Shown: positions 1-64,000 of the stretch, one piece after another
Position numbering within the stretch: the first letter of the stretch is position 1
How the letters are laid out: every line of letters begins with the position of its first letter
DNA from: a virus
Length of the DNA stretch: 64,000 bases
Direction: 5' to 3' (one strand)
Virus record (IMG/VR): IMGVR_UViG_3300036853_000417
Coordinates: 18,151 to 82,150 of that record
The notes under the pieces: model-generated
The model's input: the letters and a program-made list of their open reading frames with translations, nothing else
Database searches by the model: none
What the model was told of the DNA's origin: nothing
Made by a program: the position numbers and the translations under genes

Positions 1-11
1 CTTCTTTTTTC

Positions 12-632
12 TTATTTCTGTTCTTTGAAGAAGTTACGTGTTTGCCTGCCAGCAGTTGCCGTTGTTGCTCCAGCAAGCTGATCAAATGTTGATTGCATCT
101 CTCCACTTGCAAAACTCATGGTATTGCCTGCATACATTCCGAGATCTCCCGCAACAGACCAGGCATCCTGATCAGCTCCTAAGTAGACAAAGGTCCATGC
201 ACCTTTATCCTCGCGCTCTTTTATTCCGGTAGTAATGTCTTTTTTCACGTATTCCTTAGAGGCATTTTCCTGCCCATCGGTCATAATGATAACAAGTACG
301 GGATCAGTCCCATAGGGGTGTTCTGGACTTACATCAGGAAATTTCGAGGCTTGCGCGAAAATGTATCCAATTGCATCATAGAGAGCAGTATGGTTAAGTG
401 GCTGGTAATTCTCTTTGGTGAGCTGAGGTACTTCATCGAGTGCCATGCCAATGACCAGAGGGTGAACTTTTGATTCAAACTTGATAATTGAGAGGGAATA
501 GTTATTGCCATCTCCTTTCAATTTCTCAAGATAACTATTGAATCCTCCTCTAACATCTTCTGCTTTGGGTAACATTGATCCTGATTCATCAATTAAAAAG
601 ATTACGCGTGTTGTTATGTTTGCTTCCATCAT
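12..632 (-). CDS. von Willebrand factor A (vWA) domain protein
   Basis: MIDAS-type motif LIDESGSM, plus TALYDAI and IMTDGQEN motifs typical of phage vWA proteins. Confidence 0.85.
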   Translation of the reverse strand: MMEANITTRVIFLIDESGSMLPKAEDVRGGFNSYLEKLKGDGNNYSLSIIKFESKVHPLVIGMALDEVPQLTKENYQPLNHTALYDAIGYIFAQASKFPDVSPEHPYGTDPVLVIIMTDGQENASKEYVKKDITTGIKEREDKGAWTFVYLGADQDAWSVAGDLGMYAGNTMSFASGEMQSTFDQLAGATTATAGRQTRNFFKEQK

Positions 633-840
633 TATCTTTCTCCTCTATAATACGAACTGTTCCCGTTTTCTTGAGTGCGGATAACAGGTCTCCTTGTTGG
701 TTGTAACAATGGATATCATTATCCTCTCCAACGAACGCAACTTTGCCGTTCCCGAACACCACTCCTTCGTATGTCTGGACTACAGGTTTTCTAAATCCAC
801 ACGGGAATCTGCTGTAACTAATGTGAATGTTTTTGGTCAT
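589..840 (-). CDS. hypothetical protein
   Basis: 83-aa ORF overlapping its neighbours in a tightly packed minus-strand block. Confidence 0.55.
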   Translation of the reverse strand: MTKNIHISYSRFPCGFRKPVVQTYEGVVFGNGKVAFVGEDNDIHCYNQQGDLLSALKKTGTVRIIEEKDNDGSKHNNTRNLFN

Positions 841-1594
841 GCGGTACCCAATCTTTTCCTCCGTATTTATAGCGCTTCCTGAGCACTACACGCACGCAAT
901 CAGCAATGGCATCTGGAATAGTAGTAGCCAGTGATCCAACTGATAAAAAAGCGCTATCCTCCAGGTCCCAACTGCTCTCCCCTTTCCCCGGAGCAGGAAT
1001 GCCTTTCCCTGCAATATCGATAGTGGTTCCCCTGTGTTTTCTGGGAAAAGGACATCGTGGGCGTTTCCATGTGTAGTTTGAGAAGGTCACGGTAGCCTGG
1101 TATACGCCTTCTGGCATAGGGATAGATACGGGAACAGGGGGCTGATCGATCTTGGAGAATTCGGCACGCCCCAGGAAAAAATCTGGAATATTAAAAGATC
1201 CGCGTCTCCATTTTGGCGTGGTCGATTTCCATATACTTTCATCGTGCCAGATGCGCCACCATAGAGACCAGTGATGCGCACTAATGCTGGTCTCTCTTCC
1301 GTGATAGTTACGCGCAGTTCTCCATCTATTGAGTATTGGAAAATCTTCCAGGTTAAAATACAGCGCAAAGAGACCACAGCCAATACTCAAGCGCAATTGA
1401 TCCTCCACACCTCCAATGGTTAGCTCAATGTGATAGCTTCTCGTTGGAATACACCACTCAATCCCAAATATTCCTTGTGGCCGGTAGTGCAACCAGACAC
1501 GTCCATGTAGCCAGGATCGCGATGCATCTCCATGTTTTAAATTTTGCCAGTGCCACCAGAAACGTGGCTCATGTTGCGGTGTCGTTTTCTCCAT
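818..1594 (-). CDS. hypothetical Trp-rich phage protein
   Basis: 258-aa ORF with GGAG RBS, overlapping its neighbours. Confidence 0.6.
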   Translation of the reverse strand: MEKTTPQHEPRFWWHWQNLKHGDASRSWLHGRVWLHYRPQGIFGIEWCIPTRSYHIELTIGGVEDQLRLSIGCGLFALYFNLEDFPILNRWRTARNYHGRETSISAHHWSLWWRIWHDESIWKSTTPKWRRGSFNIPDFFLGRAEFSKIDQPPVPVSIPMPEGVYQATVTFSNYTWKRPRCPFPRKHRGTTIDIAGKGIPAPGKGESSWDLEDSAFLSVGSLATTIPDAIADCVRVVLRKRYKYGGKDWVPHDQKHSH

Positions 1595-2114
1595 CTCCCC
1601 TCCATTTCAGCGACTGTCGCAAGGCTTCAACAATGGGTTCGTCTTCTCTGGTAAGAGACCCTACTCTTTCTAAATATGCAAGATGCTCATATGCCATCTG
1701 TGCAGCCTCCTCTATTTTTTGCTGTCTTGTTGGATGTTCATCGGGTGTGACTTTATCTTGAAGATAGTGTCCTACTCGTATTTCAGCCTTATCGTATCCC
1801 TCTTTCCTTCTGTGACTGCATGCCCTGCAAGCTGGAATCACATTATGATAGGTGAGACCATGTACAGGAATAAATCGTTCAATAACATTTCCAAGAAACT
1901 CATCACAAAATGCACATTTTCCCTCAAAGTCTGACAATGTTGCCAACCATTCAATCAGATTGAGCGAAGCTGGAAGATTCATTCGTTGTACCTGATATCT
2001 TGCACTTTCAACTCTGTCAAATTCTCTCAGTCTATCGGTATTCGCACATTCTTTACATAATCCATAGGTATGCCGAGCCTGAAAGATTGCTCCACAGATA
2101 ATACAGGTACTCAT
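1569..2114 (-). CDS. HNH-like endonuclease / Zn-finger protein
   Basis: CxxC pairs; CAFC...HNVIPACRACS resembles a degenerate HNH. Confidence 0.6.
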   Translation of the reverse strand: MSTCIICGAIFQARHTYGLCKECANTDRLREFDRVESARYQVQRMNLPASLNLIEWLATLSDFEGKCAFCDEFLGNVIERFIPVHGLTYHNVIPACRACSHRRKEGYDKAEIRVGHYLQDKVTPDEHPTRQQKIEEAAQMAYEHLAYLERVGSLTREDEPIVEALRQSLKWRGDGENDTAT

Positions 2115-2332
2115 GAATCTTTATTCTTCCTGTGCATTTCCTCCCACTCCTCCAAAGTCCAGTATTCCCCAGGATGACATCCATGCATTCCGATTGGTCC
2201 AAATGTTCCATTCGGTCTCTTACCATAAGCAGGAAAGGGTTTGTCGTAAGACCTGAGCGGTACCTTGAGATTCAAGAGACGCTCGGTCTCACGAGCCACC
2301 ATCTCGTTATAGCTCTGTTCTTTGAGTTGCAT
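2111..2332 (-). CDS. hypothetical protein
   Basis: 73-aa ORF with ATGA overlap to the next gene. Confidence 0.5.
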   Translation of the reverse strand: MQLKEQSYNEMVARETERLLNLKVPLRSYDKPFPAYGKRPNGTFGPIGMHGCHPGEYWTLEEWEEMHRKNKDS

Positions 2333-2417
2333 GGTTCTCTGTCCAGTACTGATTTGTTGTCTGTTTGCTAAATGTACACATCATATTTTAGTTAGACTAT
2401 AATCTTCCTTAGATACA

Positions 2418-3026
2418 CTATTCTTGTGAATTATCCCTTTTTAAACCAATATATAAATCATCTAATTCAGCAATCTTTCGCATATCTTCTATTCCCCAAT
2501 ACACCATTCCTTCATATTTATCAGAAATTGGAAGCAAAATAGGATGACAGAATAATCCAGTAGGTGCAGGACGATGCTCAGTTGGTACGCACTGTTTATC
2601 TAATGCTTTCTCTGACTTCGGTTTAATGATATGAAAGACATAGTGAGGAATACGTGTAAGTCGTTCAGATTTGAGATAAATTTCCCAGCACCATTGATCA
2701 ATACCTGATTGGTATCTTTTATTTTTGCGATAGTAGGAGCATTCATCTTTTTCCTTAATATCTGCAAAAAAGTGAGGAGGAAGTCCTTTAGGGGTAAGTT
2801 GTCGATTTTGATAAGGCCAAAATGCCTCAATATCTTGTACTGGCAAATTTTGCTTACAAACTTCATGAGATAAATAGAATCTTGGGCCATGTTGTTGTAA
2901 TTCATTGCTTCTACCACGATGTAGAATGACAAACTTCAGATCTTTAAGAAAGTTCGCTATTATTTCCTCCTGATTCCATGCGTGCTTTAACGTTTCTAGT
3001 TTTTTTTCGGGAGTTTCATTCCACAT
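2418..3026 (-). CDS. putative PD-(D/E)xK nuclease (restriction-endonuclease-like)
   Basis: QDIEAF...FFADIKEK resembles a D...(D/E)xK core; overlaps the end of a methyltransferase gene; AT-rich. Confidence 0.45.
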   Translation of the reverse strand: MWNETPEKKLETLKHAWNQEEIIANFLKDLKFVILHRGRSNELQQHGPRFYLSHEVCKQNLPVQDIEAFWPYQNRQLTPKGLPPHFFADIKEKDECSYYRKNKRYQSGIDQWCWEIYLKSERLTRIPHYVFHIIKPKSEKALDKQCVPTEHRPAPTGLFCHPILLPISDKYEGMVYWGIEDMRKIAELDDLYIGLKRDNSQE

Positions 3027-4620
3027 TTGCTAGTCTCCTCTGCATAGCCATAAAGAAAGTGTTATCCTTCTCAATACCAATGAACCTTCTTCGCAATTCT
3101 TTGGCTGCTGCGCCACTAGATCCCACACCAGCAAAACCATCAAAGACCGTATCACCTCGATTGCTGCTTACTTGTATCAGATGCTTTAGAACTGATACAG
3201 GCTTTTGTGTGGGATGAAGAGTATCTCCTTTAGCATCAACTATTCTTTCTTTTCCAGAACAGATTGGTGCATCAATATAATCATGCATTTCATTCTCACC
3301 CTGCCAGTTAAGTGTATGTCTTCCCTTACCTTTAGTGAAAAAGAGGATGTACTCACAGCTACTGCGATAAGTTGCTTTTACAATTTGTGGGCCTGGATTG
3401 GTCTTGTGCCATGTGATCATGACATGTACGTGTAAGTTTGCTTTTTGCAAGACTTCTCGCAAGTAAGAAACATACCAATAGGAACAAAAGACATAACCCG
3501 ATCCATGTGGACGAAGAATTCGCATCCACTCTTGTGCCCATAAATCAAAGAGTGCAATGAACTCTTTAGGGATGTATTTATCCCACGCCCCAAAGTCTTG
3601 TGAGCGGTTATTTCTACCATCAAGATCAAATTCCCGCTCATTAGCTATATTGTATGGAGGATCGGTTACAATAAGGTCAATGCTTTCATTAGCGATCTTC
3701 TTGACTTCTTCATAGAAATCACCATGAATCAGAGAAATGCTATTCTTCTGTTCATACTCATCGCGTATCGAAGCAATCAGCTTTTGCAACTTGGGGTGTG
3801 TCTCTTGCTTCCAATCAGCATCATATGCCCCACTATATACCTCATCGATAAGTTGCGTTGTGTATGTATCTCCTAGTGATTCGATCTGTTCTAGTGCATA
3901 TTTCTTCATCTGGTTACGTGCTTTGTAGTTTCCAGCTAGAACTTTGAATTTTCCTTTAGAAAAGTTAGAATTAGTAATCAGTTCTTGAACCAGCTCCAAT
4001 TGTTGTGAGGGCGTGAGGTCAAGAATTGAGCGGAGTAAGTTTTCTGTAAAGGGGGCGGTCGCCCCCTCAAGGGGGGCGACACCATTTTCCTCACCAGGGG
4101 CGGCACTCTCAAAAGTCGCCCCTATCATACTCCAAGCCTCTTTCTCTATTTTTCTGAGAGCAGCGTAGTCCTTCACACTCTCCTTATTCCATCCAAGCAT
4201 CTGTCCAACATCAGCTTGTGTATATTTCTTCTTCCCCTGTTCATCCTCTTCTTCCAACCTTGCCCAAATAAACTCAGCATAGGTAACTAGTGTTGATGGG
4301 ACAACCGTCTCAGCAGCATTGTTGCACTGCATTGCCATCTGATAGAATTCAGCTTCTGTGAATCCAGATTTAACTACGCAAGGGACAGAGATTATATCTA
4401 GTCCTTTAGCCGCCTCATGGCGATGATTGCCATCTATGAGAAGATAACCATCTTCATAAGGAGTCACTGTTAAGGGGTAATTCTCTAAAAAACCTGCCCA
4501 ACGCATACTTTCCTGTAAACGGGCAATACCAGATGCGCTGAGTCTACGCACTGATAATTTAGATATAATTTTATTTAGAGGAAGTATTACAAAATGAGGA
4601 GTTTCAACTTCAGTTGTCAT
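3016..4620 (-). CDS. ParB-like N-terminal domain fused to N6/N4 DNA methyltransferase (beta class)
   Basis: LLIDGNHRHEAA (ParB), TDPPY (motif IV), HPTQKP, DGFAGVGS (motif I). Confidence 0.9.
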   Translation of the reverse strand: MTTEVETPHFVILPLNKIISKLSVRRLSASGIARLQESMRWAGFLENYPLTVTPYEDGYLLIDGNHRHEAAKGLDIISVPCVVKSGFTEAEFYQMAMQCNNAAETVVPSTLVTYAEFIWARLEEEDEQGKKKYTQADVGQMLGWNKESVKDYAALRKIEKEAWSMIGATFESAAPGEENGVAPLEGATAPFTENLLRSILDLTPSQQLELVQELITNSNFSKGKFKVLAGNYKARNQMKKYALEQIESLGDTYTTQLIDEVYSGAYDADWKQETHPKLQKLIASIRDEYEQKNSISLIHGDFYEEVKKIANESIDLIVTDPPYNIANEREFDLDGRNNRSQDFGAWDKYIPKEFIALFDLWAQEWMRILRPHGSGYVFCSYWYVSYLREVLQKANLHVHVMITWHKTNPGPQIVKATYRSSCEYILFFTKGKGRHTLNWQGENEMHDYIDAPICSGKERIVDAKGDTLHPTQKPVSVLKHLIQVSSNRGDTVFDGFAGVGSSGAAAKELRRRFIGIEKDNTFFMAMQRRLANVE

Positions 4621-4628
4621 ATCTCTCC

Positions 4629-4850
4629 CTATTCACTACTATGCTTACACTGCCCTCTCACTGCATCAATGGCATATCGAAGAGCCTCAACAGTCTCACG
4701 GTTAGTTGGGAAATCATCCTGAAATGAGCGAGGAGTTAGCATTTCTACAAGCCATTGATAGCGCTTTATTATACGTATCACGTCTAACAGCACTCGTATA
4801 GAATGCTCAGCTTCGCTTAGTGGGCGTATATCTTTTGTTTTATCGCTCAT
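4629..4850 (-). CDS. hypothetical protein
   Basis: ORF; likely start MSDKTK after a GAGGAG RBS. Confidence 0.5.
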   Translation of the reverse strand: MSDKTKDIRPLSEAEHSIRVLLDVIRIIKRYQWLVEMLTPRSFQDDFPTNRETVEALRYAIDAVRGQCKHSSE

Positions 4851-4854
4851 TTCT

Positions 4855-5331
4855 TTATTTCTCCTCAACAATATCAATATCACTTCTAACAAAATGTGTA
4901 CTAAAACAACGGAAAATATCCTCTGTACAGAGTCCAAGTGTGTTCCCATACCCTTCTGTGGCTGGCTTACTATCCCTCACCTCGCGCCAGTATTCTCCTG
5001 CCCGACCCTCTAATTGCTCAACCGCAGGACAGAGCATATTGCGTTCATAGTTTGGCTCCATGATTGAACCATAAAGCCACTCCTCAATGTCTTCTGCATT
5101 GCGGTATGAGAGGTAGAGTGCAGCCTGGTAAAAAAGCATCTTGTGGAGCATTTTTTCATCTGCAATTAAGAATTGCCTCAGAAGTGCCAGATCAAATTGC
5201 TTTACTTCCTCATCGTTGCCCGACCTCGTAATGGGTGTGTCGGACACACATATGTCAAGATACAACGTTACCCGCAAACGTCGCCTGAGTAGCTCATTAT
5301 CTTGTTGTGCATCGTTTGCTATACCTATCAT
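4855..5331 (-). CDS. hypothetical protein
   Basis: ORF; likely start MIGIAND after an AAGGAG RBS. Confidence 0.55.
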   Translation of the reverse strand: MIGIANDAQQDNELLRRRLRVTLYLDICVSDTPITRSGNDEEVKQFDLALLRQFLIADEKMLHKMLFYQAALYLSYRNAEDIEEWLYGSIMEPNYERNMLCPAVEQLEGRAGEYWREVRDSKPATEGYGNTLGLCTEDIFRCFSTHFVRSDIDIVEEK

Positions 5332-5521
5332 AGTGTTGTCTCCTTGTCGTGATGAGTTTACGAGATATCTGGACGGCTTTTTCAGATACATTTGGGGTCT
5401 CTCTCTTATTATAGATCCTCTACCGAACACACAGGAAGGAGTTTCCTCATTGTGTTGTACGGATAATCAGACATGCTGTATACTGGTATCAGACAGATGA
5501 TTTAGAGAAAATAGGGGATGA

Positions 5522-6184
5522 ATGATTAACCTTGTTGCTAAGTCGATAGATATCCTACAGGCTCATCCACGCAATTACCGTATCCATCCTGAGGATGAAA
5601 TTGAGCATCTCATGGAGAGTATTCGTCTACATGGCATCTATCGCAATATTGTCATTGCACAGGATGGAAAGACGATTCTGGCTGGACACGGAGTTGTAGA
5701 AGCTGCTCGTAGACTTGGGATGACACAGGTCCCTGTGTTTCAGACAAACTATCAACCTGATGATCCACATGCTTTAAAACTGCTGGTTGGTGATAATGAG
5801 ATCCAGCACCTTGTTGAGGCTGATGATAGGGCACTCACGGAACTCTTACGTGAACTGAAAGAGATTGATGACCTACTTAGCACTGGTTATGATGAGATGA
5901 TGCTTGCTAATCTCGTCATGGTCAGTCGGCCTGCATCTGAGATTACCGATCTGGATGCAGCCTCACAATGGGTAGGACTACCTGAGCATGATAGAGAAGG
6001 AGAGCGCCGACTTCAAATTATCGTGAACTTTGCCAATGAGGAAGACCGCAAAGCATTCTGTCATCTGCTCGGCCTTGAGTCCAGCAAGATTGCAAATGAA
6101 GGAACAGGAAAGTCTATCTGGTGGCCGAAGCAAGATCGAGATGATGTGAAATCCCTTCGCTTTACTGATGGGAGACAAGGATGA
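5522..6184 (+). CDS. ParB-like nuclease domain protein
   Basis: HPRNYRIH...ILAGHGVVEAARRLG...VGDN. Confidence 0.85.
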   Translation: MINLVAKSIDILQAHPRNYRIHPEDEIEHLMESIRLHGIYRNIVIAQDGKTILAGHGVVEAARRLGMTQVPVFQTNYQPDDPHALKLLVGDNEIQHLVEADDRALTELLRELKEIDDLLSTGYDEMMLANLVMVSRPASEITDLDAASQWVGLPEHDREGERRLQIIVNFANEEDRKAFCHLLGLESSKIANEGTGKSIWWPKQDRDDVKSLRFTDGRQG

Positions 6185-7140
6185 CTCACCGAATACTCCC
6201 AAACTATCCTATCTATATTCCCAGCAAAGGTCGTGCTGATTGCTGCTATACTGCCAAATGTCTTGATGCTGGTGAAGTTCCATTTCATCTCGTTATTGAA
6301 CCACAAGAAGAAGCTCTCTATCGGGTGCAGTTCCCCAGTGCTCATTTTCTAATTCTCCCCTGGAATGGTGATGATCAGGTACGACGTGATTTCTGCCAGC
6401 AACGTCGTATTGAGAATGGGGGCCTCATTGCTGCACGCAACTGGATTAAAGAGCATGCCACAGCAACAGGCAGTGAAAGACATTGGCAGTTAGATGACAA
6501 TATCACAGAGTTCTATCGGCGCTACAAGGGTAAGCGTATCCGATGTGAGTCGGGTCTTGCACTACGTGCCTGTGAAGACTTTACTGACCGTTATGAGAAT
6601 GTTGCGATCTCAGGTCTCAATTATTATATGTTTGTTATGGATGATAAGCAGACATCTCCACTTGTTATTAATTGTCATGTGTATTCTTGCTCCCTGATCC
6701 TGAATGCACTTCCCTTCTGCTGGCGTTTGGCCTACAATGATGATACGGATATATGCCTGCAAGTCCTCTCAACAGGGATATGGTGTACGGTACTCATCAA
6801 TGTCTTCATGTGTAGGAAGTTGCGCACAATGACTGTACAGGGTGGCAATACTGCTGATCTCTATCAAGGTGATGGACGATTGCATATGGCGCGTTCACTT
6901 GAACGGGTATGGCCAGGCATCGTTGAAACAAAGCGTCGTTTTCATCGACCACAACATGTCATAAAAGAGAACTGGAAATGCTTTGATACTCCGCTTCGAT
7001 TGAAACCGGACATTGATCTAACACAACTTCCTCCAACCAATGAATATGGGATGGATCTTTGTCAGATCAAAGATGTAATCAAAAGTCCCCGAATCCAAAG
7101 ATTACATGATGCATGGCAACAGACACATAGATCTGAGTAA
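6181..7140 (+). CDS. TET-associated glycosyltransferase (TAGT/GREB1-like, GT-A fold)
   Basis: IYIPSKGRA, ARNWI, WQLDDNI, YNDDTDICLQ and GGN motifs. Confidence 0.8.
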   Translation: MTHRILPNYPIYIPSKGRADCCYTAKCLDAGEVPFHLVIEPQEEALYRVQFPSAHFLILPWNGDDQVRRDFCQQRRIENGGLIAARNWIKEHATATGSERHWQLDDNITEFYRRYKGKRIRCESGLALRACEDFTDRYENVAISGLNYYMFVMDDKQTSPLVINCHVYSCSLILNALPFCWRLAYNDDTDICLQVLSTGIWCTVLINVFMCRKLRTMTVQGGNTADLYQGDGRLHMARSLERVWPGIVETKRRFHRPQHVIKENWKCFDTPLRLKPDIDLTQLPPTNEYGMDLCQIKDVIKSPRIQRLHDAWQQTHRSE

Positions 7141-7300
7141 GGATTTCTTATTATGAGGGGCAATTTTATCTTTAGTGATGCATGGTCTTTTTCACAAAAA
7201 GTGAGGTTTGCATGGCAAAAATGCCATTGTTGAAGTTGCCCCTTGAATAGTGCTGGTATGCTCTGTATACTTATAGTAGATTACTGGAAAAGAGGAAAAA

Positions 7301-7885
7301 GTGGACAGGGGAAATTCATCACTTTTCGTTCTTGGCGCTCCTGGGACTGGAAAATCAATCCTGTTACGTTCTTTTCTTCAATCCCTCGGATCTTTTGGAG
7401 AGTCTTATCAGTACAACCTGATTACCGGACAATGGTTTTCTGACTATTCATTGTTGGTTTTGGGAGAATATGTATCTGAGGAATCCTTTCCCGGCACTGA
7501 TCGCTGGTCAATGGAGGTACAACGGTGTGCAGCAGGATTTTGGCAGGACATTGCTCAACAATCTTGTACAGTTCTTGGTGAGGGAAGTCGCATTGCAACA
7601 CGTCCCTTTATTGATGCGGCACGTATCTCTACGCTGGTCTCTCTTGTTTTCTTACAGGTACACACTGATATTCTACAGGCACGCAGGGAATGGAGAGGAA
7701 AGCAAAATGCATCCTGGGTGAAAGGGATAGAGACACGCATAGAGAATCTTCAGCACTATTATCAAAATCAATTGCCCTGTTTTACCTGGAAGAATGAAAC
7801 AGACCAGGACCTCACACGCAATCTGAATGCATTGCATACAATGTTATTTAGCTCGATGTCTGTACATATGGAGGACCTATCATGA
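7301..7885 (+). CDS. P-loop nucleotide kinase of DNA-modification clusters
   Basis: Walker A GAPGTGKS, FPGTDRWSM, EGSR. Confidence 0.75.
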   Translation: MDRGNSSLFVLGAPGTGKSILLRSFLQSLGSFGESYQYNLITGQWFSDYSLLVLGEYVSEESFPGTDRWSMEVQRCAAGFWQDIAQQSCTVLGEGSRIATRPFIDAARISTLVSLVFLQVHTDILQARREWRGKQNASWVKGIETRIENLQHYYQNQLPCFTWKNETDQDLTRNLNALHTMLFSSMSVHMEDLS

Positions 7886-8688
7886 GTACTACAGTTGTTA
7901 CCCATAAAACGATTCCGCTTTCACTCATTGATACGCACGCTCGTAATTATCGCAAGCATCCTCCTGCACAATTAGAGAGGCTGCGTGCCTCGCTTATCCG
8001 ATTCTCGCAGGTGCGTTCTATCGTCGTGCAGGCAAAAGAAGGTGGTCGCTACAGGATACTGGCAGGGCATGGAGTTGCATCGGCTGCACTTGAATGTGGA
8101 ATTCTCAAGCTGCATTGTAACGTTGTTCCTGACAACTGGGATGAGGGGACCTGTAATGCATATCTTGTTGCTGATAATGAGGTTGAACGAGGGGTGGATC
8201 TTGATAATCAACTTTTAGCTGAATTGCTGAAAGAGCAGGTGGATGCTGGATACTCGCTAGATGCATTAGGTATTCAAGAGAAAGAATTTACTGATCTTTT
8301 GCAAATACTCCAGGAATCTGATCGTGCTGTCCCGTCTTTTGCTGAACTTGAAGAAGAGGAGGAGGATGTACGACAGTCGATGACCCTTCCTCAAGGGAGA
8401 ACTGCCGATATTGTGAACTCTAAGAATATCAATCAAAAAGGAGATGGTGTTGCATTCGGGAGAGATCCAAAGCAATGGTTGCAGCAGTATGAAACAACTA
8501 TGCTACGACAGATAGTTCTCATCTATAAAAGCGATGAATATACACGTGTTTTAACCCAATTTATGGCTATTCGTCGCCAAAATAATCTGGAAACAAATGC
8601 CGATGTTGTAGGAGAACTTCTTTCATTTTATTTAAAGAGTCATCCAGAACTTGAAGAGGAGGCAAAGCAATATGCCTCTTCAGTCTGA
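7882..8688 (+). CDS. ParB-like nuclease domain protein
   Basis: HARNYRKH...ILAGHGV...LVADN; paralog of 5522..6184. Confidence 0.85.
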   Translation: MSTTVVTHKTIPLSLIDTHARNYRKHPPAQLERLRASLIRFSQVRSIVVQAKEGGRYRILAGHGVASAALECGILKLHCNVVPDNWDEGTCNAYLVADNEVERGVDLDNQLLAELLKEQVDAGYSLDALGIQEKEFTDLLQILQESDRAVPSFAELEEEEEDVRQSMTLPQGRTADIVNSKNINQKGDGVAFGRDPKQWLQQYETTMLRQIVLIYKSDEYTRVLTQFMAIRRQNNLETNADVVGELLSFYLKSHPELEEEAKQYASSV

Positions 8689-9526
8689 GCCAAGAGTCAT
8701 CACTCGACCAAGACGTGAGCTTGATCTCAAGTCATATCGTTTTCGGAGAGCAGAGATACGTGACTATACAGAATTGTTGACCTCTTCCACTATTTTGCGA
8801 GATGAAGCTAGTGGAAGAGTGCGTGTTGTTTATCTCGTATTATCTGATGATTGTAATGAGATTGTCCAGTCACTGCGCTCTATTCAATTTGAAATAGATG
8901 AGCGTGCATCAGGAATGCTTTCTCAATCTCGGATATTTGGATATCGTCCAAGAATTACCATTCGAGATGATTTTTGTACGACTGCTGCTCTTGCTCGCGA
9001 GCATCCTTTTGCCTACAAACTTATTTCTTCCTATGCAGCAAAGGTTTCAGATTACTACCATCAGTTCAATCCTGAGTTGTTTATAGAACATCAACGGATA
9101 GTAGGTCGTGTGCTTCCTGAATGGAGGCTGGAGGGATCGGTTTTTACCTCTGGAATTATTAATAAGAATAATCCTTTGCCTTATCACTTTGATCAAGGAA
9201 ATTTTCAGGATGTTTGGAGTAATATGCTTGTTTTCAAGCACCAAATAGGAGAGGGGTATCTTTCTGTTCCTGAATATGACATTGGTTTTGAGGTAGCACA
9301 TAATTCTCTTCTGATGTTTGATGGGCAAAACATTCTACACGGAGTAACACCTATTTATTTAGAAGGACCTGAAGCTTTTCGTTATTCCATCGTTTACTAT
9401 AGCTTAAAATCAATGTGGAATTGTCTGTCTCCCGATGAAGAGGTGAGGCGTATTCAACGTTTGCGTACCTCTCGTGAAGAAAAAAGATTTTTCAAATATC
9501 TTCCACCAAAGGAGATGCCAGAATGA
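8672..9526 (+). CDS. TET/JBP-like 2OG-Fe(II) 5-methylpyrimidine dioxygenase
   Basis: FTSGIINKN, HxD (YHFDQGN), distal His (HGVTPI), RYSIVYY; ATG 8672 after GAGGAGG. Confidence 0.85.
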   Translation: MPLQSEPRVITRPRRELDLKSYRFRRAEIRDYTELLTSSTILRDEASGRVRVVYLVLSDDCNEIVQSLRSIQFEIDERASGMLSQSRIFGYRPRITIRDDFCTTAALAREHPFAYKLISSYAAKVSDYYHQFNPELFIEHQRIVGRVLPEWRLEGSVFTSGIINKNNPLPYHFDQGNFQDVWSNMLVFKHQIGEGYLSVPEYDIGFEVAHNSLLMFDGQNILHGVTPIYLEGPEAFRYSIVYYSLKSMWNCLSPDEEVRRIQRLRTSREEKRFFKYLPPKEMPE

Positions 9527-10419
9527 TCATGTCTGCAAAGGTATTTGAGGATTTTGCATTCTTCTGTCAGCATCAACTTGTGAGTAAAGATGTTGATCCC
9601 GTCTATCCATTGTTGCGGTTGCTGGTATCTCCTCTCTTGGAGGAGCAGGCACTCTGGCACACACTCCTCTATGTTGGATATTACTCTCTCCCTTCATCTC
9701 GTGCCGCTTTTGATCGTGTTCCCAGTGTTGATGCACTTCCCTTGTCCCTGTCACGTTTACCAACTGGGGTAGAGCGAAGAGGATTTCGTGGAGGAACCAT
9801 TACCAGGCATGTTGATAGCTTGCTTTATTTGCACGAGACATTTGGAAGTTTGAAAGCATGGCTCTGTCAGGAATTTGGGAGAGACATACGACAGAACTGG
9901 ATTCATTTACAAAATACCCTGCAGCAGGCATGGGGGAATGGACGGTGGGCTGCTTATAAGACCGGAGAAATTTTACAGAAAGTCCATGATTTTCCAGTGC
10001 AGCCAACAGATATGGGACATGAGTTTTCAACGGGTCCTCGTCATGGTCTTGCCCTTTTCTATGGGAATGCTTGGGGGAATGCTCCTGATGCTATTCAAAC
10101 ACTGAATGCTCAGGGAGAAAATCTCCTACAGTGTCTTGCAGAACAAGGGATACACATGGGCATAGAGCAGTTAGAGACAATGCTCTGTGATTTTTATTCC
10201 CTGGTAGGGGGACGCTATTATGTTGGTCATGATATTGATATGCTACAGACACAATTACTTGCCTCCTCTCTTTCATCAGATATCCTTGAACCTATCTGGC
10301 AAGCAAGAAAAAGAGCATTACCACACGCATATCTGGGAGAAATACAAGGCTGGACAGGAATTGATAGGGAGCGGAAAAAAGTGTATCAAAGAACAGGAAG
10401 GGTGATTATTCGTGGCTAA
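9523..10419 (+). CDS. aGPT-Pplase2-like amino acid:DNA transferase (helix-hairpin-helix fold)
   Basis: DVDPVY, GNGRWAAYK, GPRHGL, ETMLCDF and YYVGHDID motifs. Confidence 0.75.
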   Translation: MIMSAKVFEDFAFFCQHQLVSKDVDPVYPLLRLLVSPLLEEQALWHTLLYVGYYSLPSSRAAFDRVPSVDALPLSLSRLPTGVERRGFRGGTITRHVDSLLYLHETFGSLKAWLCQEFGRDIRQNWIHLQNTLQQAWGNGRWAAYKTGEILQKVHDFPVQPTDMGHEFSTGPRHGLALFYGNAWGNAPDAIQTLNAQGENLLQCLAEQGIHMGIEQLETMLCDFYSLVGGRYYVGHDIDMLQTQLLASSLSSDILEPIWQARKRALPHAYLGEIQGWTGIDRERKKVYQRTGRVIIRG

Positions 10420-11302
10420 ACAGTGTCACCTTGTGGGTATGGGGCTGACTGGAGCGATGGTTGCATGGATACTCTATCAACATGGCTATACATTCACATG
10501 GGAGGATAATGACCAATCTGTTTGTGCCTGGAAAGCTTCAACAGGACTGATTTACCCTTGTGGGGATGACGGAGAAATGAAAGCATACTCTATCTGGAAA
10601 CAATGGCATGGAGGAAGAGCATCCTGGTCTGGTTGCCAGGTAATTGAAAAATGTGTAGAAGCTGGATCATTCTGGTTTGTGACGAAGAATCCTCCCCACG
10701 GGGGAACCTATTCAATTGAGCGCTCAATTGGATTGCTGCATCTTGCCTCTCTTTCATCATATCACTTGAATGTTCAGCATTTTGTGCGGCAAACCAGGCA
10801 GATATTTTCTGCTTGCCGCAAAGATAGATCTCATGGTCAGATCATTATTGCGAATGGATATGGATCACGCCTCCACCATTATCTTTGGGGCTGGTCTGCT
10901 CGCGTTCACCTCTCTTTTTCACAGGATTTGCTCAATGCTTCCCCATTGCGTCCAACATTCTATTTACGTCGCTCACGTTATCAATTTGGATATGCCAATA
11001 TCATTCCTGGGGAATCTGTCTATTATGCAGGTTCATCCCTCATTCATCAGGCTGAACCAAAATCCTTGAATATTGATTCTAAATATGAACGATGGAAACA
11101 ACATGTATTTGATACAACTGGAGGCAAGATATGTGTAACAGGTGTTTTGGACAGGCAAGAAGGATGGAGACCTGTATCAGACAAGCAAGATCTCGCATGG
11201 ATTACACAAGAGAATGGGATGCTGATCGTGCGCCCAATGGGTAGCTCCGGGGTCCGTCTTGCCCCATTGCTATGTGAAGCATTGCTTAAAATACTGGGAT
11301 AG
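10412..11302 (+). CDS. FAD-dependent oxidoreductase (DAO/glycine oxidase-like)
   Basis: N-terminal GMGLTG Rossmann motif, ASTGLI, EGWRP, GSSGVRLAP. Confidence 0.75.
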   Translation: MAKQCHLVGMGLTGAMVAWILYQHGYTFTWEDNDQSVCAWKASTGLIYPCGDDGEMKAYSIWKQWHGGRASWSGCQVIEKCVEAGSFWFVTKNPPHGGTYSIERSIGLLHLASLSSYHLNVQHFVRQTRQIFSACRKDRSHGQIIIANGYGSRLHHYLWGWSARVHLSFSQDLLNASPLRPTFYLRRSRYQFGYANIIPGESVYYAGSSLIHQAEPKSLNIDSKYERWKQHVFDTTGGKICVTGVLDRQEGWRPVSDKQDLAWITQENGMLIVRPMGSSGVRLAPLLCEALLKILG

Positions 11303-11311
11303 GGGAAAGAT

Positions 11312-11845
11312 ATGCGCGAAACACCTGATTCAGCTTTGGCATTTGAGCGATATTATGACCTGGGAGAGGATCGTACCTTAGCCCTTCTTGCCCAAAAAAT
11401 GCGTCAGGAAATGATCAGACAACAACAGATCCTGAGGGATACCAAACCCATACCAACAGAAGCAACACTGCTCTCTCGTTATAAGAAATGGTCAAAGGCA
11501 CACAAATGGCAGGAGCATGTCATTCAGCGTGACCGCGCACAGGCAGAAAAGGACCGTAAGAAGAGGCTAAAAGCCATAGAGCAGATGAATGATGAACATT
11601 CACTGTTTGGACGAACACAGGCAATGCAGGCAGTAAGACAAATCAAAGAATTGATTGATGCAAAGAAACTTGGGGCGCCTGCAGCAGTGCAGCTCTTTAA
11701 ATATGCAACCGATCTGGAACGGGTAGCGCGGGGGGCTGCTACCGAAGTGGCACATCTTCAGCATACAGGTGAAGAAGGTGGACCAATTGTCATTAAGACC
11801 GAATGGGGGACGGTAAAACTTGATCGCAATGAAGAGGAGATATAA
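11312..11845 (+). CDS. terS: terminase small subunit
   Basis: AFERYYDLGEDRTL...KWSKAHKW, C-terminal HTGEEGGPI; directly upstream of TerL. Confidence 0.7.
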   Translation: MRETPDSALAFERYYDLGEDRTLALLAQKMRQEMIRQQQILRDTKPIPTEATLLSRYKKWSKAHKWQEHVIQRDRAQAEKDRKKRLKAIEQMNDEHSLFGRTQAMQAVRQIKELIDAKKLGAPAAVQLFKYATDLERVARGAATEVAHLQHTGEEGGPIVIKTEWGTVKLDRNEEEI

Positions 11846-13182
11846 TGCCTACTGCTACTCGCGAGTATCGCGTTCGGCTCTACACTCCTCATCCAGGTCA
11901 AGTCCCTCTCCATGAAAGTCGGGCGCGTTTTCGTGTGATAAATTGCGGCAGAAGATTCGGGAAAACGTATTTCGCCGCGAATGAAGAATGTAAGTTTGCC
12001 CTTGACCACAATGATGTTCTCTGCTGGTGGGTAGCTCCAACATATAGACAATGTAAGATTGCCTATCGTTTGATGAAGAGAGCCTTAAAAGAGGTGCTGG
12101 TCAAGCATAGTGATACGGATCTTCGCTTAGAAATCATCAATGGTTCTGTTATCGAGTGTCGGTCATGCGATAAACCAGACAACCTGCTTGGAGAAGGTAT
12201 ACACCTGCTCGTCGTTGATGAGGCCGCCATGCTTCCAGATAGCACGTGGTTCAATGTGCTGCGTCCCATGCTTTCAGACACAAATGGGAAAGCTATCTTT
12301 ATCTCAACACCCAAGGGTCGCAACTGGTTTTACACGATGTACTTGCGGGGGTTGGACCCACTTCAGAAAGATTATGAGTCCTTTACCAGGCCCACATCCG
12401 CCAACCCCTACATTGATCCAGAAGAAATTGCGCATGCAAAAGAAGATTTGCCAGAGGATGTCTATGAGCAAGAATACCTGGCAGAATTTAAGGAGAATGC
12501 AGCGGGCGCGTTTCGGGGGATTGATGCCTGTATTGAAGGAGAGCTACAGGAGCCTCGCCCTGGAGTCATTTATGAAATTGGGTATGATGTAGCCAAGCAT
12601 CGGGATTTTTCAGTGATCACGGTGCTCAATACTTCAACACAGCATGTAGACTGGTGGTACAGGGTCAATCACGTGGATTACGTTGTTCAAGTCCAAGATT
12701 TAAAAGATATTGCAATGCGCTATAATAATGCGCACGTACTGATGGATGCTACCGGCGTTGGGGACGCGGTGATGGAGATGGCACGCCTGGTTGGGGTCAC
12801 TGTTGATGGATTTCTCTACACCAATACCTCTAAAACCAATCTTATTGGTGATCTGATTGTGGGTATCCAGCACCGGGCCATTACATTTCCTGATATTCCG
12901 GTACTGGTCGGGGAGCTACGTGCAATGCAGGTCAAATATTTACCAAGTCGTCTGGTTCAATATGAAGCCCCTCCCGGCTATACGGATGATGGAGTGCATT
13001 CACTGGGTCTCTGCTACAAAGCAGGTGCAACAGGTGGTACAATAGCCTTATCATCTTCTCATCAGGACAAGGGTGATGAACTTCCTGTACAACATCAATC
13101 TGATGATGATCTGATTATGGAGCGCCAGGCGCAGATGGCAAGATTGCTTGGACGTGTTCGTATTACATCAACATTTGGATAG
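11845..13182 (+). CDS. terL: terminase large subunit
   Basis: GRRFGKT Walker A, LVVDEAA Walker B, STPKG motif III, GYDVA and DD nuclease acidic residues. Confidence 0.95.
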   Translation: MPTATREYRVRLYTPHPGQVPLHESRARFRVINCGRRFGKTYFAANEECKFALDHNDVLCWWVAPTYRQCKIAYRLMKRALKEVLVKHSDTDLRLEIINGSVIECRSCDKPDNLLGEGIHLLVVDEAAMLPDSTWFNVLRPMLSDTNGKAIFISTPKGRNWFYTMYLRGLDPLQKDYESFTRPTSANPYIDPEEIAHAKEDLPEDVYEQEYLAEFKENAAGAFRGIDACIEGELQEPRPGVIYEIGYDVAKHRDFSVITVLNTSTQHVDWWYRVNHVDYVVQVQDLKDIAMRYNNAHVLMDATGVGDAVMEMARLVGVTVDGFLYTNTSKTNLIGDLIVGIQHRAITFPDIPVLVGELRAMQVKYLPSRLVQYEAPPGYTDDGVHSLGLCYKAGATGGTIALSSSHQDKGDELPVQHQSDDDLIMERQAQMARLLGRVRITSTFG

Positions 13183-13184
13183 AC

Positions 13185-14939
13185 TTGTACAGATGTGTGG
13201 AGAACGTGGTGAGTAGGAGACGATACAAAAAAGCAAAAAAAGGAAATTGGCAACATCTTATTGAGAATGAAGAGTTGCGTACTGCATTCTTGCGCTTTGC
13301 ACGAAGTATTCATACAGCAGAGGAATCGGCAGAGCAGATAGCAGTGCGTGCTGGCCGACCTGCTTCACAGTTTATCGATTTACGCGAGGCTGGTCGTATT
13401 CTGGACCGATATCCTCAGTTATCTGGTTATCTCTTGAGTATTCGAGAACGCCAGGAAGAGCTACAAGATGCTCAAATGAGGCATAAAGAATCCCCCACAC
13501 ATGAAGTATCTCAGGCTGCGGCGCTTGGAGGATGGGCAGGATATCAAAATGTGACACCACAGGGAGTCCCTAATGCACGTGCCTTGCGCAATTTTGCAGA
13601 TGAATGTGAATTTGTAGCGGCAAGTATTAATCATTATTGTGATCGTATCAGCAGATTTAAACTAACGGTACTCCCCATCGATGAACAAAAACCATATAAT
13701 CGCTCAGTTGAAAAAGAGATGATTGCGCTTCTTGAAAATCCTAATGAACTGGGAGATACCGTTGCTGATATTGTAAGTACCATCACTCGTGATTATCTTA
13801 CCATTGGACGCGGCATTATCAGCAAAGCAATGTCAGTGCGGCGCATTCCTACAACGCTCTATATGGAGGATGCAGCCCTGTTTCGGATTGATCCAAAGTG
13901 GAGTGGAAATGCTGAAGAACCTCGCTATCTCTACCAACCAAATTCACAGACAAAGATCCCACTACGCAATGATGAGATTATTTGCTTACTTTGCGGTCCA
14001 TCCACCTTTCGTCTATCATTTTCTCCTGTCCAGATCTTGAGAAACACCATTCTCTCTGACCTCAAAGCGACAGAGAGCGCATCCCGACTGGTCGAGCACA
14101 AACCTCCTCCTCACCTTGTTCAACTGCCAGGAGCCAGCGCAGCACAAATTGATCGTTTGCGATCAACCTATGATGCAGATATTGCAGGACATCGTGAGAT
14201 CATGTTTCTGGGTGGCCCTAACCCGGCGCAGATCAAACCGATGATTTTCTCATTGCGGGACAATCAGTGGATGGAGTGGCTTGAATATCTGGCACGCAAA
14301 ATAGCTGTTGTGTTTGGACTGTCTATACAAGATCTTTCCTTCACCGGAGATGTCAACAGGGCAACCGCAACCAGCCAGCAAGAGCTATCAGAAAGCAAGG
14401 GACTTATCCCACTGATGCTTCGTATTGAAATGTATTTCCATCATCATCTTCTTTCAGATTTTGCTCCTAAGCGAAATGGTATTCCAGATATGCGTGCGCT
14501 CAACTTACGTGTTGCATATCCTGAGATTGGAGAAGCTATGCGTATGCTTCATGTAGAGCAAACAATCCATCTGGCAACAAAAAGTCTTGCTGGTCTTCCC
14601 TCGCAAACGCTCAATCAGGTGCTCACTGCGCAGGGGTTAGAGCCTGTGCCAGGAGGAAATACTTTTTATCTCAAAACAGCAACCGGCGCTATTCCCTGGT
14701 TGTCTTATGACAATGATTTTGGTCCGACCATTCAGGAGAATCCAACAGAAGAAGAGAATAATTCTCAAAATCCCACGAATGAAGAGGAGAACAAGAGCTA
14801 TCGCACCCCAAAGCGAGCAACCATTCAAAAATCACATCCATATGATAAGGAGGCACGCGATACTTTGGGTACCGCAATAGAACATATTTTCCACTCGATA
14901 GAAAAGCAAGGATCAGAGCAATTGAGGAGGCTACAATGA
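13185..14939 (+). CDS. portal protein
   Basis: follows TerL; NPN...SPVQ...ARKIAVVFGL...NRATA portal pattern; real start probably GTG near 13209. Confidence 0.85.
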   Translation: MYRCVENVVSRRRYKKAKKGNWQHLIENEELRTAFLRFARSIHTAEESAEQIAVRAGRPASQFIDLREAGRILDRYPQLSGYLLSIRERQEELQDAQMRHKESPTHEVSQAAALGGWAGYQNVTPQGVPNARALRNFADECEFVAASINHYCDRISRFKLTVLPIDEQKPYNRSVEKEMIALLENPNELGDTVADIVSTITRDYLTIGRGIISKAMSVRRIPTTLYMEDAALFRIDPKWSGNAEEPRYLYQPNSQTKIPLRNDEIICLLCGPSTFRLSFSPVQILRNTILSDLKATESASRLVEHKPPPHLVQLPGASAAQIDRLRSTYDADIAGHREIMFLGGPNPAQIKPMIFSLRDNQWMEWLEYLARKIAVVFGLSIQDLSFTGDVNRATATSQQELSESKGLIPLMLRIEMYFHHHLLSDFAPKRNGIPDMRALNLRVAYPEIGEAMRMLHVEQTIHLATKSLAGLPSQTLNQVLTAQGLEPVPGGNTFYLKTATGAIPWLSYDNDFGPTIQENPTEEENNSQNPTNEEENKSYRTPKRATIQKSHPYDKEARDTLGTAIEHIFHSIEKQGSEQLRRLQ

Positions 14940-15011
14940 TCATTGAAATTCGAGAAATTAAGGAAATTCCAACATACAGGACTATTCTTGTGATCTATTA
15001 GGAGAGAAGAA

Positions 15012-15314
15012 ATGTCAATAGAAGAAATGTGCGCAACACAAACGAGTCTTCCACTGATCGAGGGAGTTGCTAAAAAGATTGGCATGATCAGAGAACGTAT
15101 CTATTGTCCTCCAAAATGTCCTCCACTTCGTTGTTTTACTTTCCAAAAGTATGGGTATACGTGGCAGGGAGTTCTTTTTGAAGATGGATATATTTGCATT
15201 CGTGGGAGATCAGCAAAAGGGGATGCAGTGACCTGCCAGTATAGCGATCTTGAAGAAATGATGAGAATTCGTAGTTTAAAGCAAGCAGACATTCACTGGA
15301 TGGAAAATGAGTAA
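15012..15314 (+). CDS. hypothetical protein
   Basis: ORF with RBS; QGVLFEDG resembles the 589..840 product. Confidence 0.5.
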   Translation: MSIEEMCATQTSLPLIEGVAKKIGMIRERIYCPPKCPPLRCFTFQKYGYTWQGVLFEDGYICIRGRSAKGDAVTCQYSDLEEMMRIRSLKQADIHWMENE

Positions 15315-15612
15315 GAACACTATCTGTGAAATATGTGGAGGAATATTGCGTGTTGAGTATGTCATTACCTTTGAGCAATGTACACCACGTGAAATGAGGG
15401 TAGAACCTTCTCCATTTCCTCAAGATGCACGACTCTGTGCAGGGCATGATGCTCTTGCACCCAAAGACACCGTATCACTACTCAAAGAAGCACTTTCTGA
15501 CGGATTGCATGCTGAGGGTGCTCACCATAAACAGCATGCACTCTGGAGGCTTGCAAAAATCCTGGGATTAGAACATTTGTTTGAAGATGGAGAAGAGAGA
15601 GGAATTGCATGA
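15307..15612 (+). CDS. hypothetical protein
   Basis: CxxC N-terminus; GAHHKQ...ERGIA C-terminus as seen in phage proteins. Confidence 0.55.
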   Translation: MSKNTICEICGGILRVEYVITFEQCTPREMRVEPSPFPQDARLCAGHDALAPKDTVSLLKEALSDGLHAEGAHHKQHALWRLAKILGLEHLFEDGEERGIA

Positions 15613-15737
15613 TGATGATACTTGCCGATGTTGGTATCAATGGGGAAATGCTTTTTAATGATTTCATCACAGCTTTGATGGTGGTAATCTTGATGGCAGT
15701 GCTCTTTGGTGTTTTTCGGTGGTGGACACCAAGATAG
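15609..15737 (+). CDS. small membrane protein (42 aa, not in the ORF track)
   Basis: ATGA overlap with the previous gene, GAGGA RBS, one hydrophobic segment. Confidence 0.45.
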   Translation: MMMILADVGINGEMLFNDFITALMVVILMAVLFGVFRWWTPR

Positions 15738-15746
15738 GAGAAGATT

Positions 15747-16373
15747 ATGGCTCGTATTCGTTGCTTCCTTTTAGAGGAGACAGAGCGTGTTGCAGTCTAT
15801 TTCCGTCGCTATAATAGCACTGCCTTCAAAAAAGGAACCTGTCCAGTACATGATGATTATCATAATGCTTCTGTTCGTATTGAAGATGAGTTAGTAGAGA
15901 AGGATGAACGAGGATATATTGTCAATGGCAGCAAGCCAGCCTCACACGACGATCCTCGCTGGCCGAAAATCTGTGCTTGTGGATATATCTTTCGTCCAGA
16001 GGATGAGTGGCAACGTGATGCCCATCTCCTCTATTGGAGACGGGATACTGGAGAGGAAATGATTCTGCGCAATGCTCCACCAGGTGCAATGTGGTATGCC
16101 TGGTGGTTTGATGATATCTATCAACCACAGGGCAAGCATTGTCTGGTCATCAGGATGCCAGGAGGAGGGGAATGGATAGTGGATAGCCAGGCCAAAAATT
16201 GTAGCATGCCAGAAGATAGAAAGCAGGAGAAACATCATTGTTGGATACTTCATGGTGACCCTCCTAATGTCACAGTAGACAAGCAGGGAGCCTCTACCTG
16301 TGCAGCAGGGTCTGGAAGTGTTCAGATGCAGAATTGGCATGGTTTTTTGAGAAATGGTTTTTTAGAAGAATAG
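15747..16373 (+). CDS. Cys/His-rich hypothetical phage protein
   Basis: AGGAG RBS; multiple C/H residues; C-terminal WHGFLRNG. Confidence 0.6.
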   Translation: MARIRCFLLEETERVAVYFRRYNSTAFKKGTCPVHDDYHNASVRIEDELVEKDERGYIVNGSKPASHDDPRWPKICACGYIFRPEDEWQRDAHLLYWRRDTGEEMILRNAPPGAMWYAWWFDDIYQPQGKHCLVIRMPGGGEWIVDSQAKNCSMPEDRKQEKHHCWILHGDPPNVTVDKQGASTCAAGSGSVQMQNWHGFLRNGFLEE

Positions 16374-16382
16374 GAGAAATAC

Positions 16383-16589
16383 ATGTCTTATTCTGCTGTT
16401 GGGCAGTGTACCAGGTGTGGTGCTCCGATCTATGCAGAATATCCCTGGATGGCAGTTACTCCCCCTCCATTTCGTTATTCCTGTCTCTGTTGGGTTTCTG
16501 TGAAAAAAGGGAGACCATTCTACAAAACAACTTCAGGAACAACGGTAGATGAACAAGATACAAAAAACAAGGAACAACAGAAAACATGA
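16383..16589 (+). CDS. small Zn-ribbon protein
   Basis: CTRCG...CLC; AGGAG RBS. Confidence 0.5.
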   Translation: MSYSAVGQCTRCGAPIYAEYPWMAVTPPPFRYSCLCWVSVKKGRPFYKTTSGTTVDEQDTKNKEQQKT

Positions 16590-17023
16590 TGACAGAAAGA
16601 ACAGCAGAGGGTCAGATTATCAACGGAGATGCTTTAATTGTGTTGAAAAATCTACCTACACACTCGGTAGATTCCATTGTTACTGATCCACCTGGTGGGA
16701 TTTTCTTTATGGGCAAAGAATGGGATAGCGATAAGGGTGGGCGAGATCAATGGATCGCATGGTTAGCGTCAATTATGCAAGAGGCTCGCCGTGTGATCAA
16801 ACCTGGGGGTCATGCTTTGGTATGGTCACTTCCTCGTACTGCACATTGGACTGCAATAGCGTTAGAAGATGCAGGATGGGAAATAAGGGATAGTGTGCAT
16901 CACATCTTCGGAAGCGGTATGCCCAAAAGTCATAATATAAGTAAAGCGGTAGAATCTGAGATAGTAAAACAACTGCAACTAAAAGGGATAGTATTTACTA
17001 GTTGGGAGGATGAACATGAATGA
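16586..17023 (+). CDS. N6/N4 DNA methyltransferase, N-terminal half (split gene)
   Basis: GDAL, VTDPPG, RVIKPGG, EDAGWEIRD, GSGMPKSHNISKA. Confidence 0.85.
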   Translation: MMTERTAEGQIINGDALIVLKNLPTHSVDSIVTDPPGGIFFMGKEWDSDKGGRDQWIAWLASIMQEARRVIKPGGHALVWSLPRTAHWTAIALEDAGWEIRDSVHHIFGSGMPKSHNISKAVESEIVKQLQLKGIVFTSWEDEHE

Positions 17024-17783
17024 GTTTTTCAAATCTATCTATGTATTGCGCTTCTTTGCCCCATATAGAGCGATGACAAGATACACACAATGTTATTCCA
17101 TTAGTAATATCAAGAATACGTTCAGGACATTCTCTGACTGGATGTATGTGATGTGCTTGTATGTCTCCATTGCTAGGCTTATTGCACATTTGGCAGGTAT
17201 AATTATCACGTTCATATACAGATTTGCGCCAGTCTTTGTACTCAAATTGACCATGAATAATAGCTCGATATTTAGTAATTCCTCCATTTTTCCAATTAGG
17301 ATGAAGATGTTGACGATATTTTCCTTTAAGGCTGCTAGAAATCTTTTTACGGGTAGTATCAGCAAGCTTGGCCCCGTATCGTGGGGAATTCTCTCCTATA
17401 CGGCTTTTTGCATAATCACTCAATTCTTGTTTACGTTGAGCAGACAAGGGAATACCCTTGTTCCAACCAGCACATTTTTCAGTTTTATCTCGAATTGGAA
17501 TTTCGTATTCATGCAACAATTTACTAATACTACTTTCAGACGAACCCAGTTGACGCCATATAGTATCTATACTCAATTCCTGATTTACATACAGTTCATG
17601 CAATTGTTCTTTACTAGATGCCACAGGACGTTGTGCAAGATGCCTGTCACGAATGGGAATATCATATTTTCTCAACCAATTACTAATAGTTTGGCTAGAA
17701 TTGACTCCTACAAGTGCAGCAATTTCAACTGTGGTCAAATTTTCAGTAACATACAAATTATACAAAGTGTCTTTGTCCAGCAT
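16998..17783 (-). CDS. homing endonuclease (HTH + NUMOD3-like + HNH) inserted in reverse orientation
   Basis: TRKKISSSLKGK, ERDNYTCQMC...AHHI...NGITLCVSCH; own AAAGGAG RBS. Confidence 0.85.
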   Translation of the reverse strand: MLDKDTLYNLYVTENLTTVEIAALVGVNSSQTISNWLRKYDIPIRDRHLAQRPVASSKEQLHELYVNQELSIDTIWRQLGSSESSISKLLHEYEIPIRDKTEKCAGWNKGIPLSAQRKQELSDYAKSRIGENSPRYGAKLADTTRKKISSSLKGKYRQHLHPNWKNGGITKYRAIIHGQFEYKDWRKSVYERDNYTCQMCNKPSNGDIQAHHIHPVRECPERILDITNGITLCVSCHRSIWGKEAQYIDRFEKLIHVHPPN

Positions 17784-17796
17784 GGGAGGCTCCTTT

Positions 17797-18831
17797 ATGC
17801 AGTACCATAACTTTCCTAATTATAACACAACAGAAGAAATTATACAAGTTACTGTATATGGAAGAACGTTAAATCTTATCAGACGTAATGGGAGATTTGT
17901 GAAACCTATTGAACTAAAAGAACTAGAAGGGAATGGGACTGGGATGAAGCCCTCTCATGAAGTATGGTGGCTGGCGCGTGCTCCTCTTTCAGAATCTACT
18001 GTAGCTGCTAATGTCCTAAAACATGGTACTGGTGCACTCAATATTGATGCCAGTCGAGTCTCATATGTGAGTGAGAAAGATGGACAACCTAAAGATTATA
18101 GCAATAGCAAAGGGATAGGAACCTATCAGGAAAGTTGTAAAGAACAGGGTGCCCGCAAATACGCAGATGGTTTTTCTTATCTTAAAAATAACTTTGTTGC
18201 ACAGACTCCTGCCAATGGTCGATGGCCTGCTAATCTTCTGTTTTCTCACACTTTATTTTGTACTGAGGAGCAATGTACAGAAGATTGTCCGATAGTGCTA
18301 CTAGATAAACAGAGCGGGGTGAGGAAAAGCGTAAGAAGCCTAAGAGGCGGTGTGAAGCTCACCGGGACAACGTATAGCCCTCGATTTAAGCAAGAAATCA
18401 GCGAATATGAATGTGGCTACAATGATCAAGGTGGAGCTTCCCGTTTCTTTCAGCAATTTTACTACTGCCCTAAAGCTTCACAATCTGAAAGAGAATCAGG
18501 TTGCGAACATCTTTCTGAGCACAATGGATTTGATAAAAACACCAGTAAGCAGATAGCGCACATCAATCACGAAACAGGGAATACGACCTATTCAGAGTAT
18601 TCCCCAAGTGTGCGTAAAAATAATCATCCAACGGTAAAGCCTGTAAATCTTTTGAAGTATCTTATCAGGATGATTACGCCTCCTGGTGGAACAGTTCTTG
18701 ACATGTTTGCAGGAAGTGGGAGTACTGGGCTGGCAGCAATACAGGATGGATGTACCTTTATTCTCATTGAAAAAGAGATTGAGTATGTAGAGATTGCACG
18801 TGCAAGGATAGCCGCTATCCAGAATGGATGA
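17797..18831 (+). CDS. N6/N4 DNA methyltransferase, C-terminal half (split gene)
   Basis: GTGMKPSHE...LARAPL, GRWPAN, NHPTVKP, DMFAGSGSTG; GGGAGG RBS at 17784-17789. Confidence 0.85.
   Translation: MQYHNFPNYNTTEEIIQVTVYGRTLNLIRRNGRFVKPIELKELEGNGTGMKPSHEVWWLARAPLSESTVAANVLKHGTGALNIDASRVSYVSEKDGQPKDYSNSKGIGTYQESCKEQGARKYADGFSYLKNNFVAQTPANGRWPANLLFSHTLFCTEEQCTEDCPIVLLDKQSGVRKSVRSLRGGVKLTGTTYSPRFKQEISEYECGYNDQGGASRFFQQFYYCPKASQSERESGCEHLSEHNGFDKNTSKQIAHINHETGNTTYSEYSPSVRKNNHPTVKPVNLLKYLIRMITPPGGTVLDMFAGSGSTGLAAIQDGCTFILIEKEIEYVEIARARIAAIQNG
17819..17847 (-). promoter_or_regulatory. sigma70-type promoter for the HNH gene, lying inside the MTase C-half coding start
   Basis: TTGTAT-17-TATAAT with TG extension on the minus strand. 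Confidence 0.55.
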
Positions 18832-19384
18832 AAGAAAGATGACGAAAGAACACTATAAAAAAACAATAGATCTCAGGGAATATCCCTATCCGGCCCTGAT
18901 TCTTCCCTGTGAGTCAGGAATCCTTTTTGAGCAGCAAACAGGAGGGTTGGCGTGTTCACACCATCAAATAGAAGGGTTGTTCTTGCCACTTCCTGTACAG
19001 AGTCATAACTTACACATGTTTATGGAAGCACTGGAAGTCATTCATCCAGGATGCTATGGACACTCCCTGACATTTGAAGAGGCATGTAAACTCGATGATG
19101 CTGTTATTAAAAGATATAATGTACCATTAGAGGTAAATAAAGAAAAGCGAGGAGAAAGCACAGAAGCATGGGTACATGTACGTATTATGGGGAAGGATGA
19201 CAAATGGCCGTATAGACCAGGGAGTTCTGAACTATGGGATTTTCAGCGGTTTGCCAAAAAAATGAAACCAGACATCACCAAAGAAGAAATTATCCAGATT
19301 CTTCATAAGAACATCCTTGAATGCTCTACTCTGGCAGATTTTGCAGGAGAAGGGGCTATTTTGACCTGGGAGAATTGTGACTGA
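18824..19384 (+). CDS. DUF6210-like protein
   Basis: QTGGLAC...EGLFLP...EAWVHV...LTWENCD. Confidence 0.6.
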   Translation: MDERKMTKEHYKKTIDLREYPYPALILPCESGILFEQQTGGLACSHHQIEGLFLPLPVQSHNLHMFMEALEVIHPGCYGHSLTFEEACKLDDAVIKRYNVPLEVNKEKRGESTEAWVHVRIMGKDDKWPYRPGSSELWDFQRFAKKMKPDITKEEIIQILHKNILECSTLADFAGEGAILTWENCD

Positions 19385-20046
19385 TGACAGATGCAGAGCT
19401 GATTACAACCATTCTCAATGTCTATAGTTTCCAGGATCAGGAGATTACCACTCTCTCTGAGGCTATTGTTGATGCGCGTCTGCTTTCCATGCGGGTATCC
19501 TACCAGCACGCACAAAAGGTTGTTGGGGTGCCTGTAAACTGGGAACCATCTGGAAGCATGCGAAGTCGAATTACCAGGCAAAGTCAGAAGGATGCGCATG
19601 GGATTGCTACAACATTTAGGAATCTCCTGACATCACTGCTTGAAGATCTTTTCCAGGTCAAGCATGTTGCCAGTTGGCAAGACATCTTTGGAACACTTTC
19701 AGAGGCTGTATCCAGTGTTATTGCTCATATTAAAGAATGGATACGCGATCTGCTTCCCTGGAAAGGACAACAAATTATCAATGCTTCATGTGGCACCGGA
19801 CTAAATGAAGGGCTGGATACTTTTATGAAAGATCTTGCCAATGGAGATATCATTGATGATTCAGGGAAACCGCTCAGTATTGAGTACATGACTGACTATG
19901 CAGTTCGCGTACTTCCGGTAGAATCAAGTGATGATATTTGTCGTGATTATGCAGGAGTTACTTTTGCGCTATCCGATTACGATCTCATCCCTGCGTTCCC
20001 TGTCCATGTAAATTGTCCACATTATAAAGAAATTCTTCAAAGATAG
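19384..20046 (+). CDS. putative head morphogenesis (gp7/MuF-like) protein
   Basis: C-terminal DICR...PVHVNCPH resembles PxHPNCRC; lies between portal and protease. Confidence 0.55.
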   Translation: MTDAELITTILNVYSFQDQEITTLSEAIVDARLLSMRVSYQHAQKVVGVPVNWEPSGSMRSRITRQSQKDAHGIATTFRNLLTSLLEDLFQVKHVASWQDIFGTLSEAVSSVIAHIKEWIRDLLPWKGQQIINASCGTGLNEGLDTFMKDLANGDIIDDSGKPLSIEYMTDYAVRVLPVESSDDICRDYAGVTFALSDYDLIPAFPVHVNCPHYKEILQR

Positions 20047-20060
20047 AGGAGGACGACCGT

Positions 20061-20363
20061 ATGTACTACCGTCAGAATGAGCATATTGTTGAGACTGATA
20101 ATATTGATGCAATTCAACGCGCCTATCTTACCGAAGAGGAGGATGGTGTAAAGCTTCTGCATGTAACATTTGTACTCAAACCGGATGCAAATATTACAAC
20201 GCCTGAGTCCTTTCATCTTACCAATGGGGTAGAACACCGCTTATTACATATTCCACCAGAGGAGCCTGCTCCTCCGTCTGAAGAGCCTTTTCCTCCACCA
20301 GAGGAGCCTGCTCCTCCGTCTGAAGAACAAGTACAGGAAGACGAAAAGCCTGTTGAGGATTAG
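20061..20363 (+). CDS. hypothetical protein with Pro/Glu repeat tail
   Basis: GAGGAGG RBS; duplicated PPEEPAPPSEE. Confidence 0.55.
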   Translation: MYYRQNEHIVETDNIDAIQRAYLTEEEDGVKLLHVTFVLKPDANITTPESFHLTNGVEHRLLHIPPEEPAPPSEEPFPPPEEPAPPSEEQVQEDEKPVED

Positions 20364-20433
20364 TCGTTGTTTAGTGGTGTCTATCCGAATAAGCTTATTT
20401 GGATAGACACTCAAGTGGTAAGGTGGTAATGAA

Positions 20434-22512
20434 GTGGATGCTCTTCTTTCCTCTCGATATATTCAAGCTTCAAAATTTGGAGTTGGACCTGATTTCTCTA
20501 TCCATACTGGTGCTATGCATCCGGTAACTGAAAAGGATATTCCAGTAGAGGACCTGGATAAGCCTGTGCTCAAGATGCGCGGTTCATCAGTCGTGGAAGA
20601 TTTACAGGGAGATATCATGCAACTTACGGCATTGCAAGATATGACCAAAGTTGCCTCAGATCTCACCTTCTGGCTCAATCATAGCTATGAGTTGCCAGAT
20701 GATGCCTATGGTAAGATGTACGGTCATCCGACTATTCAGGTACAAAACACTATTGCTGACCTTTGGGTAGCTGTTGAGACCTTTATCAGTAATTCTAAGG
20801 CTGAAAAGACCTATAACCTGATAAAGCGAGAAGGGGCAAGATTCGGCTGCTCTATTGGCTGCATGGTCACGGATTGGAGCTGGCTTGATCCTGACGATCC
20901 CTGGATGTCTGGAATCTCTATTGATCATGTTTACACGGTCGAATTTAGTATTGTTGGCGTTCCTGCAAATCAACGCTGTTGGGTGGAAAATGCGATTAAG
21001 GGCATGTTTGCGCGGAGCCTGGTCAATGGAAATGGGGATATGGCTAAAAGTCTCGCGCCAGCATTTCGAGGACTCTTCTCCAAACAATATGAGGACATTC
21101 TGCGAAACGTGACAAGTGAAGGATTACGAAAGGACCTGGAAAGTATCCCTCTTCGTGATGCACCATCTCACCGCATTATCTATGATTTTGATGGGACAGA
21201 AGGGTTTGCTTTGAGGGACAATAAGGGGACAAAGAAGTCATTACATCGCGAAGATATCCCCACAATTCTTGAGCAATATAAAGAGAAGAAGACGACCAGC
21301 GGTAATACCAACTATCCCCAGAAGGAGGATAGTACCAATGAGCCTGAAGAGGGGACAGACAAAAAGGAGAAGATAGCTGCTGCATCCGAGGTCAGTGTTT
21401 CTGAAGATGGGTCCCACGAGGTATGTACAGGAACACATTCCCATTCGCACAAAGCATATGGGGATCAAGGTAGTGATGAAATGCACAAGCATTCCCATAG
21501 TCACGATGGAGATTCTGCCCACGGCCACAACCACGAAAAATCACAGGAACCTGAAGTACAGAAGGATGTATCAGGACAGGAGCCAATTGTACAACACGAC
21601 GCTCTAAGGGTGGTCTATCATGCATTGCTCGATCAAGCAAACGCTATTGGCAAACAACTTGGTTTATCTCCTGTTGGAGAAGAGACACAAAAAGCAATCA
21701 TCGCAGTCAACATTCCTCCGCAAGACGTGATTACCTTGCTATCTAGCATTGACAGTCAGGTTGATACTCTTATGGCAGGTTTCGGTATCCCTGATATTGA
21801 TGAGACCTACAGCATTGATACTCAGGTGCGTAGAATGCTTGAGAGCTTTTTCAAGATAGCAGAGGGGAGAGAGCTGTCTGACAAAAATAAGCGCATCTTG
21901 CAGTCTATTCATGATGGAGTAAAATCCATGCATCCTGCTGTCTGCGGAGAAGAGAATGCAATGAGTATTGATGATCTGGCCAGATCCTTGCATCCTGACA
22001 CTCGCAAAGATATGACACTTCAGCAAGTACAGGTTTACCAGGAAAGTATGGAAAAGCAACTTGAAGTGTTTACCAGACTCACGGAGGCAATTGAATCAGT
22101 CACTGCAAAAGATCTGATAGAAGGAGCAATTTCGAACGCTTTCAAGAAGTTTCGCATAGAGCAAGAGGAAATCGTACAGATGTTCAAAAGGCTCAAAGAT
22201 ATGCCTCTTGGCCGACCGACGAATCTTGTGGGAAGAACAGTAGAACCGCAAGATGAGGGTGTAGCGCATTATCATGATTTTCTTCAGAGTAGAGCAGGAA
22301 AACCCTGGAGTTTGGAGGAGGCTCTGGCACAGACAATAGTCGAAGAGTACCGTGGAATGCCTTGCAGGAGATGGGAAGATGGTATTGGGGGAGATGTATC
22401 ATCAGGAGTGCGCCCGCGCCTGACAGAACATCAGAAAACGTACATGTCCCCATCTGAAATACTTCGATACAATAAGGGGGAAAAGGCATTCGTTCCAGAA
22501 TTTAACCGATAG
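20434..22512 (+). CDS. prohead protease (HK97-type) with long scaffold-like C-terminus
   Basis: DLQGDIM, WLNH, GCSIG, EFSIVGVPAN. Confidence 0.8.
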   Translation: MDALLSSRYIQASKFGVGPDFSIHTGAMHPVTEKDIPVEDLDKPVLKMRGSSVVEDLQGDIMQLTALQDMTKVASDLTFWLNHSYELPDDAYGKMYGHPTIQVQNTIADLWVAVETFISNSKAEKTYNLIKREGARFGCSIGCMVTDWSWLDPDDPWMSGISIDHVYTVEFSIVGVPANQRCWVENAIKGMFARSLVNGNGDMAKSLAPAFRGLFSKQYEDILRNVTSEGLRKDLESIPLRDAPSHRIIYDFDGTEGFALRDNKGTKKSLHREDIPTILEQYKEKKTTSGNTNYPQKEDSTNEPEEGTDKKEKIAAASEVSVSEDGSHEVCTGTHSHSHKAYGDQGSDEMHKHSHSHDGDSAHGHNHEKSQEPEVQKDVSGQEPIVQHDALRVVYHALLDQANAIGKQLGLSPVGEETQKAIIAVNIPPQDVITLLSSIDSQVDTLMAGFGIPDIDETYSIDTQVRRMLESFFKIAEGRELSDKNKRILQSIHDGVKSMHPAVCGEENAMSIDDLARSLHPDTRKDMTLQQVQVYQESMEKQLEVFTRLTEAIESVTAKDLIEGAISNAFKKFRIEQEEIVQMFKRLKDMPLGRPTNLVGRTVEPQDEGVAHYHDFLQSRAGKPWSLEEALAQTIVEEYRGMPCRRWEDGIGGDVSSGVRPRLTEHQKTYMSPSEILRYNKGEKAFVPEFNR

Positions 22513-22721
22513 CTATTAGGAACAGATAAAGATCGGGTCATCATACGCCCGCTCTTTATCCTTTCGCACCTGCTCTAGATCATCAAGCATCTCGCCAGGC
22601 AGATCACTCCATGCTCCGAATGGATAAATTTCTTCAAGCAATCTCTGATTCGATCTTTAGTCAAATCTGAAAATGGATAGTGGGTCATAAAAATGCTCCT
22701 TTTCTATTCAACAACCAGCTC

Positions 22722-23369
22722 CTACTGAGGGGATGACATTGATACAAAGGAATATCGATAGTCACTTTTATATGCACCCACTATGGAGCGTATATCTTTG
22801 ATATCATACTCATTATTGTAGGGATCAATCTTCCATGAGGGGGCATCGATCATACATTGCTTGCCTCTCTCTAAACGGATAATAGAAAGATCCTGTGGCA
22901 AGAAGTCTGGAATTTCTTCCTCATCATATACAGCAAGGAAAGATATGTAATGCGATCTTTTGGTGAGATTGGCCGTGTGACCCTCCTTCCATGCAGTTAT
23001 GTCCTCTTCCCTTCCCTTCTCTCTGAGAGCGTCCAACACCTCGCCTTTTGGCAAAACATCCTCGCCTGAAGGAGGGAGATGAATTGTCTCTATGGGATAA
23101 CGGATCACGGACGATTCTTCCCGCATGCCATATCCATCAGGAGACTCGTACTCCAACTTCACTATTTTCTCAGTGTAAAACTCGACCTCAACGTTGTTCG
23201 CACTGACACTGACATCCATAAGGCATTCTGAAAAACGTTTCGATCCATCGGGCCAAATGGAGGTTGCAACCTCAATGACAATAGCAATCTCATCGAAATT
23301 CTGCAATTTGCGGGTATAACGGTAGCAGTCGCTGTCAGTAAAACTGACAGTATTATTCTCATAATACAT
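22722..23369 (-). CDS. hypothetical protein
   Basis: ORF with AAGGA RBS in the accessory island. Confidence 0.55.
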   Translation of the reverse strand: MYYENNTVSFTDSDCYRYTRKLQNFDEIAIVIEVATSIWPDGSKRFSECLMDVSVSANNVEVEFYTEKIVKLEYESPDGYGMREESSVIRYPIETIHLPPSGEDVLPKGEVLDALREKGREEDITAWKEGHTANLTKRSHYISFLAVYDEEEIPDFLPQDLSIIRLERGKQCMIDAPSWKIDPYNNEYDIKDIRSIVGAYKSDYRYSFVSMSSPQ

Positions 23370-23389
23370 ATCCTTATCCTTTCAAACTC

Positions 23390-23689
23390 TTATTCTAAAA
23401 CAACATAATTCGGGATACGTGCCGGTTCCAATGGTTTCCAGGGGGGACGCTTGTTTCCTACGTCGCCCAGGGCATTCATTACGCCTGTCCACGAGTAGTG
23501 AGGAACAATCCCCAGAGACTCACAGGCTTGCGCATACTCAGCAAGGAGTCCTGTAACTAGTGCGCGATCACGTCCTTCCAAAATGCTTCCAACACTGTGA
23601 GCCTTAGAACCTTCCGGTTCTAGTTGATAGAGCATTCCCTCATACACGAGGAAATGCCTACCCGACTTTGTACTTTTCCGTATTTCCAT
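23390..23689 (-). CDS. hypothetical protein
   Basis: ORF with GAAAGGA RBS. Confidence 0.55.
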   Translation of the reverse strand: MEIRKSTKSGRHFLVYEGMLYQLEPEGSKAHSVGSILEGRDRALVTGLLAEYAQACESLGIVPHYSWTGVMNALGDVGNKRPPWKPLEPARIPNYVVLE

Positions 23690-23792
23690 TGATTCATCCT
23701 TTCAAAATTTGGCACGTTTCACGCAGAGCATTTATTTGGTCTAGAGACATTCCATGATTATTCCAACGTGCCATGATATAATCCTCCCTGAG

Positions 23793-24269
23793 CTATCTCT
23801 GCCAATATTGGAGGAGCATAAGCTCTCCCTCACTCAAAGAGGAGACATCCAGCTTCTCAAGATCATTTGCTGCAAATCCATAGGCTGCTGTGGGGCCTGT
23901 GCAGGATACGTAATAATCAGGGAGGCCCTCTTCAGGCTTTGGCGCTCTGATGAGATCGATCATCATAGGGGCGCCACTTTCCCCTTTCCTCTGGACGAGA
24001 TCTCCCAGAGAGAACCCGCCGCCTGATAGCAGGGATATCGTCAATACGGAATCTTGTACGGAATCTTGTACAGAGTCCCTATCAGGGACATGATAGATGA
24101 GGAGATATCCCGCACACTCCCAAGTGTGCATCTTCCCTGAGGAGAAGAGCGTGGAGCGCTCCATTGTACCCTCTATTGTAACTTGCATGCCCTCGGCAGC
24201 AGACTCATAAGGAATTCTGCAATCGTCCAGGTCTCCCTGAAATCGGGAATCAATGAGAATGTTTGTCAT
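23793..24269 (-). CDS. hypothetical protein
   Basis: start MTNILI directly after the repeated promoter cassette. Confidence 0.55.
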   Translation of the reverse strand: MTNILIDSRFQGDLDDCRIPYESAAEGMQVTIEGTMERSTLFSSGKMHTWECAGYLLIYHVPDRDSVQDSVQDSVLTISLLSGGGFSLGDLVQRKGESGAPMMIDLIRAPKPEEGLPDYYVSCTGPTAAYGFAANDLEKLDVSSLSEGELMLLQYWQR

Positions 24270-24350
24270 TTTCTTTGTCCTTTCAGAACTTGTGTGTTTC
24301 TTCTGACACATATACCATAACATATATACATACATATGTCAAGGCTTTAG
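24270..24350 (-). promoter_or_regulatory. repeated promoter/RBS cassette, copy A (partial)
   Basis: TTGACA-17-TATGGT, then GTTCTGAAAGGACAAAG before the ATG. Confidence 0.75.
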
Positions 24351-24561
24351 CGATATCAGCAGCGGTACAACCAATATCAACGGGCTTGACGAGTGCGTCT
24401 ATCTCGTCGCTAGGAACATCTGAGAAGTACTGCACATACGCACGCGTGCAGGCTGATTGTGACATCTTTGAATCAATTGTACTAATAATGTCTTCAGAGG
24501 TGGCTTGTAGAGAAATCATAACCACCTTTGAAATATCGGCTATCTGCAAAATCCGGTTTAC

Positions 24562-24801
24562 TCATCTATTCCTTCGTAACTTCCGTTTCAGCAACGGCTC
24601 GACTTCATCAGGCCAGAAGGACATTGAATGCCCATCTTCTGCTTCGACAATGAGAACTTCATCTAAACGAATCTTCTTAACAGTTACAGCCTGTCCAGGG
24701 CCGTATCCATCCTCAATATCGTCCTCATACATCTCAGCATTTTGAGCAATGCGAACTTTATCATTCACTGCATACTGTATCGTCCAAGTGTGCAACCTCA
24801 T
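24562..24801 (-). CDS. hypothetical protein
   Basis: AGGAGG RBS. Confidence 0.55.
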   Translation of the reverse strand: MRLHTWTIQYAVNDKVRIAQNAEMYEDDIEDGYGPGQAVTVKKIRLDEVLIVEAEDGHSMSFWPDEVEPLLKRKLRRNR

Positions 24802-24825
24802 ACGACCTCCTTCCTGTAGCAGAAG

Positions 24826-25107
24826 TTATGACTCGCCGAGTACATTCTTAAACCCTTGTTGGTATCCAAGGTAGTATGCGTGCTGCGCCTTTCGCACACG
24901 CTTTACCCCCTCAGTGATATCAGGTCCCCACTTGCTATCCTCTATGCATTCGCTGATACGTTTGAGTGTTTCTTCCAATGTTGTACCTCCAAAGATATTG
25001 GTTTTCTTATATGGCTGTGCAAATGCTTTGCCATCTGCATAACCTTTGGATTGTTGATACTCCAGGATTTGTTGTAATCCTTCAGTACTCAGATCTTCCC
25101 ATTTCAT
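24826..25107 (-). CDS. hypothetical protein
   Basis: ORF in the small-gene array. Confidence 0.55.
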   Translation of the reverse strand: MKWEDLSTEGLQQILEYQQSKGYADGKAFAQPYKKTNIFGGTTLEETLKRISECIEDSKWGPDITEGVKRVRKAQHAYYLGYQQGFKNVLGES

Positions 25108-25159
25108 ACTATACCCTCTTTCTGACTGTAAAAATCACTATTGAAGCATAATATCTCAC

Positions 25160-25438
25160 TTAGTCACAATCATCTAACGGACAAGATTGTTCTCCAGTAC
25201 ATTCATAAATGGTGATAAGTGTGTGTGCATTGTCCTGACTGGACCATGCCAGATCATACGCGCTTTTGTGATGGAGACAAAGCATTCCATCTGTAGCTAC
25301 GCCAGTACAGATAAAATCATCTGCATAGAGATGTTTGGCAGCCCTTAACTCTCTAACTGCCTGCTTCCATGTTTTAATATGACGTTCTAGTATGTCTCCT
25401 AGCTCTGAATCCATAATGTGGTAATGTAGTGTGCTCAT
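25160..25438 (-). CDS. hypothetical protein
   Basis: GAGGT RBS. Confidence 0.5.
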   Translation of the reverse strand: MSTLHYHIMDSELGDILERHIKTWKQAVRELRAAKHLYADDFICTGVATDGMLCLHHKSAYDLAWSSQDNAHTLITIYECTGEQSCPLDDCD

Positions 25439-25460
25439 TTGATACCTCGGTGATTTTGTT

Positions 25461-25754
25461 TCATCTAAAACAAAGATCTTTTATTTTAGATGGACCAGAT
25501 ATGCGGTCATAGGTTACTTTTAATTGTGTCTCATCGTATTCTCGTAGCTCCACCCTGACTGCTGGCACTGCACATTCTTTCTCGTAGTCGTTCGCTGTGA
25601 GATTACCATTTCGCAGCATCCTCTCAAGCATCTCAAACTTCTGAGCAGCTAGCGTTGGATTAGATCCAACATAGTAAGCATCTTTGCTTCCCACAACATA
25701 ATTAGGGTCATTGGTAGGGAAAATGATCACTATCTGATTTCTTACTTTTTTCAC
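25461..25754 (-). CDS. hypothetical protein
   Basis: first gene after promoter cassette B. Confidence 0.55.
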   Translation of the reverse strand: MKKVRNQIVIIFPTNDPNYVVGSKDAYYVGSNPTLAAQKFEMLERMLRNGNLTANDYEKECAVPAVRVELREYDETQLKVTYDRISGPSKIKDLCFR

Positions 25755-25878
25755 TTTCTTATCCTTTCAGAACTGTTGGTACTTTCTTCTTCTATATATA
25801 TCATAACATATATACGTGCATATGTCAAGGCTTTGGAGGCAATTTTGAAAGGTTCTGAAAAATTATGTGTATAAGTTT
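25755..25878 (-). promoter_or_regulatory. repeated promoter/RBS cassette, copy B
   Basis: TTGACA(25823-25828)-17-TATGAT, flanked by TTTCAGAAC/GTTCTGAAA inverted motifs. Confidence 0.8.
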
Positions 25879-25932
25879 TGGCAAGAAAAAAAGAGGAGCC
25901 ATGCCTGTATAGCCCCTCTTTGAATTGCTGTG

Positions 25933-27546
25933 TCAGGAAATGGTAAGAGACAGAGGAAAAGAGAAGTTTCCTCCACTGGTTGTTACCTTAACCATTGCTG
26001 TATGTTCTCCGCCGGATAGTTCGGAAACATTTATGAGGATGTTGAAGGTTTGTGCCTGTCCCGGTCCCAGAGATCCTCCGGTGATATCGAAAAAATACCA
26101 CGGTTGATCAGATGAGACACTCCAGGTCAGGCGAATCGGTCCATCATTCTGGATAGTATGAGCAATCTTATAGAGCAATCCTGATGATGATGATGATGTT
26201 GGAGGTGGCGCAGGTTCTGGTGGTACCTGTGTTATCCACTGTGGGTACTTTGCAATGTAGTTCTTTAGAGCGGTGTAGGCTTTCACGTATCGTGTTTGTG
26301 CTTGCCCATTGACATACTGTACTTGTACCAGGCTGAAGGCATCTGAGATAGGATTGCCACTAGCATCTCTGTTGATAGCTGCATTAGATGGAGCGTAATC
26401 TAGTGTCCAGAAAAAGGCATGAGAGACAGTACTCGATGTACGTGCACTATCCAAAACAGTAACGAAATTCTTTGCCTGAACCTCCTCTGTTACCAGATTC
26501 TCCGTTCCACGATATGGCTGATTCGTGGTCGCATACCAGCCAAATTCCGTAACCCTGATACCCTTGTCGCCGTCTCCATTGGCTTTCATCACCTCATAGA
26601 GTGCCTTCCATTCTTGTTCAAATGAGGGAACAGTAGACTTGAGTTGTGCTGCCCACTTCCATTGAGTCGGGTCAGTCGCACCGCTTGCTCCAGACTCAAA
26701 TGGATAGTAGTGGAAGTTGACATAATCAAAATGGCTTTTCATGGTTGGAGATGCTTTATAAATAGCATCCAAAAAGTCACAAATGTGGGGTATCTGATTC
26801 CACCAGATGGCACACATCCCAACCAGGGCAGCAGGATTCGCTGTCCTGATTACAGGTGCAACCACAGGCAAAACATTGATGTAGTACTTAGGAGAACGAT
26901 CATTGTAGGCATTTACTGAACCACCATCTGAATTCTGGCTATCGTATTCCTCGTTTCCGATCTCAAATGCCTGGATGATTCCATGTCCATTCTTCCCGTT
27001 ATAGCGCGTAGCTACCGCTTCAGCAAAGATTGCAGTCTGCTTAGGATCGGGGTAGAGGTACCATTGTATCATTGTTCGGTTGTTGCCAGTTATAGGGTTG
27101 GCAAGTATAACTGGATTGGAGCCAGTGCCATAAAACCGATCAGTCTGAATAATTTCTGGATTGCCTATCCCTCCACTCAAGCGCACAGGAGTGTTTGCAG
27201 GTAACTCGGTTGGAGCATTGTCAAGCCTGATAAATTTTGAACCTGTTGTTCCACCACTGATAATGGCACGATTGTTATATCCAGGTTGCTGATCATAAAA
27301 CAGTGGTGATCCCTGGATGACATAACAAATGTTGATGTTGTTACTATTGCATGCTGCTACGACACTATCCAGAGCGGTCCAGGTATACACACCCTGCTTC
27401 TGCTCAATAAAAGACCATGGGAGTTGGTACCGCAGCCAGGTCAGCCCGATAGATTTCATATCGGTAATCAACTGACTAGGAAGTGTGCCATTTATCGGGT
27501 CAAATGTAAAGAAGGCGCAACCATAGGGGGAATCATTCACAACCAT
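25933..27546 (-). CDS. clan GH-A glycoside hydrolase (GH5/GH39-like) with C-terminal BACON/Ig-like domain
   Basis: LRYQLPWSFIE, FEIGNEE (acid/base), NFHYY, VTEFGW (nucleophile); WSVSSDQPW Ig-like tail. Confidence 0.8.
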   Translation of the reverse strand: MVVNDSPYGCAFFTFDPINGTLPSQLITDMKSIGLTWLRYQLPWSFIEQKQGVYTWTALDSVVAACNSNNINICYVIQGSPLFYDQQPGYNNRAIISGGTTGSKFIRLDNAPTELPANTPVRLSGGIGNPEIIQTDRFYGTGSNPVILANPITGNNRTMIQWYLYPDPKQTAIFAEAVATRYNGKNGHGIIQAFEIGNEEYDSQNSDGGSVNAYNDRSPKYYINVLPVVAPVIRTANPAALVGMCAIWWNQIPHICDFLDAIYKASPTMKSHFDYVNFHYYPFESGASGATDPTQWKWAAQLKSTVPSFEQEWKALYEVMKANGDGDKGIRVTEFGWYATTNQPYRGTENLVTEEVQAKNFVTVLDSARTSSTVSHAFFWTLDYAPSNAAINRDASGNPISDAFSLVQVQYVNGQAQTRYVKAYTALKNYIAKYPQWITQVPPEPAPPPTSSSSSGLLYKIAHTIQNDGPIRLTWSVSSDQPWYFFDITGGSLGPGQAQTFNILINVSELSGGEHTAMVKVTTSGGNFSFPLSLTIS

Positions 27547-27693
27547 TTTCCACCTGCATTCTCCTGGGAAATGTTACTCAAAATTGATTATCACCTTCAT
27601 TATACCTCTTAAAGACTTTCCTTGGAGGGTATTCTAAAGATAGAACATATTCTCATATTATCGGGGGAGCAGCGATGAAAAATATCTGCTTTT

Positions 27694-27767
27694 GGATCTT
27701 TAGCTCAGAAGGTGAGAGCGTAGTCCTGATAAGGCTGAGGTCCCTGGTTCGAGTCCAGGAAGATCCA
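27694..27767 (+). tRNA. tRNA-Ile (GAU)
   Basis: GGATCTT/AAGATCC acceptor stem, TAGCTCAG D arm, CTGATAA anticodon loop, GGTTCGAGTCC T arm; no encoded CCA. Confidence 0.9.
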
Positions 27768-27777
27768 TTATTCATAC

Positions 27778-27820
27778 AAAAAGGAACCAGAGCATCAAAT
27801 AATCTCTCTGGTTCCTTTTT
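27778..27820. terminator. bidirectional intrinsic terminator
   Basis: AAAAAGGAACCAGAG...CTCTGGTTCCTTTTT. Confidence 0.75.
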
Positions 27821-27849
27821 GACTTTCAAGCCCAATAGGGGTTTTTCAT

Positions 27850-28238
27850 CGTGTCGGGTCAGGAGACCCCCGTCATTTATGCGGGAGAGGAATGACCCTT
27901 CCTTTCTTTGGTGGATAGGGTGGGGATTCCCACCTACGCTCAAGTCCCCTTGCGGGGAGCCGTTTTTGTCGGAACGGTTAAACCGTTGGCGGATTGCCGC
28001 CCACCGTGTCCAGGCACGGGTGATATAACCCTTCGTGGTTGCAATACAGGCTTAGCTATGAATGTATCCATAACATCGCTTTCGGCGTGAGTAGAAGAGG
28101 TCCGAGTTAGGGTGGCGCTCGGACATTCTTGTAGCCCGTACCGCTGCTGACTGTTCACAAGAACAAAGCCCACTAGTCACAAACTTACGTTGCGCTGGCC
28201 GTTTCGCAAGCCCCGTCATTTCTGGCGGGGTTCATGAC
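27850..28238 (-). mobile_element. non-autonomous IS200/IS605-family element carrying an IscB-type omegaRNA (HEARO-like) scaffold, no iscB/tnpA ORF
   Basis: begins GTCATGAACCCCGCCAGAAATGACGGGGCTTG; internal TGACTAG, GTCCGAG..CCCT..CTCGGAC and CGAAGGG; ends AAAGGAGG..TTCCTCTCCCGCATAAATGACGGGGGTCTCCTGAC; both ends carry the same AAATGACGGGG hairpin; followed by ATGAA. Confidence 0.75.
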
Positions 28239-28263
28239 ATCACTTGGCTTGATGTATGCAAAA

Positions 28264-28300
28264 GTTTCAACCCTGTTCAGGTTGCCATCGAGAAGGAAAT
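28264..28300 (-). repeat. solitary CRISPR-repeat-like sequence
   Basis: 37 nt ATTTCCTTCTCGATGGCAACCTGAACAGGGTTGAAAC with a 3' hairpin and GAAAC end; second repeat-like end CCCCTATTGGGCTTGAAAG at 27823-27841. Confidence 0.4.
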
Positions 28301-28348
28301 CGCCATTGAATTCCTTCTCGGCGGAGTTGTTTGACCGGTGATTAACTC

Positions 28349-28377
28349 ATCATACCATACAACTCAACAACACGCAA
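28349..28377 (-). promoter_or_regulatory. promoter driving the non-coding repeat/omegaRNA unit
   Basis: TTGCGT-17-TATGAT with TG extension; no credible ORF downstream. Confidence 0.55.
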
Positions 28378-28383
28378 GAGTAT

Positions 28384-28749
28384 TCAGGCAGTTCCATTAA
28401 ATCCTTTAAGCCATCCTTCTATGAATGCCTGTACATGAGGACGCTCACTATATTCCATATATGTTTCTTCGCGTGGCATCTCATCAGAAAAATCATATGC
28501 GTGATCCAGTGCAATCTCCTTTGGCGATTTTCCACTGGATGATAGAGCTTCCATATATGCCAGGGGTCCTAATTTCATGATCTGATTGTAAGGAGTACGG
28601 TGTGCAATAGCGTATCTTTTCCCTGCCTCATATCCGATCTGCTGCGTTGCCTCTATGGTCTTTGAATTTCTCCAAGTAGAAACACACTCCAGGTACTCAG
28701 TAGGAAAGGGGATACAGAGTATCTCATAGGCAAAATCATATTTGTTCAC
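28384..28749 (-). CDS. hypothetical protein
   Basis: GTG start after AAGGAG; own TTTACA-17-TATAAT promoter with a palindrome. Confidence 0.55.
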   Translation of the reverse strand: MNKYDFAYEILCIPFPTEYLECVSTWRNSKTIEATQQIGYEAGKRYAIAHRTPYNQIMKLGPLAYMEALSSSGKSPKEIALDHAYDFSDEMPREETYMEYSERPHVQAFIEGWLKGFNGTA

Positions 28750-28844
28750 TTGCTTGCTCCTTCTATCTTGTATTTTATCCTTACTCCCATTATACACATT
28801 AATGTGTATAATGTAAATATTTTAACACATTTGAAGTAACACAA

Positions 28845-28979
28845 AATTATGTGTATAATTTTTCAGAACCTTTCAAAACTGCCTTAAAATTACCCCCAAA
28901 AGCATTGACATTGATACGTGTGTATGTTATGATATATGTGTAAGAAGGAAAACACGCAAGTTCTGAAAGGACAAAGAAA
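28845..28979 (+). promoter_or_regulatory. repeated promoter/RBS cassette, copy C
   Basis: TTGACA(28905)-17-TATGAT(28928); TTTCAGAAC...GTTCTGAAAGGACAAAG. Confidence 0.8.
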
Positions 28980-29471
28980 ATGGACACAGTCGTAGAGATC
29001 GCCACCTGCCAGGTCTGTGGCAGGCAAATCAAAGCCAAAACAGGCTTGATCGCCCACCACGGATATAAGCGCCCCTACGAGGGGTGGCAAACCGCTTCTT
29101 GTGAGGGTGCAAGATATGTGCCTTACGAAGTATCCTGCGAGCGTCTTATCGAGGTTACAACATGGGTGGAAAAATTTATTCAGGACCAGGAACTCTTCCT
29201 GGCAGACCTCCTCACAACGCCGCCACAAACAATCACTGTTTTTGAGAAATGGGGATCATACGGAAAAGGGGAAGAGGTGACATATGAGAGGCCGAGCGAT
29301 TTCAAACAAGATGGTTATCAGTATTGTATCCCGCGAACCTATGACAGTGCCTACGGCAATAGGAAATTTTCGTTACAAACGAATATTAAAGCGGCAAAAG
29401 CGGATTTCTCGATAATGCAGAGACGAATACAAGAGTGGAAACCTGCTATCCAGGCAACACAGAAAGGATAA
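28980..29471 (+). CDS. hypothetical phage protein (N-terminal Zn finger)
   Basis: TCQVCGR...IAHHGY...SCEG. Confidence 0.65.
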   Translation: MDTVVEIATCQVCGRQIKAKTGLIAHHGYKRPYEGWQTASCEGARYVPYEVSCERLIEVTTWVEKFIQDQELFLADLLTTPPQTITVFEKWGSYGKGEEVTYERPSDFKQDGYQYCIPRTYDSAYGNRKFSLQTNIKAAKADFSIMQRRIQEWKPAIQATQKG

Positions 29472-29477
29472 TTCATA

Positions 29478-29915
29478 ATGTATAAAAACTACACAAAAGG
29501 CCGGGTTGTTTTTGAGACTATTCCTCTTGACAATGGTTTCCCCTATCAGGAAACAGTGGTACATGTAAGTAACGTTATTGCTGTTATTGAGTTTAGAACA
29601 GGTAGCACTGTTCATGGGTACCGCATTGAATGGATGGATGAAGTTGCATCACTCCATCACACACAGGTTCTGGTTGATGATCTTGATCAGGCTTTTACAA
29701 GAGTTGTGGAGGTTTGCCAGCAGATTGCAAAAGATCGCGCCTGTCCTGTAAAAATCTACAACGATGCGTTTCAGAACGTATTAACTGGAAGGATGTATAC
29801 CATTGAAGACCCCCTGAGCATTTTCGACAATGGAGGACAGGTAATCAATGCCGATAGTAAACAACTCTTATCAAAACCCCACCTGGAGCTTCTTCTAGGA
29901 TATACAAAGCAATAA
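29478..29915 (+). CDS. hypothetical protein
   Basis: GAAAGGA RBS. Confidence 0.55.
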   Translation: MYKNYTKGRVVFETIPLDNGFPYQETVVHVSNVIAVIEFRTGSTVHGYRIEWMDEVASLHHTQVLVDDLDQAFTRVVEVCQQIAKDRACPVKIYNDAFQNVLTGRMYTIEDPLSIFDNGGQVINADSKQLLSKPHLELLLGYTKQ

Positions 29916-29933
29916 AGAAGGAGAGAACATTCA

Positions 29934-30314
29934 ATGAAAGAATACGAAGTTATGCCAGATACTATCTGGAACAAGTGTGTTTTTTGTGACGGTTATACGG
30001 TCGCCAATATTGTAGAGAGTGATGGATGGCAGGCAATTGCGGTGTGGGGTAGCCAGGATTGCCATTTCCTGGGAAACTGGCCTTATGTAATCTTCTTTGA
30101 GAAGCAGATAGAGGGAGATAAACCCTTTCTTATTGTGGTCTACTCTGAGGGTAGTATTACCCAATATGTATTCGAGGATGAAGCAGCGAGAAACACCTTT
30201 CTGGACATAATGGCTTTTAATCAATGGAAACATGAGGAGCAGGAATGGGTCAAAGACTACCAATCGGTAGAGGATTTGCCTGCGGCTTTGCGCGGATATC
30301 CTGAGCAAGATTAG
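29934..30314 (+). CDS. hypothetical protein
   Basis: AAGGAG RBS; followed by a terminator. Confidence 0.6.
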   Translation: MKEYEVMPDTIWNKCVFCDGYTVANIVESDGWQAIAVWGSQDCHFLGNWPYVIFFEKQIEGDKPFLIVVYSEGSITQYVFEDEAARNTFLDIMAFNQWKHEEQEWVKDYQSVEDLPAALRGYPEQD

Positions 30315-30319
30315 AAGGG

Positions 30320-30350
30320 AAAGAGGATACTCTAAACCGTATCCTCTTTT
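30320..30350 (+). terminator. intrinsic terminator
   Basis: AAAGAGGATAC...GTATCCTCTTTT. Confidence 0.65.
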
Positions 30351-30588
30351 ATATATTTCTCAAATTCTCTCCATTGATCTCTTGTTTCTTTCTATGTTAT
30401 ACTTATCATGTATAGCACGCCAATACAATGTCTTCGGCAGGTAGTCAGCTAAGACATTCCTCTGGCCGCACAATATTGGTACCTCAATGTGCAGCACGCC
30501 GCTTTTTTTCTTCGGCTCTTAGCAGCTAAGATTCCCCCACAGGTGAGCCTCGGCAACGATGGTTAGTCATTTACGAGGTGTACCTTGA

Positions 30589-31800
30589 ATGGACACATTC
30601 CAAAAAACATATAGTCCACATGATTCACAGTACAAAGCCAATAGAATGCATATCCTGCGTGAGCTGAGCACGCAATCGGATACTGCGCTCAAACAGCAAC
30701 TGGACTACCTGGAAACACAACCTCCTCCAGCTGACGAACAAAATGAAGCGGTGCGCATGTTCCACAATATTCGCACGCTCAGACTTCCACAACGCATTAA
30801 AGGCATACTTGATAGTACATCAGGGACGACCGGAAGTGTCATCATCAGGCAGGACCTTGAACCCATTATTCACCTGCTCTTTGTCAGGAAATTCCCATTA
30901 TGGGAGGCAATACAAAAAGCTCAGTCAAATGGGTTGGTTCATGCGTATGAACAAATGACTGCTCCCGATGCTGGCGCACTTGGCAGTTCACTCATTGCAG
31001 AACTTGGTCCTGCTCAATACGACCATAGTGTGATGGTCCGACAAACGACGCCTATCAGCGTTTTTGCGCAGGGGAGAGGCGTTTCATTTAAAGAGCAGGC
31101 TGCGGTGGAGGCTGGCGGAATGAACTTCAAACCGCTTTCTATTGAGATGAGCGGTGCTGTTACCAGGCTCGCAACTGATATTCAGTTTTACATGTTTCAG
31201 GGAAATTTCGGTAACTCCAGCATAACATCTACCGCACTTGAAGGGGGTAACTATAACGCTCTTGCCTTTGATGGGTTCAGGGGCGTCATGGGGTCCGTTG
31301 GCAATTTTAGTGCCAATAATGCAACACAGGTTGATATTGGGACGCTCAATATCACAGAATCACTCAAGTTTACAGCGGCCAAGATTGCTGATAATGGTGG
31401 AATGCCTGACATGGTTGTGATGGGCATGCTCGCGAAAGATGCGCTCGAAACTGAGAATATGGGCAATCAACGCTGGAATGATAACCTCCCTGAAATCGTT
31501 CCTGGCGTGCGCGTCAACACGGTCAACTGGTCCAATGGTCAACTCAAGCTGTTACCAGTGCCCGGCAACACCATTGGGAAGTATAACCGAACATCAGACA
31601 GTGCGCTGGTTGAGGATCTCTATGTCTTCGACTCATCCAAGATCATTCTCCGCTGGCTTTACTCCGAGACGATGACTGTTCTTGAAATTCCTTCAGGGGT
31701 TGATAGTCAACTGAGTAACAGAATTATCGCCTTTTACATGTATGGCATGGAACAGGCTGCTCCTGTCTTCTCAGGTAAAGCGAGACGGTTAGCAAGTTAA
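30589..31800 (+). CDS. major capsid protein (HK97 fold)
   Basis: 403 aa; IIRQDLEP, MFQGN, FDGF; first gene of the structural operon. Confidence 0.8.
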   Translation: MDTFQKTYSPHDSQYKANRMHILRELSTQSDTALKQQLDYLETQPPPADEQNEAVRMFHNIRTLRLPQRIKGILDSTSGTTGSVIIRQDLEPIIHLLFVRKFPLWEAIQKAQSNGLVHAYEQMTAPDAGALGSSLIAELGPAQYDHSVMVRQTTPISVFAQGRGVSFKEQAAVEAGGMNFKPLSIEMSGAVTRLATDIQFYMFQGNFGNSSITSTALEGGNYNALAFDGFRGVMGSVGNFSANNATQVDIGTLNITESLKFTAAKIADNGGMPDMVVMGMLAKDALETENMGNQRWNDNLPEIVPGVRVNTVNWSNGQLKLLPVPGNTIGKYNRTSDSALVEDLYVFDSSKIILRWLYSETMTVLEIPSGVDSQLSNRIIAFYMYGMEQAAPVFSGKARRLAS

Positions 31801-31814
31801 TAGGTGTAGAATAA

Positions 31815-32228
31815 ATGTCAAAAACTGAACAGCAGACAGCTCAAGAAGAAGCTATGATAAGCAGAAAACAAGAGAAGACAGCAGAACACTATGAGGACAA
31901 TGATCCCGTTACGGTGATCTGGAAGTCATGGGGAACCAATGGTATGCCATCCAACAAAGTAACGTACTTTGACAGGCAAATGTTTGAGGGTGGAGTTGGT
32001 CGGCGCATTCCCTATGGCATAGCTCAAAAATGGCAGAAGCAGGGACATGGAGTGCTCATCTTTGATGTTGATGCGACGGAGGCTGATTTTATCCGAGCAA
32101 CAGGGCATAAGCCGCTGGACGACGATAAACTGACAATGCTCCTCAAGGCAACGCCTCTCGACAAGATTGCAGCACTCCTGGGTCCTGATGCCGTTGAAAA
32201 GATTACTGCCATGCAAAACAAAAAGTGA
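31815..32228 (+). CDS. hypothetical protein (head-associated)
   Basis: position after the major capsid gene. Confidence 0.55.
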   Translation: MSKTEQQTAQEEAMISRKQEKTAEHYEDNDPVTVIWKSWGTNGMPSNKVTYFDRQMFEGGVGRRIPYGIAQKWQKQGHGVLIFDVDATEADFIRATGHKPLDDDKLTMLLKATPLDKIAALLGPDAVEKITAMQNKK

Positions 32229-32270
32229 TGTGGTTTTTCAATCGGGTTGGTGGAGGGTCGGAGAAGAGAT

Positions 32271-32951
32271 ATGGCACGATTTTCACGCGTTATTGGACGC
32301 AATAGAGATATTCCACAATTTGCCTCCTATCAGGGTGCCGCAGCAGCAGGTGGGACAGCAGCAGACTTTGAGCGTCCAATTGTTGCGCTCACTGATCTGA
32401 CACTCAATGCTCCATCTGGGTCAGTAGGAAGTATTGTCAGTAATGCAATGTCAGCGCGAGCATGCATATTGACATTCATGGCTGCAATTACGGGAGATAA
32501 TACCAATAATTGCGCCTTTAGTTTTGTTCAGTATCGCAGTGGCGCAATCCTGGTCAACACGACATCAGCCACAACCATTACTGCCGGAACAAGAACTGTT
32601 ACCCCTACAAGCATGACAAATCTCTATAATGGTCAGCAGCTTATCTTTAGTGGTGGTACAGGTGCTACCGAAACCGTTGTCATTTACAATCTTACCCCAA
32701 CAACCTTTCAAGCAACCTTTGCAAACGGGCATAGCGGAGCCTACGCGATCACATCAGCTCCTTTAGCTTCAACAACCTTCCAAACCGGAGTGAATGCCTC
32801 AGCCATTGTTCCGATTCAGTTTGCCAGCGCTATCAACTACATTAAAGGCGGAGATGTAATCACTATCAAGCGTGTGAGTAATAATGTAACAGGCCTTGCA
32901 ACACCTGCATTTGATGCAAGGATTGACTGGGTTCCTGCAGGTCTTGGTTAG
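32271..32951 (+). CDS. putative structural protein
   Basis: Thr/Ala/Gly-rich beta-type composition in the structural operon. Confidence 0.55.
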   Translation: MARFSRVIGRNRDIPQFASYQGAAAAGGTAADFERPIVALTDLTLNAPSGSVGSIVSNAMSARACILTFMAAITGDNTNNCAFSFVQYRSGAILVNTTSATTITAGTRTVTPTSMTNLYNGQQLIFSGGTGATETVVIYNLTPTTFQATFANGHSGAYAITSAPLASTTFQTGVNASAIVPIQFASAINYIKGGDVITIKRVSNNVTGLATPAFDARIDWVPAGLG

Positions 32952-32961
32952 AGGTATGGAC

Positions 32962-33940
32962 ATGGCTGACTTTACGACGATAAGATCCATGTGGAATAGC
33001 AACACTGATGCAGCTCCTACATGGAATGCTGTTACATTTGGAGGATCATCAGGTCAACAGGAAATCAGGTGGTGTGCTACCAGTGCAGGTTCTGCTACGA
33101 TAGGTTCTGCTGCATGGCCGCAATACGCGAGGCCAGCCAGCCCCGGTGCAGTACCAGAACTCTGGTACTTTACGTCTTCCGATAACTCAGGAGGGGTCAA
33201 AGTCGGAACCTATGATGGGGACAATGGACAGGCCAACGTCGCATGTATCGACTATGACAACCTTGGGACATTTGCCACCGCTCCCACGCTCACTGCATAC
33301 AGTTCCTCTGCACACAATGCACCAGTTGCAGGCACACAACCGGGAGCCGAGGCAGGATCTCCAATTATCAATGGACATGCAACCGATACCAGCTCGACTT
33401 CCTACCTCAAAATTAATCTCTATGGGGATGATCAGACGGGCAATCCAACGGCAGGCGCTGTTGGAAGCATGCCATCAGCTACCACAGGCACGGCAGGTAG
33501 TGTGTCTCCTGGCGCTGCTGCATGGTTAGCTACGTGGCAGTCAGCGCAGGGAGCCGTCCAATTCATCACCCATCGCAGGACACCTGCCGCAACTACAGCA
33601 GGAAAGATCTTTTTTGTACTTATTCTGTTTACGGGGCCGAATATGAGCCTTAGTTTAGCCAGGGCCTTCAAGGAGTAATCCTTGTTGAAAACCTCTCTGG
33701 GAACGGTGAAAGCCCCAATCATTGAATGGGTAACGCCGTGGCAAGCAGGGCAATGAAGCCTGTGCAGCCGTAGAGATCAAGTGAGAGGCTCCATACAATT
33801 GTGTATGGATGATGCCATGATCCGACCCTTGCAGGAATGTAAGGAGGCCAGCAGAAATGACTGACCCCACTCATAAGAGTGAGTAACAAGATAGTGGTAC
33901 ACTAACACCCGTAATCACATTTACCTATAGTTATGTGTAG
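32962..33940 (+). CDS. putative structural protein interrupted by a group I intron: join(32962..33650,33895..33940), 244 aa
   Basis: splicing gives ...GPNMSL-GTLTPVITFTYSYV*; the unspliced frame ends prematurely at 33678. Confidence 0.75.
33651..33894 (+). ncRNA. ORF-less group I intron (244 nt)
   Basis: P1 GCCU|U:AGGGC with U-G at the 5' splice site; P10 GCCA:UGGU; P3 CCTCTC/GAGAGG; P7 GAGATCA/TGATCC; terminal G at 33894. Confidence 0.85.
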
Positions 33941-33951
33941 TAATGTACATT

Positions 33952-35181
33952 CTAATAGTTGATGCCACGACGATCAAAGGGCGTAAGGTCTTCAAGTCTA
34001 CGATTTGACTTTCTGGCATTACATTCACGATGTGTAGGTTTGATATTGTCCTCTGTGTGGGTTCCCTGTGGATCACCTGCACGAGGGACGAGAGGCACAA
34101 TATGATCGAATGTCAAAGTATGGTGAAGCAAAATAGGTTTATCGCACAGGTAACAATGTCTTCCATCGCGTTTAAGGATATGAGTAAAGTCTACCTTATC
34201 TACGATGACTGCCCCCTTTTTACGAGCAAGACGTTGAAGTTGATATCCTTGTGTGCGAAGTCTATTGTTGTGCCTCCATACTCGATGTTTTGCCCTAATC
34301 GAAGCCATATGCAGAGCATCATGACGACGACTATCATTGTATATACGCCTCTCTTCAAGCCGTTCATGATGATATATGCCCACACACTTTTTGCAGATCG
34401 CATAATGTCCATCACGTCGGTTCCTGTCCAAAGAAAACTCACTCAAGAACTTTTCAAGAGAACATTGTGGGCATACCTTGGCTCGTACCTTACGCGGAGG
34501 CGGAATCATCTGTCGCTGTTTGAGGATGCGAGTCTGACGCTTTACAGCATTGCGTGCTCTTCTTCTTGCTCTGTGCTCATCAGTATTGTGGCGAGCACGA
34601 TCATAGGTGCGAAGGCGATCACTGTTAGCGGATCTATAGGCATTATTATATGTCCTTTTCTCGAATTTCTTTTCAGGAGAGGCATGATAGCGCTCACTCT
34701 TACATTGCTTGCAACGACCTGCATAGCCATCCTTTTGAGCAATGTCATGCATAAATGCACTATGAGGTTTTTCTATCAGGCATGTGTTACACACCTTGTG
34801 TCCTTCAAGAGTGGCCTTTGGAAGAACAGGTGTCTTGCGAATACGTCGCAATTGATTGCGCTCTCTGTCCCTTGCATGTTCACAGGTAATACAAGTGGCT
34901 GTAGGCTTGCCATTCCGAAAATGAAAGTCAATATATGGCTTCTCCTGCTTACAAGCATTGCAAAATCGGTAGCCCTCTTTAGTCGATTTCAATTGAGATT
35001 TATTACGTGGGTTATACCGAGGATTCGGCAGCACATAGGGGCGTCTACGTGCTCGATCTCGTTCCCGTGTGCAATCAATACAGTAACTAGAGGGTCTATC
35101 CTTATGTATCTTGAATTGACCAAAAGGTTTTTCAATCTCGCACGATGCGCAAACTTTGAAAGTAGGATACAATGGGTCCAT
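33952..35181 (-). CDS. freestanding HNH homing endonuclease with four CxxC...CxxC repeats
   Basis: repeated CxxCxxEKPxxxF modules; C-terminal CYLC...FDHIVP...NIKPTHRECN. Confidence 0.85.
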   Translation of the reverse strand: MDPLYPTFKVCASCEIEKPFGQFKIHKDRPSSYCIDCTRERDRARRRPYVLPNPRYNPRNKSQLKSTKEGYRFCNACKQEKPYIDFHFRNGKPTATCITCEHARDRERNQLRRIRKTPVLPKATLEGHKVCNTCLIEKPHSAFMHDIAQKDGYAGRCKQCKSERYHASPEKKFEKRTYNNAYRSANSDRLRTYDRARHNTDEHRARRRARNAVKRQTRILKQRQMIPPPRKVRAKVCPQCSLEKFLSEFSLDRNRRDGHYAICKKCVGIYHHERLEERRIYNDSRRHDALHMASIRAKHRVWRHNNRLRTQGYQLQRLARKKGAVIVDKVDFTHILKRDGRHCYLCDKPILLHHTLTFDHIVPLVPRAGDPQGTHTEDNIKPTHRECNARKSNRRLEDLTPFDRRGINY

Positions 35182-35314
35182 AGCTATGAGTCCTCAAATT
35201 CTAGCTTAGGTACAAAGAGTGTCGTAAGCACTCTTTGTACCTCAAAAAATCCACCCTCATTATACCACAAAACCGCTCCACAAGCCAGTTTATGTCTTTT
35301 TTGCGTATCAAAAA

Positions 35315-35388
35315 TAGCCCCAATTGGAGTTGAACCAATGCCTCCCATTTATAAGATAGGTGCACTTAACCACATGTGCTTTGGGGCT
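35315..35388 (-). tRNA. tRNA-Ile (UAU)
   Basis: AGCCCCA/TGGGGCT acceptor, GCAC/GTGC D stem, CCTAT-CTTATAA-ATGGG anticodon arm, ATTGG-TTCAACT-CCAAT T arm; atypical A8. Confidence 0.8.
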
Positions 35389-35522
35389 ATGCGTTCACTA
35401 TTGCTTCCTGCCAAAAAAACCGTGTCGTCGGTAGTAAGAAATCGCCAATCGAACACGTGTCACAAAATCAGCAAAAAATGTTCTCATGCATTCAATCTCC
35501 TTTCAGAAAGGAGTATAGCACA

Positions 35523-36035
35523 ATGGGCATAGCTACATCTCTCTATGCCGTTGGAGATGCGATAGATCCCTCCCTCTCCTACTGGAGTGTCCTTTTGACG
35601 ACTGGCAAAACATGGTCAGAACGTCAACTTGTACCAACGTGGACAAAGGGCCAGAGGGGATTGCGCAAGCTTGATTGGGGAGAGGATTTAGTAAGCACCG
35701 GGGATATCCACCGTATAAAAGAAATCACACTCCATTGTCCTGATGGAGGAACGGCAGTCCTGGAAGTCCCTGAGCGGAGTACCGCGTTTCAATTTAAGAC
35801 ACGCAGCCTCAATATGCTTGGCGCAAGTGGCAATGACCTGGAATTTCAGGTTATTGGTCGTGTGGTTGACAAGACAACAGGACGATGTGAGTGCTTTATC
35901 TGGGATTACCGACCACTCCCAGGAGAGAAAAATCTCATAGCGTATAAATCGAGTATATACAACTTTGGTGCATGGAGAAACACTATCACACCTATTGGTG
36001 CACTAGGTATTGAAGTACAGGGTTTCCGTTTATGA
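35523..36035 (+). CDS. hypothetical protein
   Basis: ATG after AAGGAG. Confidence 0.6.
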   Translation: MGIATSLYAVGDAIDPSLSYWSVLLTTGKTWSERQLVPTWTKGQRGLRKLDWGEDLVSTGDIHRIKEITLHCPDGGTAVLEVPERSTAFQFKTRSLNMLGASGNDLEFQVIGRVVDKTTGRCECFIWDYRPLPGEKNLIAYKSSIYNFGAWRNTITPIGALGIEVQGFRL

Positions 36036-36174
36036 GATAAGAAATGATTCATGTCATGGCATTTGGCTAAACACCTGCTGGCTCGGTTTTGAGCGACACA
36101 CAAACAGCAGTAACGACATCAAAATTTATCCATGTATTCCTCATTTTTGAGGATAGTATAACACAGGAGGAGCA

Positions 36175-36591
36175 ATGTCAGGAAAGTCGGCATATCTAGA
36201 GGATAAATTGCTAAACTGGCTCAAGGGAACGGCGTTTGGAACTGCACCAACTACCGTTTATGTCGCTCTTCTGACAACGAACCCAGCCTCAGATGACGGT
36301 ACGGGTGCTGTTGAAGTGAGCGGCGGGTCCTATGCACGTGTAGCTATCACCACATCGTCAGGTTGGTCAGCTATTAGTGGATCAGGCACAAGTCCGCACC
36401 AAATCAGCAATAGCGGCGTGGTGACGTTTGTTACGCCCACGGCCTCATGGGGGGATATCATAGGCATAGCTATCTATGATGCTAGTACAGCAGGCAACTT
36501 ACTCTATTGGAATAGTATAACATTGCAAACAATAAACAGCGGAGTTATTGCTTCGTTTGCGATTGGTGCTTTAGTCGTAACCGACAATTGA
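36175..36591 (+). CDS. phage tail/structural protein
   Basis: YLEDKLLN...YVALLT...EVSGGSYAR...G(D)IIGIAIYDASTAGNLL, a common phage structural family. Confidence 0.7.
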   Translation: MSGKSAYLEDKLLNWLKGTAFGTAPTTVYVALLTTNPASDDGTGAVEVSGGSYARVAITTSSGWSAISGSGTSPHQISNSGVVTFVTPTASWGDIIGIAIYDASTAGNLLYWNSITLQTINSGVIASFAIGALVVTDN

Positions 36592-36626
36592 CGGTTAATT
36601 AGTGCATTAACTGTAAAGGAGATATC

Positions 36627-37517
36627 ATGCCTTTAACACCAGGAATAGCTGACGTACTGCAACCAATGGCAGCACCTACCGTTGTACAGAATGCAACAGG
36701 CGCGGGTGCGGCTATTACATATAACATTGTCGCTGTAAATGGAGCAGGCGCGGACGGCGCTCCTAGCCCGTCGTTTGTGACAGGTGCCAATAACGCAGCG
36801 ACTGCCAACAATACGATAAGTTGGGTAGCCATTCCAGGGGCATTTGCATACCGTGTGCTCAAGAATGGAGCACTCTTAGTAACAGTAGGACCTGGGGTCA
36901 CTTCATACACAGACAGCGCAGGCGCGGCGGGCGCTGCGTACACGGCGTCCGTTGTCAACCCATCGGCTCCAGCGCTTGTTGCCAATTCTCTATTGGATGG
37001 TGGCAAACCAACATATTCAGCGGCGAAACAAGGTCTGGTACCAGTTGCTACACCTACCGATGTGTGGACGATTATCGGTAGTGCCTCAAAGATTGTTCGC
37101 GTATTGCGTATTGAGATTGTCGTCACATCTACCGCTGCAACAGGCGCGGCTATTGATGTTTTGTTACTCAGGAGAAGTACAGCAGACACGGGTGGGACCT
37201 CATCGACTACAGCATTTATTCCTCATGATAGCCTTGATCCGGCTGCAACCGCTGTCTTCACGACCTACACAGCGAATCCAACACTTGGGTCAATTATTGG
37301 TGTTGCACTTAGAGCGACAAAGATCATGCCTACTCTTGCCACAAGTACAGCTACAGACTTTCCACTGCCTGATAGGGCTTCCTGGGACTTTGGTAGCCGT
37401 CCAGGTAAGGGAATTGTGCTTAGAGGAGCTGCTGATACACTGGCAATTAACTTGAACTCAGTGTCATTAGCGGCGGGTGCTTCTATGAATATCGCATGCG
37501 AAATTACAGAGGAATAG
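36627..37517 (+). CDS. putative structural protein
   Basis: A/T/G-rich, FN3-like N-terminus. Confidence 0.55.
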   Translation: MPLTPGIADVLQPMAAPTVVQNATGAGAAITYNIVAVNGAGADGAPSPSFVTGANNAATANNTISWVAIPGAFAYRVLKNGALLVTVGPGVTSYTDSAGAAGAAYTASVVNPSAPALVANSLLDGGKPTYSAAKQGLVPVATPTDVWTIIGSASKIVRVLRIEIVVTSTAATGAAIDVLLLRRSTADTGGTSSTTAFIPHDSLDPAATAVFTTYTANPTLGSIIGVALRATKIMPTLATSTATDFPLPDRASWDFGSRPGKGIVLRGAADTLAINLNSVSLAAGASMNIACEITEE

Positions 37518-37520
37518 ACC

Positions 37521-38678
37521 ATGGGATTTAGCAATCCACAACCAAATGACTCTGCTACTGTTCCAATAAGTTCGGAGTACTCACCACAAAATAATACCTT
37601 CCCAGCCATGCAAGGTGCTGACGGGGCCTATGTCGATGCGTATGGGAATGCATCAACCGCTCCCGTCACGTCCTTTATACAGCCTAGAGTTGTTCAGAGA
37701 GGCATTGCGCAAACGGGCGCGGGAGCGAAAAGTCTTTCTTATACGTTTCCTAATCCTGTCATGGGCGGGAACTCTATTGTCGTTTGCTTAGGTGTGGGCG
37801 ATATGGAGGACTCGGTTACTAGCTTTGTAGTGGCTGACTCGGCAGGGAACATCTATACCAAGGTGACATCACAACCGCAAGGAAGCACGCTTGAGGCCGC
37901 TATCTATCTCACAACTGGCATTAAATCAGGACTTGGTTCAAATCCAGATCTGCTACCTGTGACAAGTCCAGTTCTCAATACGGTCACGATTAAGATCACA
38001 GGTCCTACTGCTGTTCCTACTGGCATTTCGATGAAGGTGTATGAAATCTGGGGAACTATTGCCTCATTGGATGCGCTTGATCAAGTAGATATGGGTAGTG
38101 GAGCTAGTGGATTGATAGCATCAACTTCAGTGGTTACACCGCAAGTCCCCAACACGATAGCATTTACAGCTCTTGCCGTAGGGAGAATAACAACTATCAC
38201 ACCAATGGTTGGATATTCAACAAATGACGGCACACTATTCCCTTGGGGTGGGAACTTAGGTGCTTTTGATAGTCAGTACCGTGCGCTCTCAACCATTGCA
38301 ACGGTTACACCACAAGCAAACTTGTCACTTTCTAGCGCGTGGGCTATGTGTAGCGCAACGTTTAGGACAATTGTGTTACCAGTAGAGGGAACATTTAATT
38401 ATGCTCCCGCTACAAATGCTCCAATGACAACAGTAAATGCGTCATTATCTCCTGTACAGTTACTTGCAGCAAACGGAGTGCGTAAAGGCGTTAGTGTGTT
38501 TGGAGGTTCAACAGCTATATTGTTTGTGGCATATGGTGTTATTACAGCAAAAACAGCATACGTAACGCAAGTGCCACCCGGGGCTCTTTGGGAAATGCCG
38601 TTGCCAATTTATCCAGGTCCAATTTATGGATGGTGGTCTGCTGTCAATGGCAGCGCGAACATAACCGAACTTTCCTAG
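37521..38678 (+). CDS. putative structural protein
   Basis: beta-rich composition in the structural operon. Confidence 0.55.
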   Translation: MGFSNPQPNDSATVPISSEYSPQNNTFPAMQGADGAYVDAYGNASTAPVTSFIQPRVVQRGIAQTGAGAKSLSYTFPNPVMGGNSIVVCLGVGDMEDSVTSFVVADSAGNIYTKVTSQPQGSTLEAAIYLTTGIKSGLGSNPDLLPVTSPVLNTVTIKITGPTAVPTGISMKVYEIWGTIASLDALDQVDMGSGASGLIASTSVVTPQVPNTIAFTALAVGRITTITPMVGYSTNDGTLFPWGGNLGAFDSQYRALSTIATVTPQANLSLSSAWAMCSATFRTIVLPVEGTFNYAPATNAPMTTVNASLSPVQLLAANGVRKGVSVFGGSTAILFVAYGVITAKTAYVTQVPPGALWEMPLPIYPGPIYGWWSAVNGSANITELS

Positions 38679-38689
38679 GAGATATCATA

Positions 38690-39973
38690 ATGCCTTTATA
38701 TCCATCAAATCAATTCATACCTAATGTAGTTGTGCCTGCTACTCCACCTCCTGACATTGATACGCCGTTGCCTATTTCAGGTCCATATTACTATTTGCCG
38801 ACTGACTGGGACGCAGCATGGAAAGCTGCGAAATCTGCTGTTGGAAGCCAACGTATAAGCGTGGTCGGGATTGGAGATAGCGATACAGCCGGGGAAGGGG
38901 CGTCGGATATCGTGACGACGGCCTGGTGGCCCAGACTTCGCTCAGCTCTCCTCTCGGCCAATGGCAACCGACTTGGAGGAGATCACTTTGGAGTTCTCTA
39001 TACTCCTGCTGTGAACCTTCCAAAATCCTCGACGCCGCTCACAATGGGTGGCACAATCAATACTGATTGGACAGCGTACTATAACTCATTTAATAACGTT
39101 ATTTTTAACAATAATGCACAAACGCCACTGTGGACCTGTGCGCCAGCCTATAATGTCGTCGGTTTCGATATCCTCTATCAGGATTTCCAGGCAGGAAGCT
39201 GGACCTACAACGTGGACGGAGGAAGCAATACGACCGTTACTGTCACCAATAACGGCACATATGCAACTGCACAGGTCAAAAAGATAAGCATTACAGGTCT
39301 CACATCGGGCCTGCATACTCTTCATATCAATTCGTCTTCCACTACAAATTCCTGCACTATTCTTGGCATTACCGCGTATGCCAGCACGAGCGGCATCTGT
39401 TTTGCAAATAACGGGTGGCAAGGATTGGGGCTAGTAAACGGGGATGTGTATAACAATGCGCTCCTCGACACATCGCTTACGCCAGTTGATCGATTGGCAA
39501 TGTATCAGGGGTACACAGGCATCCCATCAGCGCCAACAGCATTATCGGGTTTGGGCTTTCCTGCTCAGCCGGATCTCGCTATCGTTGCGCTTGGGATCAA
39601 TGATGCTATTGCCTCAGTCAGTCGTGCAGATTTTCGCAATGGGTTAGAGCGACTCATCTGGTCGTTGCGATACGGCAAAAACGATGCTTGCAGCATTATC
39701 ATTGTCGCTATGTACTGCCCAGATGGGACGCTGACAAACTCCTCAACTACCGTTGCAAATATGGATTACACCAATGCGGCATATGTCGCTTATCGTGATA
39801 TCAAAGCTGCCATGCTTGAATGCGCACAGGCAAATAACTGTGCATTTGTAGATGTGCATAGCGCGTTTGGCAGGCAGCCGATTGCAAATGGGTGGGTTAC
39901 CAGCGCAAGCAATCTGCATCCAACAGATGCAGGACATTTGAAGATTGCTACTCTGTTGGGTGCGCTTGTGTAG
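38690..39973 (+). CDS. SGNH/GDSL hydrolase domain virion protein
   Basis: GDS (block I), GIND (block III), NLHP (block V). Confidence 0.8.
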   Translation: MPLYPSNQFIPNVVVPATPPPDIDTPLPISGPYYYLPTDWDAAWKAAKSAVGSQRISVVGIGDSDTAGEGASDIVTTAWWPRLRSALLSANGNRLGGDHFGVLYTPAVNLPKSSTPLTMGGTINTDWTAYYNSFNNVIFNNNAQTPLWTCAPAYNVVGFDILYQDFQAGSWTYNVDGGSNTTVTVTNNGTYATAQVKKISITGLTSGLHTLHINSSSTTNSCTILGITAYASTSGICFANNGWQGLGLVNGDVYNNALLDTSLTPVDRLAMYQGYTGIPSAPTALSGLGFPAQPDLAIVALGINDAIASVSRADFRNGLERLIWSLRYGKNDACSIIIVAMYCPDGTLTNSSTTVANMDYTNAAYVAYRDIKAAMLECAQANNCAFVDVHSAFGRQPIANGWVTSASNLHPTDAGHLKIATLLGALV

Positions 39974-39984
39974 AAGAGGTGTAA

Positions 39985-42114
39985 ATGGCAGTATTATATA
40001 AGCCTAGAGCATTTGGCGGTGCGGTTCCATATGAATCTCAGGCAGTGTCTCTTGCAGGCACGCTTGCAGGCACAGGTACGCTTGTACCTGTATTGTCGGC
40101 TTCTACTGCTCTCTCAGCAGAATTCGATGGAATTGGCACTTTAACAGGAACGCTCTCAGCTAATCAATTAAAAGATATTGCTACACGTTTACGATTAGCT
40201 CTTTTTAAAGATATTGCCTCTCGATTACGTTTGGTGTCAGCTATTCAATTAAAAGATATTGCTACACGTCTAAGATTAATATCCACATTGCAATTCAAGG
40301 ATATTATAACACGTCTAAGACTGATATCTGCATTACAGAGCAAGGACATTCCTTCACGTCTGAGATTGATATCTTCTAACCAATTAAAAGATATTGTTTC
40401 TCGATTCCGTTTGGCTATTTTCAAAGATACTACTGCTCGATTACGTTTAATGTCTGCTAATCAATTAAAAGATATTGTCACCCGTTTCTCTCTCATAGGG
40501 AGTGTCCAGATACAGGGTATTATGACCCGGTTGAGATTGATATCAGCCTCACAACTCAAGGATGTAGCTATTCGTCTGCGTTTGATGTCAGCAAATCAGA
40601 TCAAAGACATCATATCCAGATTGCGCCTGATGTCTTCCTCGCAATTGAAGGATGTTATTTCTAGATTGCGTCTGAGAAGTGCAAATCAGATCAAGGACCT
40701 CATCACACGTCTGCGTTTAGCATTCTTTAAAGACATTGTTTCCAGACTTCGTTTAATGAGTGCCTCGCAACTAAAGAATGTAGCTCTTCGATTGCACCTG
40801 ATGTCTGCTCCTCAGGTAAAGGATGCCGTAACACGTTTAAGACTGCGATCAATTAATCAATTCAAAGATATAGACACACGTTTGCGCCTGGCACTCTTTA
40901 AAGATATTTCTGCCAGATTGCGCGTAATGAGCTTGAGTCAGCTCAAAGATATCACTTCCAGACTTCGCTTAATATCTGCCAGCCAGCTGAAAGACATTGT
41001 TTCCAGATTGCGCTTGATATCAGGGAGTCAGCGCAAGGATGTGTCATCACGTCTACGACTGGCACTCTTTAAAGACATTGTTGCACGTTTGCGCCTGATG
41101 TCTGCCAGTCAGATCAAAGATGTCGCTCTTCGGCTACGTCTGATATCTGCCAGCCAGCTCAAAGACATTATTTCCAGATTGCGCTTAAAATCAGCAAATC
41201 AGCTCAAGGATATCAATACACGTCTACGATTAGCGCTCTTTAAAGATATTGCGGCCAGACTGCGCTTGATGAGTGCCAAACAGTTTAAGGATGTTTCAAC
41301 ACGATTTATCCAGGTTGTGCCAGGGCAACAAATCAAGGATCTTATCACACGTATGCGACTCATGAGTGCTAATCAACGCAAGGACATTCCTGCTCGCATG
41401 TGTTTGGCACTCTTTAAAGACATTGTTTCCAGATTGCACTTGATATCAGCTAGTCAACTCAAGGATGTAGAAACGCGTCTGAGAATAATGTCCACTCCTC
41501 AGATAAAGGATGCTCTAACCAGGATTCGATTGCGATCTGCTAATCAGTTCAATGACATCGACACACGTCTACGGTTAGCACTCTTTAAAGACATCGCTTC
41601 CAGGCTTCGTTTGATGAGTGCTGAACAGATCAAGGATACCACGACTCGCCTGAGAATGAGGAGTGCTAACCAGCTTGAGGACATCGTTTCAAGGCTCAGT
41701 CTAATGTCTGCTAGCCAGCTCAAGGATGTCACTTCCAGGCTTCACTTAATGTCTGCCAGTCAGTTCAAGGATGTCGTATCCAGACTGCGCCTGATGTCAG
41801 CTATCCAGTTCAGGGATATGTCCATTCGTTTGCGCCTGATGTCAGCTTTACAACAAAATGACCTCGATACCCGTTTGCAATTAATGTCAGCAAGACAATT
41901 ATGTGATATCAATGTACGTCTTCTCCTAACATATGCTATTCAATTAAAAGATATTACATCAAGACTGATTCTTATTTATGATGCGGATCAATATCACGAT
42001 ATTCCTTGTCGCTTTATTTTAACGACAATAGTGGATGGGACTTTCTATGTACGTAGTGGTAACATTACGTCATATGTACGTAGTGGTGATATTAACATGT
42101 ATGTAAGGAGCTAA
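39985..42114 (+). CDS. tandem-repeat basic protein (about 40 copies of QLKDIxxRLRLMSA)
   Basis: repeat visible in the translation. Confidence 0.75.
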   Translation: MAVLYKPRAFGGAVPYESQAVSLAGTLAGTGTLVPVLSASTALSAEFDGIGTLTGTLSANQLKDIATRLRLALFKDIASRLRLVSAIQLKDIATRLRLISTLQFKDIITRLRLISALQSKDIPSRLRLISSNQLKDIVSRFRLAIFKDTTARLRLMSANQLKDIVTRFSLIGSVQIQGIMTRLRLISASQLKDVAIRLRLMSANQIKDIISRLRLMSSSQLKDVISRLRLRSANQIKDLITRLRLAFFKDIVSRLRLMSASQLKNVALRLHLMSAPQVKDAVTRLRLRSINQFKDIDTRLRLALFKDISARLRVMSLSQLKDITSRLRLISASQLKDIVSRLRLISGSQRKDVSSRLRLALFKDIVARLRLMSASQIKDVALRLRLISASQLKDIISRLRLKSANQLKDINTRLRLALFKDIAARLRLMSAKQFKDVSTRFIQVVPGQQIKDLITRMRLMSANQRKDIPARMCLALFKDIVSRLHLISASQLKDVETRLRIMSTPQIKDALTRIRLRSANQFNDIDTRLRLALFKDIASRLRLMSAEQIKDTTTRLRMRSANQLEDIVSRLSLMSASQLKDVTSRLHLMSASQFKDVVSRLRLMSAIQFRDMSIRLRLMSALQQNDLDTRLQLMSARQLCDINVRLLLTYAIQLKDITSRLILIYDADQYHDIPCRFILTTIVDGTFYVRSGNITSYVRSGDINMYVRS

Positions 42115-42115
42115 T

Positions 42116-42487
42116 ATGATTGATGATTTTAGTCCCATCATGCAGGGAGATACGGGTAATCCATTTAATGTGCAAATTCGATATACGGCTAATGGAAAAC
42201 CATATCCACTTGATAATGTCACCTTTAGCATGAAAATGCAGATTATCGAAACAATTGGAGATATTGGGAAAGTAGGTATGGTCAAGACCTGTTCAGTCAG
42301 TGGGGATGGTGCGGTGATTGTGGATGATGCTGAAAATGGTAAGTGCCATCGACAGTGGCAACCGGAGGATGTAGACATTCCTGGGAAATGGGGGATTTAT
42401 CTGAAAGCAATAAGAGCGGGACGGAGCGTTACAGGGGATAATGGATTTGGCCATCCAAAAACTATTACCATTCTTCCAGCACCATAG
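42116..42487 (+). CDS. BppU-N-like baseplate/structural protein
   Basis: MQGDT...PYPL...DAENGK...WQPEDVDIPG. Confidence 0.55.
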   Translation: MIDDFSPIMQGDTGNPFNVQIRYTANGKPYPLDNVTFSMKMQIIETIGDIGKVGMVKTCSVSGDGAVIVDDAENGKCHRQWQPEDVDIPGKWGIYLKAIRAGRSVTGDNGFGHPKTITILPAP

Positions 42488-42499
42488 AAAGAGCAACAC

Positions 42500-43411
42500 A
42501 TGCCAAAATATCTCACCACACAACAATATAGAGATCTTGATGCAGGTACCAGCCTTGCTGACATCAATGACTTTACTCTGGCAAGGCTTATTGCTCGCGC
42601 TGAAACAGCAGTCGATGCTCATATGGGATTTGATCTCGCTTATGGGGGATTTGAACCGCATCCTGTCTGGGTTCAATGCGCATATGATATGCAATCACGA
42701 AAAATAACCTATGCTGGAATTGTACCGGTACAGGTCATTAATCGCTATCGTATACAAATTTCAAATCAGGGGGATGGTTCGGGCTTTTTTGCCACTATTC
42801 GACCACAGGATTGTGTGATTAATCAGGGAGATAAATACATTGAAATTGTCCCGTTTCAAGCAATCACCTTTGATATTACTCCTTTCCTTTTTCAGTTTGG
42901 TCTTAATCCTCCTATTATGCAGATGGATAGTTTTGTCTGTTTTTATACCCCGTTCTTCAATGACGCTTTATATAACACAGGAGATAACAGGGCATATAGG
43001 GCGCTACGAGGATTCTGGGCATCAACCTATATCCAGGCAACATATTTACAACCATTTCAGATACCACAGGTTCCTCCCATTGTGTATGTAGATGGGATTA
43101 TTGCAACAGATTACACGATAGATTATACGGAAGGGGCTATCACGTTTGATGAAGCGCAATCGGCAAATGCAAAAGTTACCGCTGATTACACAGCACAAAT
43201 ACCGGATACGGTGCGAGAGGCAACAATTCGTCAGGTCACGTACATTTTGGAACAGAGAGCGCTCAAAAAGACGGGAATGGGAAGCATCATGCGTGCCAGG
43301 AATGCTGATCAAGAAATACAACTCTTTTCGAAAGGGGATGGACAGATAGTTGTTCTCTGTGAAGAGGCTGCAAAATGTCTCGTAAATTATGAGGAGATTG
43401 CAATCGCATGA
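42500..43411 (+). CDS. head-tail connector/adaptor protein
   Basis: YLT...LIARAETAVDA...IPDTVREAT pattern. Confidence 0.6.
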   Translation: MPKYLTTQQYRDLDAGTSLADINDFTLARLIARAETAVDAHMGFDLAYGGFEPHPVWVQCAYDMQSRKITYAGIVPVQVINRYRIQISNQGDGSGFFATIRPQDCVINQGDKYIEIVPFQAITFDITPFLFQFGLNPPIMQMDSFVCFYTPFFNDALYNTGDNRAYRALRGFWASTYIQATYLQPFQIPQVPPIVYVDGIIATDYTIDYTEGAITFDEAQSANAKVTADYTAQIPDTVREATIRQVTYILEQRALKKTGMGSIMRARNADQEIQLFSKGDGQIVVLCEEAAKCLVNYEEIAIA

Positions 43412-43788
43412 TTCCGCTGAAAAATGTCGTCATCTCAACTAAACGTCCGGGCATCTATACCGCATCAACAGGAACATCTGCACCAGGTCCTTACCTCTCG
43501 CTGGTTCCAGCATATGCAGGACCTGTCCCGGAGTCTGACTATCGCACAGGGACAGCCCCCATTTTGGAAAGTGATTATCTGCTAAAAGTGGACATTGGAA
43601 TAGACATTAGGAAAGGAGACATTATTAGCGAGGTGTGCCTTAACAATTCACCTGTATATAGTGCATGGGATGAACTGGGAATCAATGAAACGCTTCTCGT
43701 CAGTTTTGCTAGAAATAGTTCGGCTGGAGTTTTGCAGCATCGCAGAGTCTACTGCAAACGTATTACAGCAGGTGGACCTGTAGTATAG
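43408..43788 (+). CDS. head closure/adaptor protein
   Basis: size, synteny, DIRKGD motif. Confidence 0.5.
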   Translation: MIPLKNVVISTKRPGIYTASTGTSAPGPYLSLVPAYAGPVPESDYRTGTAPILESDYLLKVDIGIDIRKGDIISEVCLNNSPVYSAWDELGINETLLVSFARNSSAGVLQHRRVYCKRITAGGPVV

Positions 43789-43799
43789 GAGGAAAGATA

Positions 43800-44045
43800 A
43801 TGAGTAATTCAGTTTTAGCACGATTTTCATTACAAGAAGTGGCACGCGTTTACTACTGGCAAGAGCCGCATCAAGCAACCAGGATACGACTACAGGCTGT
43901 GCATGGAGAGCCATTTGGAAGTGCCACGCCAAGCGCAAATATAGAAATGGTCATTGTCAATCCAGAAGCAGCAGCCGTCTTCAACAATGCTGAGATTGGT
44001 AAGGAGTTCAATGTCATGATCTCTCCTGTTGAGGATCAGACATGA
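43800..44045 (+). CDS. hypothetical protein
   Basis: FGSATPSANIEMVIVNPEA, a common phage small protein. Confidence 0.6.
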   Translation: MSNSVLARFSLQEVARVYYWQEPHQATRIRLQAVHGEPFGSATPSANIEMVIVNPEAAAVFNNAEIGKEFNVMISPVEDQT

Positions 44046-44548
44046 ACATTAAAAGTGATGCATCTGGCATGGACATCCTTTACCAACAATTCAGTCGGTT
44101 GTATGCAGAATTTCCTTATATGACACGAGAGATTGCACGACACACTGGTGATGCGGTTACGCAATTACTCCATGATAGTGCACCTCGTGGTTCCCTCGGA
44201 GGACCGCCACCTCCGGGGGATGCGGGAGGCTCACTTGCATCCTCGTTTCAGGCAGAGGTGATAGAAATCGGTGGGGGAAGTGTTACGCTCAACCTGTTCA
44301 CCAGTCAACCAACCAAGCTGGGATACGTGACAAAGGGGACGGGTATCTATGGTCCCTCGCGTCATCGTATTGTCCCTCGTGAAAAGCGAGCGCTATTCTG
44401 GCAGGGAGCTGCGCATCCCTACCGCAGTGTTGCCGGACAACGCCCGAACAACTTCGTTAAACGAGTACGCAATCGCTTTGACGAGATTGTCCAAACGGAA
44501 ATGGATCGCTTGATCGAGGAGATGAATCAAATGGTAGGAGGTGGATGA
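44042..44548 (+). CDS. HK97 gp10-like neck protein
   Basis: APR...GSLASS...YVTKGT...GQRPNNF. Confidence 0.65.
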   Translation: MNIKSDASGMDILYQQFSRLYAEFPYMTREIARHTGDAVTQLLHDSAPRGSLGGPPPPGDAGGSLASSFQAEVIEIGGGSVTLNLFTSQPTKLGYVTKGTGIYGPSRHRIVPREKRALFWQGAAHPYRSVAGQRPNNFVKRVRNRFDEIVQTEMDRLIEEMNQMVGGG

Positions 44549-45128
44549 GACACCTCCCAAAAATTATACACATAATTTTTTGTTGATAGAGGAGATGCAG
44601 AGAGTGCTACGTGGATTCAACAATCCGCAGGATGTTCTGACAGTGATGGGTGTGTTTAAACAACTCTTGCCGAGTGACCCAAAAACAGGACAATCTAATA
44701 CCAGACTTGGGGACATTATGAGCGCAACTGGGGTTGATCTTATCTACATCCAAAAGCGCTATGAAATGTTGCTCGGTCCCAAACCAGCACTCTTAATTGA
44801 GGCGGGTCCTCAGATATCAAGGCTCGCAGCAGGAGAGGGACGGGATGGAGAGATGCGCATCAAGATCCGTTACATTGACACCTGGGATCGTCAACCTGAT
44901 ACCATTGATACCATCAAATTAAACAATATGATCGATCTCATGCGCATGCAGGCAAATCTGGAAAACAACGATGCATCCACCTTTCAGAGGCATGATTACA
45001 GTATGAGCCTGCCAACGATGACACTTGGAGGATATGAGGGAGCCATTGATGACGTGACCATACCAGGAACCAGCCTTATTGTTCATGATCTTGACGTTGT
45101 GGTCAATGTGCTCCCGTATGATGTCTGA
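44541..45128 (+). CDS. putative tail terminator
   Basis: synteny before the tail tube gene. Confidence 0.45.
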   Translation: MDETPPKNYTHNFLLIEEMQRVLRGFNNPQDVLTVMGVFKQLLPSDPKTGQSNTRLGDIMSATGVDLIYIQKRYEMLLGPKPALLIEAGPQISRLAAGEGRDGEMRIKIRYIDTWDRQPDTIDTIKLNNMIDLMRMQANLENNDASTFQRHDYSMSLPTMTLGGYEGAIDDVTIPGTSLIVHDLDVVVNVLPYDV

Positions 45129-45141
45129 TCAGGAGGAAAAG

Positions 45142-45534
45142 ATGGAAGAAGAATTTGTACCTGCACGATATATCGGCAATCACATTGTAGATTTACAGAA
45201 AAGTCGAAGAGACTGGAAACACATTGATGGCACTCCCATGACCAATCTTCAATTAAGCAATGGTGATGTTGTCATGATGCCTGCACAGGAGGTCATCGGT
45301 CAAACATTCTTCTTTGATCGCAACGGCAATGCCCCTCCTCTCTGGCTTGGATATGGTCGTGTCGTCAAGTCCGAACACGCTGCTGTTCCTGTAGAGGATC
45401 TGGGACCCCTGGGATATGAGTTTCATGATGGCCGACCTGATTTTGAGGTGCTTGAAACACCGTCAGAGCAATCTCCAGAAGCTATTCCAGAATCGATCAC
45501 GATTGATGAAAGACAGGTTGAGGAGGAAAAGTAA
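45142..45534 (+). CDS. hypothetical protein
   Basis: AGGAGG RBS. Confidence 0.55.
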   Translation: MEEEFVPARYIGNHIVDLQKSRRDWKHIDGTPMTNLQLSNGDVVMMPAQEVIGQTFFFDRNGNAPPLWLGYGRVVKSEHAAVPVEDLGPLGYEFHDGRPDFEVLETPSEQSPEAIPESITIDERQVEEEK

Positions 45535-46803
45535 ATGGCGTTAATTGTACCAGTTCGTGAAAATAATGGATACCTTGGTTTTAGCAAACAGACGGTATCA
45601 GATGTAGCGGTTGCGCCATCGGTATTTCCCAGGTGGATGGACGGATCTGGAATTGAGATAATAGCAGACTCCGAAACCATTGAGGAAGGAGAAGGATCAC
45701 GCCGCACATCCATTATTATTAAAAATGGGCAAAGGGCAAAAATAAAGCTGAAAGCCGCTTTTCGTGCCAATGAGTTAGGGTTTTTTGAGGCGGCTTCAAT
45801 GGGGAGTGGAAGTGATGTGTATACTGCCCCAACTGTCAGCACAACCCTTTCGGCAAATACAGTAGTGGGAGCAACAACCATTTCCGTTGCTGCTAACACA
45901 GGACTGACAGGAAGTGGCACACTTGCCCTGGTCATCGAGCCTGGAACCGTAACAGAGGAGATTGCAATTTTCACCATTCCACCAACCGGTGTGGGACCCT
46001 ACATTCTTACTGTTGCTAATGGAGGAACACTCAAACTTGCTCACACCTCAGCGGGCGCAGTAAAGGGTAGTGCATCACATGTGCTCACTGATCAGACAGA
46101 TGGCGATTATTATACCAGTGAGGTCGGTCTTGGCAATCTCTCCGGGGGTCCTGGAACGGCCATTCGTGTGCGTTCCTGTAAAGTTTCATCTTTCGAGAGA
46201 AGTGGGGAACACGGCAAAATCTTAATCCATGAAGTTGAGCTGACTGGCATTGTTTCAGTTGTACAGGTAACTCCTGCGACCATTACCCTGGAACAACATT
46301 TACCCTTCCTTTTCACTCACATGAATGGGGGAGTAACACTTGATGGCTCAACTTCTGGTGATGCTGCAAATCTGACCAAATTTAAGATTGCTCAGGACAA
46401 CAAGCTTGATGAAGATACACAGGCTGAAGCATTTACGCTTGCTGCACTGCTCTTCGGCAATCTTGAGATTAAAGTAAGCTACAGCGCGATCTTTACCTCG
46501 TTTAGTAAACTTGCCCTGATTTACTTCGGCAGTACTACTGGCACCACTGATTCTTCAGTCGTTGGACTGGGATCACTCATCATGACATTCACACAACCAG
46601 ACACCTTCCAAACGGTGCAATACAAGATTTTAACGCTTGCGTATTCAAAAGGAAAGTTTCCTGAATTAAAGAAGGGTGGAAAGCATTTTACGGTTGATAT
46701 CGATGATGCGATGAGTATTGCAGCTCCATTATCAGGAGCTGGGCTAAACAATGCGTACCTGCTACAAACAACCATTACCAATACACAGTACAGTCAATAT
46801 TAG
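45535..46803 (+). CDS. major tail tube protein
   Basis: 422 aa, upstream of the chaperone and tape measure genes. Confidence 0.65.
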   Translation: MALIVPVRENNGYLGFSKQTVSDVAVAPSVFPRWMDGSGIEIIADSETIEEGEGSRRTSIIIKNGQRAKIKLKAAFRANELGFFEAASMGSGSDVYTAPTVSTTLSANTVVGATTISVAANTGLTGSGTLALVIEPGTVTEEIAIFTIPPTGVGPYILTVANGGTLKLAHTSAGAVKGSASHVLTDQTDGDYYTSEVGLGNLSGGPGTAIRVRSCKVSSFERSGEHGKILIHEVELTGIVSVVQVTPATITLEQHLPFLFTHMNGGVTLDGSTSGDAANLTKFKIAQDNKLDEDTQAEAFTLAALLFGNLEIKVSYSAIFTSFSKLALIYFGSTTGTTDSSVVGLGSLIMTFTQPDTFQTVQYKILTLAYSKGKFPELKKGGKHFTVDIDDAMSIAAPLSGAGLNNAYLLQTTITNTQYSQY

Positions 46804-46852
46804 GGACTATTCGGAATAGTGCATGGAATCCAAAAAGAGAGGGATGTAACCA

Positions 46853-47695
46853 GTGATACAAAAACCTCGTTTGCTTGATCTTTGCTGTAAGGCTGGTGGG
46901 ACGTCGGTTGGGTATGCGCGTGCTGGTTTTGAGGTTGTAGGTGTGGATATCGAATCACAACCGAATTATCCCTATACGTTCTACCAGTCTGATGCATTAA
47001 CTTTTGACCTGATAGGTTTTGACGTTATAGCGGTTAGTCCCCCGTGTCAAGGTTATTCACAGTCCAGTTACTTCCACAAGGGAGCTAGGGCAAAACATCC
47101 TTTGCTTATAGGTGCATTCCGTGAACGTTTACAAGTTTCTGGATTGCCTTACATTATCGAGAATGTAGAGAAAGCTTTACTCGATATGCGCAACCCTATT
47201 CTGCTTTGCGGTGAAATGTTTGGATTGCGAACATATAGACATCGACTTTTTGAGAGTAACATACTGCTTTATGCTCCATATCATCCCCCTCACATTATGC
47301 CAGTAGCAGGACCAGGGGCTATAGCAAGAGCAGGGGAATATTGGAGTGTTGGCGGTCACTTTGGACAGAAAGAGAGAGCACAGAGGGAAGCATTAGGAAT
47401 TGATTGGATGAAGACAACTGAAGAGATAGCAAACGCGATACCTCCAATTTATACGGAATGGATAGGCTTACAAGTTCTTCAGGCATTGAGTAAGCGTCGT
47501 CAAGAGGTGCGAATACAGTTATGTGAGTGTGGATGCAGAAGAATAGCCAAACCAGCTAACAGCAGGGGAAGGCCAGGAAAGTATGCATCAGATGCTTGTA
47601 GAGTACATGTAAATCGGGCAAAAGGGGTGCATGTTACGAAACTCGCAAAGGTCGTTACTGGTCACTCTATGAAAATTTTACACGATTCTGAATAG
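46853..47695 (+). CDS. C5 cytosine DNA methyltransferase-like protein with C-terminal Zn ribbon
   Basis: DLCCKAGG (I), SPPCQ (IV), IENV (VI), RHRLF (VIII); CECGC...SDACR tail. Confidence 0.8.
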   Translation: MIQKPRLLDLCCKAGGTSVGYARAGFEVVGVDIESQPNYPYTFYQSDALTFDLIGFDVIAVSPPCQGYSQSSYFHKGARAKHPLLIGAFRERLQVSGLPYIIENVEKALLDMRNPILLCGEMFGLRTYRHRLFESNILLYAPYHPPHIMPVAGPGAIARAGEYWSVGGHFGQKERAQREALGIDWMKTTEEIANAIPPIYTEWIGLQVLQALSKRRQEVRIQLCECGCRRIAKPANSRGRPGKYASDACRVHVNRAKGVHVTKLAKVVTGHSMKILHDSE

Positions 47696-47717
47696 CCAAT
47701 ATTAAGGAGGAGATGGA

Positions 47718-48191
47718 ATGAACACAACACAGAATGGAATGATTGGATTTTCAGAGGAACAGTTAGAGACGGTGATGCAATCACTGGAACTGGCAAATCC
47801 AGATGAAGTCACCAATGAAGTCATTGATGTTCGAGTGCGCTTTTATCGTGATGAGCCAGTGCTTGATGATAGTGGTAATCCTTTTTGCGATGAGAAAGGT
47901 CATCCCTTCACCTATCGAAGAGCAGGTATGCGTACCGCGCATATTCAAAACATTGTTCCGGTCAATGTCTATGCTCGCTCCATTGCCATTTCAGAGGGGT
48001 TTGCAGGAGGAACGCCAACGGCTGAACAGGTTGAGGCAATGGGCGATCTGGTCCATCAAGTCTGGAAAATCAGTGAGCCGTTTATGACACGAAAAATGTT
48101 GATTGAAGAAGGTATTGATGGTGATGTTGTTTTTGGACTCTTCATGCGTTTTTTCGCCAAGCTGAACCGCCCGTTGAACAACAAAGCGTAG
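47718..48191 (+). CDS. tail assembly chaperone (G)
   Basis: synteny; slippery site near the 3' end. Confidence 0.7.
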   Translation: MNTTQNGMIGFSEEQLETVMQSLELANPDEVTNEVIDVRVRFYRDEPVLDDSGNPFCDEKGHPFTYRRAGMRTAHIQNIVPVNVYARSIAISEGFAGGTPTAEQVEAMGDLVHQVWKISEPFMTRKMLIEEGIDGDVVFGLFMRFFAKLNRPLNNKA

Positions 48192-48634
48192 CACGCAGGG
48201 AGTACAACGCCAGGCATAGGCGCGGTTCAGTTATTGATGATGGTGTTATTGATCCTTTGTGTGATTGGGATGAAAAAGCTATCCAGAAAGCCATCTCCGA
48301 AGCTCACAAAATTCAGAAATGGGATGAAGAGGCGTCAAGACAGATGCTGGCACAGGTGCAGGCAGTCAAAATAGGTAGCAGGACAAGCAGAGAACCGTAT
48401 GACCTGATGAAGCTATTTGCCCGCGTGCTCTACCACTACAAGGGAGCGATTGCCGACGCGGATTTTGATCGGATGGATTACCGAAGATTTTTTGGATATG
48501 TACGAGAGTTAGACCTGATTCTAGAGGAGGAGCATGAGGCGACAAAAGAGAATAGTAACGGCAATGTGCAAACAACACTTTCTCAAATTCCACAGGCCAA
48601 TGACTATGACGGAGAAGTGATCAAGTTGGTATGA
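48149..48634 (+). CDS. tail assembly chaperone GT extension via -1 programmed frameshift
   Basis: T TTT TTC at 48149-48155; the -1 frame is open from there into ORF 48257..48634. Confidence 0.7.
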   Translation, partial: FFRQAEPPVEQQSVARREYNARHRRGSVIDDGVIDPLCDWDEKAIQKAISEAHKIQKWDEEASRQMLAQVQAVKIGSRTSREPYDLMKLFARVLYHYKGAIADADFDRMDYRRFFGYVRELDLILEEEHEATKENSNGNVQTTLSQIPQANDYDGEVIKLV

Positions 48635-48643
48635 GGTAGAACG

Positions 48644-51600
48644 ATGGTAGATGAGACGATATGGAAACTTGGGATTCAACTGGGCAATAGCCAGGCTGTA
48701 CTTGATGGACTCAAGAATGCGCTCTCCTCTGTCAAAGATCGCTTTGCTGAAATCGGCAATCAGGCTACTAAATTTACCTCCAATTTCAAGGCAACAAACA
48801 CCAGTATTGCTGATCTTGGAAGTCGCGCCGCAGCCGCCGGGCTAGACCTCTCTCGATTGACCACCTCTCAAGTCCGGGCATCTGAAGCAGCAAAACGCTT
48901 GGAGCTTGCCCAGGCCCAGGCAACCGCAGCGCTGGCACGTGCCAATGACATGGCAAAAAGTGGTTCTGCTTCTGCCGAAAGGATAGCTGTTGCTTATGCT
49001 CAGGCTACTCTTGCTGCTGCAAGAATAAAGAGTGCAGAGGATGCGGTGAGTGTTGCCATGCAGAAAGTGCAGACAGAAGCAGCACAACTTTCATCTTCTT
49101 TAAACAATAGTACGCACCATACCAATCTCTTTGCCAATGCCATCTCAAGCGCAAAGTCGCATATTGCTAGTTTTCATGCCTCTCTTTCCAGTGCTGCAGA
49201 TAAAGTGGTCGATTTTGGCAGTAAAGCTGGTATGGGTATTTTTGCACTCCAACAAATCGGACAAACAGCCATAAGTGTAGCGCAATCTCTCTTTCAACCA
49301 GCTCTGGCAATCGAGCAGACAAACGTTGCCTTTAAAGGGCTTTTCCAGGGTAATCAACAGGCAGCGGCAGCATTTCTCGACAAACTTCATCAATTCGATG
49401 ATGCCTCTACCTTCTTTGATTGGCCAACACTCACACAATCCTCGCGCTCACTCATTGCGATGAAGGTTGGGGTGGGAGATATCATTCCACTCATGCGTGG
49501 GTTAGGAAACACGATTGCGACGATGGGAGGGGGAACAGATGAAGTAAATAGAGCAGTCCTTGCTATCGGTCAGATGTCAGCCAAGACAAAAATTTCGGCT
49601 GAAGAGATGAATCAGTTAACCGAGGTCGGTATCCCCGGCTGGGACATGCTTTCAGAGTCAATGCATAAGCCAATTCCAGAACTGATGAAAATGTCAGAAC
49701 AAGGGAAATTGCTTTCAGCAGAAGCAATTCCAGCACTGATTCAAGGGATGGAGCGCTTCTCGACTGGTATGGCGGATCAAGCAACGACTGCGGCTGGCAT
49801 GTTTGATCGAATGAAAAACAGCGCAATAAAGGCGCTTATTGCACTCACCTCGCCCATTCTCGAAAGCGCAAAGGGTCAATTTAAAGCAATCGCAGATACC
49901 GTTTCCTCTCCTGCATTCCAGCAATTTGCAACAACGGTCGGGCAAGATATTGCAGGTGCACTGGCAACCGTCAGTGGCTTTCTATCTGGAACCGTTATTC
50001 CAGCAATTCAGACGGCTAACACCTGGATTGGTCAGTTCACCGGAACTGGCAATGCACTCATTCCTGTTTTAGCTGGTATTGGATCTATTGTTGCTGCTGT
50101 TGTTATTCCCGCCCTGGTCAGTCTTGTTGCATCTGTTGGCCCATTTCTACTACTTGGCGCAGCGATAGCTGGACTCACTGCTATCTTTTTACATTTTTAT
50201 AATTCTAATGCAGGTTTTAGAGAATTTATCAACAGTATAGGACAATCTATACAAAACGTATGGAAAATCATATCATCTAATTTCATGCCTGCTCTACAAA
50301 TAGTTGGATCATTTCTTCAGACCACCTTCCAACCCGTGTGGCAACAACTGGTTGATACCTGGCAAACACAACTCCTACCTTCCTGGAATCAACTGATGGT
50401 GGCACTGCAACGAGCAACCCCTCTCTTCCAGCTTATCGGTGTAGCCATCCTCATCATACTTGTTAGTTCCATACGGGCACTGGCAGGGCTGCTTCCCGGC
50501 GTTATTCAGGTTTTCGGAGGAATTGTACAGTTTATTTCAGGCGCAATACAAATAATTACCAATATTATCATGTTTTTTGTTCATTTGTGTACAGGACAGT
50601 TTGATCAGCTAGGAGGTGATCTGGGCGGTATATGGCAGGGTATCGTTACTATGTTTTCAGGTGTTTGGAATATTATCATTGGGATATTCAGGGCAGCAAT
50701 AGGATACATTACTGGATATTTTAGTCCAGTTAGTCAGTTTTTTATCGATAAATTTAATGATGCTAAAAATGGAATAGTAAATGTATTTGGTAATATCGGT
50801 GCATGGTTCGGAGATAGATACAGAGACATACAAAACGTATTTATCGGGATAGGTGCCTGGTTCGGTGATCGATTCCGTGAGATTTCCGCCCCGCTAATGC
50901 CTGTCATCTCATATATTGGCTCAATATTCCAAACACTCTGGAATATTATCATTGCCATTTTTGGCATATTCGGCAAGTGGTTCCGTGACCGGTGGCAGGA
51001 GGTTGTGGTTATTTTCTCTCCTGCTGCTGCTGTATTCCGTTATATATTTACTACCGCGTGGAATGCTGTTACTGGCGTTTTTGCATTTCTTGGAGGGTGG
51101 TTCCGTGATCGGTTGAATGAAGTGATTTCACATGTCATTTCATTCAAAGATAGTGTTATCGGTAAATTTAACGAAGTAAGTGCGGGTGTCAATAATATAT
51201 TTCACAATATGATAAATAGTATAATAGACAGATTAAATAACGGAATCACAGCAGTAGAGAATTTTGTCAACTTTTTTGGACAGGGACTCAACTCTATTGC
51301 AGCAGCACTGGGGACAAGGGGAGTTATCGCAGTTGTTCACTTGAACCGTATCCCCCATTACGCAGAAGGGACAGCAGGGCATCCCGGTGGACCGATGGTC
51401 ATTGGTGAAGAGGGACCCGAACTGGTTATTGCCCCTCGTGGAACAGCCGTTCTTTCAGCGCAGGAAACAAGAGCGTTTTTTTCTGGTCGTATCCCTGGCT
51501 ATGCAGGTGGAATAGGAGATATCACAGGAAGCATCATAGGTTGGATTGCAGGTGGAGCAAAATCCATTTTAGATAATGTCATAAGAGCTATGGGTATTTC

Positions 51601-52387
51601 TACTCCTAACATGGGAGGGTTTGGTGATATCGGGTCTGCTCTCTTTGAGAAAGTCAAATCCTGGGCTGTCGGTTGGATTGATTCGATTCTTCCCAAGTTT
51701 GACTTTGGTGGAGGCACTGCGGCTCCAGGTGATGTGCAAAGTTGGATTGCAGCAGCTATGGCAATTACCAGTGTGCCCGGTAGTTGGGCAGGTGCTCTTG
51801 CAACGATTGCAATGCATGAGTCAGGAGGTAATCCAAGAGCAATCAATCTGAACGACATCAATGCGATAAACGGAGACCCTTCACGTGGACTCTTTCAGAC
51901 CATTGGTGCAACATTTAGAGCGTATGCGCTTGCTGGACATGGAGATATCTACAACCCTGTAGACAATGCTATTGCGGCTATTCGCTATATTTTAGCACGA
52001 TATGGGAGTGTTTTTAATGTTCCTGGTATTGCGTCTATGGCACGTGGAGGTGCTTATGTTGGCTATGCACTTGGTGGAATGATCAACGAGCCTATAGCAG
52101 GACTAGGATTGCGCAGTGGAACAAGCTACATGTTCGGTGAACGCGGGCCAGAACTGGTGACACCTGCCTTTGCTTCTCCTCGTCCTGCCAATGACCAGAC
52201 AACACAATACCTGGCACAAATGGTAGCATTGCTCGCACAAATCGTAACATTGCAAAGACAAAATAGTGGAAATGTCACGACAAATAACAATGTAAATATG
52301 AATCCAGTAGATGTTCAGAGAATGAATCAAATCATGCAGTCGCTCAGCGGATATGGATATGAGGGGGTGTCACGTGGTGCATTTTAA
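48644..52387 (+). CDS. tape measure protein with C-terminal lytic transglycosylase domain
   Basis: 1247 aa, AEEMNQL tape-measure domain, W/F periodic repeats, HESGGNP...GLFQ SLT motif. Confidence 0.9.
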   Translation: MVDETIWKLGIQLGNSQAVLDGLKNALSSVKDRFAEIGNQATKFTSNFKATNTSIADLGSRAAAAGLDLSRLTTSQVRASEAAKRLELAQAQATAALARANDMAKSGSASAERIAVAYAQATLAAARIKSAEDAVSVAMQKVQTEAAQLSSSLNNSTHHTNLFANAISSAKSHIASFHASLSSAADKVVDFGSKAGMGIFALQQIGQTAISVAQSLFQPALAIEQTNVAFKGLFQGNQQAAAAFLDKLHQFDDASTFFDWPTLTQSSRSLIAMKVGVGDIIPLMRGLGNTIATMGGGTDEVNRAVLAIGQMSAKTKISAEEMNQLTEVGIPGWDMLSESMHKPIPELMKMSEQGKLLSAEAIPALIQGMERFSTGMADQATTAAGMFDRMKNSAIKALIALTSPILESAKGQFKAIADTVSSPAFQQFATTVGQDIAGALATVSGFLSGTVIPAIQTANTWIGQFTGTGNALIPVLAGIGSIVAAVVIPALVSLVASVGPFLLLGAAIAGLTAIFLHFYNSNAGFREFINSIGQSIQNVWKIISSNFMPALQIVGSFLQTTFQPVWQQLVDTWQTQLLPSWNQLMVALQRATPLFQLIGVAILIILVSSIRALAGLLPGVIQVFGGIVQFISGAIQIITNIIMFFVHLCTGQFDQLGGDLGGIWQGIVTMFSGVWNIIIGIFRAAIGYITGYFSPVSQFFIDKFNDAKNGIVNVFGNIGAWFGDRYRDIQNVFIGIGAWFGDRFREISAPLMPVISYIGSIFQTLWNIIIAIFGIFGKWFRDRWQEVVVIFSPAAAVFRYIFTTAWNAVTGVFAFLGGWFRDRLNEVISHVISFKDSVIGKFNEVSAGVNNIFHNMINSIIDRLNNGITAVENFVNFFGQGLNSIAAALGTRGVIAVVHLNRIPHYAEGTAGHPGGPMVIGEEGPELVIAPRGTAVLSAQETRAFFSGRIPGYAGGIGDITGSIIGWIAGGAKSILDNVIRAMGISTPNMGGFGDIGSALFEKVKSWAVGWIDSILPKFDFGGGTAAPGDVQSWIAAAMAITSVPGSWAGALATIAMHESGGNPRAINLNDINAINGDPSRGLFQTIGATFRAYALAGHGDIYNPVDNAIAAIRYILARYGSVFNVPGIASMARGGAYVGYALGGMINEPIAGLGLRSGTSYMFGERGPELVTPAFASPRPANDQTTQYLAQMVALLAQIVTLQRQNSGNVTTNNNVNMNPVDVQRMNQIMQSLSGYGYEGVSRGAF

Positions 52388-52388
52388 G

Positions 52389-52568
52389 TTACTCTTGTTT
52401 GGGTGGGATTTTCACCGGAAAAGGAAACTCATTTCCTGGAAACCATATAAGCGTGTATCCATACTCAATCAATCTCTGATGAACTTCTTCCCATGTTTCG
52501 GGCGTCCATTCTGGAACGTATCCCAGGACCTGCTTTATCAACTCTTGTGGCATAGGAATATCTGGCAT
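52389..52568 (-). CDS. small reverse-oriented hypothetical protein
   Basis: AAGGAGG RBS and TGTTATACT -10 upstream on the minus strand. Confidence 0.5.
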   Translation of the reverse strand: MPDIPMPQELIKQVLGYVPEWTPETWEEVHQRLIEYGYTLIWFPGNEFPFPVKIPPKQE

Positions 52569-52618
52569 AATCTTTGTCCTCCTTTTAACAGTATAACACA
52601 GGTGGGAGGGACATCCTG

Positions 52619-53692
52619 ATGACTGCAAGTTACTTTTTTGGGTCCTTTCAACTCAATGCTAATTCAGGAGGCAGAGGCTATTTTATCCAGTCAAAGCCCT
52701 TTAGTTCTCCGGTAGTGAGTCCTGTCTTCTTTCCTATCGCACGTCTGTGGACAATGAAAAAATCGGGAGAAACGACTAGTCCTCGTGAGATTATGATGGA
52801 TATCAAGGTGGTCGGTTCATCTCGATCTGACTTGATAGCTCGATTGCGTACGTTGCAGCAGGGTCTTTTGCCAAGATCACAGACACTGCTCGTTGATGAC
52901 ACCAATACGTGCCAGTATCAGAGTGTTGATTGTGTTTCAGCCGAGACAACACTTGGTAAGGGTAATCTTATCGCGTGTGTGGTGCAATGCAAATTTCTGG
53001 CAACTGACCCATTTGCTTATGCCGTTTCCTCCTCCTCCTATGATACCGGAACTGTTGCCCTGACACTGGCCAATTCACTCTGGAATTTTGCAGCCATCAA
53101 CGTGGCCGGTGGAGGGAATTATTATAGTTTTCCACTCTTCCACATTATCAACAAAACGAGCACAGGAAGTACAACGCTTACTACTGCTCGAAATTCAGGA
53201 ACCGCTTACACCACACTTCCAGTGAGTGCTACCTCTTTTAGTGCTTCAATTGGGGATACACTTCAGCTATCCAGTGGAGGAAACAGTCAAAATGTCATCG
53301 TCGCTACGGCGTTCTCGGTGGGGGCAACCACACTTACGGTTAACTCGTTTGTTGCCAATGCAACCTATGGGATAGGAGCAGCCGTTACCAAGGTTACTCA
53401 GTGGAATGCGATCAGTATCTCACAGATACAAGATTCTTTCACTCTCACCGCAAATTCAACCTCGACCGTACCGTTGCCAAATCTCAACGGCGATTATGTT
53501 GATGTCCTTTGTGATCCTGCTGTAGTAAACGGCATGAGTATCCAGACCAATTCATCTGGCAAAAATTCTGATTTTAGTGGGATACCTCCGGTTTTAGAGT
53601 ATAGTACGACCACCTTCAATATAGCCATATCCTGTGCTTCTGCTGTAAGTGCACAGTGCATCATTTCATGGAATGCGAGGCATATCTCATGA
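52619..53692 (+). CDS. distal tail (Dit-like) protein
   Basis: follows the tape measure gene; FLATDPFAY motif. Confidence 0.65.
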   Translation: MTASYFFGSFQLNANSGGRGYFIQSKPFSSPVVSPVFFPIARLWTMKKSGETTSPREIMMDIKVVGSSRSDLIARLRTLQQGLLPRSQTLLVDDTNTCQYQSVDCVSAETTLGKGNLIACVVQCKFLATDPFAYAVSSSSYDTGTVALTLANSLWNFAAINVAGGGNYYSFPLFHIINKTSTGSTTLTTARNSGTAYTTLPVSATSFSASIGDTLQLSSGGNSQNVIVATAFSVGATTLTVNSFVANATYGIGAAVTKVTQWNAISISQIQDSFTLTANSTSTVPLPNLNGDYVDVLCDPAVVNGMSIQTNSSGKNSDFSGIPPVLEYSTTTFNIAISCASAVSAQCIISWNARHIS

Positions 53693-55611
53693 TTCTTGAA
53701 TTTGATAGCGGAGTACGCATCTCGGTGCTGGCTAATTCCTGGGGAACTGCTTCTGATAGGAGATCGTGGGTAACTACTTCAGGAAGTAACACGAAAACAA
53801 CAATAACACAACTACAGTTTTATAATAGTGCAGAATCTTTTGGAGTTATTGGCACAAATAATAACCTTGACTGTATAATCACTGCTCGTATTGTAAAGAC
53901 AGTCACCGCAGACACACCAGGGTTGCTTCTTCGCTATACGGATGTCAATAACTTTATCAAACTTGACTTTAGTAGCGGTTCACTCAGGATTCGCAAGCGC
54001 GTTGCAGGAGTGAATACCAATGTAGTAACTACTGCTGTTACGATGAATAACAGTACCAACTACTGGTTTAAGATGCAGGTCATTGGTACAACGTATAGTG
54101 CTAAATTCTGGCAGGATGGGACAACGGAACCTGATTGGATGCTATCTGGAACAGCATCTGATCCTGCATTACAGCGCGGTCTATGGGGATTGTATGGGAG
54201 TCCTACCACTTCTGCTGCTCTATCATTTGACTCATTTAGTGTATCGAGCGTCGTTCACACCCCTGTCTCAGACCAGGATCAGAATATCTATAAATTTCAG
54301 ATCGTCAAAGTATACGATCCAACGGGTCTCTTCATTGATGTAATCCGTGATGCTCCCCTACTCTCTTTTCAAGAAAATATCAATGCAGCCGCATCTACAG
54401 TTACTATGACACTTTCCAGGTCATTCGATGCTTATGATGGACTCTACCAGCCAGGAAGTAAAAACACCATTGCTAAAGGAAACATCGTGCAGTGGTGGAT
54501 CTATGGTGCTGGACTCCCTTCCAGTGGACTTCTCAAGTATGCAGGACGCATTGATGAAATTACACCAAAGATTGGAGAAGATAGAAGTGAAAGCATCAAT
54601 GTGCTTGTTACGAGCTGGTCACAAATTGCTTTTGGCGACCATGGTGTGACCACTGCTATCACGTTTGGAACTGTCGGAGATCCCAGCACCTATATTGATA
54701 CAGGAGCAATTTTCAGGAGCTTCTTCACCGGCTCCTACATAGATCGTACAGGAACCACTATCAGCACTATGGACGCCACGACTGGTAAGCCCTATGCTGA
54801 TCCCTATACATTAGATGCCAGCAGTACATCTCTCACTGGCAATGAAACACAGATCAAGGCCGAGAATCAACCAGTGGTTAACGCGTTATCCAATGTGGTT
54901 CTCCTTTCTCCTACCAACTACTACTTCAGACCAGGCCCTGACCAGATTGCATACTTCGGTCCTATTCCTACAGACCCCAAGCATATCCTGCTTCTTGGGA
55001 AACACATCTCTTCCATTGAATACTCGCAAAGTAATATTCCGCGTAAAAACCTCATTATTGTGCAAGGAAATGGAGTACAGGGCAAATACATCGGTTCTAG
55101 CATTTCAACGATTGGACAGCGTTTTTATGGCAAGAGTGATAATCGCATTACCGATGTTGCGACCGCACAGGCTCTTGCCGATGGGCTGGGGGCTATGCTT
55201 GATCGAGACCAGATCCGAGCAAAGGTCAAAATTCCTGATTATAGGGGAGACCAGTTGTCGGGACTTGGGTATGACATTGAGACCTTTATGGTCGGTCAAC
55301 CAATCAAGATTATTGATGCACGTGCGCCAACAAGCTCTATTACAGGACAGGGCATGGTTTGGGGGAGTGCGATATGGGGGGGAGATAAGTGGGGAAGTTC
55401 ATCAAATCCAGCGGCTGTCTGGGGAAGTTTTACGTGGGGGAATGTTGTGTGGGGTTCAACGGTTGGAAGCATTTTCAACACGGTTGTTACGATTGTTTCT
55501 ATTCAATACGATTTCTTCTCTTGCACATTGGAGATTGGATTTCGCGCTCCTACACTTAATCGCAAGATTTACGAAATACAGACATTATTACAGGATGCAA
55601 CACTCGTTTAG
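53689..55611 (+). CDS. tail tip/baseplate hub protein with N-terminal lectin-like domain
   Basis: synteny; YAGRIDEI; C-terminal WG pentapeptide repeats. Confidence 0.6.
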   Translation: MILEFDSGVRISVLANSWGTASDRRSWVTTSGSNTKTTITQLQFYNSAESFGVIGTNNNLDCIITARIVKTVTADTPGLLLRYTDVNNFIKLDFSSGSLRIRKRVAGVNTNVVTTAVTMNNSTNYWFKMQVIGTTYSAKFWQDGTTEPDWMLSGTASDPALQRGLWGLYGSPTTSAALSFDSFSVSSVVHTPVSDQDQNIYKFQIVKVYDPTGLFIDVIRDAPLLSFQENINAAASTVTMTLSRSFDAYDGLYQPGSKNTIAKGNIVQWWIYGAGLPSSGLLKYAGRIDEITPKIGEDRSESINVLVTSWSQIAFGDHGVTTAITFGTVGDPSTYIDTGAIFRSFFTGSYIDRTGTTISTMDATTGKPYADPYTLDASSTSLTGNETQIKAENQPVVNALSNVVLLSPTNYYFRPGPDQIAYFGPIPTDPKHILLLGKHISSIEYSQSNIPRKNLIIVQGNGVQGKYIGSSISTIGQRFYGKSDNRITDVATAQALADGLGAMLDRDQIRAKVKIPDYRGDQLSGLGYDIETFMVGQPIKIIDARAPTSSITGQGMVWGSAIWGGDKWGSSSNPAAVWGSFTWGNVVWGSTVGSIFNTVVTIVSIQYDFFSCTLEIGFRAPTLNRKIYEIQTLLQDATLV

Positions 55612-55623
55612 GAGGAGGGCTAT

Positions 55624-56178
55624 ATGGCAACGGGAATAGTTGGTGCAAGTTTAACAACACTTACTAATGGTACAACGGCTAATGCTACCGATGTCCTGGG
55701 CAATGATCAGGCGCTCAAGAATAACGGAGTTGACAACTGTGGAGGACAGATTCAAACAGATGGCGCAGGAGGTTTGACTGTTGTCAAAGTGAGTAATAGC
55801 CAGGGTGTGATACGGGGTGCATTTGTCGAAACAACGCCGTATCGATTTGCATCGGGTGCAAGCATTTTGAGTGGTAATACCATTGTCTACCCGATTACTG
55901 GTAATGGTTCTCCTGCGATTCCAGCAGGGACAACCTTCGTGTATGTATCCTGCTTTTGGGTCGGGAGCGCCGCAGGAACATATGTCCAAATATATCCACT
56001 TGGAGGAACCAATACCGATCCAAGCAACTGGCCACTCATGGGTCAGGCACAGGTATCCAGTGGGCAGGTCGCGGCATCGGCAGTATGCGCACTGGATGTA
56101 ACTGGGAATCTTGTTGTCAAGGCATCAGGAGGAAATGTCAGTGGTTTTAACGCCAGCGTCTATGGCTATGTCTATTAG
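55624..56178 (+). CDS. putative tail fiber/receptor-binding protein
   Basis: synteny, beta-rich composition. Confidence 0.45.
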   Translation: MATGIVGASLTTLTNGTTANATDVLGNDQALKNNGVDNCGGQIQTDGAGGLTVVKVSNSQGVIRGAFVETTPYRFASGASILSGNTIVYPITGNGSPAIPAGTTFVYVSCFWVGSAAGTYVQIYPLGGTNTDPSNWPLMGQAQVSSGQVAASAVCALDVTGNLVVKASGGNVSGFNASVYGYVY

Positions 56179-56215
56179 GTTGTAGGGATGTCTAGTTGAC
56201 GACAGGATAGCACTT

Positions 56216-56593
56216 ATGTGGGAACAAATTATTAGCACATTCATACTCACCTTCGGCATTCCTTTTGCTGTCGGGCTATCTATCCATTGGACAAGAATCC
56301 TTGCCCAGAAATTGCCTGAGCAACAGAGACATGCATTGGAGCAATTTGCGAAGATAGCAGTACAGAGTGTAGAGCAAGAATATCTCAATGATCCAGGTAA
56401 AGCCGACAAGCCTAAAAAGCGACTCGCTGAGGACGCTATCATAAAACTCTTCAGTGAATTTAATCTTCCTGTTCCGTCCAGAGAGTCTATTGGCATTGTG
56501 ATAGAAGCGGCAGTATTATCGCTCCCCAAGCCACAAGATCTTCCTCCATCAAGACCCTCTCCTGATAGAGGTCCTCCGGTGGAAGGGAAGTAA
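56216..56593 (+). CDS. holin (LL-H-like)
   Basis: N-terminal TM, AKIAVQSVEQ...IEAAV. Confidence 0.7.
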   Translation: MWEQIISTFILTFGIPFAVGLSIHWTRILAQKLPEQQRHALEQFAKIAVQSVEQEYLNDPGKADKPKKRLAEDAIIKLFSEFNLPVPSRESIGIVIEAAVLSLPKPQDLPPSRPSPDRGPPVEGK

Positions 56594-56597
56594 ATAG

Positions 56598-57113
56598 ATG
56601 GCTGAAGACGAACCCATCCCTATGCGAGAATTTCTAGAACGTATTGTGGACGAGCGTGATCGGCAATACGATATGCGCTTTCGGGCGGCGGAAATTGCGG
56701 TTCAGGCGGCGCTTCTAGCACAGAAGGAGGCCGTGACCAGTGCCTTCGCAGCTTCAGAGAAAGCCATTATCAAGGCAGAAGAAGCACAAAAGGACTACAA
56801 TCTGAGATCAAATGAGTTTAGGGGTCAGCTTGACGATCAGGCGAAACTCCTCATGCAACGAGCGGAAGCGCTTGGCTTGTTCAAGGCGCACGATGATAAA
56901 CTTGAAGCAATGCGCATCTTTTTTGAAAGCAGGTTAGAGAGCCAGCGGCTCGCCTTTGACAAGAGCGTGGAAAACCTAACAAAAGAAATAGCGGGCCTGC
57001 GTGAATCCCGTAGCGAAATAGGAGGTAAATCCACAGGGGCAAACGCATTGTGGGGCTACCTCGTAGGAATTGCTGGCATTGCTATGGCACTGGCTTTTCA
57101 TTTTATCAAGTAG
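56598..57113 (+). CDS. coiled-coil protein with C-terminal TM segment
   Basis: ASEKAIIKAE, NEFRGQL, C-terminal hydrophobic helix. Confidence 0.6.
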   Translation: MAEDEPIPMREFLERIVDERDRQYDMRFRAAEIAVQAALLAQKEAVTSAFAASEKAIIKAEEAQKDYNLRSNEFRGQLDDQAKLLMQRAEALGLFKAHDDKLEAMRIFFESRLESQRLAFDKSVENLTKEIAGLRESRSEIGGKSTGANALWGYLVGIAGIAMALAFHFIK

Positions 57114-57249
57114 AGATTGACAAAAATGGCATATAATAAAAAAGTAGTGGAAGTGTGAGCCAAACATACACAAATGCTACGACACTGTGAGGCAGGCCCC
57201 CCTCCTGCCTTCTTTGTATATACAGACATACTGTTGTAAGGATGAATAT

Positions 57250-57549
57250 ATGAGTTCACTTTTTGATAGCAAGGTCTATCAACGTCGCAATGGGACGCCG
57301 TGGGCAGAAATGAGTCTTTCTGCATTTATGCACGAAATGATGTTTAATGGAGAGGTCACATTTACCTGTAAATATCGTCCTGATGTTGCATCTCGCCAGT
57401 GGTATACCATTGAGTGGACAGATGAGGATGGAGTGCAGCATACCCAATGTGCTCAGGAATGGGATCTCTGTTTGTGGAGAGCTGCTCAGATAGAGCTACA
57501 GACAAGAGAGCAGGGGAAGATAGCTGAGAAAAGGACCACAAAGCCATGA
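57250..57549 (+). CDS. hypothetical protein
   Basis: AAGGA RBS. Confidence 0.5.
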   Translation: MSSLFDSKVYQRRNGTPWAEMSLSAFMHEMMFNGEVTFTCKYRPDVASRQWYTIEWTDEDGVQHTQCAQEWDLCLWRAAQIELQTREQGKIAEKRTTKP

Positions 57550-57709
57550 ATAATGGCTTTGTGTTTGTTGTAGAAAGGGCTAGTCTCATACAATGAAGTC
57601 CAACACAACAGCGCGAGGGACAATCTTCAACACAGTCTCTCCCACACCACTATGTTATTCTTGAGTATAACAGATACCTGGATAAAAAACAAGTACACGT
57701 ACATATTAG

Positions 57710-57955
57710 TTATGCGTGTTCCACAATCTGCATATGCTCATTGAGCGCAAGTCCGATTGTCTCAAGCCATGCATTGATCGTAGCAATAGCCCAGAAACGC
57801 GTTCCAATGCGCCAGTCATATGCACTGGTAATTCCTTGCCCTTCCATCCAACAAAGGAATGCTTCAGGATTATCAGGCTTTTCTGTCTGGATAAGACCGA
57901 CCTCAATGCCATGACCATGCACAATTTCACAGCCATTTGGTAATACTTTATACAT
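57710..57955 (-). CDS. hypothetical protein
   Basis: coupled to the upstream HTH gene, GAGGAG RBS. Confidence 0.55.
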   Translation of the reverse strand: MYKVLPNGCEIVHGHGIEVGLIQTEKPDNPEAFLCWMEGQGITSAYDWRIGTRFWAIATINAWLETIGLALNEHMQIVEHA

Positions 57956-58478
57956 TCTCCTCCTCCTCCTCTCTTTCTTCTGGAATCTTGAGGCCCTGAG
58001 CCATCAGACCCAGTTCAGATATCACCCATCGTTCAGAGATTTTGAATGCTCCTACTATTTCTCTGCGGGATACTTTGTTTTTAAGCGTACCGACGTTCAG
58101 GTTGTTAGCTCTTGCTACCTGATCAAGACTGAAGATACGATTGCGTGCGGTAGCAACCGCAAATAACGCGGAAAAAATCGCAACCATTTCAATTCCTCCC
58201 TGCTGAACTATCTCAACAAGCCAATCCATATCTTCCTGTCGATGTAAGAGTCTCATGTCGGATGATACAATTGCCATGTACATCCCAAGAAATTCGATTA
58301 AAAACTGTTGCTTTACTGCATCAGACATGGAAGCAGTTTTGACAAGTGTTGAAAATCGATCTAGCGTTCCCCGCACTGATGGAACTTCTGGATGTTTTTC
58401 TCTCCATCTTCTATTCATGGCAGTTGAGAGTATAGCTGCATATTGATTAAAATGTGGGTTACTGAGTACTTCTTTCAT
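57948..58478 (-). CDS. helical N-domain (Cas11-like?) fused to C-terminal excisionase-type HTH
   Basis: FSLDQVARANNLNVGTLKNKV...GAFKISERWVIS HTH-wing; own operator-bearing promoter. Confidence 0.6.
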   Translation of the reverse strand: MKEVLSNPHFNQYAAILSTAMNRRWREKHPEVPSVRGTLDRFSTLVKTASMSDAVKQQFLIEFLGMYMAIVSSDMRLLHRQEDMDWLVEIVQQGGIEMVAIFSALFAVATARNRIFSLDQVARANNLNVGTLKNKVSRREIVGAFKISERWVISELGLMAQGLKIPEEREEEEENV

Positions 58479-58496
58479 TTTTTGATCCTTTCTTTT

Positions 58497-58540
58497 TGCG
58501 CTAGCGCATTTATTTTATTCGCTAGCGTACTTTTTGTCAA
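58497..58540 (-). promoter_or_regulatory. promoter with two CGCTAGCG operators
   Basis: TTGACA-17-TAAAAT; palindromes at 58497-58508 and 58520-58527. Confidence 0.7.
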
Positions 58541-58600
58541 GGAAATCCAGGATTAGCAAGCACTGATATAATAAGGATAAAAAGACATGGAGATGTAGGG

Positions 58601-59560
58601 ATGACTGTACCACAATTCGTTGACCTCTCAGCATTTCAGCCGACCACTATTGATTGGGCAGCCTACCGAACATGGGCTGCGCAATGGGATGGAGTTGCGC
58701 GGGTTGCCATGCGGTCAAGCTATGGTGTTGGTTATATCGACCAGCATTTTGCGGGCTACCGAGCGTCAGCACTAACCGCAGGAATAGATGTTATTCTCTT
58801 CTATCATTATAGCTATCCACAATTTAATAGTCGTGCCTCTGATGAGGCAAACTGGCAACGGCAAGTTGTAGGAAGCATACGCGAGCAAGATATGATGATC
58901 CTGGATTATGAGGAGAATGTTGGACAGGCGACTAGCGACTGGGCATATGTATGGCTACAGACACAAGAAGCCAATTACGGAAAACCTCCAGGGATTTATG
59001 CAAGTAGTTCGTACATCCAGCAAAGATTACAACACGACGGGCGCCTTACTCGATATCCATTGTGGCTGGCCAACTGGCAGTTTTCTCCCGATGCAAGACC
59101 CGCTTGCCCTCCTCCCTGGTCGAAATATGAATTTGTTCAGTATACCGATAAAGCAACTGGCATTCCTGGCATTCCAGGGGCAGTTGATGCCAATATTTTT
59201 CTCGGAGGGAGTACACCAATCGTGCAAATCTATACTCCTGGCAAAGGAGACTTTGCTACATACTTTGTTGATAATGGAACTGGATCATGGACCTGCAAGC
59301 AGACTAATATGGTCCTCATGGGTGGGAACCTGACACTCTATCAGAAGCTCTCCATAGATGGGAACTCATTGCCTATCCTGGGATTGCCACGTACCAATGA
59401 ACTCTATCAGCATGATCCTGATGGATATGGGTGGAGTGTTCAATTCTTTGAGCGGGGACTTATTGTCTTTGATTCACAGCATAAAAAGGACTCGCAGCCT
59501 GGAATGGGAAGTTCCTATCTCGGTAAATATGAACAATTCAAGCAATATGATCCTGCATGA
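58601..59560 (+). CDS. endolysin, GH25 muramidase
   Basis: VDLSAFQ, FYHYSY, LDYEE, LWLANW, QYTD, VDAN; C-terminal GLPRTNE...QFFERG binding repeat. Confidence 0.9.
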   Translation: MTVPQFVDLSAFQPTTIDWAAYRTWAAQWDGVARVAMRSSYGVGYIDQHFAGYRASALTAGIDVILFYHYSYPQFNSRASDEANWQRQVVGSIREQDMMILDYEENVGQATSDWAYVWLQTQEANYGKPPGIYASSSYIQQRLQHDGRLTRYPLWLANWQFSPDARPACPPPWSKYEFVQYTDKATGIPGIPGAVDANIFLGGSTPIVQIYTPGKGDFATYFVDNGTGSWTCKQTNMVLMGGNLTLYQKLSIDGNSLPILGLPRTNELYQHDPDGYGWSVQFFERGLIVFDSQHKKDSQPGMGSSYLGKYEQFKQYDPA

Positions 59561-60000
59561 ATAATGCAACAATCACTGTCTACCTTGTAGTTATCCTGAT
59601 TCCGCTTTTTACAGCATGGCTTCAAGTGGGTATACACAGAAAGCTAGCCAATGCATTTATTGCATTCCTGTTTTTTGTTGTATTAGTTATACTATGTTAT
59701 ATAATTGGTGGCATCATTACAGGAAATGCAATGATAGATACACTCATCTACGTTGGAATAATAAACAGCATTTGCAGATTTACCCCGTGCAAGCAGCTTG
59801 CAGACGTTTTTGCAGAAATACCCTCTCCTCTCCTGCTCTTTAGACCTCCACCTAAAGAGGAGACGCTTCCAATTGCGGAGACCATTCCTCTTCATGCACA
59901 GGATACAGAGCATGAGATACCAATAGTACAGCCAAGAATCATCTCCTATCTTTCTGCAAGTCAACTGGAAGAATCTTCTTATGAAGAATGTAGTACTTAG
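59557..60000 (+). CDS. membrane protein (3 TM, holin-like)
   Basis: three hydrophobic segments; coupled to the endolysin gene. Confidence 0.5.
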   Translation: MNNATITVYLVVILIPLFTAWLQVGIHRKLANAFIAFLFFVVLVILCYIIGGIITGNAMIDTLIYVGIINSICRFTPCKQLADVFAEIPSPLLLFRPPPKEETLPIAETIPLHAQDTEHEIPIVQPRIISYLSASQLEESSYEECST

Positions 60001-60067
60001 TTGAGGAAACCTCGTCTGTATGATTTACAGATCCTGGCAGTGACGCTGACCGACAAAATGATCCCCA

Positions 60068-60118
60068 TTGACAACTACTGGTAGTTGCGGTATACTCATT
60101 ATAACTACCAGTAGTTGT
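60068..60118 (+). promoter_or_regulatory. promoter with two AACTAC-N2-GTAGTT operators
   Basis: TTGACA-17-TATACT; palindromes at 60072-60087 and 60103-60116. Confidence 0.75.
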
Positions 60119-60149
60119 ATGAAGCGAGTCAGAGAGCGGAGAGAAACGT

Positions 60150-60752
60150 ATGGCTGAATTTGATGGTAATGCACTTGGACAAGAGGCAGTGCGCATGCTG
60201 TATGGCTACATTACCTTGATGATTGGTCCCAGAATGTATCGTGGATGGCGGGCTACCATGCTCCCTGATGATCTTCTAGAACAGTATCAACAGGCACCTC
60301 TTTACCGGGATATCCAACTCCTTGTCCGCATCGCCAATGGAGATATCGAGCGCGACCAGGCAAGTGAGGACATATTGGATGAGATTCTTGCCGCAATTCA
60401 GCAAGTACGAGATGACCTACAGCGACCACCATCTGGGGCATGGCTATTTACGCAGACATCTGAGTTCTTGCAAACTCCCCTCGGTCAGATGCTCCAACAG
60501 GCAGAGTTCTGGTTGGCCAGCCCAGACCTCATTACCCTTTCCGAAGCTGCGTCCCTTTACACCGGACAGGCAAATCTCAATGGACTCAAAATCATCCAGC
60601 GTTTGATCGCCAAACGAGAACAGGGAAAGTATGACCAGAAGGGGAGACAGACCGGATTGCAGGTTATTATTGATCCCTTTGAGCAAAATCCACAACACAA
60701 TAAGCGCGTTCGCCGAAGTGAGGTCGAACGACTCAAGGCAGAGAGAGCATAA
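60150..60752 (+). CDS. hypothetical protein with C-terminal HTH-like DNA-binding domain
   Basis: LITLSEAASLY...RVRRSEVERL. Confidence 0.55.
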   Translation: MAEFDGNALGQEAVRMLYGYITLMIGPRMYRGWRATMLPDDLLEQYQQAPLYRDIQLLVRIANGDIERDQASEDILDEILAAIQQVRDDLQRPPSGAWLFTQTSEFLQTPLGQMLQQAEFWLASPDLITLSEAASLYTGQANLNGLKIIQRLIAKREQGKYDQKGRQTGLQVIIDPFEQNPQHNKRVRRSEVERLKAERA

Positions 60753-61028
60753 ATGGAATCAGCGGAAGGAGTATTGTCAATGATAGAGCAAACAGTCACA
60801 TGGCATACGGTGAAGCATGGCAATGGATCTCGCAACCAGATGCGTGTGAACGGCAAGGTGGTCCTGGAAGATTATTATCTTGCTGGCGGTCATACATACG
60901 AAATACCACAAGGACGAGGCAAGCCACGAGCGAGGGTCTGCTTTAAGGAAACTCCTCGTGGTGATGGAAAAGTACTGTGGGAAGAAAACGATGGCATCGC
61001 AGAATTGGAACGAGTTCGTTTATCCTAG
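60753..61028 (+). CDS. hypothetical protein
   Basis: downstream in the same operon; likely start ATG 60780 after AAGGAG. Confidence 0.5.
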   Translation: MESAEGVLSMIEQTVTWHTVKHGNGSRNQMRVNGKVVLEDYYLAGGHTYEIPQGRGKPRARVCFKETPRGDGKVLWEENDGIAELERVRLS

Positions 61029-61167
61029 TGCCTAATCTTTACTGCCTAAAATTGACTCGAAACAGCCGAAAGGCTATCGGTCAGCGTTGCTGCCAGGATT
61101 TGTAAACCATCCAGACGAGGTTTCTTAGTTGAGTAGCGCATTCTGGCTCAAAGGCTTCGCTAGTAGA

Positions 61168-61193
61168 GAAAAAGGCGGGGTTGGACCCCGCCT
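61168..61193 (-). terminator. intrinsic terminator
   Basis: GGCGGGG-tccaa-CCCCGCC-TTTTT on the minus strand. Confidence 0.7.
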
Positions 61194-61203
61194 GATTGTT
61201 TCA

Positions 61204-62418
61204 TTATTGAATGGTACATCGGGTGAGTACTGTCTGTTTTACTTCCCTATATAGACCTTGATCCTTGACTGTCGCCTTGAGTGTGTAGGTCTCTTTCACA
61301 TTCAACACATCTCTGGATGAGAACCATACGAACTGATTCCCCTTCTCATCAGAGAGATTGTAGATAGAAGTAGTAGTAAAGCCCCTTCTCCCATATACAG
61401 GAGACTCGATATATTTTACAGAGTCACAGGTCAGAGTGAATATTGTACGCTGTCCGACCTCTCCCTGCCACTCTGACGTGACTGCAACCTGTTTTTCTTT
61501 CATTGCCCTGTTGTAGGCAGAGAAGAGGCTAGCCGCGGTCCCGACATTCCTAGAATTGACATAACTTAATTTACAGATGGTATACAGGTTATGCATGTAG
61601 TCATCAGGAAGGACTTGTAACTCTCGAACCCACTCAAGAGCCAGTTTGCTCGTCTCCTGGTCTGCATCACTGGGTTTGAATGCACTATAGGGATTTTTCT
61701 TGTAATAATCCATTGCTTGAATGGCTACATCAGCAGTGGCGGCTTTGTCTCCAAAGCTATCGCGGGCATCACCGCGAGAGACCCATCCATACTTGCGCAT
61801 GCAAGCATGTACCCATGCCAGATAGCACTCCAGGTCAAATGCACTTACCTTGCCACCATACCCTCCTCCGAGCAAGTCGTCATCCGTACAGGAAGATGCT
61901 TCTTCCATTGCCTGTGATAGAATTTCAGCAGAGGCTGCAACACTCATTGGGTCAGCATGTCCTGTGAAGTCCTTCAAGCAGGTTCTCCCTACCTGTTTGA
62001 TTTCACCACTAGATGATTTCAAGAGATAGGTATCATTGCGGAGACGATTTTGATGGCAGTGATCACACTGTGGATCACTATTATAATAGCCGGAAAGTTC
62101 TCCATCTGAGATAAGGCCAGGGACGGCATGGATAATATTTTGCATTGCTCCTTGATCATCATAGGTGTGCTCAAGGGTGGCAACAAAGATCCATCCATTA
62201 ACAATGGGTGTCTCTCCTGAAACACGAACACGATAGAAGAGAGAAACCATCCCATATTGATCCTTCTCGCTATCTGTTCCAAGCTGCTCTAAAGTGATAG
62301 GAGCAGTATGGAGTCTTTTGGCTCTCCTATTCAACTTTTCTAAACGCTCTGTGAGTGTGTCTATATTTTGTGCTGGAATACGAAATTCCTGAGAAATCTG
62401 ATTGATGAGTGCATTCAT
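61204..62418 (-). CDS. conserved phage protein (Zn-binding + C-terminal OB-like domain)
   Basis: CDHC...R.RND.Y...QVGRTCLKDF; GEVGQR...FVWFSS...KATVK...QTVLTRC. Confidence 0.65.
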   Translation of the reverse strand: MNALINQISQEFRIPAQNIDTLTERLEKLNRRAKRLHTAPITLEQLGTDSEKDQYGMVSLFYRVRVSGETPIVNGWIFVATLEHTYDDQGAMQNIIHAVPGLISDGELSGYYNSDPQCDHCHQNRLRNDTYLLKSSSGEIKQVGRTCLKDFTGHADPMSVAASAEILSQAMEEASSCTDDDLLGGGYGGKVSAFDLECYLAWVHACMRKYGWVSRGDARDSFGDKAATADVAIQAMDYYKKNPYSAFKPSDADQETSKLALEWVRELQVLPDDYMHNLYTICKLSYVNSRNVGTAASLFSAYNRAMKEKQVAVTSEWQGEVGQRTIFTLTCDSVKYIESPVYGRRGFTTTSIYNLSDEKGNQFVWFSSRDVLNVKETYTLKATVKDQGLYREVKQTVLTRCTIQ

Positions 62419-62507
62419 GGTTTTTGATCCTTTCATTATTTTCTTCTCACATATTGGTGTGTGTATATCAATGCTTTTAGGGACGCCTTGAGGGGGAGGG
62501 GATCATA

Positions 62508-62777
62508 TCAAATACGATCCTCTTGAGCTGACTGATCATCGACTTTGATATAGACGCTGTAACCGGATGTCTTTTTGTCCCGTCCATCAAGACGATACCA
62601 ATCAGTTCCGCACTGGATATTCTTTGCAGTTATGCGCACTATTTTCGCTTTCCGTAATCTATTATATGCTAACTTCAAGTAGACTACTGTGCCATAAGCT
62701 ATATCATTTGGCTCAATCTTTCGATATCCTAGCGGCCCATTACCTTTATCATCATACTTGATATAAAGAGCTTCCAT
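62508..62777 (-). CDS. hypothetical protein
   Basis: first gene after promoter cassette D. Confidence 0.55.
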   Translation of the reverse strand: MEALYIKYDDKGNGPLGYRKIEPNDIAYGTVVYLKLAYNRLRKAKIVRITAKNIQCGTDWYRLDGRDKKTSGYSVYIKVDDQSAQEDRI

Positions 62778-62915
62778 TTTCTTTTCCTCTTTCAGAACTT
62801 GTGTGTTTTTCTTCTTACATGTATATCATAACATATAGGTATACATATGTCAATGCTTTTATGGGCAATTTTGAGGCAATTTTCAAAGGTTCTGAAAAGT
62901 TATGTGTATAATTTT
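62778..62915 (-). promoter_or_regulatory. repeated promoter/RBS cassette, copy D
   Basis: TTGACA(62848-62853)-17-TATGAT; TTTCAGAAC/GTTCTGAAA flanks; TTATGTGTATAA motif. Confidence 0.8.
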
Positions 62916-63093
62916 TGGATTCTGGCGAAGTCTATGAACATATCCAAACTTCCATCGCAATATATTCAGGAGAAAAGTAATGCCTGTGGCTACATAGCCG
63001 CACATCAATGATAGATAATTATCTGTTCTTCCTCTTGCTACTCTGAAGATGTATCTCAAAGATACGCAACCGATAGGGGGAATGAGTATGGAG

Positions 63094-63700
63094 GTTCCAT
63101 CTTCATGCTGGGAGTGGAGCAAGTTGCAACTGGGAAGATGATCCTGTGTTCCGTTTCATCTCCATGTAGGAGCAGGGCAGGTTGCAACGACATGTGATAC
63201 ATTTCACCGCGTATGTAACTGAAAGTTTCACTGCCATGCTAGTTGTGAGACATGCTGCAACTTTGAGCTATCTCTAAGATCGTCCAACGTTCAGCAAGTT
63301 TCACTACCATTCTGGTTGTGGGACACGTTGCAACTGGTCCTTGGTGAACATCGCTACGAGACTATTGGTTTCACTGCCATTCTGGTTGTGGGACATGTTG
63401 CAACTGCTGAAAATGCAAACCGAGCACTGCTTTATACATAATGTTTCACTGCCATTCTGGTTGTGAGGCACGTTGCAACCTATGATGGATTGGTTGGTCG
63501 TTGCACGGTTTCAAAGTTTCACTGCCATTCTGGTTGTGGGGCATGTTGCAACCTATGATGGATTGGTTGGTCGTTGCACGGTTTCAAAGTTTCACTGCCA
63601 TTCTGGTTGTGGGGCATGTTGCAACCTGAGGATAGCACTGCGATTACACTTGGATTGCGTGCCGTTTCACTGCCATGCTGGTTGTGGGACACGTTGCAAC
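63094..63700 (-). CRISPR. CRISPR array: 7 near-consensus 37-nt repeats (63225-63700) plus 2 divergent distal repeats; consensus GTTGCAACRTGYCCCACAACCAGAATGGCAGTGAAAC
   Basis: repeats at 63094, 63153, 63225, 63298, 63368, 63443, 63516, 63589, 63664; spacers 22-38 nt; degeneration on the left, leader on the right. Confidence 0.95.
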
Positions 63701-63858
63701 CGGAAGTCGATTTTGATGGCTTGTCAGGCTGCTCTAGATGGATAGTTTCGCAAATCGGGAAATATCTTCATCATTTCTTCTGGAAAAGGGGAAGATACTT
63801 CTTGTTTGTGCTCAAGTTTTCTCGAAAATCGAGGCTATTTGAGGACAAAATGCGAACA

Positions 63859-63927
63859 TGCAACGTGTTCCATAACCTGGGGATTCTTTGTTCAATCCCA
63901 GGATTGAATGGAGTATCTTGTTGAAAC
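63859..63927 (-). ncRNA. putative tracrRNA anti-repeat region
   Basis: 17/19 inverted match to the repeat 5' half (63859-63877), plus GAATGG (63906-63911) and TGAAAC (63922-63927) segments separated by a hairpin. Confidence 0.55.
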
Positions 63928-64000
63928 CAGACTCAGTTCTTCGGAACTCCGTTAGAAGCGAATATATAGGTACCATAGAGTGCGTGGCCAGCTCGATGCG

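Follow-up and report, generated by a model that had tools for sequence, protein, structure and literature searches.

Probable TET-started operon for post-replicative thymine hypermodification upstream of the terminase genes of a temperate phage

The thymine hypermodification pathway of phage PaMx11, leading to 5-AcNmdU (Lee 2021, Wen 2024), employs an amino acid:DNA transferase (AADT/PUGT, gp46), the oxidase NGTO (gp47), an acetyltransferase (gp48), the 5-HMUDK formed by gp49 and gp50, and a dUMP hydroxymethylase (gp51). Contigs devoid of dUMP hydroxymethylase were reported to bear TET_JBP genes beside T-hypermodifying ones (Lee et al. 2021, PMC8989533), and the ParB-dependent clade C1 T-dioxygenases, to which 5mYOX176/ParB176 belong, are "consistently linked" to P-loop kinases and AADTs (O'Toole et al., PNAS 2026, PMC13229309). 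According to the latter study, such ParBs activate their cognate TET on double-stranded DNA, which is the only role demonstrated for them by experiment; a charged C-terminal tail is found only in ParB-dependent T-dioxygenases, phage T-dioxygenases oxidise both T and 5mC in vitro, and standard profiles overlook many divergent 5mYOX enzymes. Pairing of a TET/JBP thymine dioxygenase with a JGT-like glycosyltransferase is in turn known from kinetoplastid base J (JBP1/2 and JGT) and from phage 5mYOX-associated GT-A enzymes; the motif R...DDD...EDY/F was reported in phage GT-A DNA glycosyltransferases and T. cruzi JGT.

In this work, we are presenting an operon related to these systems. It occupies positions 5522-11302 of the window, that is, the 64,000-nucleotide stretch analysed (positions 18,151 to 82,150 of the 82-kb IMG/VR record IMGVR_UViG_3300036853_000417), and belongs to a temperate phage. 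The operon and the context genes referred to below are as follows:

5522..6184, plus strand: ParB1, ParB/Srx-fold protein, first gene of the operon (phrog_620, 4.6e-25)
6181..7140, plus strand: TAGT, TET-associated GT-A-like DNA glycosyltransferase (PF20691, 1.5e-38; phrog_842, 3e-33)
7301..7885, plus strand: P-loop nucleotide kinase 3, predicted 5hmU-in-DNA kinase (PF18751, 1.3e-8, 35.1 bits against a cut-off of 27)
7882..8688, plus strand: ParB2, predicted cognate TET activator (phrog_620, 2.9e-23)
8651..9526, plus strand: TET/JBP (5mYOX) Fe/2OG dioxygenase, predicted thymine dioxygenase (PF12851, 4.2e-10)
9523..10419, plus strand: AADT, formerly aGPT-Pplase2 (PF18724, 9.7e-18)
10412..11302, plus strand: compact (296 aa) FAD amine oxidase of D-amino-acid-oxidase/glycine-oxidase (GR2) fold (AF2 fold, GxGxxG)
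11312..11845, plus strand: terminase small subunit terS, context, in the operon's transcription unit (phrog_6299, 3.5e-16)
11845..13182, plus strand: terminase large subunit terL, context (PF03237, 3.7e-15; phrog_2, 7e-47)
13185..14939, plus strand: portal protein, context (PF04860, 3e-20)
3016..4620, minus strand: ParB_N - N6/N4 DNA methyltransferase fusion, context (PF01555, 6.7e-38; PF02195, 4.8e-4)
46853..47695, plus strand: short C5 cytosine DNA methyltransferase (PF00145, 3.1e-5, 24 bits against a cut-off of 22; phrog_363, 1.2e-32)

A sequence-only reading had placed seven modification genes directly upstream of terS/terL, and their ORFs, strand and coordinates, as well as the terS, terL, portal order, were all confirmed; the identities it had assigned were likewise upheld, by profiles for six genes and by the predicted fold for the FAD enzyme. 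The genes are translationally coupled and run directly into terS, terL and the portal gene. Neighbours overlap by 4 nt at 6181/6184, 7882/7885 and 9523/9526, by 8 nt at 10412/10419 (AADT/oxidase) and by 38 nt at the ParB2/TET junction, the last value falling to 17 nt if TET starts at ATG 8672, which is probably its true start because the relatives begin at the equivalent methionine. The sole intergenic gap, of 160 nt (7140-7301), separates TAGT from the kinase.

In our judgement the locus is probably a TET-started, post-replicative thymine hypermodification operon, built of two mobile modules and expressed together with the packaging genes. TET, switched on by ParB2, would oxidise thymine in double-stranded phage DNA to 5-hydroxymethyluracil, the PF18751 kinase would phosphorylate the hydroxymethyl group, the AADT would exchange the phosphate for an amino acid, with N-alpha-glycinyl-thymidine as the product if this is glycine, the likeliest candidate, and the DAAO-fold oxidase would attack the C-N bond of the adduct with release of glyoxylate, leaving 5-aminomethyl-dU. 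Thymine oxidation with its ParB dependence and the AADT and NGTO chemistry are taken here from the literature on relatives, while the substrate of each enzyme in this phage, the amino acid and the final base are what we infer from them. The likely end product, by the same analogy, is 5-aminomethyl-dU, possibly accompanied by glycosyl-5hmU. The sequence-only reading had proposed these steps (a TET-made handle, activation by the P-loop kinase, AADT addition, FAD trimming, all after replication), and they appear likely; the route itself is not new, having been published (PMC8989533, PMC13229309), its framework being that of Lee 2021, Wen 2024 and O'Toole 2026. The operon is thus a fresh example of a published kind of pathway, with an unusual added sugar module.

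The gene content agrees with a post-replicative route. Neither a dUMP hydroxymethylase nor a canonical HMUDK had been noticed in the window, and this holds for the entire 82-kb record, the rest of which was also searched: searches for a thymidylate-synthase-like gene, ThyX, HMUDK and HMUDK_hel all came back empty, while a Tet_JBP search of the same record, serving as positive control, gave the expected match. In contrast to PaMx11, where the handle is made at the nucleotide level, here TET and ParB would install it on the polymer.

Residues H179-x-D181, H230, R244 and C258 of TET are invariant across the family, and the roughly 30 residues after C258 form a charged tail that is conserved too. 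A ParB gene lies immediately upstream of TET in all related loci (L004-L008). The AF2 model of ParB2 comprises a nucleotide-binding domain (residues 1 to about 85), helices (88-148), a disordered segment (150-191) and a helical C-terminal domain (196-267); in the structure comparison, residues 1-145 gave matches to PadC, a ParB-like protein that binds CTP (Z 12.7), and to KorB-CTP (Z 11.3), and no HTH DNA-binding domain was matched. This modelled architecture matches the description of ParB176. The likeness to clade C1 systems, in gene content and predicted structure, covers a ParB directly upstream of TET, with a nucleotide-binding domain, disordered linker and C-terminal domain and no classical DNA-binding domain matched, the C-terminal extension of TET, the linked P-loop kinase and AADT, the terminase neighbours and the lack of a C5 methyltransferase adjacent to TET. 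In contrast to them, our operon has two ParB paralogues, TAGT and a DAAO-fold oxidase, and no GATase. The idea that ParB proteins couple modification to packaging was not borne out, TET activation on dsDNA being the sole proven role of such proteins.

The kinase carries the Walker A sequence GAPGTGKS. It showed no useful similarity to PaMx11 gp49, a proven 5-HMUDK, and differs from the PaMx11 system also by having no HMUDK_hel partner; no characterised member of the PF18751 family was found. A kinase from a like cassette, gp4 of Gordonia phage CaiB, matches PF18751 at 7.8e-59. In the cultured Gordonia phages CaiB, CloverMinnie, AnarQue and relatives (genus Sourvirus), the same five-gene core (ParB, TET, AADT, PF18751 kinase and A1-family oxidase) makes up genes 1-5 and immediately precedes terminase, the proteins being 30-38% identical. 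They differ from our operon in gene order, in having one ParB and in having no TAGT. Their core genes are annotated only as oxidoreductase, adenylate kinase or hypothetical, and we found no literature report on the DNA chemistry of these phages.

The ParB1-TAGT pair constitutes the second module, the first being kinase-ParB2-TET-AADT-oxidase, and the operon is the union of these two separately mobile units. In TAGT, R86, D105-D106-N107 and E132-D133-F134 are invariant or almost so among 12 relatives and resemble the R...DDD...EDY/F motif; ParB1 scores 24.7 bits against PF02195, slightly below the cut-off. As an add-on to the main route, this JGT-like enzyme with its own ParB would most likely add sugar to a fraction of the 5hmU, which would yield a base resembling base J, or alternatively to 5hmC formed at the sites of the phage C5 methyltransferase. 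A branched pathway of sugar and amine is possible, any role of the glycosyltransferase in the same pathway being an extrapolation. The likeliest alternative, doubtful as we consider it, is that two independent systems share one operon, the core hypermodifying thymine and ParB1-TAGT glycosylating another acceptor, in DNA or elsewhere, as the pair would have to do in those phages that carry it without a TET. At least 14 IMG/VR loci have a ParB1 homologue (50-63% identity) directly upstream of a TAGT homologue, and they adjoin terminases of differing types; five ParB1-TAGT records, three of them rated 100% complete, gave no match to PF12851, the TET-family profile A2 or PF00303, a relaxed TET search over all TAGT loci found nothing, and TAGT was absent from all sampled TET or oxidase relatives. 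The pair may therefore be independent of the TET product, being present in complete phage genomes where neither a TET nor a ThyA-like gene could be detected. However, standard profiles miss many divergent 5mYOX enzymes (PMC13229309), so that "TET-less" means only that no TET was recognised; association with TET is what defines the Pfam family of TAGT, phage glycosyltransferases of this GT-A type resemble the base-J enzyme and add sugar to 5hmC in DNA, and TAGT lies only 1.5 kb from TET in one operon. Compared with base J, the glycosyltransferase here has its own ParB partner, adjoins a competing kinase and AADT route, and has close relatives in phages with no recognisable dioxygenase.

For the amino-acid steps of the thymine pathway, the AADT matches PDB 8z2m (PaMx11 gp46 glycinyltransferase) with E 5e-4. 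All checked catalytic and glycine-contacting residues of gp46 are retained, and 10 of the 12 active-site and pocket positions examined are kept (D25, Y50, Y54, E84, W142, K146, E218, T219, C222, D237), the two changes falling in the phosphate pocket (K261 to H236, E265 to M240). Conservation of all three glycine contacts (gp46 D24, W146, K150) makes glycine the most likely amino acid, and this comparison, with gp46 only, falls short of proving glycine specificity. As in PaMx11, the gene next after that of the AADT, whose catalytic residues are the same, encodes a compact GR2-fold FAD oxidase, an arrangement which predicts N-alpha-GlyT and then 5-aminomethyl-dU. An acetyltransferase that could cap the latter was looked for and none was found, so the end point differs from that of PaMx11 in any case.

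Pfam and PHROG searches with the oxidase gave no match. Its N-terminus bears GxGxxG, and the AF2 model (pLDDT 94.8) matches D-amino acid oxidase, glycine oxidase and MnmC (Z 20-23 over about 272 residues) and PaMx11 NGTO (8z2o, Foldseek E 5e-10). The arginine of a GWRP motif is invariant in the family, at what we take to be the substrate-carboxylate binding site of the DAAO/ThiO fold. Trimming of the amino-acid adduct is the predicted role of the enzyme. Outside the FAD-binding beta-alpha-beta unit its sequence shows no homology to that of NGTO (gp47), so only fold and gene position suggest that the two catalyse the same reaction. The oxidase gene adjoins AADT in every related locus having sequence on that side, and in eight loci (L035-L041 and L047) the order is AADT, oxidase, gp49-like kinase, gp50-like helical protein and gp51-like hydroxymethylase, the family filling the gp47 slot; such replacement in otherwise PaMx11-like cassettes argues for the same job as that of gp47. 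These observations also weigh on another unlikely explanation, of the same outline with an undescribed base as its product, in which the AADT adds an amine or an amino acid other than glycine and the oxidase performs a different oxidation, e.g. deamination to a keto-acid adduct, perhaps glycosylated: the missing NGTO homology, the two altered phosphate-pocket residues, a kinase family other than that of proven HMUDKs and the lack of an acetyltransferase speak for it, whereas the intact glycine contacts and the gp47 replacement speak against it.

The least probable reading is a cytosine pathway, as in the clusters of Burke 2021, in which the C5 methyltransferase, an intact gene with motifs I (DLCCKAGG), IV (PPCQ) and VI (ENV) and a possible source of 5mC as second TET substrate, feeds TET-made 5hmC, the substrate of characterised GT-A phage glycosyltransferases, to TAGT and perhaps to the kinase and AADT; although 5mC oxidation by T-dioxygenases in vitro agrees with it, the methyltransferase lies 36 kb from the operon among tail genes (it is adjacent in clades A/B), the ParB partner and C-terminal tail of our TET are those of the T-dioxygenase subclass, thymidine derivatives are the substrates of NGTO and of every characterised AADT, and the cultured Gordonia phages have a like core cassette beside terminase.

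What is new in this probable thymine hypermodification operon is the joining of the two mobile modules and the oxidase family, always AADT-adjacent and found in the gp47 slot with no gp47 sequence match. The ParB_N-methyltransferase fusion, divergent from the operon, is a third ParB-domain DNA modifier at the locus, and many fusions of this kind have a ParB domain homologous to the N-terminal half of ParB2.

The operon at 5522-11302 consists of seven plus-strand open reading frames, joined by overlaps of 4-38 nt with a single 160-nt gap, in the order ParB1, TAGT, PF18751 kinase, ParB2, TET, AADT and FAD oxidase. Profile searches with each gene, as suggested by the sequence-only reading, put names from Pfam and PHROGs on six of the seven. 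The remaining frame (10412-11302) matched nothing in either collection and was recognised by the fold of its predicted structure, and in this way all seven items of the earlier gene list proved right. A decayed or inactive cassette is ruled out, since none of the seven frames is interrupted and the catalytic motifs are preserved. Nothing matched when the operon was compared by megablast with 50,697 phage records, and scanning of 4600-11900 for promoters and terminators yielded no more sites than shuffled sequence. The packaging genes follow directly, with no break:

11312-11845, + strand, terS, directly after the operon
11845-13182, + strand, terL, after terS
13185-14939, + strand, portal, after terL

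This placement ahead of terS/terL is genuine and recurs in Gordonia phage CaiB and in the ParB-TAGT loci described below; terminases are neighbours of 19% of such pathways in a published survey (O'Toole 2026, PMC13229309). ParB proteins had been proposed to couple the modification to packaging, but no mechanical link between ParB and packaging was seen in this analysis, and the location of the operon beside the terminase is more simply explained by joint expression late in infection.

The TAGT, aGPT-Pplase and P-loop kinase families were reportedly defined by Iyer et al. in 2013. In the established pathway 5-hmdU in DNA receives a phosphate group from a P-loop kinase, aGPT-Pplase2/AADT swaps this phosphate for glycine or serine, and the PaMx11 base is completed by the flavin enzyme gp47 and the acetyltransferase gp48; the same authors described metavirome contigs without dUMP hydroxymethylase, in which TET_JBP lies beside T-hypermodifying genes instead (Lee 2021, PMC8989533). 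[quoted passage not shown] The phage TET/JBP enzymes of clade C1 were shown to be thymine dioxygenases, and a large share of them requires a co-encoded ParB homologue for activity on dsDNA; this ParB-dependent subclass is consistently linked with GATases, P-loop kinases and AADTs, and the commonest neighbours are glycosyltransferases, ParBs and terminases (O'Toole 2026, PMC13229309). ParB, terminase, P-loop kinase and aGPT-PPlase had already been noted in TET contigs (Burke 2021). Because of these three reports (Lee 2021; O'Toole 2026; Burke 2021), the entirely post-replicative, TET-started route was already a model in the literature. The earlier observation is thus confirmed and its interpretation partly supported: the route fits the genes and residues observed here, but as a novelty it had already been published.

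The TET gene product (8651-9526), a predicted T-dioxygenase, scored above the Pfam Tet_JBP gathering score (PF12851, 39.5 bits vs a cut-off of 34.9, E = 4.2e-10; 40.7 bits in the genome search), and phmmer against PDB sequences gave no hit. Within the five-member TET-family alignment the iron triad (H179-x-D181 and H230) and the 2OG-binding R244 are invariant, and C258 likewise does not vary between the enzyme and the four relatives nearest to it. Beyond C258 there are about 33 residues forming a charged, conserved tail, of which E264, R267, R272, R275, E276 and R279 are invariant among the relatives. An extended C-terminus past the last conserved Cys is found only in ParB-dependent enzymes (O'Toole 2026, PMC13229309), and the tail agrees with this feature as likened to the published description only. 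All related loci have a ParB gene immediately ahead of TET. Both features of the ParB-dependent subclass, a co-located ParB and a C-terminal extension, are present. Here the partner is ParB2 (phrog_620, 2.9e-23), whose gene overlaps the start of TET. Its model shows a confident N-terminal nucleotide-binding domain, helices up to residue 148, disorder over 150-191 and a helical C-terminal domain. Residues 3-145 only match the CTP-binding ParB-like PadC (Z 12.7) and KorB-CTP (Z 11.3) in structure; the C-terminal domain gave weak matches alone, to small dimerisation modules, and an HTH domain was unmatched in the structure search. As modelled, ParB2 would share the architecture of ParB176, the ParB of the characterised dioxygenase 5mYOX176 (nucleotide-binding and C-terminal domains, with the classical DNA-binding domain unmatched). 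We also noticed that phrog_6059, which the window TET matches, is labelled 'queuine tRNA-ribosyltransferase'.

The AADT belongs to PF18724 (Pfam ADDT; 65.2 bits vs a cut-off of 26.2, E = 9.7e-18), and its alignment with gp46 shows that most of the named residues are kept. D24, Y47, Y51, E92 and W146 of gp46 correspond to D25, Y50, Y54, E84 and W142, and K150, E243, T244, C247 and D262 to K146, E218, T219, C222 and D237, while K261 and E265 are replaced by H236 and M240. Among the kept positions are the catalytic Cys247 (C222), the metal ligands Glu243 and Thr244 (E218, T219) and the glycine contacts Asp24, Trp146 and Lys150 (D25, W142, K146).

The kinase (7301-7885) carries the Walker A motif GAPGTGKS and matches PF18751 (P-loop nucleotide kinase 3) above the cut-off, at 1.3e-8. 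It differs from the proven 5-HMUDKs in that no match to PF18748 (HMUDK_HMUD1) was found, nor a PF18723 (HMUDK_hel) partner in the whole record, and useful similarity to gp49, the PaMx11 5-HMUDK, is absent. For comparison, gp49 matches PF18748 weakly, below the cut-off, its partner gp50 matches PF18723, and neither matches PF18751. The PF18751 kinase may nevertheless work like a 5-HMUDK. As to labels, phrog_800, matched by the window kinase, is named 'terminase small subunit', and the same annotation is borne in RefSeq by the proven gp49 (L009:39217-39786, PaMx11).

For the seventh gene product a GxGxxG motif was noted at the N-terminus and 22 homologues were found; the model built with their alignment reached a pLDDT of 94.8. 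A fold search was needed because the profile of this oxidase family returned a sole, marginal Rossmann match among PDB sequences (6pxs, E 0.21). The model resembles D-amino acid oxidase, glycine oxidase, sarcosine oxidase and the FAD domain of MnmC (Z 20-23 over ~272 residues), and in Foldseek it matched the PaMx11 N-alpha-GlyT oxidase 8z2o (E 5e-10, TM 0.61-0.63). Both it and NGTO are compact, AADT-adjacent proteins of the GR2 fold, but sequence homology with gp47 was not found: hhalign of the family against gp47 aligned the first 32 residues only, the FAD-binding beta-alpha-beta unit, with a probability of 24%, and phmmer with gp47 as a query recovered none of the family members. The arginine of a GWRP motif is invariant in the family. 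Its position is presumably the substrate-carboxylate site of the DAAO/ThiO fold.

Gene neighbourhoods are more telling. The oxidase profile recovered 16 distinct IMG/VR loci; in all of these, as in the related locus L007 and in CaiB, AADT directly adjoins the oxidase wherever the flank is present. Locus L042 is cut on the AADT side, so adjacency is unreadable there. Eight loci (L035-L041 and L047) have the order AADT, oxidase, gp49-like kinase, gp50-like HMUDK_hel helical protein and gp51-like hydroxymethylase, which is a PaMx11-like pre-replicative cassette with the present oxidase family occupying the gp47/NGTO slot. These eight cassettes are without a gp48-like acetyltransferase. On the strength of the AADT adjacency, the gp47 slot and the GWRP arginine we take the AADT-oxidase pair to be a fixed unit, by which an amino acid would be added and then trimmed; this context settles the most likely job of the oxidase. 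A family of AADT-linked FAD oxidases that Pfam and PHROGs lack would replace NGTO in cassettes of both kinds, pre- and post-replicative.

Close relatives of TET (53-59% identity) are found in cassettes with ParB, TET, AADT, oxidase and kinase, and TAGT is absent from them. A cassette of the same composition opens the genome of the cultured phage CaiB (ON108644.1, positions 1-3926), where genes 1-5 encode ParB, TET, AADT, PF18751 kinase (7.8e-59) and FAD oxidase, at the left genome end with the terminase directly downstream. Its annotations are uninformative ('oxidoreductase', 'hypothetical', 'adenylate kinase', 'oxidoreductase'). An oxidase match at much the same position (3.0-4.6 kb), for which the oxidase gene alone was examined, occurs in CloverMinnie, AnarQue, MossRose, MakoManhole, Wooper, LittleMunchkin and Rhodococcus phage Tonitrus. 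Nothing on the DNA chemistry of these phages turned up in the literature; from gene content we predict that DNA of CaiB and of the listed oxidase-bearing phages is hypermodified. Cultured Gordonia phages with the core cassette offer a ready system for testing the predicted formation of 5-aminomethyl-dU without a nucleotide-level step. We read the handle-making unit as exchangeable: some cassettes use a hydroxymethylase together with HMUDK and HMUDK_hel, others ParB, TET and a PF18751 kinase. The pathway is assembled from exchangeable modules of two to five genes. In a 327-kb contig (IMGVR_UViG_3300028800_000001; L004/L034), possibly a jumbo phage, the cassette has a pair of TET paralogues, 59% and 50% identical to the window TET, and three ParBs in a row.

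The first two genes of the operon form a second module. TAGT matched PF20691 with 133 bits (cut-off 27.5, E = 1.5e-38), and it keeps the GT-A motifs (R86, DDN 105-107, EDF 132-134). These resemble the R...DDD...EDY/F pattern that the base-J glucosyltransferase of trypanosomes shares with 5hmC glycosyltransferases of phages, except that the DDD triplet has Asn in place of its last Asp. The 24 loci recovered with TAGT (39-71% identity) are all devoid of TET, AADT, kinase and oxidase genes. A homologue (50-63% identity) of ParB1 (phrog_620, 4.6e-25) stands immediately upstream of TAGT in at least 14 of these loci (L010-L023, e.g. L010:7312-9059, L016:7279-8813 and L017:7324-8906), and the pair mostly adjoins a terminase gene, of varying type (Terminase_3, GpA). 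Five of the parent records were searched and no match to Tet_JBP, to the TET-family profile or to thymidylate-synthase-like genes was found; three of the five are rated 100% complete and span 41-90 kb, and the complete genomes of this kind are the parent records of L016, L017 and L018. Since TAGT loci lacking a recognisable TET cassette carry it, ParB1-TAGT is an independent mobile pair, here placed ahead of the core cassette. In phages without a recognisable dioxygenase the pair has no evident acceptor for the sugar, and the same doubt applies to the present operon. By analogy with ParB176 and its TET, ParB1 could be a dedicated ParB-fold activator or targeting partner of TAGT, which we regard as unlikely. 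If true, ParB-dependence would be a common device of enzymes that modify phage DNA after replication, and this phage would have three such devices (ParB1-TAGT, ParB2-TET and a ParB-methyltransferase fusion) and two different thymine hypermodifications in its DNA; ParB-TAGT beside terminases in complete genomes devoid of recognisable TET and hydroxymethylase genes would then imply an undescribed acceptor or handle-making enzyme.

Outside the operon, the complete 82,150-bp IMG/VR record, of which the window covers bases 18151-82150, was searched, and a thymidylate-synthase-like gene, ThyX, an HMUDK P-loop kinase and HMUDK_hel (the former aGPT-Pplase1) are all absent; the search method recovers TET in the same record. 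The sequence-only reading had seen neither dUMP hydroxymethylase nor HMUDK in the window, and this holds with the rest of the record included. No DNA polymerase was found among 50 ORFs of the record scanned against Pfam, which fits a phage restricted to modification of DNA after replication. The DNA methyltransferase genes noted are:

3016-4620, - strand, ParB N-terminal domain fused to an N6/N4 methyltransferase, upstream of the operon and divergent from it
17653-18831, + strand, further N6/N4 DNA methyltransferase
46853-47695, short (280 aa) C5 cytosine methyltransferase in which motifs I, IV (PPCQ) and VI (ENV) are complete and the C-terminus is a tail rich in Cys

The last one is located 36 kb downstream of the operon, with tail genes on either side. 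Many database relatives of the N-terminal half of ParB2 are ParB-methyltransferase fusions.

The proposed pathway would begin with ParB2 and TET converting T to 5hmU on dsDNA, as shown for their relatives. The PF18751 kinase would then produce 5-phosphomethyl-dU, as suggested by its gene position and the analogous step of characterised pathways, and AADT, in which the catalytic residues are observed, would form N-alpha-GlyT, glycine being the presumed amino acid. From fold and synteny, the FAD oxidase would release glyoxylate and leave 5-aminomethyl-dU. In the fifth and weakest step, ParB1 and TAGT might attach a sugar to some of the 5hmU, or to 5hmC at sites of the C5 methyltransferase. We consider the outline of this five-step mechanism, taken as a whole, probable. 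An acetyl-capping step was rejected, the GNAT search of the record giving a sub-threshold match inside terL alone; given the absent acetyltransferase, 5-aminomethyl-dU is the expected end point, although its being the main product is a tentative proposal, to which we give somewhat less than an even chance. The operon would represent a complete and intact example of TET-started thymine hypermodification in a temperate phage, which does not overturn current understanding. Noteworthy are its modularity, the unnamed AADT-linked oxidase family, the Gordonia test phages and the ParB-TAGT pairs of phages without a recognisable TET.

The record termini form an exact 127-bp inverted repeat (genome 1-127 and 82024-82150, the latter being window 63874-64000), possibly an assembly artefact. 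Upstream of the window there are an integrase, TerC, an HD-GYP/LuxR regulator and a CRISPR array of ~14 repeats with a ~74-bp period, the array lying in the flank with the TerC and HD-GYP/LuxR genes and the integrase following (features at genome 8712-9700 and 14493-15641). Because of this flank the record looks like a prophage plus host DNA; the best match of the HD-GYP/LuxR gene, at 31% identity, is in a Chloroflexota MAG.

Follow-up and report, generated by a model that had tools for sequence, protein, structure and literature searches.

Within the window, i.e., the whole 64,000-nucleotide stretch of viral DNA that was analyzed, a gene for an N6/N4 DNA methylase is split by a homing-type HNH endonuclease gene, HNH1, that is inserted backwards. 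The insertion lies in a packaging/head block (terminase, portal, methylase, and head genes). The N-terminal piece of the methyltransferase (MTase-N, 145 aa; 16586–17023, plus strand) covers positions 1–98 of the 221 positions of the Pfam N6_N4_Mtase profile and positions 123–229 of PHROG 67. The C-terminal piece (MTase-C, 344 aa; 17797–18831, plus strand) carries an FxGxG SAM motif and covers positions 159–219 of the same Pfam profile and positions 264–347 of PHROG 67, with an additional match to PHROG 3008. An unsplit methylase ORF (locus L197) is homologous to both pieces, and its start is 49% identical to MTase-N. Two fragments of a single enzyme family thus flank HNH1, and each possesses a Shine-Dalgarno (SD) site and an ATG of its own.

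HNH1 itself (261 aa, HTH/NUMOD and HNH regions; 16998–17783, minus strand) matches Pfam HNH (PF01844, 1.2e-7), with traces of HTH_28 and NUMOD3, as well as PHROG 8446 (3.6e-32). About 35 homologs were found at 46–74% identity, and the residues C197, C200, H211, H212, N228, C233, C236, and H237, in keeping with an HNH/beta-beta-alpha-metal motif with Cys pairs, are invariant across these 35 proteins. Many of them also share a conserved tail, His-Gln-x-Thr-Pro. Expression signals for HNH1, read by eye as consensus matches, are predicted inside the first MTase-C codons (17790–17847, minus strand). They comprise a putative -35 element, TTGTAT (17847–17842), a 17-nt spacer, an extended -10 element, TGTTATAAT (17827–17819), and an SD site, AAGGAG (17795–17790), located 6 nt before the ATG at 17783. 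No promoter was listed for HNH1 in a sigma-70 scan, because the -35 hexamer matches at only 3/6 positions.

Two other types of mobile element were considered and rejected. There was no Rfam match (E up to 1) in 16400–18100 that would indicate a group I or II intron carrying an endonuclease gene, and the methylase pieces have stop and start signals of their own. In the case of an intein, the product of the plus frame has no Pfam match, and neither methylase piece is in frame with it. Among sequencing runs, a single one was listed as containing the stretch, a soil-metagenome DNA run that is probably its source; in this run, the locus was represented by one identical contig, with neither a variant nor an insert-free allele. 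Close relatives of this phage were not detected by blastn/tblastn against the phage collection, nor among viral contigs scanned singly with HNH1, MTase-C, and P0012 (an HNH1 homolog), and 401 genomes of Patescibacteria, a group from which one source names a homolog, yielded no match at E<=1e-25.

An open plus-strand frame over HNH1

The plus strand opposite HNH1 harbors a 266-codon ORF (17010–17810), referred to here as the bridge ORF, in exact codon register with the endonuclease gene: both ORFs start at positions 0 mod 3 and share their codon boundaries. A GGGAGG SD site (17004–17009, plus strand), the antisense of Pro-Pro codons in the HNH1 tail, precedes two in-frame ATGs at 17010 and 17016, with 6 nt between it and the latter, and the start of the bridge ORF overlaps the MTase-N stop, TGA (17021–17023). 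At the other end, the bridge stop, TAA (17808–17810), lies 11 nt into MTase-C, giving an ORF overlap of 14 nt. A second GGGAGG (17784–17789, plus strand), back to back with the HNH1 SD site, is separated by 7 nt from the ATG of MTase-C at 17797. SD sites at a spacing of 3–12 nt are found in 33 of the 42 genes of this genome. A first-pass annotation of this DNA had described the register, the ribosome-binding site, and the overlaps at both ends, and all of these were reproduced exactly. Over the length of the bridge ORF, its own frame has one stop, while the other two plus-strand frames have 13 and 22; MTase-N, the bridge ORF, and MTase-C occupy three different frames with stops between them. 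No Pfam match, PHROG match, or homolog was found for the bridge product, in agreement with its earlier description as junk-like. This absence of homologs is silent on whether the frame is open in relatives, because gene callers would choose the HNH strand.

The codons that would place a stop in this frame are avoided in HNH1. Its 260 codons, which include exactly the 21 Leu and 22 Ser codons that had been estimated from the first reading, contain no TTA, CTA, or TCA, and thus the whole of HNH1 is covered, in the same register, by an open antisense frame, the arrangement termed ambigrammatic. Other A-ending codons are used freely (ATA 8, GTA 4, GCA 5, GGA 7, AAA 17, GAA 15, CAA 11). TTA, CTA, and TCA together make up 3.4% of the 21,782 codons of the genome, so that 9.4 would be expected in HNH1 under genome codon usage (P(0)=2.5e-5); the comparison with genome-wide usage that the first-pass annotation had suggested therefore gives a significant depletion. 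With a within-gene null based on the A-ending usage of HNH1, P is 1.4e-13. The stop-free frame of HNH1 is thus very unlikely to be due to chance. Among 87 ORFs, only HNH1 (260/260 codons) and a second backward endonuclease gene, HNH2 (390/408), have open antisense runs longer than 160 codons, and the three backward genes that are loosely placed in this genome have 4 to 8 antisense stops each. The 125-codon gene at 29934–30314 is also open in its codon-aligned antisense frame. The purine content of the plus strand is 0.45 over HNH1, compared with 0.52–0.56 in the flanking genes.

Recurrence at other backward HNH genes

HNH2 (409 aa; 33952–35181, minus strand) has a Pfam HNH match and a PHROG 1035 match (4.7e-42) and contains a single antisense-stop codon, a TCA (34006–34008), versus 8.8 expected (P=5.9e-4). 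Its bridge frame begins with a 21-codon mini-ORF (33943–34008, plus strand), whose ATG lies 2 nt downstream of the preceding stop, TAG (33938–33940). The frame is interrupted by one TGA at 34006 and restarts at ATG 34030, which has no SD site, as a 500-codon ORF in register with HNH2 (bridge ORF 2; 34030–35532, plus strand). This ORF continues for 116 codons beyond HNH2, across the predicted HNH2 promoter, the 5'UTR, and a tRNA-Ile(UAU) gene upstream of HNH2 (35314–35389, minus strand; ARAGORN, Rfam), and its stop lies 8 nt past the ATG of the next plus-strand gene (35523–36035; AAAGGAG, 9 nt, ATG). The non-coding extension was open in 0.09% of shuffles (P=9e-4), and 7 and 5 stops interrupt the other two frames there. 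As with HNH1, the predicted promoter of HNH2 is of the extended -10 type and faces against the operon.

Rfam detected no intron in 33400–35700, and no exact match to HNH2 was present among the length-range proteins of the collection searched. A 47-aa fragment of bridge 2 is on record as a predicted protein. Two further weak matches to the bridge-2 product (329 and 242 aa) may be antisense ORFs of HNH2 relatives. For the scan of the HNH2 locus, a subset of homologs was aligned, the full set being too divergent. One relative at 34–43% identity (L242) retains the same context, with flanking genes that are 38–40% identical and a homolog of gene 35523–36035 at the same position, and has no antisense stop; two others (L241 and L243) also have none.

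A survey of 213 non-redundant HNH loci, of which 109 co-oriented and 18 backward genes were informative, linked the depletion to orientation. None of the 109 co-oriented genes was depleted at p<0.01 (observed/expected 1.17), as compared with 7 of the 18 backward genes (observed/expected 0.58–0.62; Fisher 3.6e-7), although the depleted loci represent about five HNH clades, so that there are fewer independent cases than loci. Control NTA/NCA codons showed no comparable depletion, and out-of-frame TTA/CTA/TCA were present at 21–58 per gene. The depletion is also linked to tight wedging between neighbors: tightly wedged backward genes had 7 antisense stops versus 54.9 expected (observed/expected 0.13), and loose ones had 81 versus 103.5 (0.78). 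Three backward genes (L103, L085, and L153) showed no depletion. The comparison of inverted and co-oriented genes proposed at the outset thus confines the effect to backward genes, mainly tightly wedged ones. A natural control is provided by L080, where a methylase of the same Pfam family is split by a co-oriented HNH gene that has 9 antisense stops versus 7.2 expected.

The stop-free frame is kept in a clade of backward HNH genes (L021, L204, L232, L098, and L017). The junctions recur as well, in unrelated loci: bridge-start overlaps of the form ATGA or TAATG are found in L232, L098, and L243, and the bridge stop lies near the next ATG in L232 (14 nt), L242, L204, L246, and L033.

A proposed ribosome bridge and its alternatives

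The frame-specific avoidance, the second case, the survey, and the recurring junctions support the earlier proposal that selection keeps the plus frame open across HNH1. We consider that the frame is probably kept open so that the operon mRNA stays translated. Translation of the bridge ORF is inferred, and so is the cost that this translation would avoid. In such a scheme, a free-standing homing-type endonuclease gene would have landed backwards in the methylase gene, with an insert carrying its own promoter and SD site in the backward direction and, in the forward direction, the ribosome-binding site and ATG that would restart MTase-C. With HNH1 codons free of TTA, CTA, and TCA, the operon mRNA, which reads HNH1 backwards, would present one unbroken frame. 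Ribosomes leaving MTase-N would start from the GGGAGG at ATG 17016 or 17010 and travel almost as far as the MTase-C start, ending a few bases from it. The protein made would be meaningless, and what would matter is the cover given to some 800 nt of pyrimidine-rich antisense RNA. The likely gain would be transcription and mRNA survival into the downstream head genes, which could come about if the RNA escaped Rho-type polarity, nucleases, or annealing to the endonuclease mRNA.

Untranslated or pyrimidine-rich RNA from genes read backwards is a Rho target (2026; PMC13323073), and the pyrimidine-rich plus strand over HNH1 is the kind of antisense RNA concerned; that work supplies a rationale and does not describe bridge ORFs. 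Rho escape, RNA protection, or coupling may each be the gain. Translation would not protect the RNA where polymerase outruns ribosomes, so the benefit may differ from Rho protection. There is no obvious need for strict translational coupling, given that MTase-C possesses a strong SD site; re-initiation coupling is not strictly required at the gene after HNH2 either, which has a good SD site of its own.

The ribosome cover might instead serve an interplay between the endonuclease and the operon at the RNA level, an explanation that we regard as unlikely. Translation could block pairing of the operon mRNA with the convergent HNH mRNA, and hence dsRNA cleavage or silencing of either, or a trailing ribosome could assist polymerase in head-on collisions with transcription complexes coming from the HNH promoter. 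Complementary RNAs are expected, since the predicted extended -10 promoters of both HNH genes oppose the operon. The codon evidence fits this possibility as well as it fits operon polarity and nothing separates the two, but a missing downstream promoter accounts more naturally for the association with tight wedging.

It is improbable that the plus ORF is an overprinted gene with a functional product of its own, such as a membrane protein or an immunity factor. The ORF is long and has a good ribosome-binding site, and a product rich in Phe, Ile, Ser, and Thr could insert in membranes. However, this composition simply mirrors a Lys/Glu/Asn-rich gene, database matches were lacking as described above, unrelated HNH families have open frames with unrelated products, and the frame over HNH2 crosses a tRNA and a promoter.

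We find it very unlikely that the open frame serves to produce the host protein whole by read-through or by frameshifting into and out of the bridge, with the insert as a loop. Such an arrangement would resemble the ShiLan HNH insertion, which is open in the host frame of actinophage methylases (PMC11855218), and at L112 the antisense frame is fused in frame to capsid residues 95–403. MTase-N, the bridge ORF, and MTase-C, on the other hand, are stop-separated in three frames, each with its own SD site and ATG. Finally, chance or a general codon bias of a donor genome is hardly credible as an explanation: the longest shadow ORFs in many genomes are codon-aligned antisense frames, as in the gene at 29934–30314, but the probabilities obtained for HNH1, HNH2, and the non-coding extension, the plentiful A-ending codons of HNH1, and the absence of depleted genes among the 109 co-oriented HNH genes all argue against it.

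Beyond this phage, we lean toward the view that backward selfish genes wedged in phage operons are generally selected to stay ambigrammatic from the preceding stop to the next start, which would represent a widespread, previously undescribed way for homing endonucleases and host operons to accommodate each other by keeping ribosomes on the messenger. If so, the synonymous sites of a selfish gene would be shaped by the needs of a messenger that reads the gene backwards, a new level at which host and parasite adjust to each other in phage genomes. Such selection would likewise account for one class of long shadow ORFs and of gene-calling errors in phages, including the occasional choice of the meaningless strand by gene callers, as with the recorded bridge-2 fragment. 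The signature, i.e., a lack of TTA/CTA/TCA and an ORF docked on the neighbors' stop and start, would predict backward inserts that lie inside a transcription unit, and late-operon polarity and ribosome cover in phages would become directly testable through endonuclease-silent changes.

Comparison with known systems

In T4-type phages, genes are split by free-standing homing endonuclease genes (review: PMC2988022). The methylase locus resembles these cases in that a free-standing endonuclease gene leaves two separately translated enzyme pieces. The nrdA gene of Aeromonas phage Aeh1 is reportedly split by mobE in the same orientation, unlike the backward HNH1. To our knowledge, no antisense bridge has been described in T4-type split genes, and our literature searches retrieved no account of such ORFs across backward endonuclease genes in general.

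The hidden HNH insertions of the ShiLan type, found in DNA methylase genes of actinophages (Arsenault, Gosselin and Gogarten 2025, PMC11855218), share another feature with this locus: the host-strand frame is stop-free across an insert that is neither an intron nor an intein. They are same-strand insertions, whereas HNH1 is encoded on the strand opposite to the methylase, which is broken into two pieces, and the bridge forms an ORF of its own in a third frame with stops on either side. The words reverse, antisense, and polar are absent from the text of that paper.

Together with the ShiLan-type insertions, the nearest parallel is provided by the ambigrammatic narnaviruses, in which a reverse ORF over the RdRp gene is kept by selection and translation or ribosome cover itself has been proposed as its function (Retallack et al. 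2021, PMC8316113). As in the bridge ORF, the register is exact, UUA, CUA, and UCA are avoided, and the product lacks homology. Narnaviruses are eukaryotic RNA viruses, and the phenomenon extends over both strands of their entire genome; here, in contrast, the operon of a DNA phage crosses one backward selfish gene through an ORF docked to its neighbors' stop and start, with the continuity of a polycistronic messenger as the proposed gain. If this reading holds, backward HNH genes would provide a DNA-phage counterpart of an ambigrammatic coding known only from narnaviruses.

A methylase gene split by a backward endonuclease gene

The virus record to which the window belongs (82,150 bp, 44.5% G+C, probably from a soil metagenome) encodes a split N6/N4 DNA methyltransferase between the terminase/portal genes and the head genes. 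MTase-N (16586-17023, plus strand) matches Pfam profile positions 1-98 and PHROG 67 positions 123-229, and MTase-C (17797-18831, plus) matches positions 159-219 and 264-347, respectively. HNH1, a 261-aa endonuclease gene on the minus strand (16998-17783), lies between them; its product shows the Pfam HNH domain, a helix-turn-helix and NUMOD traces, matches PHROG 8446 and has about 35 metagenomic homologues at 46-74% identity. An unsplit methylase ORF with homology to both pieces occurs at surveyed locus L197, Rfam detected no intron at the HNH1 locus, and Pfam detected no intein or other domain in the plus-frame product. Taken together, these comparisons indicate that the methylase gene is split by a free-standing, backward-pointing endonuclease gene.

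HNH1 contains no TTA, CTA or TCA codons, which are read as stops in the codon-aligned opposite frame (antisense stops), despite its 21 Leu and 22 Ser codons. Other A-ending codons are frequent (ATA, 8 of 23 Ile codons; AAA, 17/21; GAA, 15/17; CAA, 11/12). The opposite strand is thus one 266-codon plus-strand ORF in exact register, bridge ORF 1 (17010-17810), as the first-pass annotation had claimed. Its account of both junctions also held. A GGGAGG ribosome-binding site (17004-17009, plus), antisense to Pro-Pro codons in the HNH1 tail, precedes in-frame ATGs at 17010 and 17016, the latter at 6-nt spacing, which overlap the end of MTase-N (stop, 17021-17023). At the other end, bridge ORF 1 overlaps the start of MTase-C by 14 nt (stop, 17808-17810), and there GGGAGG (17784-17789) is followed after 7 nt by the ATG at 17797. 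On the minus strand, the same junction holds the HNH1 signals (AAGGAG, 6 nt, ATG), with a promoter-like site (TTGTAT, 17-nt spacer, TGTTATAAT) about 35 nt upstream, within the first MTase-C codons. Judging from these motifs, the element bears signals facing in both directions. Many HNH1 homologues end in His-Gln-x-Thr-Pro or a similar tail (alignment A1). Read from the other strand, Thr-Pro codons can yield AGGAG, and His or Gln codons ATG or TTG about 7 nt downstream, so the conserved tail might encode a ribosome-binding site for the bridge.

Depletion of antisense stops in this genome

Antisense stops make up 3.4% of the 21,782 codons genome-wide. At this usage, the Leu and Ser content of HNH1 predicts 9.4 of them, and the depletion is significant in the comparison that the first-pass annotation had proposed (P(0)=2.5e-5). 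A null built on the A-ending preference of HNH1 itself raises the expectation to 16 (P=1.4e-13), although it overstates CTA, which is rare in the genome as a whole. The two remaining plus frames over HNH1 contain 13 and 22 stops. Open codon-aligned antisense runs of more than 160 codons were found over only 2 of 87 ORFs, both backward HNH genes. A shorter pair of fully overlapping, codon-aligned ORFs on opposite strands (125-126 codons, neither with a Pfam match) occupies 29931-30314.

The second backward gene, HNH2 (409 aa, 33952-35181, minus), contains a single TCA where 8.8 antisense stops are expected (P=5.9e-4; within-gene null, 3.9e-6). The bridge frame stays open for 116 codons past HNH2, over its leader, its extended -10 promoter and a tRNA-Ile(UAU) gene that also points backwards; the frame closes 8 nt beyond the start codon of the following plus-strand gene (ATG 35523). 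Shuffling leaves this extension open in just 0.09% of cases, and stops number 7 and 5 in the other frames of that stretch. The 5' end is imperfect: a 21-codon mini-ORF begins 2 nt past the upstream stop and terminates at a TGA (34006), and the long ORF restarts at an ATG (34030) that lacks a Shine-Dalgarno site. The tRNA (35314-35389, minus), directly upstream of HNH2, reads ATA, the codon of 8 of the 23 Ile residues of HNH1. At 35198-35262 (minus), the HNH2 leader contains a perfect 13-bp hairpin (GGTACAAAGAGTG ... CACTCTTTGTACC) between the extended -10 and the start codon. Among proteins of its length range, no exact HNH2 match was returned from the protein collection; a recorded protein of 47 aa (P0132) agrees exactly with the terminal part of bridge ORF 2 (34030-35532). 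Gene calling at the source may have gone astray on the open antisense frame.

A survey of HNH loci

We collected 291 loci with distant HNH relatives (213 after removal of near-duplicates), classified them by the strand of the nearest flanking ORFs and derived the expected antisense stops from the codon usage of the flanking genes. The observed/expected ratio was 1.17 for 119 co-oriented loci, 0.62 for 17 loci backward to both sides and 0.58 for 12 backward to one callable side. The inverted versus co-oriented comparison suggested by the first-pass annotation separates the classes: depletion at p<0.01 was found at none of 109 informative co-oriented loci and at 7 of 18 informative backward loci (both classes pooled), an independent sample that is small because the depleted loci belong to about five HNH clades (Fisher 3.6e-7 for depletion; Mann-Whitney 1.3e-6 for ratios). 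Control codons (ATA, GTA, CCA, ACA, GCA) gave 1.18, 1.07 and 0.87 for the three classes in the same order, a far smaller drop, and out-of-frame TTA/CTA/TCA are plentiful (21-58 per gene); the depletion is therefore frame-specific. It is concentrated in tightly wedged inserts (every known gap at most about 90 nt), with 7 antisense stops observed versus 54.9 expected, compared with 81 versus 103.5 at loose loci (a gap >100 nt). The same holds within this genome, where three loosely placed backward genes have 4, 5 and 8.

Junctions recur as well, and genuine phage genes (portal, protease, PHROG 2045) flank the best cases. Bridges start in an ATGA overlap with the upstream stop at L232 and L098, in a TAATG overlap at L243 and in an 8-nt overlap, with AGGAG 6 nt upstream, at L204. 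They end 14 nt short of the following ATG at L232, in an 8-nt overlap at L204, as AGGAGG, TAA, 1 nt, ATG at L242, and as TAG directly followed by ATG at L246; the L098 end is undocked, with one stop inside the HNH gene and the next gene about 70 nt on. L242 has the HNH2 arrangement, with both flanking homologues 38-40% identical and the HNH 34-43%, yet it has no antisense stops, so openness outlasted saturating divergence. At L242, the backward HNH gene is separated from the gene upstream by a group I intron (4914-5181, minus; Rfam, 72.6 bits); the counterpart stretch in the window (33679-33900) has no Rfam match at E up to 1.

L080 serves as a natural control. There, co-oriented endonuclease genes split a methylase from the same Pfam family, and the HNH gene among them has 9 antisense stops versus 7.2 expected. 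Three genes, all co-oriented, separate the N and C pieces of this N6/N4 methylase (2047-5154): one for a Vsr/DUF559-like endonuclease, one unknown ORF and the HNH gene. In L112 (2810-5231), an IMG/VR contig from a relative, a capsid gene (protein 50% identical to window 30589-31800) is broken by a backward HNH1-family gene (3962-4750), with no intron by Rfam at gathering score. Leaving the HNH gene, the codon-aligned antisense frame continues, as a 572-aa minus ORF (2810-4528), into an in-frame fusion with capsid residues 95-403, and residues 4-94 are encoded upstream (5147-4869). At L232, L098, L021 and probably L017, in phages of 31-48% G+C, backward HNH genes of one clade (40-57% identity) lie just upstream of a gene of PHROG 2045, a family of unknown function. 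This placement suggests a conserved homing site.

Proposed translation across the insert and related systems

The data show that selection acts on synonymous sites of the endonuclease gene to keep the opposite frame open and docked to the genes on either side. In the simplest reading, which is fairly probable, the selected property is translation of the operon messenger across the insert, the open bridge frame keeping the messenger translated. The first-pass annotation had likewise proposed that the frame stays open for ribosomes crossing the backward gene, and frame-specific depletion and the survey support this core interpretation. Its further elements were Rho polarity and translational coupling. 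Coupling by strict re-initiation would not obviously be required, as MTase-C and the gene after HNH2 have their own Shine-Dalgarno sites. If such translation is the selected property, there is about an even chance that Rho-type polarity is the cost avoided. Pyrimidines are enriched on the plus strand across HNH1 (purine 0.45, C/G 1.16; neighbours, purine 0.52-0.56), as in the antisense RNA that Rho suppresses (PMC13323073). Translation would give no shielding from Rho in hosts whose polymerase outruns ribosomes. Three other gains from ribosome cover would fit equally well: protection from nucleases, avoidance of duplexes with the convergent HNH mRNA, and assistance during head-on transcription.

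Full-text literature searches yielded no description of antisense bridges across endonuclease genes that point backwards. In phage ShiLan, a methylase frame remains open across a hidden HNH; however, that HNH is on the same strand, in frame with the host gene and without a link to polarity, and the paper nowhere uses the words reverse, antisense or polar in its text (PMC11855218). Ambigrammatic narnaviruses have reverse ORFs in codon register that are maintained for translation itself (PMC8316113). The bridge pattern would represent a new variety of ambigrammatic coding, set in a DNA-phage operon.

What the first reader, a model, noticed from the sequence alone, without database searches (positions are those of the whole stretch)
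27850..28263. Phage-borne stand-alone IscB omegaRNA with a defined 25-nt guide and ATGAA TAM
Seen: a 389-bp element with paired IS200/IS605 subterminal hairpins and an omegaRNA/HEARO-like scaffold but no iscB ORF, with ATGAA immediately beyond its far end. Established: IscB guides derive from the flank 5' of the scaffold; the TAM is the opposite flank (ATGA/ATGAA are known IscB TAMs); trans-acting omegaRNAs occur in Ktedonobacter. Inference: transcribed from the 28349-28377 promoter, possibly 5'-trimmed at the CRISPR-like repeat, it could load host IscB in trans. It would then cut element-free sister phages (homing or inter-phage competition), forming a repeat-guide-omegaRNA chimera.
Basis: partly seen in the sequence, partly recalled or inferred. 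Interest (0 to 1): 0.82.

Follow-up and report, generated by a model that had tools for sequence, protein, structure and literature searches.

The report
Nuclease-less IsrB guide-RNA mini-transposon in phage
A soil phage carries a 389-base jumping element that has kept only the guide-RNA scaffold of an IsrB/IscB (Cas9-ancestor) transposon and lost the nuclease gene; this is a clean example of an already described kind of element, not a new system.

Summary
Window 27850-28238 (minus strand) is a 389-nt ORF-less element. It has two similar subterminal hairpins and a full-length but sub-threshold HEARO/omegaRNA match (56.7 bits, E 1e-10). ATGAA lies just beyond its far end.

Fifty-seven soil-metagenome loci and one unrelated phage contig carry relatives. 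Their flanks become unrelated exactly at 28238 and 27850, and ATGA follows the far end in nearly all copies. The RNA fold shows compensatory changes in 38 of 77 pairs.

The nearest full-length relative has an omegaRNA 80.6% identical to this one. It encodes a 333-aa RuvC-only protein that matches solved IsrB (E 3.6e-27), not IscB. The expected partner is therefore the nickase IsrB, whose known TAM (NTGA) fits ATGA.

The phage record has no IsrB/IscB and no TnpA, and the host is unknown. Use of the RNA in trans and any homing are inferred, not shown.

The "25-nt guide", the "CRISPR-like repeat" and the promoter are not supported.

This is a PATE-like omegaRNA-only IS200/IS605 element, a known kind (Meers 2023; Altae-Tran 2021). 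Earlier follow-up reports of this scan describe nuclease-less omegaRNA elements of this kind on other DNA: two phages and an archaeon. I score it as a new member of a known kind, with low to moderate interest.

The parts
27850..28238 (-). Whole 389-nt ORF-less mini-element. In TnpA terms, LE is at 27850 and RE at 28238. The omegaRNA is read on the minus strand from 28238.
   Evidence: The boundaries come from the alignment of 17 related ORF-less copies with unrelated flanks. It is a single copy in the record.
28020..28238 (-). omegaRNA core (HEARO, RF02033).
   Evidence: 56.7 bits, E 1.1e-10, model 1-211/211. The core is 80.6% identical over 248 nt to the omegaRNA in front of the IsrB gene of L065, and it is sister to it in the tree with 99/97 support.
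28211..28230 (-). RE subterminal hairpin, which is also the first stem-loop of the omegaRNA (CCCC...GGGG). It is followed by TTCATGAC up to the element end.
   Evidence: columns 9-30; stem invariant, loop variable.
27946..28022 (-). 3' tail of the RNA: four small hairpins shared by the ORF-less copies. In full-length elements the first two correspond to the hairpins just before the isrB start codon.
   Evidence: Compensatory changes in A2 columns 282-374. Comparison with full-length copies.
27867..27885 (+). LE subterminal hairpin.
   Evidence: Direct repeat D2 with the RE hairpin. Covarying stem at A2 columns 483-501. The LE is homologous to the 3' end of the L065 element.
27845..27849 (+). 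Target/TAM motif TTCAT (ATGAA on the RNA strand). The conserved core is TCAT/ATGA at 27846-27849.
   Evidence: ATGA follows the element end in nearly all related copies, and the fifth base varies. ISGst5 TAM is TTCAT (PMC10055086). The IsrB TAM is NTGA, and ATGA is active (PMC9581776).
28239..28258 (-). Predicted guide: about 20 nt of phage flank directly 5' of the scaffold.
   Evidence: The position follows from the family alignment, where flanks are unrelated upstream of GTCA. The 20-nt length is by analogy with DtIsrB (PMC9581776). The guide has no second match in the window at up to 3 mismatches.
28349..28377 (-). Unverified.
   Evidence: Not listed by the promoter scan. Unique in the window. 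The alternative is read-through from ORF 28797-28384.
27777..27821 (.). 16-bp hairpin with A-run and T-run flanks. It is a likely bidirectional terminator between tRNA-Ile and the element.
   Evidence: I1, 100% complementary arms.
27693..27768 (+). tRNA-Ile(GAT), the neighbour of the element. It is not part of it.

Best explanation
It is a non-autonomous, PATE-like member of the IS200/IS605 superfamily. It derives from an IsrB-encoding OMEGA element and has kept both transposon ends and the whole omegaRNA gene, but it has lost isrB.

Shown:
- the anatomy and the boundaries;
- membership in a diverse soil family of such ORF-less copies, which sit beside full-length IsrB copies;
- the conserved ATGA next to the far end;
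- selection on the RNA fold.

Inferred, step 1 (insertion). A host Y1 TnpA, acting in trans on the two subterminal hairpins, inserted the element as single-stranded DNA just 3' of TTCAT in replicating phage DNA. The site lies between the tRNA-Ile terminator and a minus-strand gene.

Inferred, step 2 (transcription). Transcription on the minus strand, by read-through from ORF 28797-28384 or from a weak promoter near 28377-28349, would give an RNA of about 20 nt of phage flank (28258-28239) fused to a scaffold of about 290 nt.

Inferred, step 3 (action). If the infected cell makes a compatible IsrB, the complex would recognise the element-free version of this phage site, which is the guide match followed by ATGA. 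It would nick the non-target strand and so favour copying of the element into empty genomes (retention or homing). If no compatible IsrB is present, the element is a silent passenger.
For: - HEARO match over the full model, E 1e-10. Bona fide IsrB-linked relatives score equally low.
- 57 metagenome loci and phage contig L011 carry relatives.
- 15 loci are full-length, with an ORF about 250 nt after the RNA start. 22 loci, plus 4 more reassigned by eye, are ORF-less like this one.
- Full-length ORFs: the three scanned have Pfam RRXRR only. All start RIPVV..MP(C). L065 matches IsrB 8DMB at E 3.6e-27.
- The window's RNA core is 80.6% identical to that of L065 and is its sister in the tree (99/97).
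- The last 80 nt or so are homologous to the L065 element end, which is also followed by ATGA.
- Flanks are unrelated beyond GTCA and beyond ATGA in 17 copies. ORF-less copies sit beside gatB, an integrase gene and a homocitrate-synthase-like gene.
- 38 of 77 consensus pairs show compensatory changes, and the window copy keeps 69 of 77.
- Literature: PATEs that carry only an omegaRNA, and the TTCAT TAM of ISGst5 (PMC10055086). Standalone omegaRNAs work in trans (PMC10691335, citing Altae-Tran 2021). IsrB is a nickase with an NTGA TAM (PMC9581776).
Against: - The Rfam score is below the curated threshold (56.7 against 83).
- No IsrB/IscB (RRXRR) and no Y1 TnpA are found in the 82-kb record, although CheckV rates the record 68% complete.
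- The host is unknown.
- The promoter is not detected by the consensus scan.
- ORF-less copies are not monophyletic on the RNA core (AU p 0.0046) although they share the same tail. The simple history of one deletion followed by spread is therefore incomplete.
Confidence: 0.72

Rival explanations
1. The element is an inert relic. It jumped into the phage once and is now a silent passenger. Its RNA is either not made or never meets a compatible nuclease, so it has no effect on the phage or on itself.
For: No IsrB/IscB or TnpA in the phage record. No convincing promoter. It is a single copy.
Against: The fold is almost fully intact (69 of 77 family pairs, and the misses lie mostly in the variable end hairpins). 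Both ends and the ATGA motif are intact. ORF-less copies as a class keep the fold through compensatory changes, which argues that they are used somewhere.
Confidence: 0.35
2. One reading: it is an IscB-type omegaRNA that loads a host IscB and makes double-strand cuts in element-free sister phages.
For: The HEARO model was built on IscB-associated RNAs and matches here. The TTCAT/ATGAA TAM equals that of the IscB element ISGst5 (PMC10055086).
Against: All 15 full-length relatives recovered have 333-381-aa IsrB-type ORFs, the three scanned show no HNH domain, and the closest one matches solved IsrB far better than IscB. IsrB only nicks (PMC9581776).
Confidence: 0.08
3. It is a repeat-guide-omegaRNA chimera. 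The element sits inside a one-spacer CRISPR-like unit. A Cas6-type cut at ...GTTGAAAC (28264) would define a 25-nt guide and link the phage's CRISPR arrays to the omegaRNA.
For: The phage does carry two kinds of CRISPR array. The 8 nt at 28264-28271 read GTTGAAAC on the RNA strand, which resembles the ATTGAAAC end of one array's repeat.
Against: 28264-28300 matches the two array repeats at only 19/37 and 14/37 positions. Apart from the shared GTTTCA this is 13/31, about 2 sd above chance. No second copy exists in the genome at up to 8 mismatches in 28 nt. Rfam CRISPR-repeat hits nearby have E values of 2-6. Related copies have unrelated sequence at this position.
Confidence: 0.03
4. It is a phage-exapted weapon. 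The phage keeps the element because the RNA, with a host nuclease, damages competing element-free phages, or because it regulates neighbouring genes.
For: A second, unrelated phage contig (L011) carries an ORF-less copy of the same family in its replication module. Atlas clusters of IsrB-like proteins are often labelled as viral.
Against: No sister phages were found, so conservation of the insertion cannot be tested. The guide is simply the insertion flank, as in every copy. The same family is common beside ordinary bacterial genes.
Confidence: 0.07

Closest known systems
PATE-like, protein-less derivatives of ISGst elements, and the IscB element ISGst5 of Geobacillus stearothermophilus (Meers et al. 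2023, PMC10055086)
   Same: IS200/IS605-type ends with subterminal hairpins. The omegaRNA abuts one end and its guide is taken from the flank. There is no protein gene. The TAM TTCAT at the other end is identical to this copy's. The elements are presumed to be mobilised and used in trans.
   Different: The partner family here is IsrB, not IscB. The organism is a soil phage of unknown host. There is no sequence similarity beyond the shared RNA family. Nothing has been tested experimentally.
Standalone omegaRNAs of OMEGA systems (Altae-Tran et al. 2021, as summarised in PMC10691335)
   Same: Mobilised omegaRNA loci without an effector or a transposase, shown there to work in trans with compatible effectors.
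   Different: Those lay in the same genome as effector-containing loci. Here no effector is in the record, and the cell that would supply it is unknown.
IsrB omegaRNA (DtIsrB complex, PDB 8DMB; Hirano et al. 2022, PMC9581776)
   Same: A long scaffold of about 260-290 nt. The RNA ends in hairpins at the ribosome-binding site of isrB. The TAM is NTGA, 3' of the target, and ATGA is active. The closest full-length relative's protein matches 8DMB at E 3.6e-27.
   Different: This copy lacks isrB and carries extra tail hairpins in place of the ORF. Its RNA sequence is only distantly related.
K2IsrB, an IsrB from a viral metagenome contig (PMC9581776), and omegaRNA loci on IMG/VR contigs L004-L015
   Same: They show that OMEGA elements occur on phage DNA.
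   Different: In one search several of these loci have a sizeable ORF soon after the RNA, but those ORFs were not checked. This copy and the one on L011 have none.

Membership tests
IS200/IS605 superfamily, non-autonomous (PATE-like) element | Subterminal imperfect palindromes at both ends, and no terminal inverted repeats | tested here: met
   Hairpins at 27867-27885 and 28211-28230 share CCCCGTCATTT. Both stems covary across the family.
IS200/IS605 superfamily, non-autonomous (PATE-like) element | Insertion next to a conserved 4-5-nt target motif at one end, without target-site duplication | tested here: met
   TCAT (ATGA on the RNA strand) abuts the LE in the window and in nearly all aligned copies. 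The other flank is unrelated and not duplicated.
IS200/IS605 superfamily, non-autonomous (PATE-like) element | Copies in different genomic contexts, as evidence of mobility | tested here: met
   57 metagenome loci and 1 phage contig. Flanks are unrelated, and the neighbours include gatB, an integrase gene and an HMGL-like gene.
IS200/IS605 superfamily, non-autonomous (PATE-like) element | No protein-coding gene inside | tested here: met
   Only 55-117-aa frames overlap the element, and the three scanned have no Pfam hit.
IS200/IS605 superfamily, non-autonomous (PATE-like) element | A Y1 TnpA that recognises these ends | not testable with these tools
   There is none in the phage record (PF01797), and the host is unknown.
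HEARO / omegaRNA (Rfam RF02033) | Score at or above the curated gathering threshold (83 bits) | tested here: not met
   56.7 bits, E 1.1e-10, full model. IsrB-linked relatives also score 53-66 bits, so the model under-scores this subfamily.
HEARO / omegaRNA (Rfam RF02033) | Conserved secondary structure supported by covariation | tested here: met
   77 consensus pairs, 38 with compensatory changes. The window copy keeps 69 of 77.
HEARO / omegaRNA (Rfam RF02033) | Location directly upstream of an iscB or isrB ORF | tested here: not met
   There is no ORF here. This is what makes the element stand-alone. In 15 relatives the ORF starts about 250 nt after the RNA start.
IsrB-type OMEGA system | An effector of about 350 aa with PLMP and RuvC domains and no HNH domain | tested here: inconclusive
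   Met in the relatives: the three ORFs scanned have RRXRR only, all 15 start RIPVV..MP, and L065 matches 8DMB at E 3.6e-27. No such gene is in the phage record, and the host is unknown.
IsrB-type OMEGA system | TAM NTGA immediately 3' of the guide-matching target | tested here: met
   Precise excision would place ATGA directly after the flank that supplies the guide. ATGA is active for DtIsrB (PMC9581776).
IsrB-type OMEGA system | RNA-guided nicking of target DNA | not testable with these tools
   This needs biochemistry.
   No second copy at up to 8 mismatches in 28 nt. The stretch matches the two array repeats at 19/37 and 14/37 positions.

The most novel reading that the evidence does not exclude
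ORF-less omegaRNA elements of this IsrB subfamily may be an independently evolving lineage of guide-RNA-only transposons. They carry their own conserved tail module, and they outnumber nuclease-bearing copies among the loci recovered. When they land in a phage, as here and on L011, they would turn a host IsrB into a nick-based drive that copies the element into element-free co-infecting phages. In that case a phage-borne guide RNA would parasitise a host nuclease.
Probability: 0.1. Interest if true: 0.6.

Novelty: new member of a known kind. Interest (0 to 1): 0.3.

Why it matters
The element adds a well-delimited phage example to the known class of nuclease-less omegaRNA mini-transposons. It also corrects the expected partner from IscB to the nickase IsrB.

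The family data gathered here could be useful to people studying OMEGA systems:
- ORF-less copies are at least as common as full-length ones among the recovered soil loci.
- The RNA fold is kept through compensatory changes.
- ATGA is conserved next to the far end.
- The ORF-less copies share a tail.

These data suggest that guide-only copies are maintained rather than decaying. They do not reveal a new mechanism.

Tried and rejected
- **Exact hairpin patterns.** Searches in IMG/VR and in GTDB genomes hit only unrelated terminator hairpins (L002, L003).
- **First metagenome pattern.** It was too strict and found nothing.
- **GenBank phages.** Only the tRNA and a short unrelated stretch match. 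The portal protein finds only a 25%-identical Thermus phage.
- **Sister phages and empty sites.** The flank pattern and both neighbouring proteins found nothing in IMG/VR.
- **Laid contigs.**
  - Other soil runs, including a metatranscriptome, hold many 80-95%-similar relatives of 27861-28240 without the phage flanks. This shows that the family is widespread. It does not show that this locus is transcribed.
  - No contig joined across the element, and no second close copy of the RNA core appeared in the probable source run. Contigs cannot show absence, so neither result counts as evidence.
  - One 248-nt contig of the source run matches 27845-27885 (5 differences) with a different flank. That is only a hint of another copy next to TTCAT.
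- **HNH proteins.** The 409-aa HNH protein at 33952-35181 and the 261-aa one at 16998-17783 were checked as possible IscB. They have only C-terminal HNH domains and no RRXRR/RuvC domain, so I read them as probable homing-type endonucleases.
- **Protein atlas.** It gave only a mix of labels, mostly viral and cyanobacterial, for IsrB-like clusters. No host could be inferred.
- **LE/TAM regex survey.** It is circular because it requires ATGA. It was used only for element lengths and for the variable fifth base.

Full report
**What is in the sequence**

The window is part of an 82,150-bp IMG/VR virus record (window = record 18151-82150). It encodes a portal protein, a major capsid protein and a tape measure protein, so "phage-borne" is correct.

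Between tRNA-Ile(GAT) with its hairpin terminator (27693-27768 and 27777-27821) and a minus-strand ORF (28797-28384) lies a stretch that is richer in G+C than its surroundings (about 53% against about 42%).

The default Rfam scan reports only the two tRNAs. At E-value thresholds, the HEARO/omegaRNA model RF02033 matches 28238..28020 on the minus strand over its whole length. The score is 56.7 bits, with E 1.1e-10 locally and 7.8e-09 for the whole window. It is the only such hit in the window.

Two similar hairpins that share CCCCGTCATTT lie near the two ends. The whole stretch folds better than all 100 shuffles (z = -3.3). Only 55-117-aa frames overlap it, and the three scanned have no Pfam match. 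TTCAT (ATGAA on the RNA strand) sits at 27845-27849.

**Relatives and boundaries**

Exact-pattern searches for the hairpins found only unrelated terminators. A looser pattern built from the omegaRNA 5' part recovered 12 omegaRNA loci on IMG/VR contigs. A subfamily pattern recovered 57 soil-metagenome loci.

These loci fall into two classes:
- 15 have an ORF of 333-381 aa that starts about 250 nt after the RNA start.
- 22, plus 4 more reassigned by eye, have no such ORF. They end after about 350-490 nt with a second hairpin, like the window copy.

One of the ORF-less copies lies in the replication module of an unrelated 62.8-kb phage contig (L011).

In an alignment of the ORF-less copies, similarity begins exactly at GTCA (window 28238) and ends just before ATGA (window 27850|27849). 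The sequence on both sides is unrelated from copy to copy. ORF-less copies lie next to ordinary genes such as gatB, an integrase gene and a homocitrate-synthase-like gene.

This is the signature of a mobile IS200/IS605-type element that inserts beside TCAT without duplicating its target. The fifth base of the motif varies (A, G, T or C), so the conserved motif is ATGA rather than ATGAA.

**The RNA is under selection**

RNAalifold on 14 ORF-less copies predicts 77 pairs, and 38 of them show compensatory double changes. They cover the HEARO core, four small hairpins 3' of it (window 28022-27946) and the far-end hairpin.

The window copy keeps 69 of the 77 pairs. Six of its 8 misses lie in the two end hairpins, whose loops differ between copies.

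The low Rfam score is a trait of the subfamily, not a sign of decay. RNAs directly in front of intact nuclease genes score 53-66 bits. Meers et al. also note that RF02033 lacks downstream structural elements (PMC10055086).

**Which nuclease family**

Three full-length ORFs were scanned, and each has Pfam RRXRR only, with no HNH domain. All 15 start with the PLMP-type N-terminus RIPVV..MP(C).

The ORF of L065 matches the solved IsrB (8DMB) at E 3.6e-27, against about 1e-4 for IscB structures. L065 is also the closest relative of the window's RNA core, at 80.6% identity over 248 nt, and the two are sister taxa with 99/97 support. Its far end is homologous to window 27931-27854 and is likewise followed by ATGA.

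The element therefore descends from IsrB elements. IsrB is a nickase with a guide of about 20 nt, a 262-nt scaffold and an NTGA TAM, for which ATGA is active (PMC9581776). This fits the conserved ATGA.

In TnpA terms the motif is TTCAT beside the left end, identical to the TAM of ISGst5. The omegaRNA abuts the right end, as Meers et al. describe (PMC10055086).

**How it most likely works**

Shown:
- the anatomy and the boundaries;
- family membership;
- the conserved target motif;
- the covarying fold;
- IsrB ancestry.

Inferred:
- A host Y1 TnpA inserted the element into replicating phage DNA.
- Minus-strand transcription fuses about 20 nt of phage flank (28258-28239) to the scaffold.
- With a compatible IsrB supplied by the cell, the complex would recognise the element-free site (flank match followed by ATGA) and nick it. 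This would favour retention or homing.

This is the role proposed for OMEGA elements and for their PATE derivatives (PMC10055086). Standalone omegaRNAs have been shown to act in trans (PMC10691335, citing Altae-Tran 2021).

Against any claim of activity here:
- The record has no RRXRR protein and no Y1 TnpA, although it is rated only 68% complete.
- The host is unknown.
- No sister phage or empty site was found.
- The proposed promoter fails the consensus scan.

The "defined 25-nt guide" depends on reading 28264-28300 as a CRISPR-like repeat.

The phage does carry real arrays. One kind lies in both terminal inverted repeats (window 63225-63700) and another lies at record 8712-9712. However, the stretch matches their repeats at only 19/37 and 14/37 positions. 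It has no second copy, and the corresponding position in related elements is unrelated flank.

I treat the repeat-guide-omegaRNA chimera as unsupported.

**Open point**

On the RNA core, the ORF-less copies are not one clade (AU p = 0.0046). Yet they share the same tail hairpins, which full-length copies lack beyond the start codon. Recombination between copies, or repeated similar deletions, could explain this. I did not resolve it.

**Verdict**

This is a clean, well-delimited, nuclease-less omegaRNA mini-transposon of IsrB ancestry in a soil phage. The kind is described (Altae-Tran 2021; Meers 2023). Earlier follow-up reports of this scan describe the same kind on other DNA, namely two phages and an archaeon. 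I did not check those reports. I rate it a new member of a known kind, with interest 0.3.

Noticed in passing
window 63094-63700, and record G000 308-998 (outside the window): The two ends of the virus record are inverted repeats, identical over at least the outermost 120 nt. Just inside each end lies a CRISPR array with a 37-nt repeat (GTTTCACTGCCATTCTGG...GTTGCAAC), with 8-9 repeats each. The repeat spacing differs between the two ends. No cas gene was seen. This may be a real phage feature or an assembly effect.
   Followed up: partly
record G000 8712-9712 (about 8.4-9.4 kb before the window start): A second CRISPR array of 14 identical 37-nt repeats (GTTTCAATCGCTCAG...ATTGCCAC), with two duplicated spacers. 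One spacer itself looks like a CRISPR repeat.
   Followed up: partly
window 27945-27968 (+ strand): On the strand opposite to the omegaRNA, the tail hairpin CCCCTTGCGGGG is followed by GCCGTTTTT, which looks like a terminator. Both the hairpin and the AAAACGGC motif are conserved in the ORF-less family. This could block antisense transcription into the RNA gene.
   Followed up: no
L016-L072 (soil metagenome loci): ORF-less omegaRNA copies are at least as numerous as IsrB-bearing copies in this subfamily (at least 22 against 15). They are polyphyletic on the RNA core (AU p 0.0046) yet share one tail module.
   Followed up: partly
L011:6671-7077 (+): A second, unrelated phage contig (IMG/VR, 62.8 kb) carries an ORF-less copy of the same family. 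It lies between a PAPS-reductase-like gene and a dCTP-deaminase gene in its replication module, and it is flanked by ATGAT.
   Followed up: partly
window 33952-35181 (-) and 16998-17783 (-): Two free-standing endonuclease genes with C-terminal HNH domains, of 409 and 261 aa. The first lies next to the minus-strand tRNA-Ile(TAT) at 35314-35389. They have no RuvC/RRXRR domain, so they are not IscB.
   Followed up: partly
window 28289-28320: A 13-bp hairpin (CGAGAAGGAAATC / GAATTCCTTCTCG) lies between the stop of ORF 28797-28384 and the guide flank, and no U-tract follows it. Its role is unknown. It could attenuate read-through into the omegaRNA.
   Followed up: no

Follow-up and report, generated by a model that had tools for sequence, protein, structure and literature searches.

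In the virion module of a soil phage we found an HNH endonuclease gene, lying in reverse between two virion genes, that has been almost completely purged of the codons TTA, CTA and TCA (hereafter forbidden codons). The opposite strand thereby carries a 500-codon open frame, here called the bridge ORF, that runs in register with the antisense gene and terminates at the start codon of the next virion gene. Diverged homologues keep the frame open, unrelated cargo genes at the same junction are bridged too and HNH genes oriented like their neighbours show no depletion; selection for an open antisense frame ending at the downstream start codon, as proposed in an earlier sequence-only reading, is therefore well supported by comparative sequence evidence.

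The window analysed here (64,000 nt, GC content ~45%) is taken from an IMG/VR virus record of 82,150 bp, of which it covers bases 18151-82150. The record has inverted terminal repeats and represents an 82-kb dsDNA phage with terminase, portal and capsid genes. A single sequencing run was found to contain it, a soil metagenome DNA run that may be its source sample. Megablast of region 30000..40000 and tblastn of the HNH protein (33952..35181) gave no match in a phage collection, single-protein scans of viral contigs with either of the window's two HNH proteins were likewise without match, and a scan of genome contigs found no members of the HNH family. The family loci discussed below come from IMG/VR and JGI metagenomes, in which genes were called by ORF length. 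Features of the locus are collected in Table 1.

Table 1. Features at and around the reverse HNH cassette (coordinates in the window).
Feature	Position	Strand	Remarks
Capsid-like gene	30589..31800		
Upstream virion gene, exon 1	32956..33650	+	ATG 32956 or 32962; ends ..GPNMSL
Intron-like structured RNA, 244 nt	33651..33894	+	U before 5' junction; last base G
Upstream virion gene, exon 2, (L)GTLTPVITFTYSYV	33895..33940	+	TAG 33938-33940; matches C-termini of six intron-less relatives
21-codon mini-ORF in bridge frame	33943..34008	+	begins 2 nt after upstream stop; closed by TGA 34006
HNH homing-type endonuclease gene	33952..35181	-	Pfam PF01844, E=1.9e-7; 409 aa
Bridge ORF	34030..35532	+	500 codons from first ATG; no Pfam family
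HNH Shine-Dalgarno GAGGAC	35195-35190	-	read from sequence
HNH 5' UTR hairpin	35241-35211	-	kept in 9 cassettes; 7/8 pairs compensatory
Predicted HNH promoter, sigma70-type	35259..35287	-	-35 TGGCTT 35287-35282; 17-nt spacer; TG-extended -10 TATAAT 35264-35259
tRNA module	35297..35495	-	absent from same junction in relatives examined
tRNA-Ile(UAU)	35314..35389	-	ARAGORN and Rfam, 56 bits
Downstream virion gene	35507..36035	+	SD AAAGGAG 35507-35513; ATG 35523; homologues 67-82% identity in L024-L029
Head protein gene	36175..36591		
Tail protein gene	38588..39973		

The product of the reverse gene combines four CxxC zinc-ribbon repeats with an HNH domain at its C-terminus and matches phrog_1035 and other HNH PHROGs. 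Its 27 metagenome homologues (alignment A1) share an invariant HNH catalytic motif (D359, H360, N379 and H384). The codon log-likelihood ratio over 33952..35181 favours the minus strand by +40.7 bits, which ruled out the + strand ORF as a real gene. Upstream of the HNH gene, a block of the form TTGCTT-N17-TGGTATAAT is kept across the family cassettes and, from this comparison, marks a putative promoter. No tRNA was found at the same junction in eight related loci, and homology to L030 restarts at 35496, directly after the tRNA module. Occupancy of the site is sporadic, L032 being empty, L034 carrying an HNH gene and other relatives different cargo. The best reading of the HNH gene is a selfish homing-endonuclease cassette, apparently inserted backwards between the two virion genes.

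The bridge ORF is in exact codon register with the antisense HNH gene, extends 351 nt beyond the HNH start codon and passes over the HNH gene, its Shine-Dalgarno (SD) sequence, the 5' UTR hairpin, the putative promoter and the reverse tRNA-Ile(UAU). Its frame is distinct from those of both neighbouring genes and has its own stop (TAG 35530-32), 8 nt past the downstream ATG 35523. The sequence-only reading had described an ATG two bases after the upstream stop, a single in-frame stop at TGA 34006, an open frame from 34030 to 35532 across HNH gene, promoter and reverse tRNA, and an end overlapping the next gene's start. All four elements were recovered, the promoter as a prediction: TAG 33938-40 is followed by ATG 33943, and between 33929 and 35529 the sole stop in the bridge frame is TGA 34006, the antisense of the HNH gene's single TCA (Ser392), before TAG 35530. 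An SD sequence is missing at both ATG 33943 and ATG 34030. Further in, GAGAGG is followed after 6 nt by ATG 34102, which lies opposite the CAT codon of His360.

Forbidden codons make up 3.45% of all codons in the 71 ORFs of the window versus 0.24% in the HNH gene, in which one is present among 409 codons and none among the 359 codons N-terminal to the catalytic His. The codon-depletion check suggested by the sequence-only reading was run on this gene and yielded a clear deficit: for its 25 Leu and 16 Ser codons, the synonymous usage of the window predicts 9.0 forbidden codons (1 observed, P=5e-4) and the gene's own A3 usage, i.e. how often it has A in four-fold families and for Lys, Glu and Gln, predicts 13.8 (P=1.5e-5). 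A general avoidance of A-ending or TA-containing codons was ruled out, other NNA codons being as frequent as expected (95 observed versus 100), with GTA and ATA normal. Across the HNH gene the other two + strand frames are closed by 27 and 19 stops, and between 35182 and 35522 by 7 and 5; the 116 bridge codons beyond the HNH start, covering the putative promoter and the tRNA, would be stop-free by chance with P=0.0008-0.0046. All three stops are missing from one frame only, which ruled out an alternative genetic code, and early-gene or tRNA-limited codon usage was ruled out by the window codon usage together with the within-gene contrast described below.

Apart from a second HNH gene, no other gene of the window had an antisense open run longer than 157 codons. 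This second gene (16998..17783) is unrelated to the first except for the HNH motif and contained no forbidden codon versus 9.6-16.6 expected, so that the claim of the same pattern at 17 kb in an unrelated HNH gene held. An SD sequence precedes its bridge ORF, which overlaps the stop codon of a methylase fragment upstream and terminates 11 nt past ATG 17797, the SD-led start of the downstream fragment.

The depletion extended to diverged relatives of the cassette at 34 kb. Twelve non-redundant family genes (28-58% identity) contained 14 forbidden codons versus about 106 expected. Codon identity at identical residues was 0.43, close to the 0.40 expected; synonymous sites are thus near saturation, and the purge must therefore be actively maintained. 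Frequent antisense stops in homologues, the observation named in the sequence-only reading as refuting its hypothesis, were looked for; in 10 of the 11 other family members the frame proved free of stops all the way from the catalytic His to the start of the following gene. By this comparison the bridge is a property of the whole cassette family and not of one phage. The family member L011, in which the bridge is broken, contained 4 forbidden codons versus 6.8 expected, and these near-expected counts argue that the family has no intrinsic codon bias.

Within the 11 bridge-competent genes, the share of Leu and Ser codons that are forbidden was 0/278 N-terminal to the catalytic His versus 10/60 C-terminal to it (Fisher P=1.6e-8), the latter accounting for all ten residual forbidden codons in these genes. 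Both halves of a gene are carried on one mRNA, and sense-strand codon usage, tRNA supply and expression level are therefore excluded as causes. The same contrast locates the start of the conserved bridge: its conserved part, as judged from codon content, begins where an RTG faces the codon of the catalytic His and not at the stop of the upstream gene, and in the window the conserved start is likely to be ATG 34102 rather than 34030. The antisense of a His CAY codon is ATG or GTG, and the antisense of the conserved Pro-Leu codons is a GAGAGG-like motif, which was clear 5-7 nt upstream of the RTG in 7 of 12 family genes. The start signal of this filler ORF would thus putatively be made from the antisense of the nuclease's catalytic motif. 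At the other end, 11 of 13 loci have the bridge stop within -8 to +17 nt of an SD-led ATG; the geometry is, for example, ATGA in L030, whereas the window shares ATGGGnnTRA with L012, L015 and L016.

Related phages provided a view of the same junction with other contents. In L032 the site is empty, with no reverse gene, and the upstream stop lies inside the SD sequence, 8 nt from the downstream ATG, an arrangement from which the two flanking virion genes are judged to be tightly coupled in the empty state. The reverse gene is a homologous HNH gene in L034 (bridge end directly before the ATG), MerR-like in L033 and a 90-aa gene with no assigned function in L031 (bridge end 3 nt before the ATG in both); in L030 it is an equally unassigned gene of 146 aa, bridged up to the ATGA mentioned above. 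Reverse genes of about 90 aa were found in L028, L026 and L029, with the bridge ending 3 nt (L028, L026) or 14 nt (L029) before the ATG. Pooled over four non-HNH cargo genes, 1 forbidden codon was observed versus 12.3 expected, and in each of these four the codon log-likelihood ratio favoured the reverse gene as the coding strand.

The depletion also followed orientation. Family loci with enough flank have neighbours on the strand opposite the HNH gene. Among 80 broader-HNH loci, with neighbour orientation called from ORF length only and the classes correspondingly approximate, 47 HNH genes were co-oriented with both neighbours; these contained 550 forbidden codons versus 573 expected and none had an open antisense frame. 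Eight further co-oriented HNH genes contained 56 versus 62.7 expected. The reverse-oriented broader HNH genes of L066, L050, L069, L055 and L061 were depleted, and the L050 bridge terminates in GGGAGGcgaTGATG. Three of about eight reverse-oriented genes (L042, L060 and L067) were not depleted and had closed frames; given these and L011, the device is not universal.

We propose the following mechanism. A selfish HNH cassette with its own sigma70-type promoter would insert backwards at a tightly coupled junction of virion genes. Purifying selection would then strip TTA, CTA and TCA from the region between the HNH start and the catalytic His codon, and the same frame would be kept stop-free through the HNH 5' UTR, the promoter and, here, the added tRNA module. 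Ribosomes would be relayed from the stop of the upstream gene to the short ORF, then to the bridge ORF, beginning at 34102 or 34030 and ending 8 nt past the next virion ATG, and from there to the next start. The bridge peptide would be meaningless, the travel of ribosomes over the cassette being the selected trait. The operon transcript would in this way be kept translated over 1.6 kb of backward DNA and, being translated, would expose no long ribosome-free RNA to Rho or to premature termination. Handing ribosomes over at the next start would also restore the coupling of the empty site; the downstream gene has a strong SD sequence of its own, so coupling would not be strictly required for its initiation.

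We consider it somewhat more probable than the alternatives taken together that the selected trait is the passage of ribosomes over the cassette, serving either anti-polarity or translational coupling, the frame being presumably translated. In a host that has Rho, relief of Rho-type polarity may be the specific benefit, and expression of the downstream gene may depend on the bridge frame. Several observations count against transit: the relay in the window is broken once, at TGA 34006, and its ATG 33943 and ATG 34030 have no SD sequence; the downstream gene has its own strong SD sequence; the frames of L011, L042, L060 and L067 are closed; and L002 and L020 have no obvious start codon at the bridge end. 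Transit could also have been selected for some other reason at the RNA level, such as protection against dsRNA formation and RNase III, protection from decay or melting of the cassette hairpin, which we regard as rather unlikely but as the most serious competitor. In the dsRNA variant, ribosomes would block pairing of the operon RNA with the fully complementary HNH mRNA, and the cassette is predicted to have a strong convergent promoter; for narnaviruses, shielding of the RNA by ribosomes is the preferred explanation (PMC8316113). The hairpin itself is conserved with covariation and is followed on the operon strand by a T-run in L013, L015, L016, L022 and L011, within the bridge ORF where this is intact, a combination that would amount to an intrinsic terminator which a closely trailing ribosome could suppress. 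In the window and L012, however, the hairpin is followed by an A-run instead and the bridge is still kept, non-HNH cargo without the hairpin is also bridged, and the exact end at the next start codon is better explained by coupling or anti-polarity.

The remaining explanations fare worse. The open frame might serve the selfish element, for instance through antisense translation that tunes the timing or level of HNH expression, which would accord with a trait that goes with the cassette family and with a putative bridge start derived from the catalytic motif of HNH; yet unrelated cargo genes at the same site have the same feature, and a benefit to HNH does not predict openness past the cassette, through the tRNA module, up to the ATG of the host gene. 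We hold this to be improbable. Still more doubtful is a functional protein encoded by the 500-codon ORF as a true antisense overlapping gene. The ORF is long, its openness is conserved and translated antisense ORFs are known from bacteria (PMC8850804), but antisense amino acid identity among homologues (0.22) is close to the 0.208 predicted when the sense protein is kept and its synonymous codons are drawn at random. Bridge peptides have no Pfam match, the HNH strand is preferred by the codon log-likelihood ratio, the peptides differ entirely between bridges over unrelated cargo and the C-terminal 117 residues of the bridge are the antisense of the putative promoter and the tRNA. A 'shadow ORF' that arose by chance from codon bias or composition is the least probable of all: such ORFs in frame -1 are common where TTA, CTA and TCA are rare, but the window has 45% GC with these codons at the frequency given above, and the internal and external controls all speak against it, with rejection at P<1e-7.

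The nearest described phenomenon is that of the ambigrammatic narnaviruses, in which a reverse ORF extends over the RdRp gene (PMC8316113, PMC7010960, PMC8155312), and kept-open antisense frames have been described only for some RNA viruses. Common to both systems are a stop-free, in-register reverse frame achieved by avoidance of CUA, UUA and UCA and its conservation in diverged relatives. The reverse peptide of narnaviruses itself is apparently unimportant, importance being ascribed to its being translated at all; the bridge peptide likewise shows no conservation beyond that imposed by the HNH sequence. Narnaviruses, however, are RNA viruses of eukaryotes in which both RNA strands are forms of the genome, whereas the present case is a DNA phage. 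The open frame here, unlike theirs, belongs to a backward mobile HNH cassette within an operon, covers the gene from the catalytic His onward only, crosses non-coding cassette DNA and ends at the next start. In the 'hidden HNH' insertion of ShiLan in actinophage DNA methylases (PMC11855218), a homing HNH gene also overlaps another frame that is kept stop-free, and the host gene is not truncated. The ShiLan HNH gene lies out of frame on the same strand and is read through as methylase protein, whereas here it is antisense and the bridge, an ORF in its own right, lies between two genes without fusion to either.

Free-standing homing endonuclease genes of phages, such as T4 seg/mob and I-HmuI-like HNH genes (review PMC2988022), resemble the cassette as own-promoter genes lying between conserved genes and absent from some relatives; for these we found no paper on reverse orientation with a selected antisense ORF. 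A full-text literature search likewise turned up no description of phage homing-endonuclease cassettes overlain by stop-free antisense ORFs. Translational coupling by termination-reinitiation at overlapping stop and start codons (PMC6728339, PMC12548453) offers a parallel for the bridge end, with its stop -8 to +17 nt of an SD-led ATG (TAG 35530 versus ATG 35523 in the window), although here the upstream partner is a filler ORF over an antisense gene and not a protein gene.

On balance we lean towards the view that an entire family of HNH cassettes in soil phages, together with other backward cargo, has evolved 'ambigrammatic' DNA under selection purely on antisense translatability. If this is true, narnavirus ambigrams would for the first time have a counterpart in bacteria or DNA phages. 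The case would also be a DNA-phage example of selection on a frame for translatability alone and not for its product, and a new way for mobile elements to neutralize their cost to a host operon. It would explain how backward homing cassettes and cargo persist in tight late operons without polar damage, and the long debate on what ambigrammatic coding is for could be settled by tests in a bacterial system. For annotation, very long hydrophobic ORFs antisense to HNH genes would be neither protein genes nor noise, and the loss of TTA, CTA and TCA on one side of the catalytic His, combined with an ORF ending at the next ATG, could serve as a signature for finding such cassettes.

The upstream virion gene carries a further insertion. 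Its homologues in L026 and L028-L034 align from 32962, and intron-less relatives share the C-terminus ..LFTGPNMSLG(T/L)(I/L)TPVITFTYS(Y/F)V followed by a stop, from which the window ORF diverges after GPNMSL. Removal of 33651..33894 restores this conserved C-terminus, and the exon 2 tail of L033 differs from that of the window by synonymous changes. TAG 33938 is thus the true stop of the upstream gene, which is interrupted by the 244-nt intron-like element, and the idea of an untranslated gap at 33679..33951 that would weaken the bridge was dropped once exon 2 had been located at 33895..33940. The element is predicted to be structured (MFE z=-3.0), and copies were found in L033, L037 and L035; of the 44 predicted pairs, 17 are compensatory. 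It displays the group I hallmarks of a frame restored on removal, U at the 5' junction and a terminal G. An Rfam search of 33000..36200 returned no intron family and, besides the tRNA, no other family, and the group I model RF00028 did not match a 286-nt stretch even at E<=10; as no Rfam model matches, the class of the element is unproven.

Introns and neighbouring endonucleases reportedly take part in 'collaborative homing', a phenomenon associated with Bonocora and Shub and with Zeng et al., both in 2009. The present arrangement, an ORF-less intron-like element adjoining an HNH gene, is similar. The two also occur separately in relatives, with the intron only in L033 and L037 and the HNH gene only in L034.

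The junction between the two virion genes that flank the main HNH gene of the window (33952-35181, minus strand) is an insertion hotspot: its backward genes vary among relatives (three are small unknowns and one is MerR-like), and the site is empty in one relative. No member of the HNH family was found among 185,579 prokaryote species (one genome each) and all of its relatives came from metagenomes or viral contigs, so that the cassette, i.e. the HNH gene with its own promoter and conserved 5′ UTR hairpin, appears confined to phages (probably lytic ones).

The upstream virion gene carries a structured element of 244 nt, removal of which restores the conserved C-terminus of the encoded protein. 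The element is preceded by U and ends in G, and 17 of its 44 pairs are compensatory across the four copies compared, while no Rfam family matched it. It is found both with and without the adjoining HNH gene, and its probable identity is a compact ORF-less self-splicing intron, of unconfirmed class.

The bridge ORF, the stop-free operon-strand frame over the backward HNH gene (34030-35532), also spans a tRNA-Ile(UAU) module that contains no stops in this frame, although scans of eight related loci showed no such module at the corresponding junction. No clear promoter was identified for the module. In five related loci the cassette hairpin is followed on the operon strand by TTTTTATT-like runs, creating the look of an intrinsic terminator within the bridge ORF; an A-rich run takes their place in related locus L012 and in the window.

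Coordinates of the features discussed (L numbers, related metagenomic or viral loci)
Feature	Position	Remarks
Case 1 region	window 16586-18831	HNH gene 16998-17783 (minus) inside DNA methyltransferase
Junction sites in relatives	L030:5769-6209; L031:5753-6025; L033:6070-6603; L028:4677-4967; L032:5732-5741	
Structured element, 244 nt	window 33651-33894	inside upstream virion gene
Other copies of element	L033:5706-5950; L037:1454-1710; L035 about 6860-7150	L035 copy on minus strand
tRNA-Ile(UAU) module	window 35297-35495	between HNH promoter and next gene
Hairpin + run	about 40-100 nt upstream of HNH start	operon strand; L013, L015, L016, L022, L011

The second HNH gene of the window (case 1) cuts its methyltransferase into two ORFs of differing frame, corresponding to phrog_67 positions 123-229 and 266-346. 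Here the bridge ORF, with GGGAGG and ATG 17010/17016, overlaps the stop of the upstream methyltransferase fragment (17021-17023), and its own TAA (17808-17810) lies 11 nt past ATG 17797, the SD-led start of the C-terminal fragment. Opposite the reverse HNH gene of another locus (L069:2378-3250), the antisense frame meets no stop for 1068 nt beyond the gene and so reaches into the ORF that follows; this HNH gene is possibly nested in frame within a host gene instead of being bridged.
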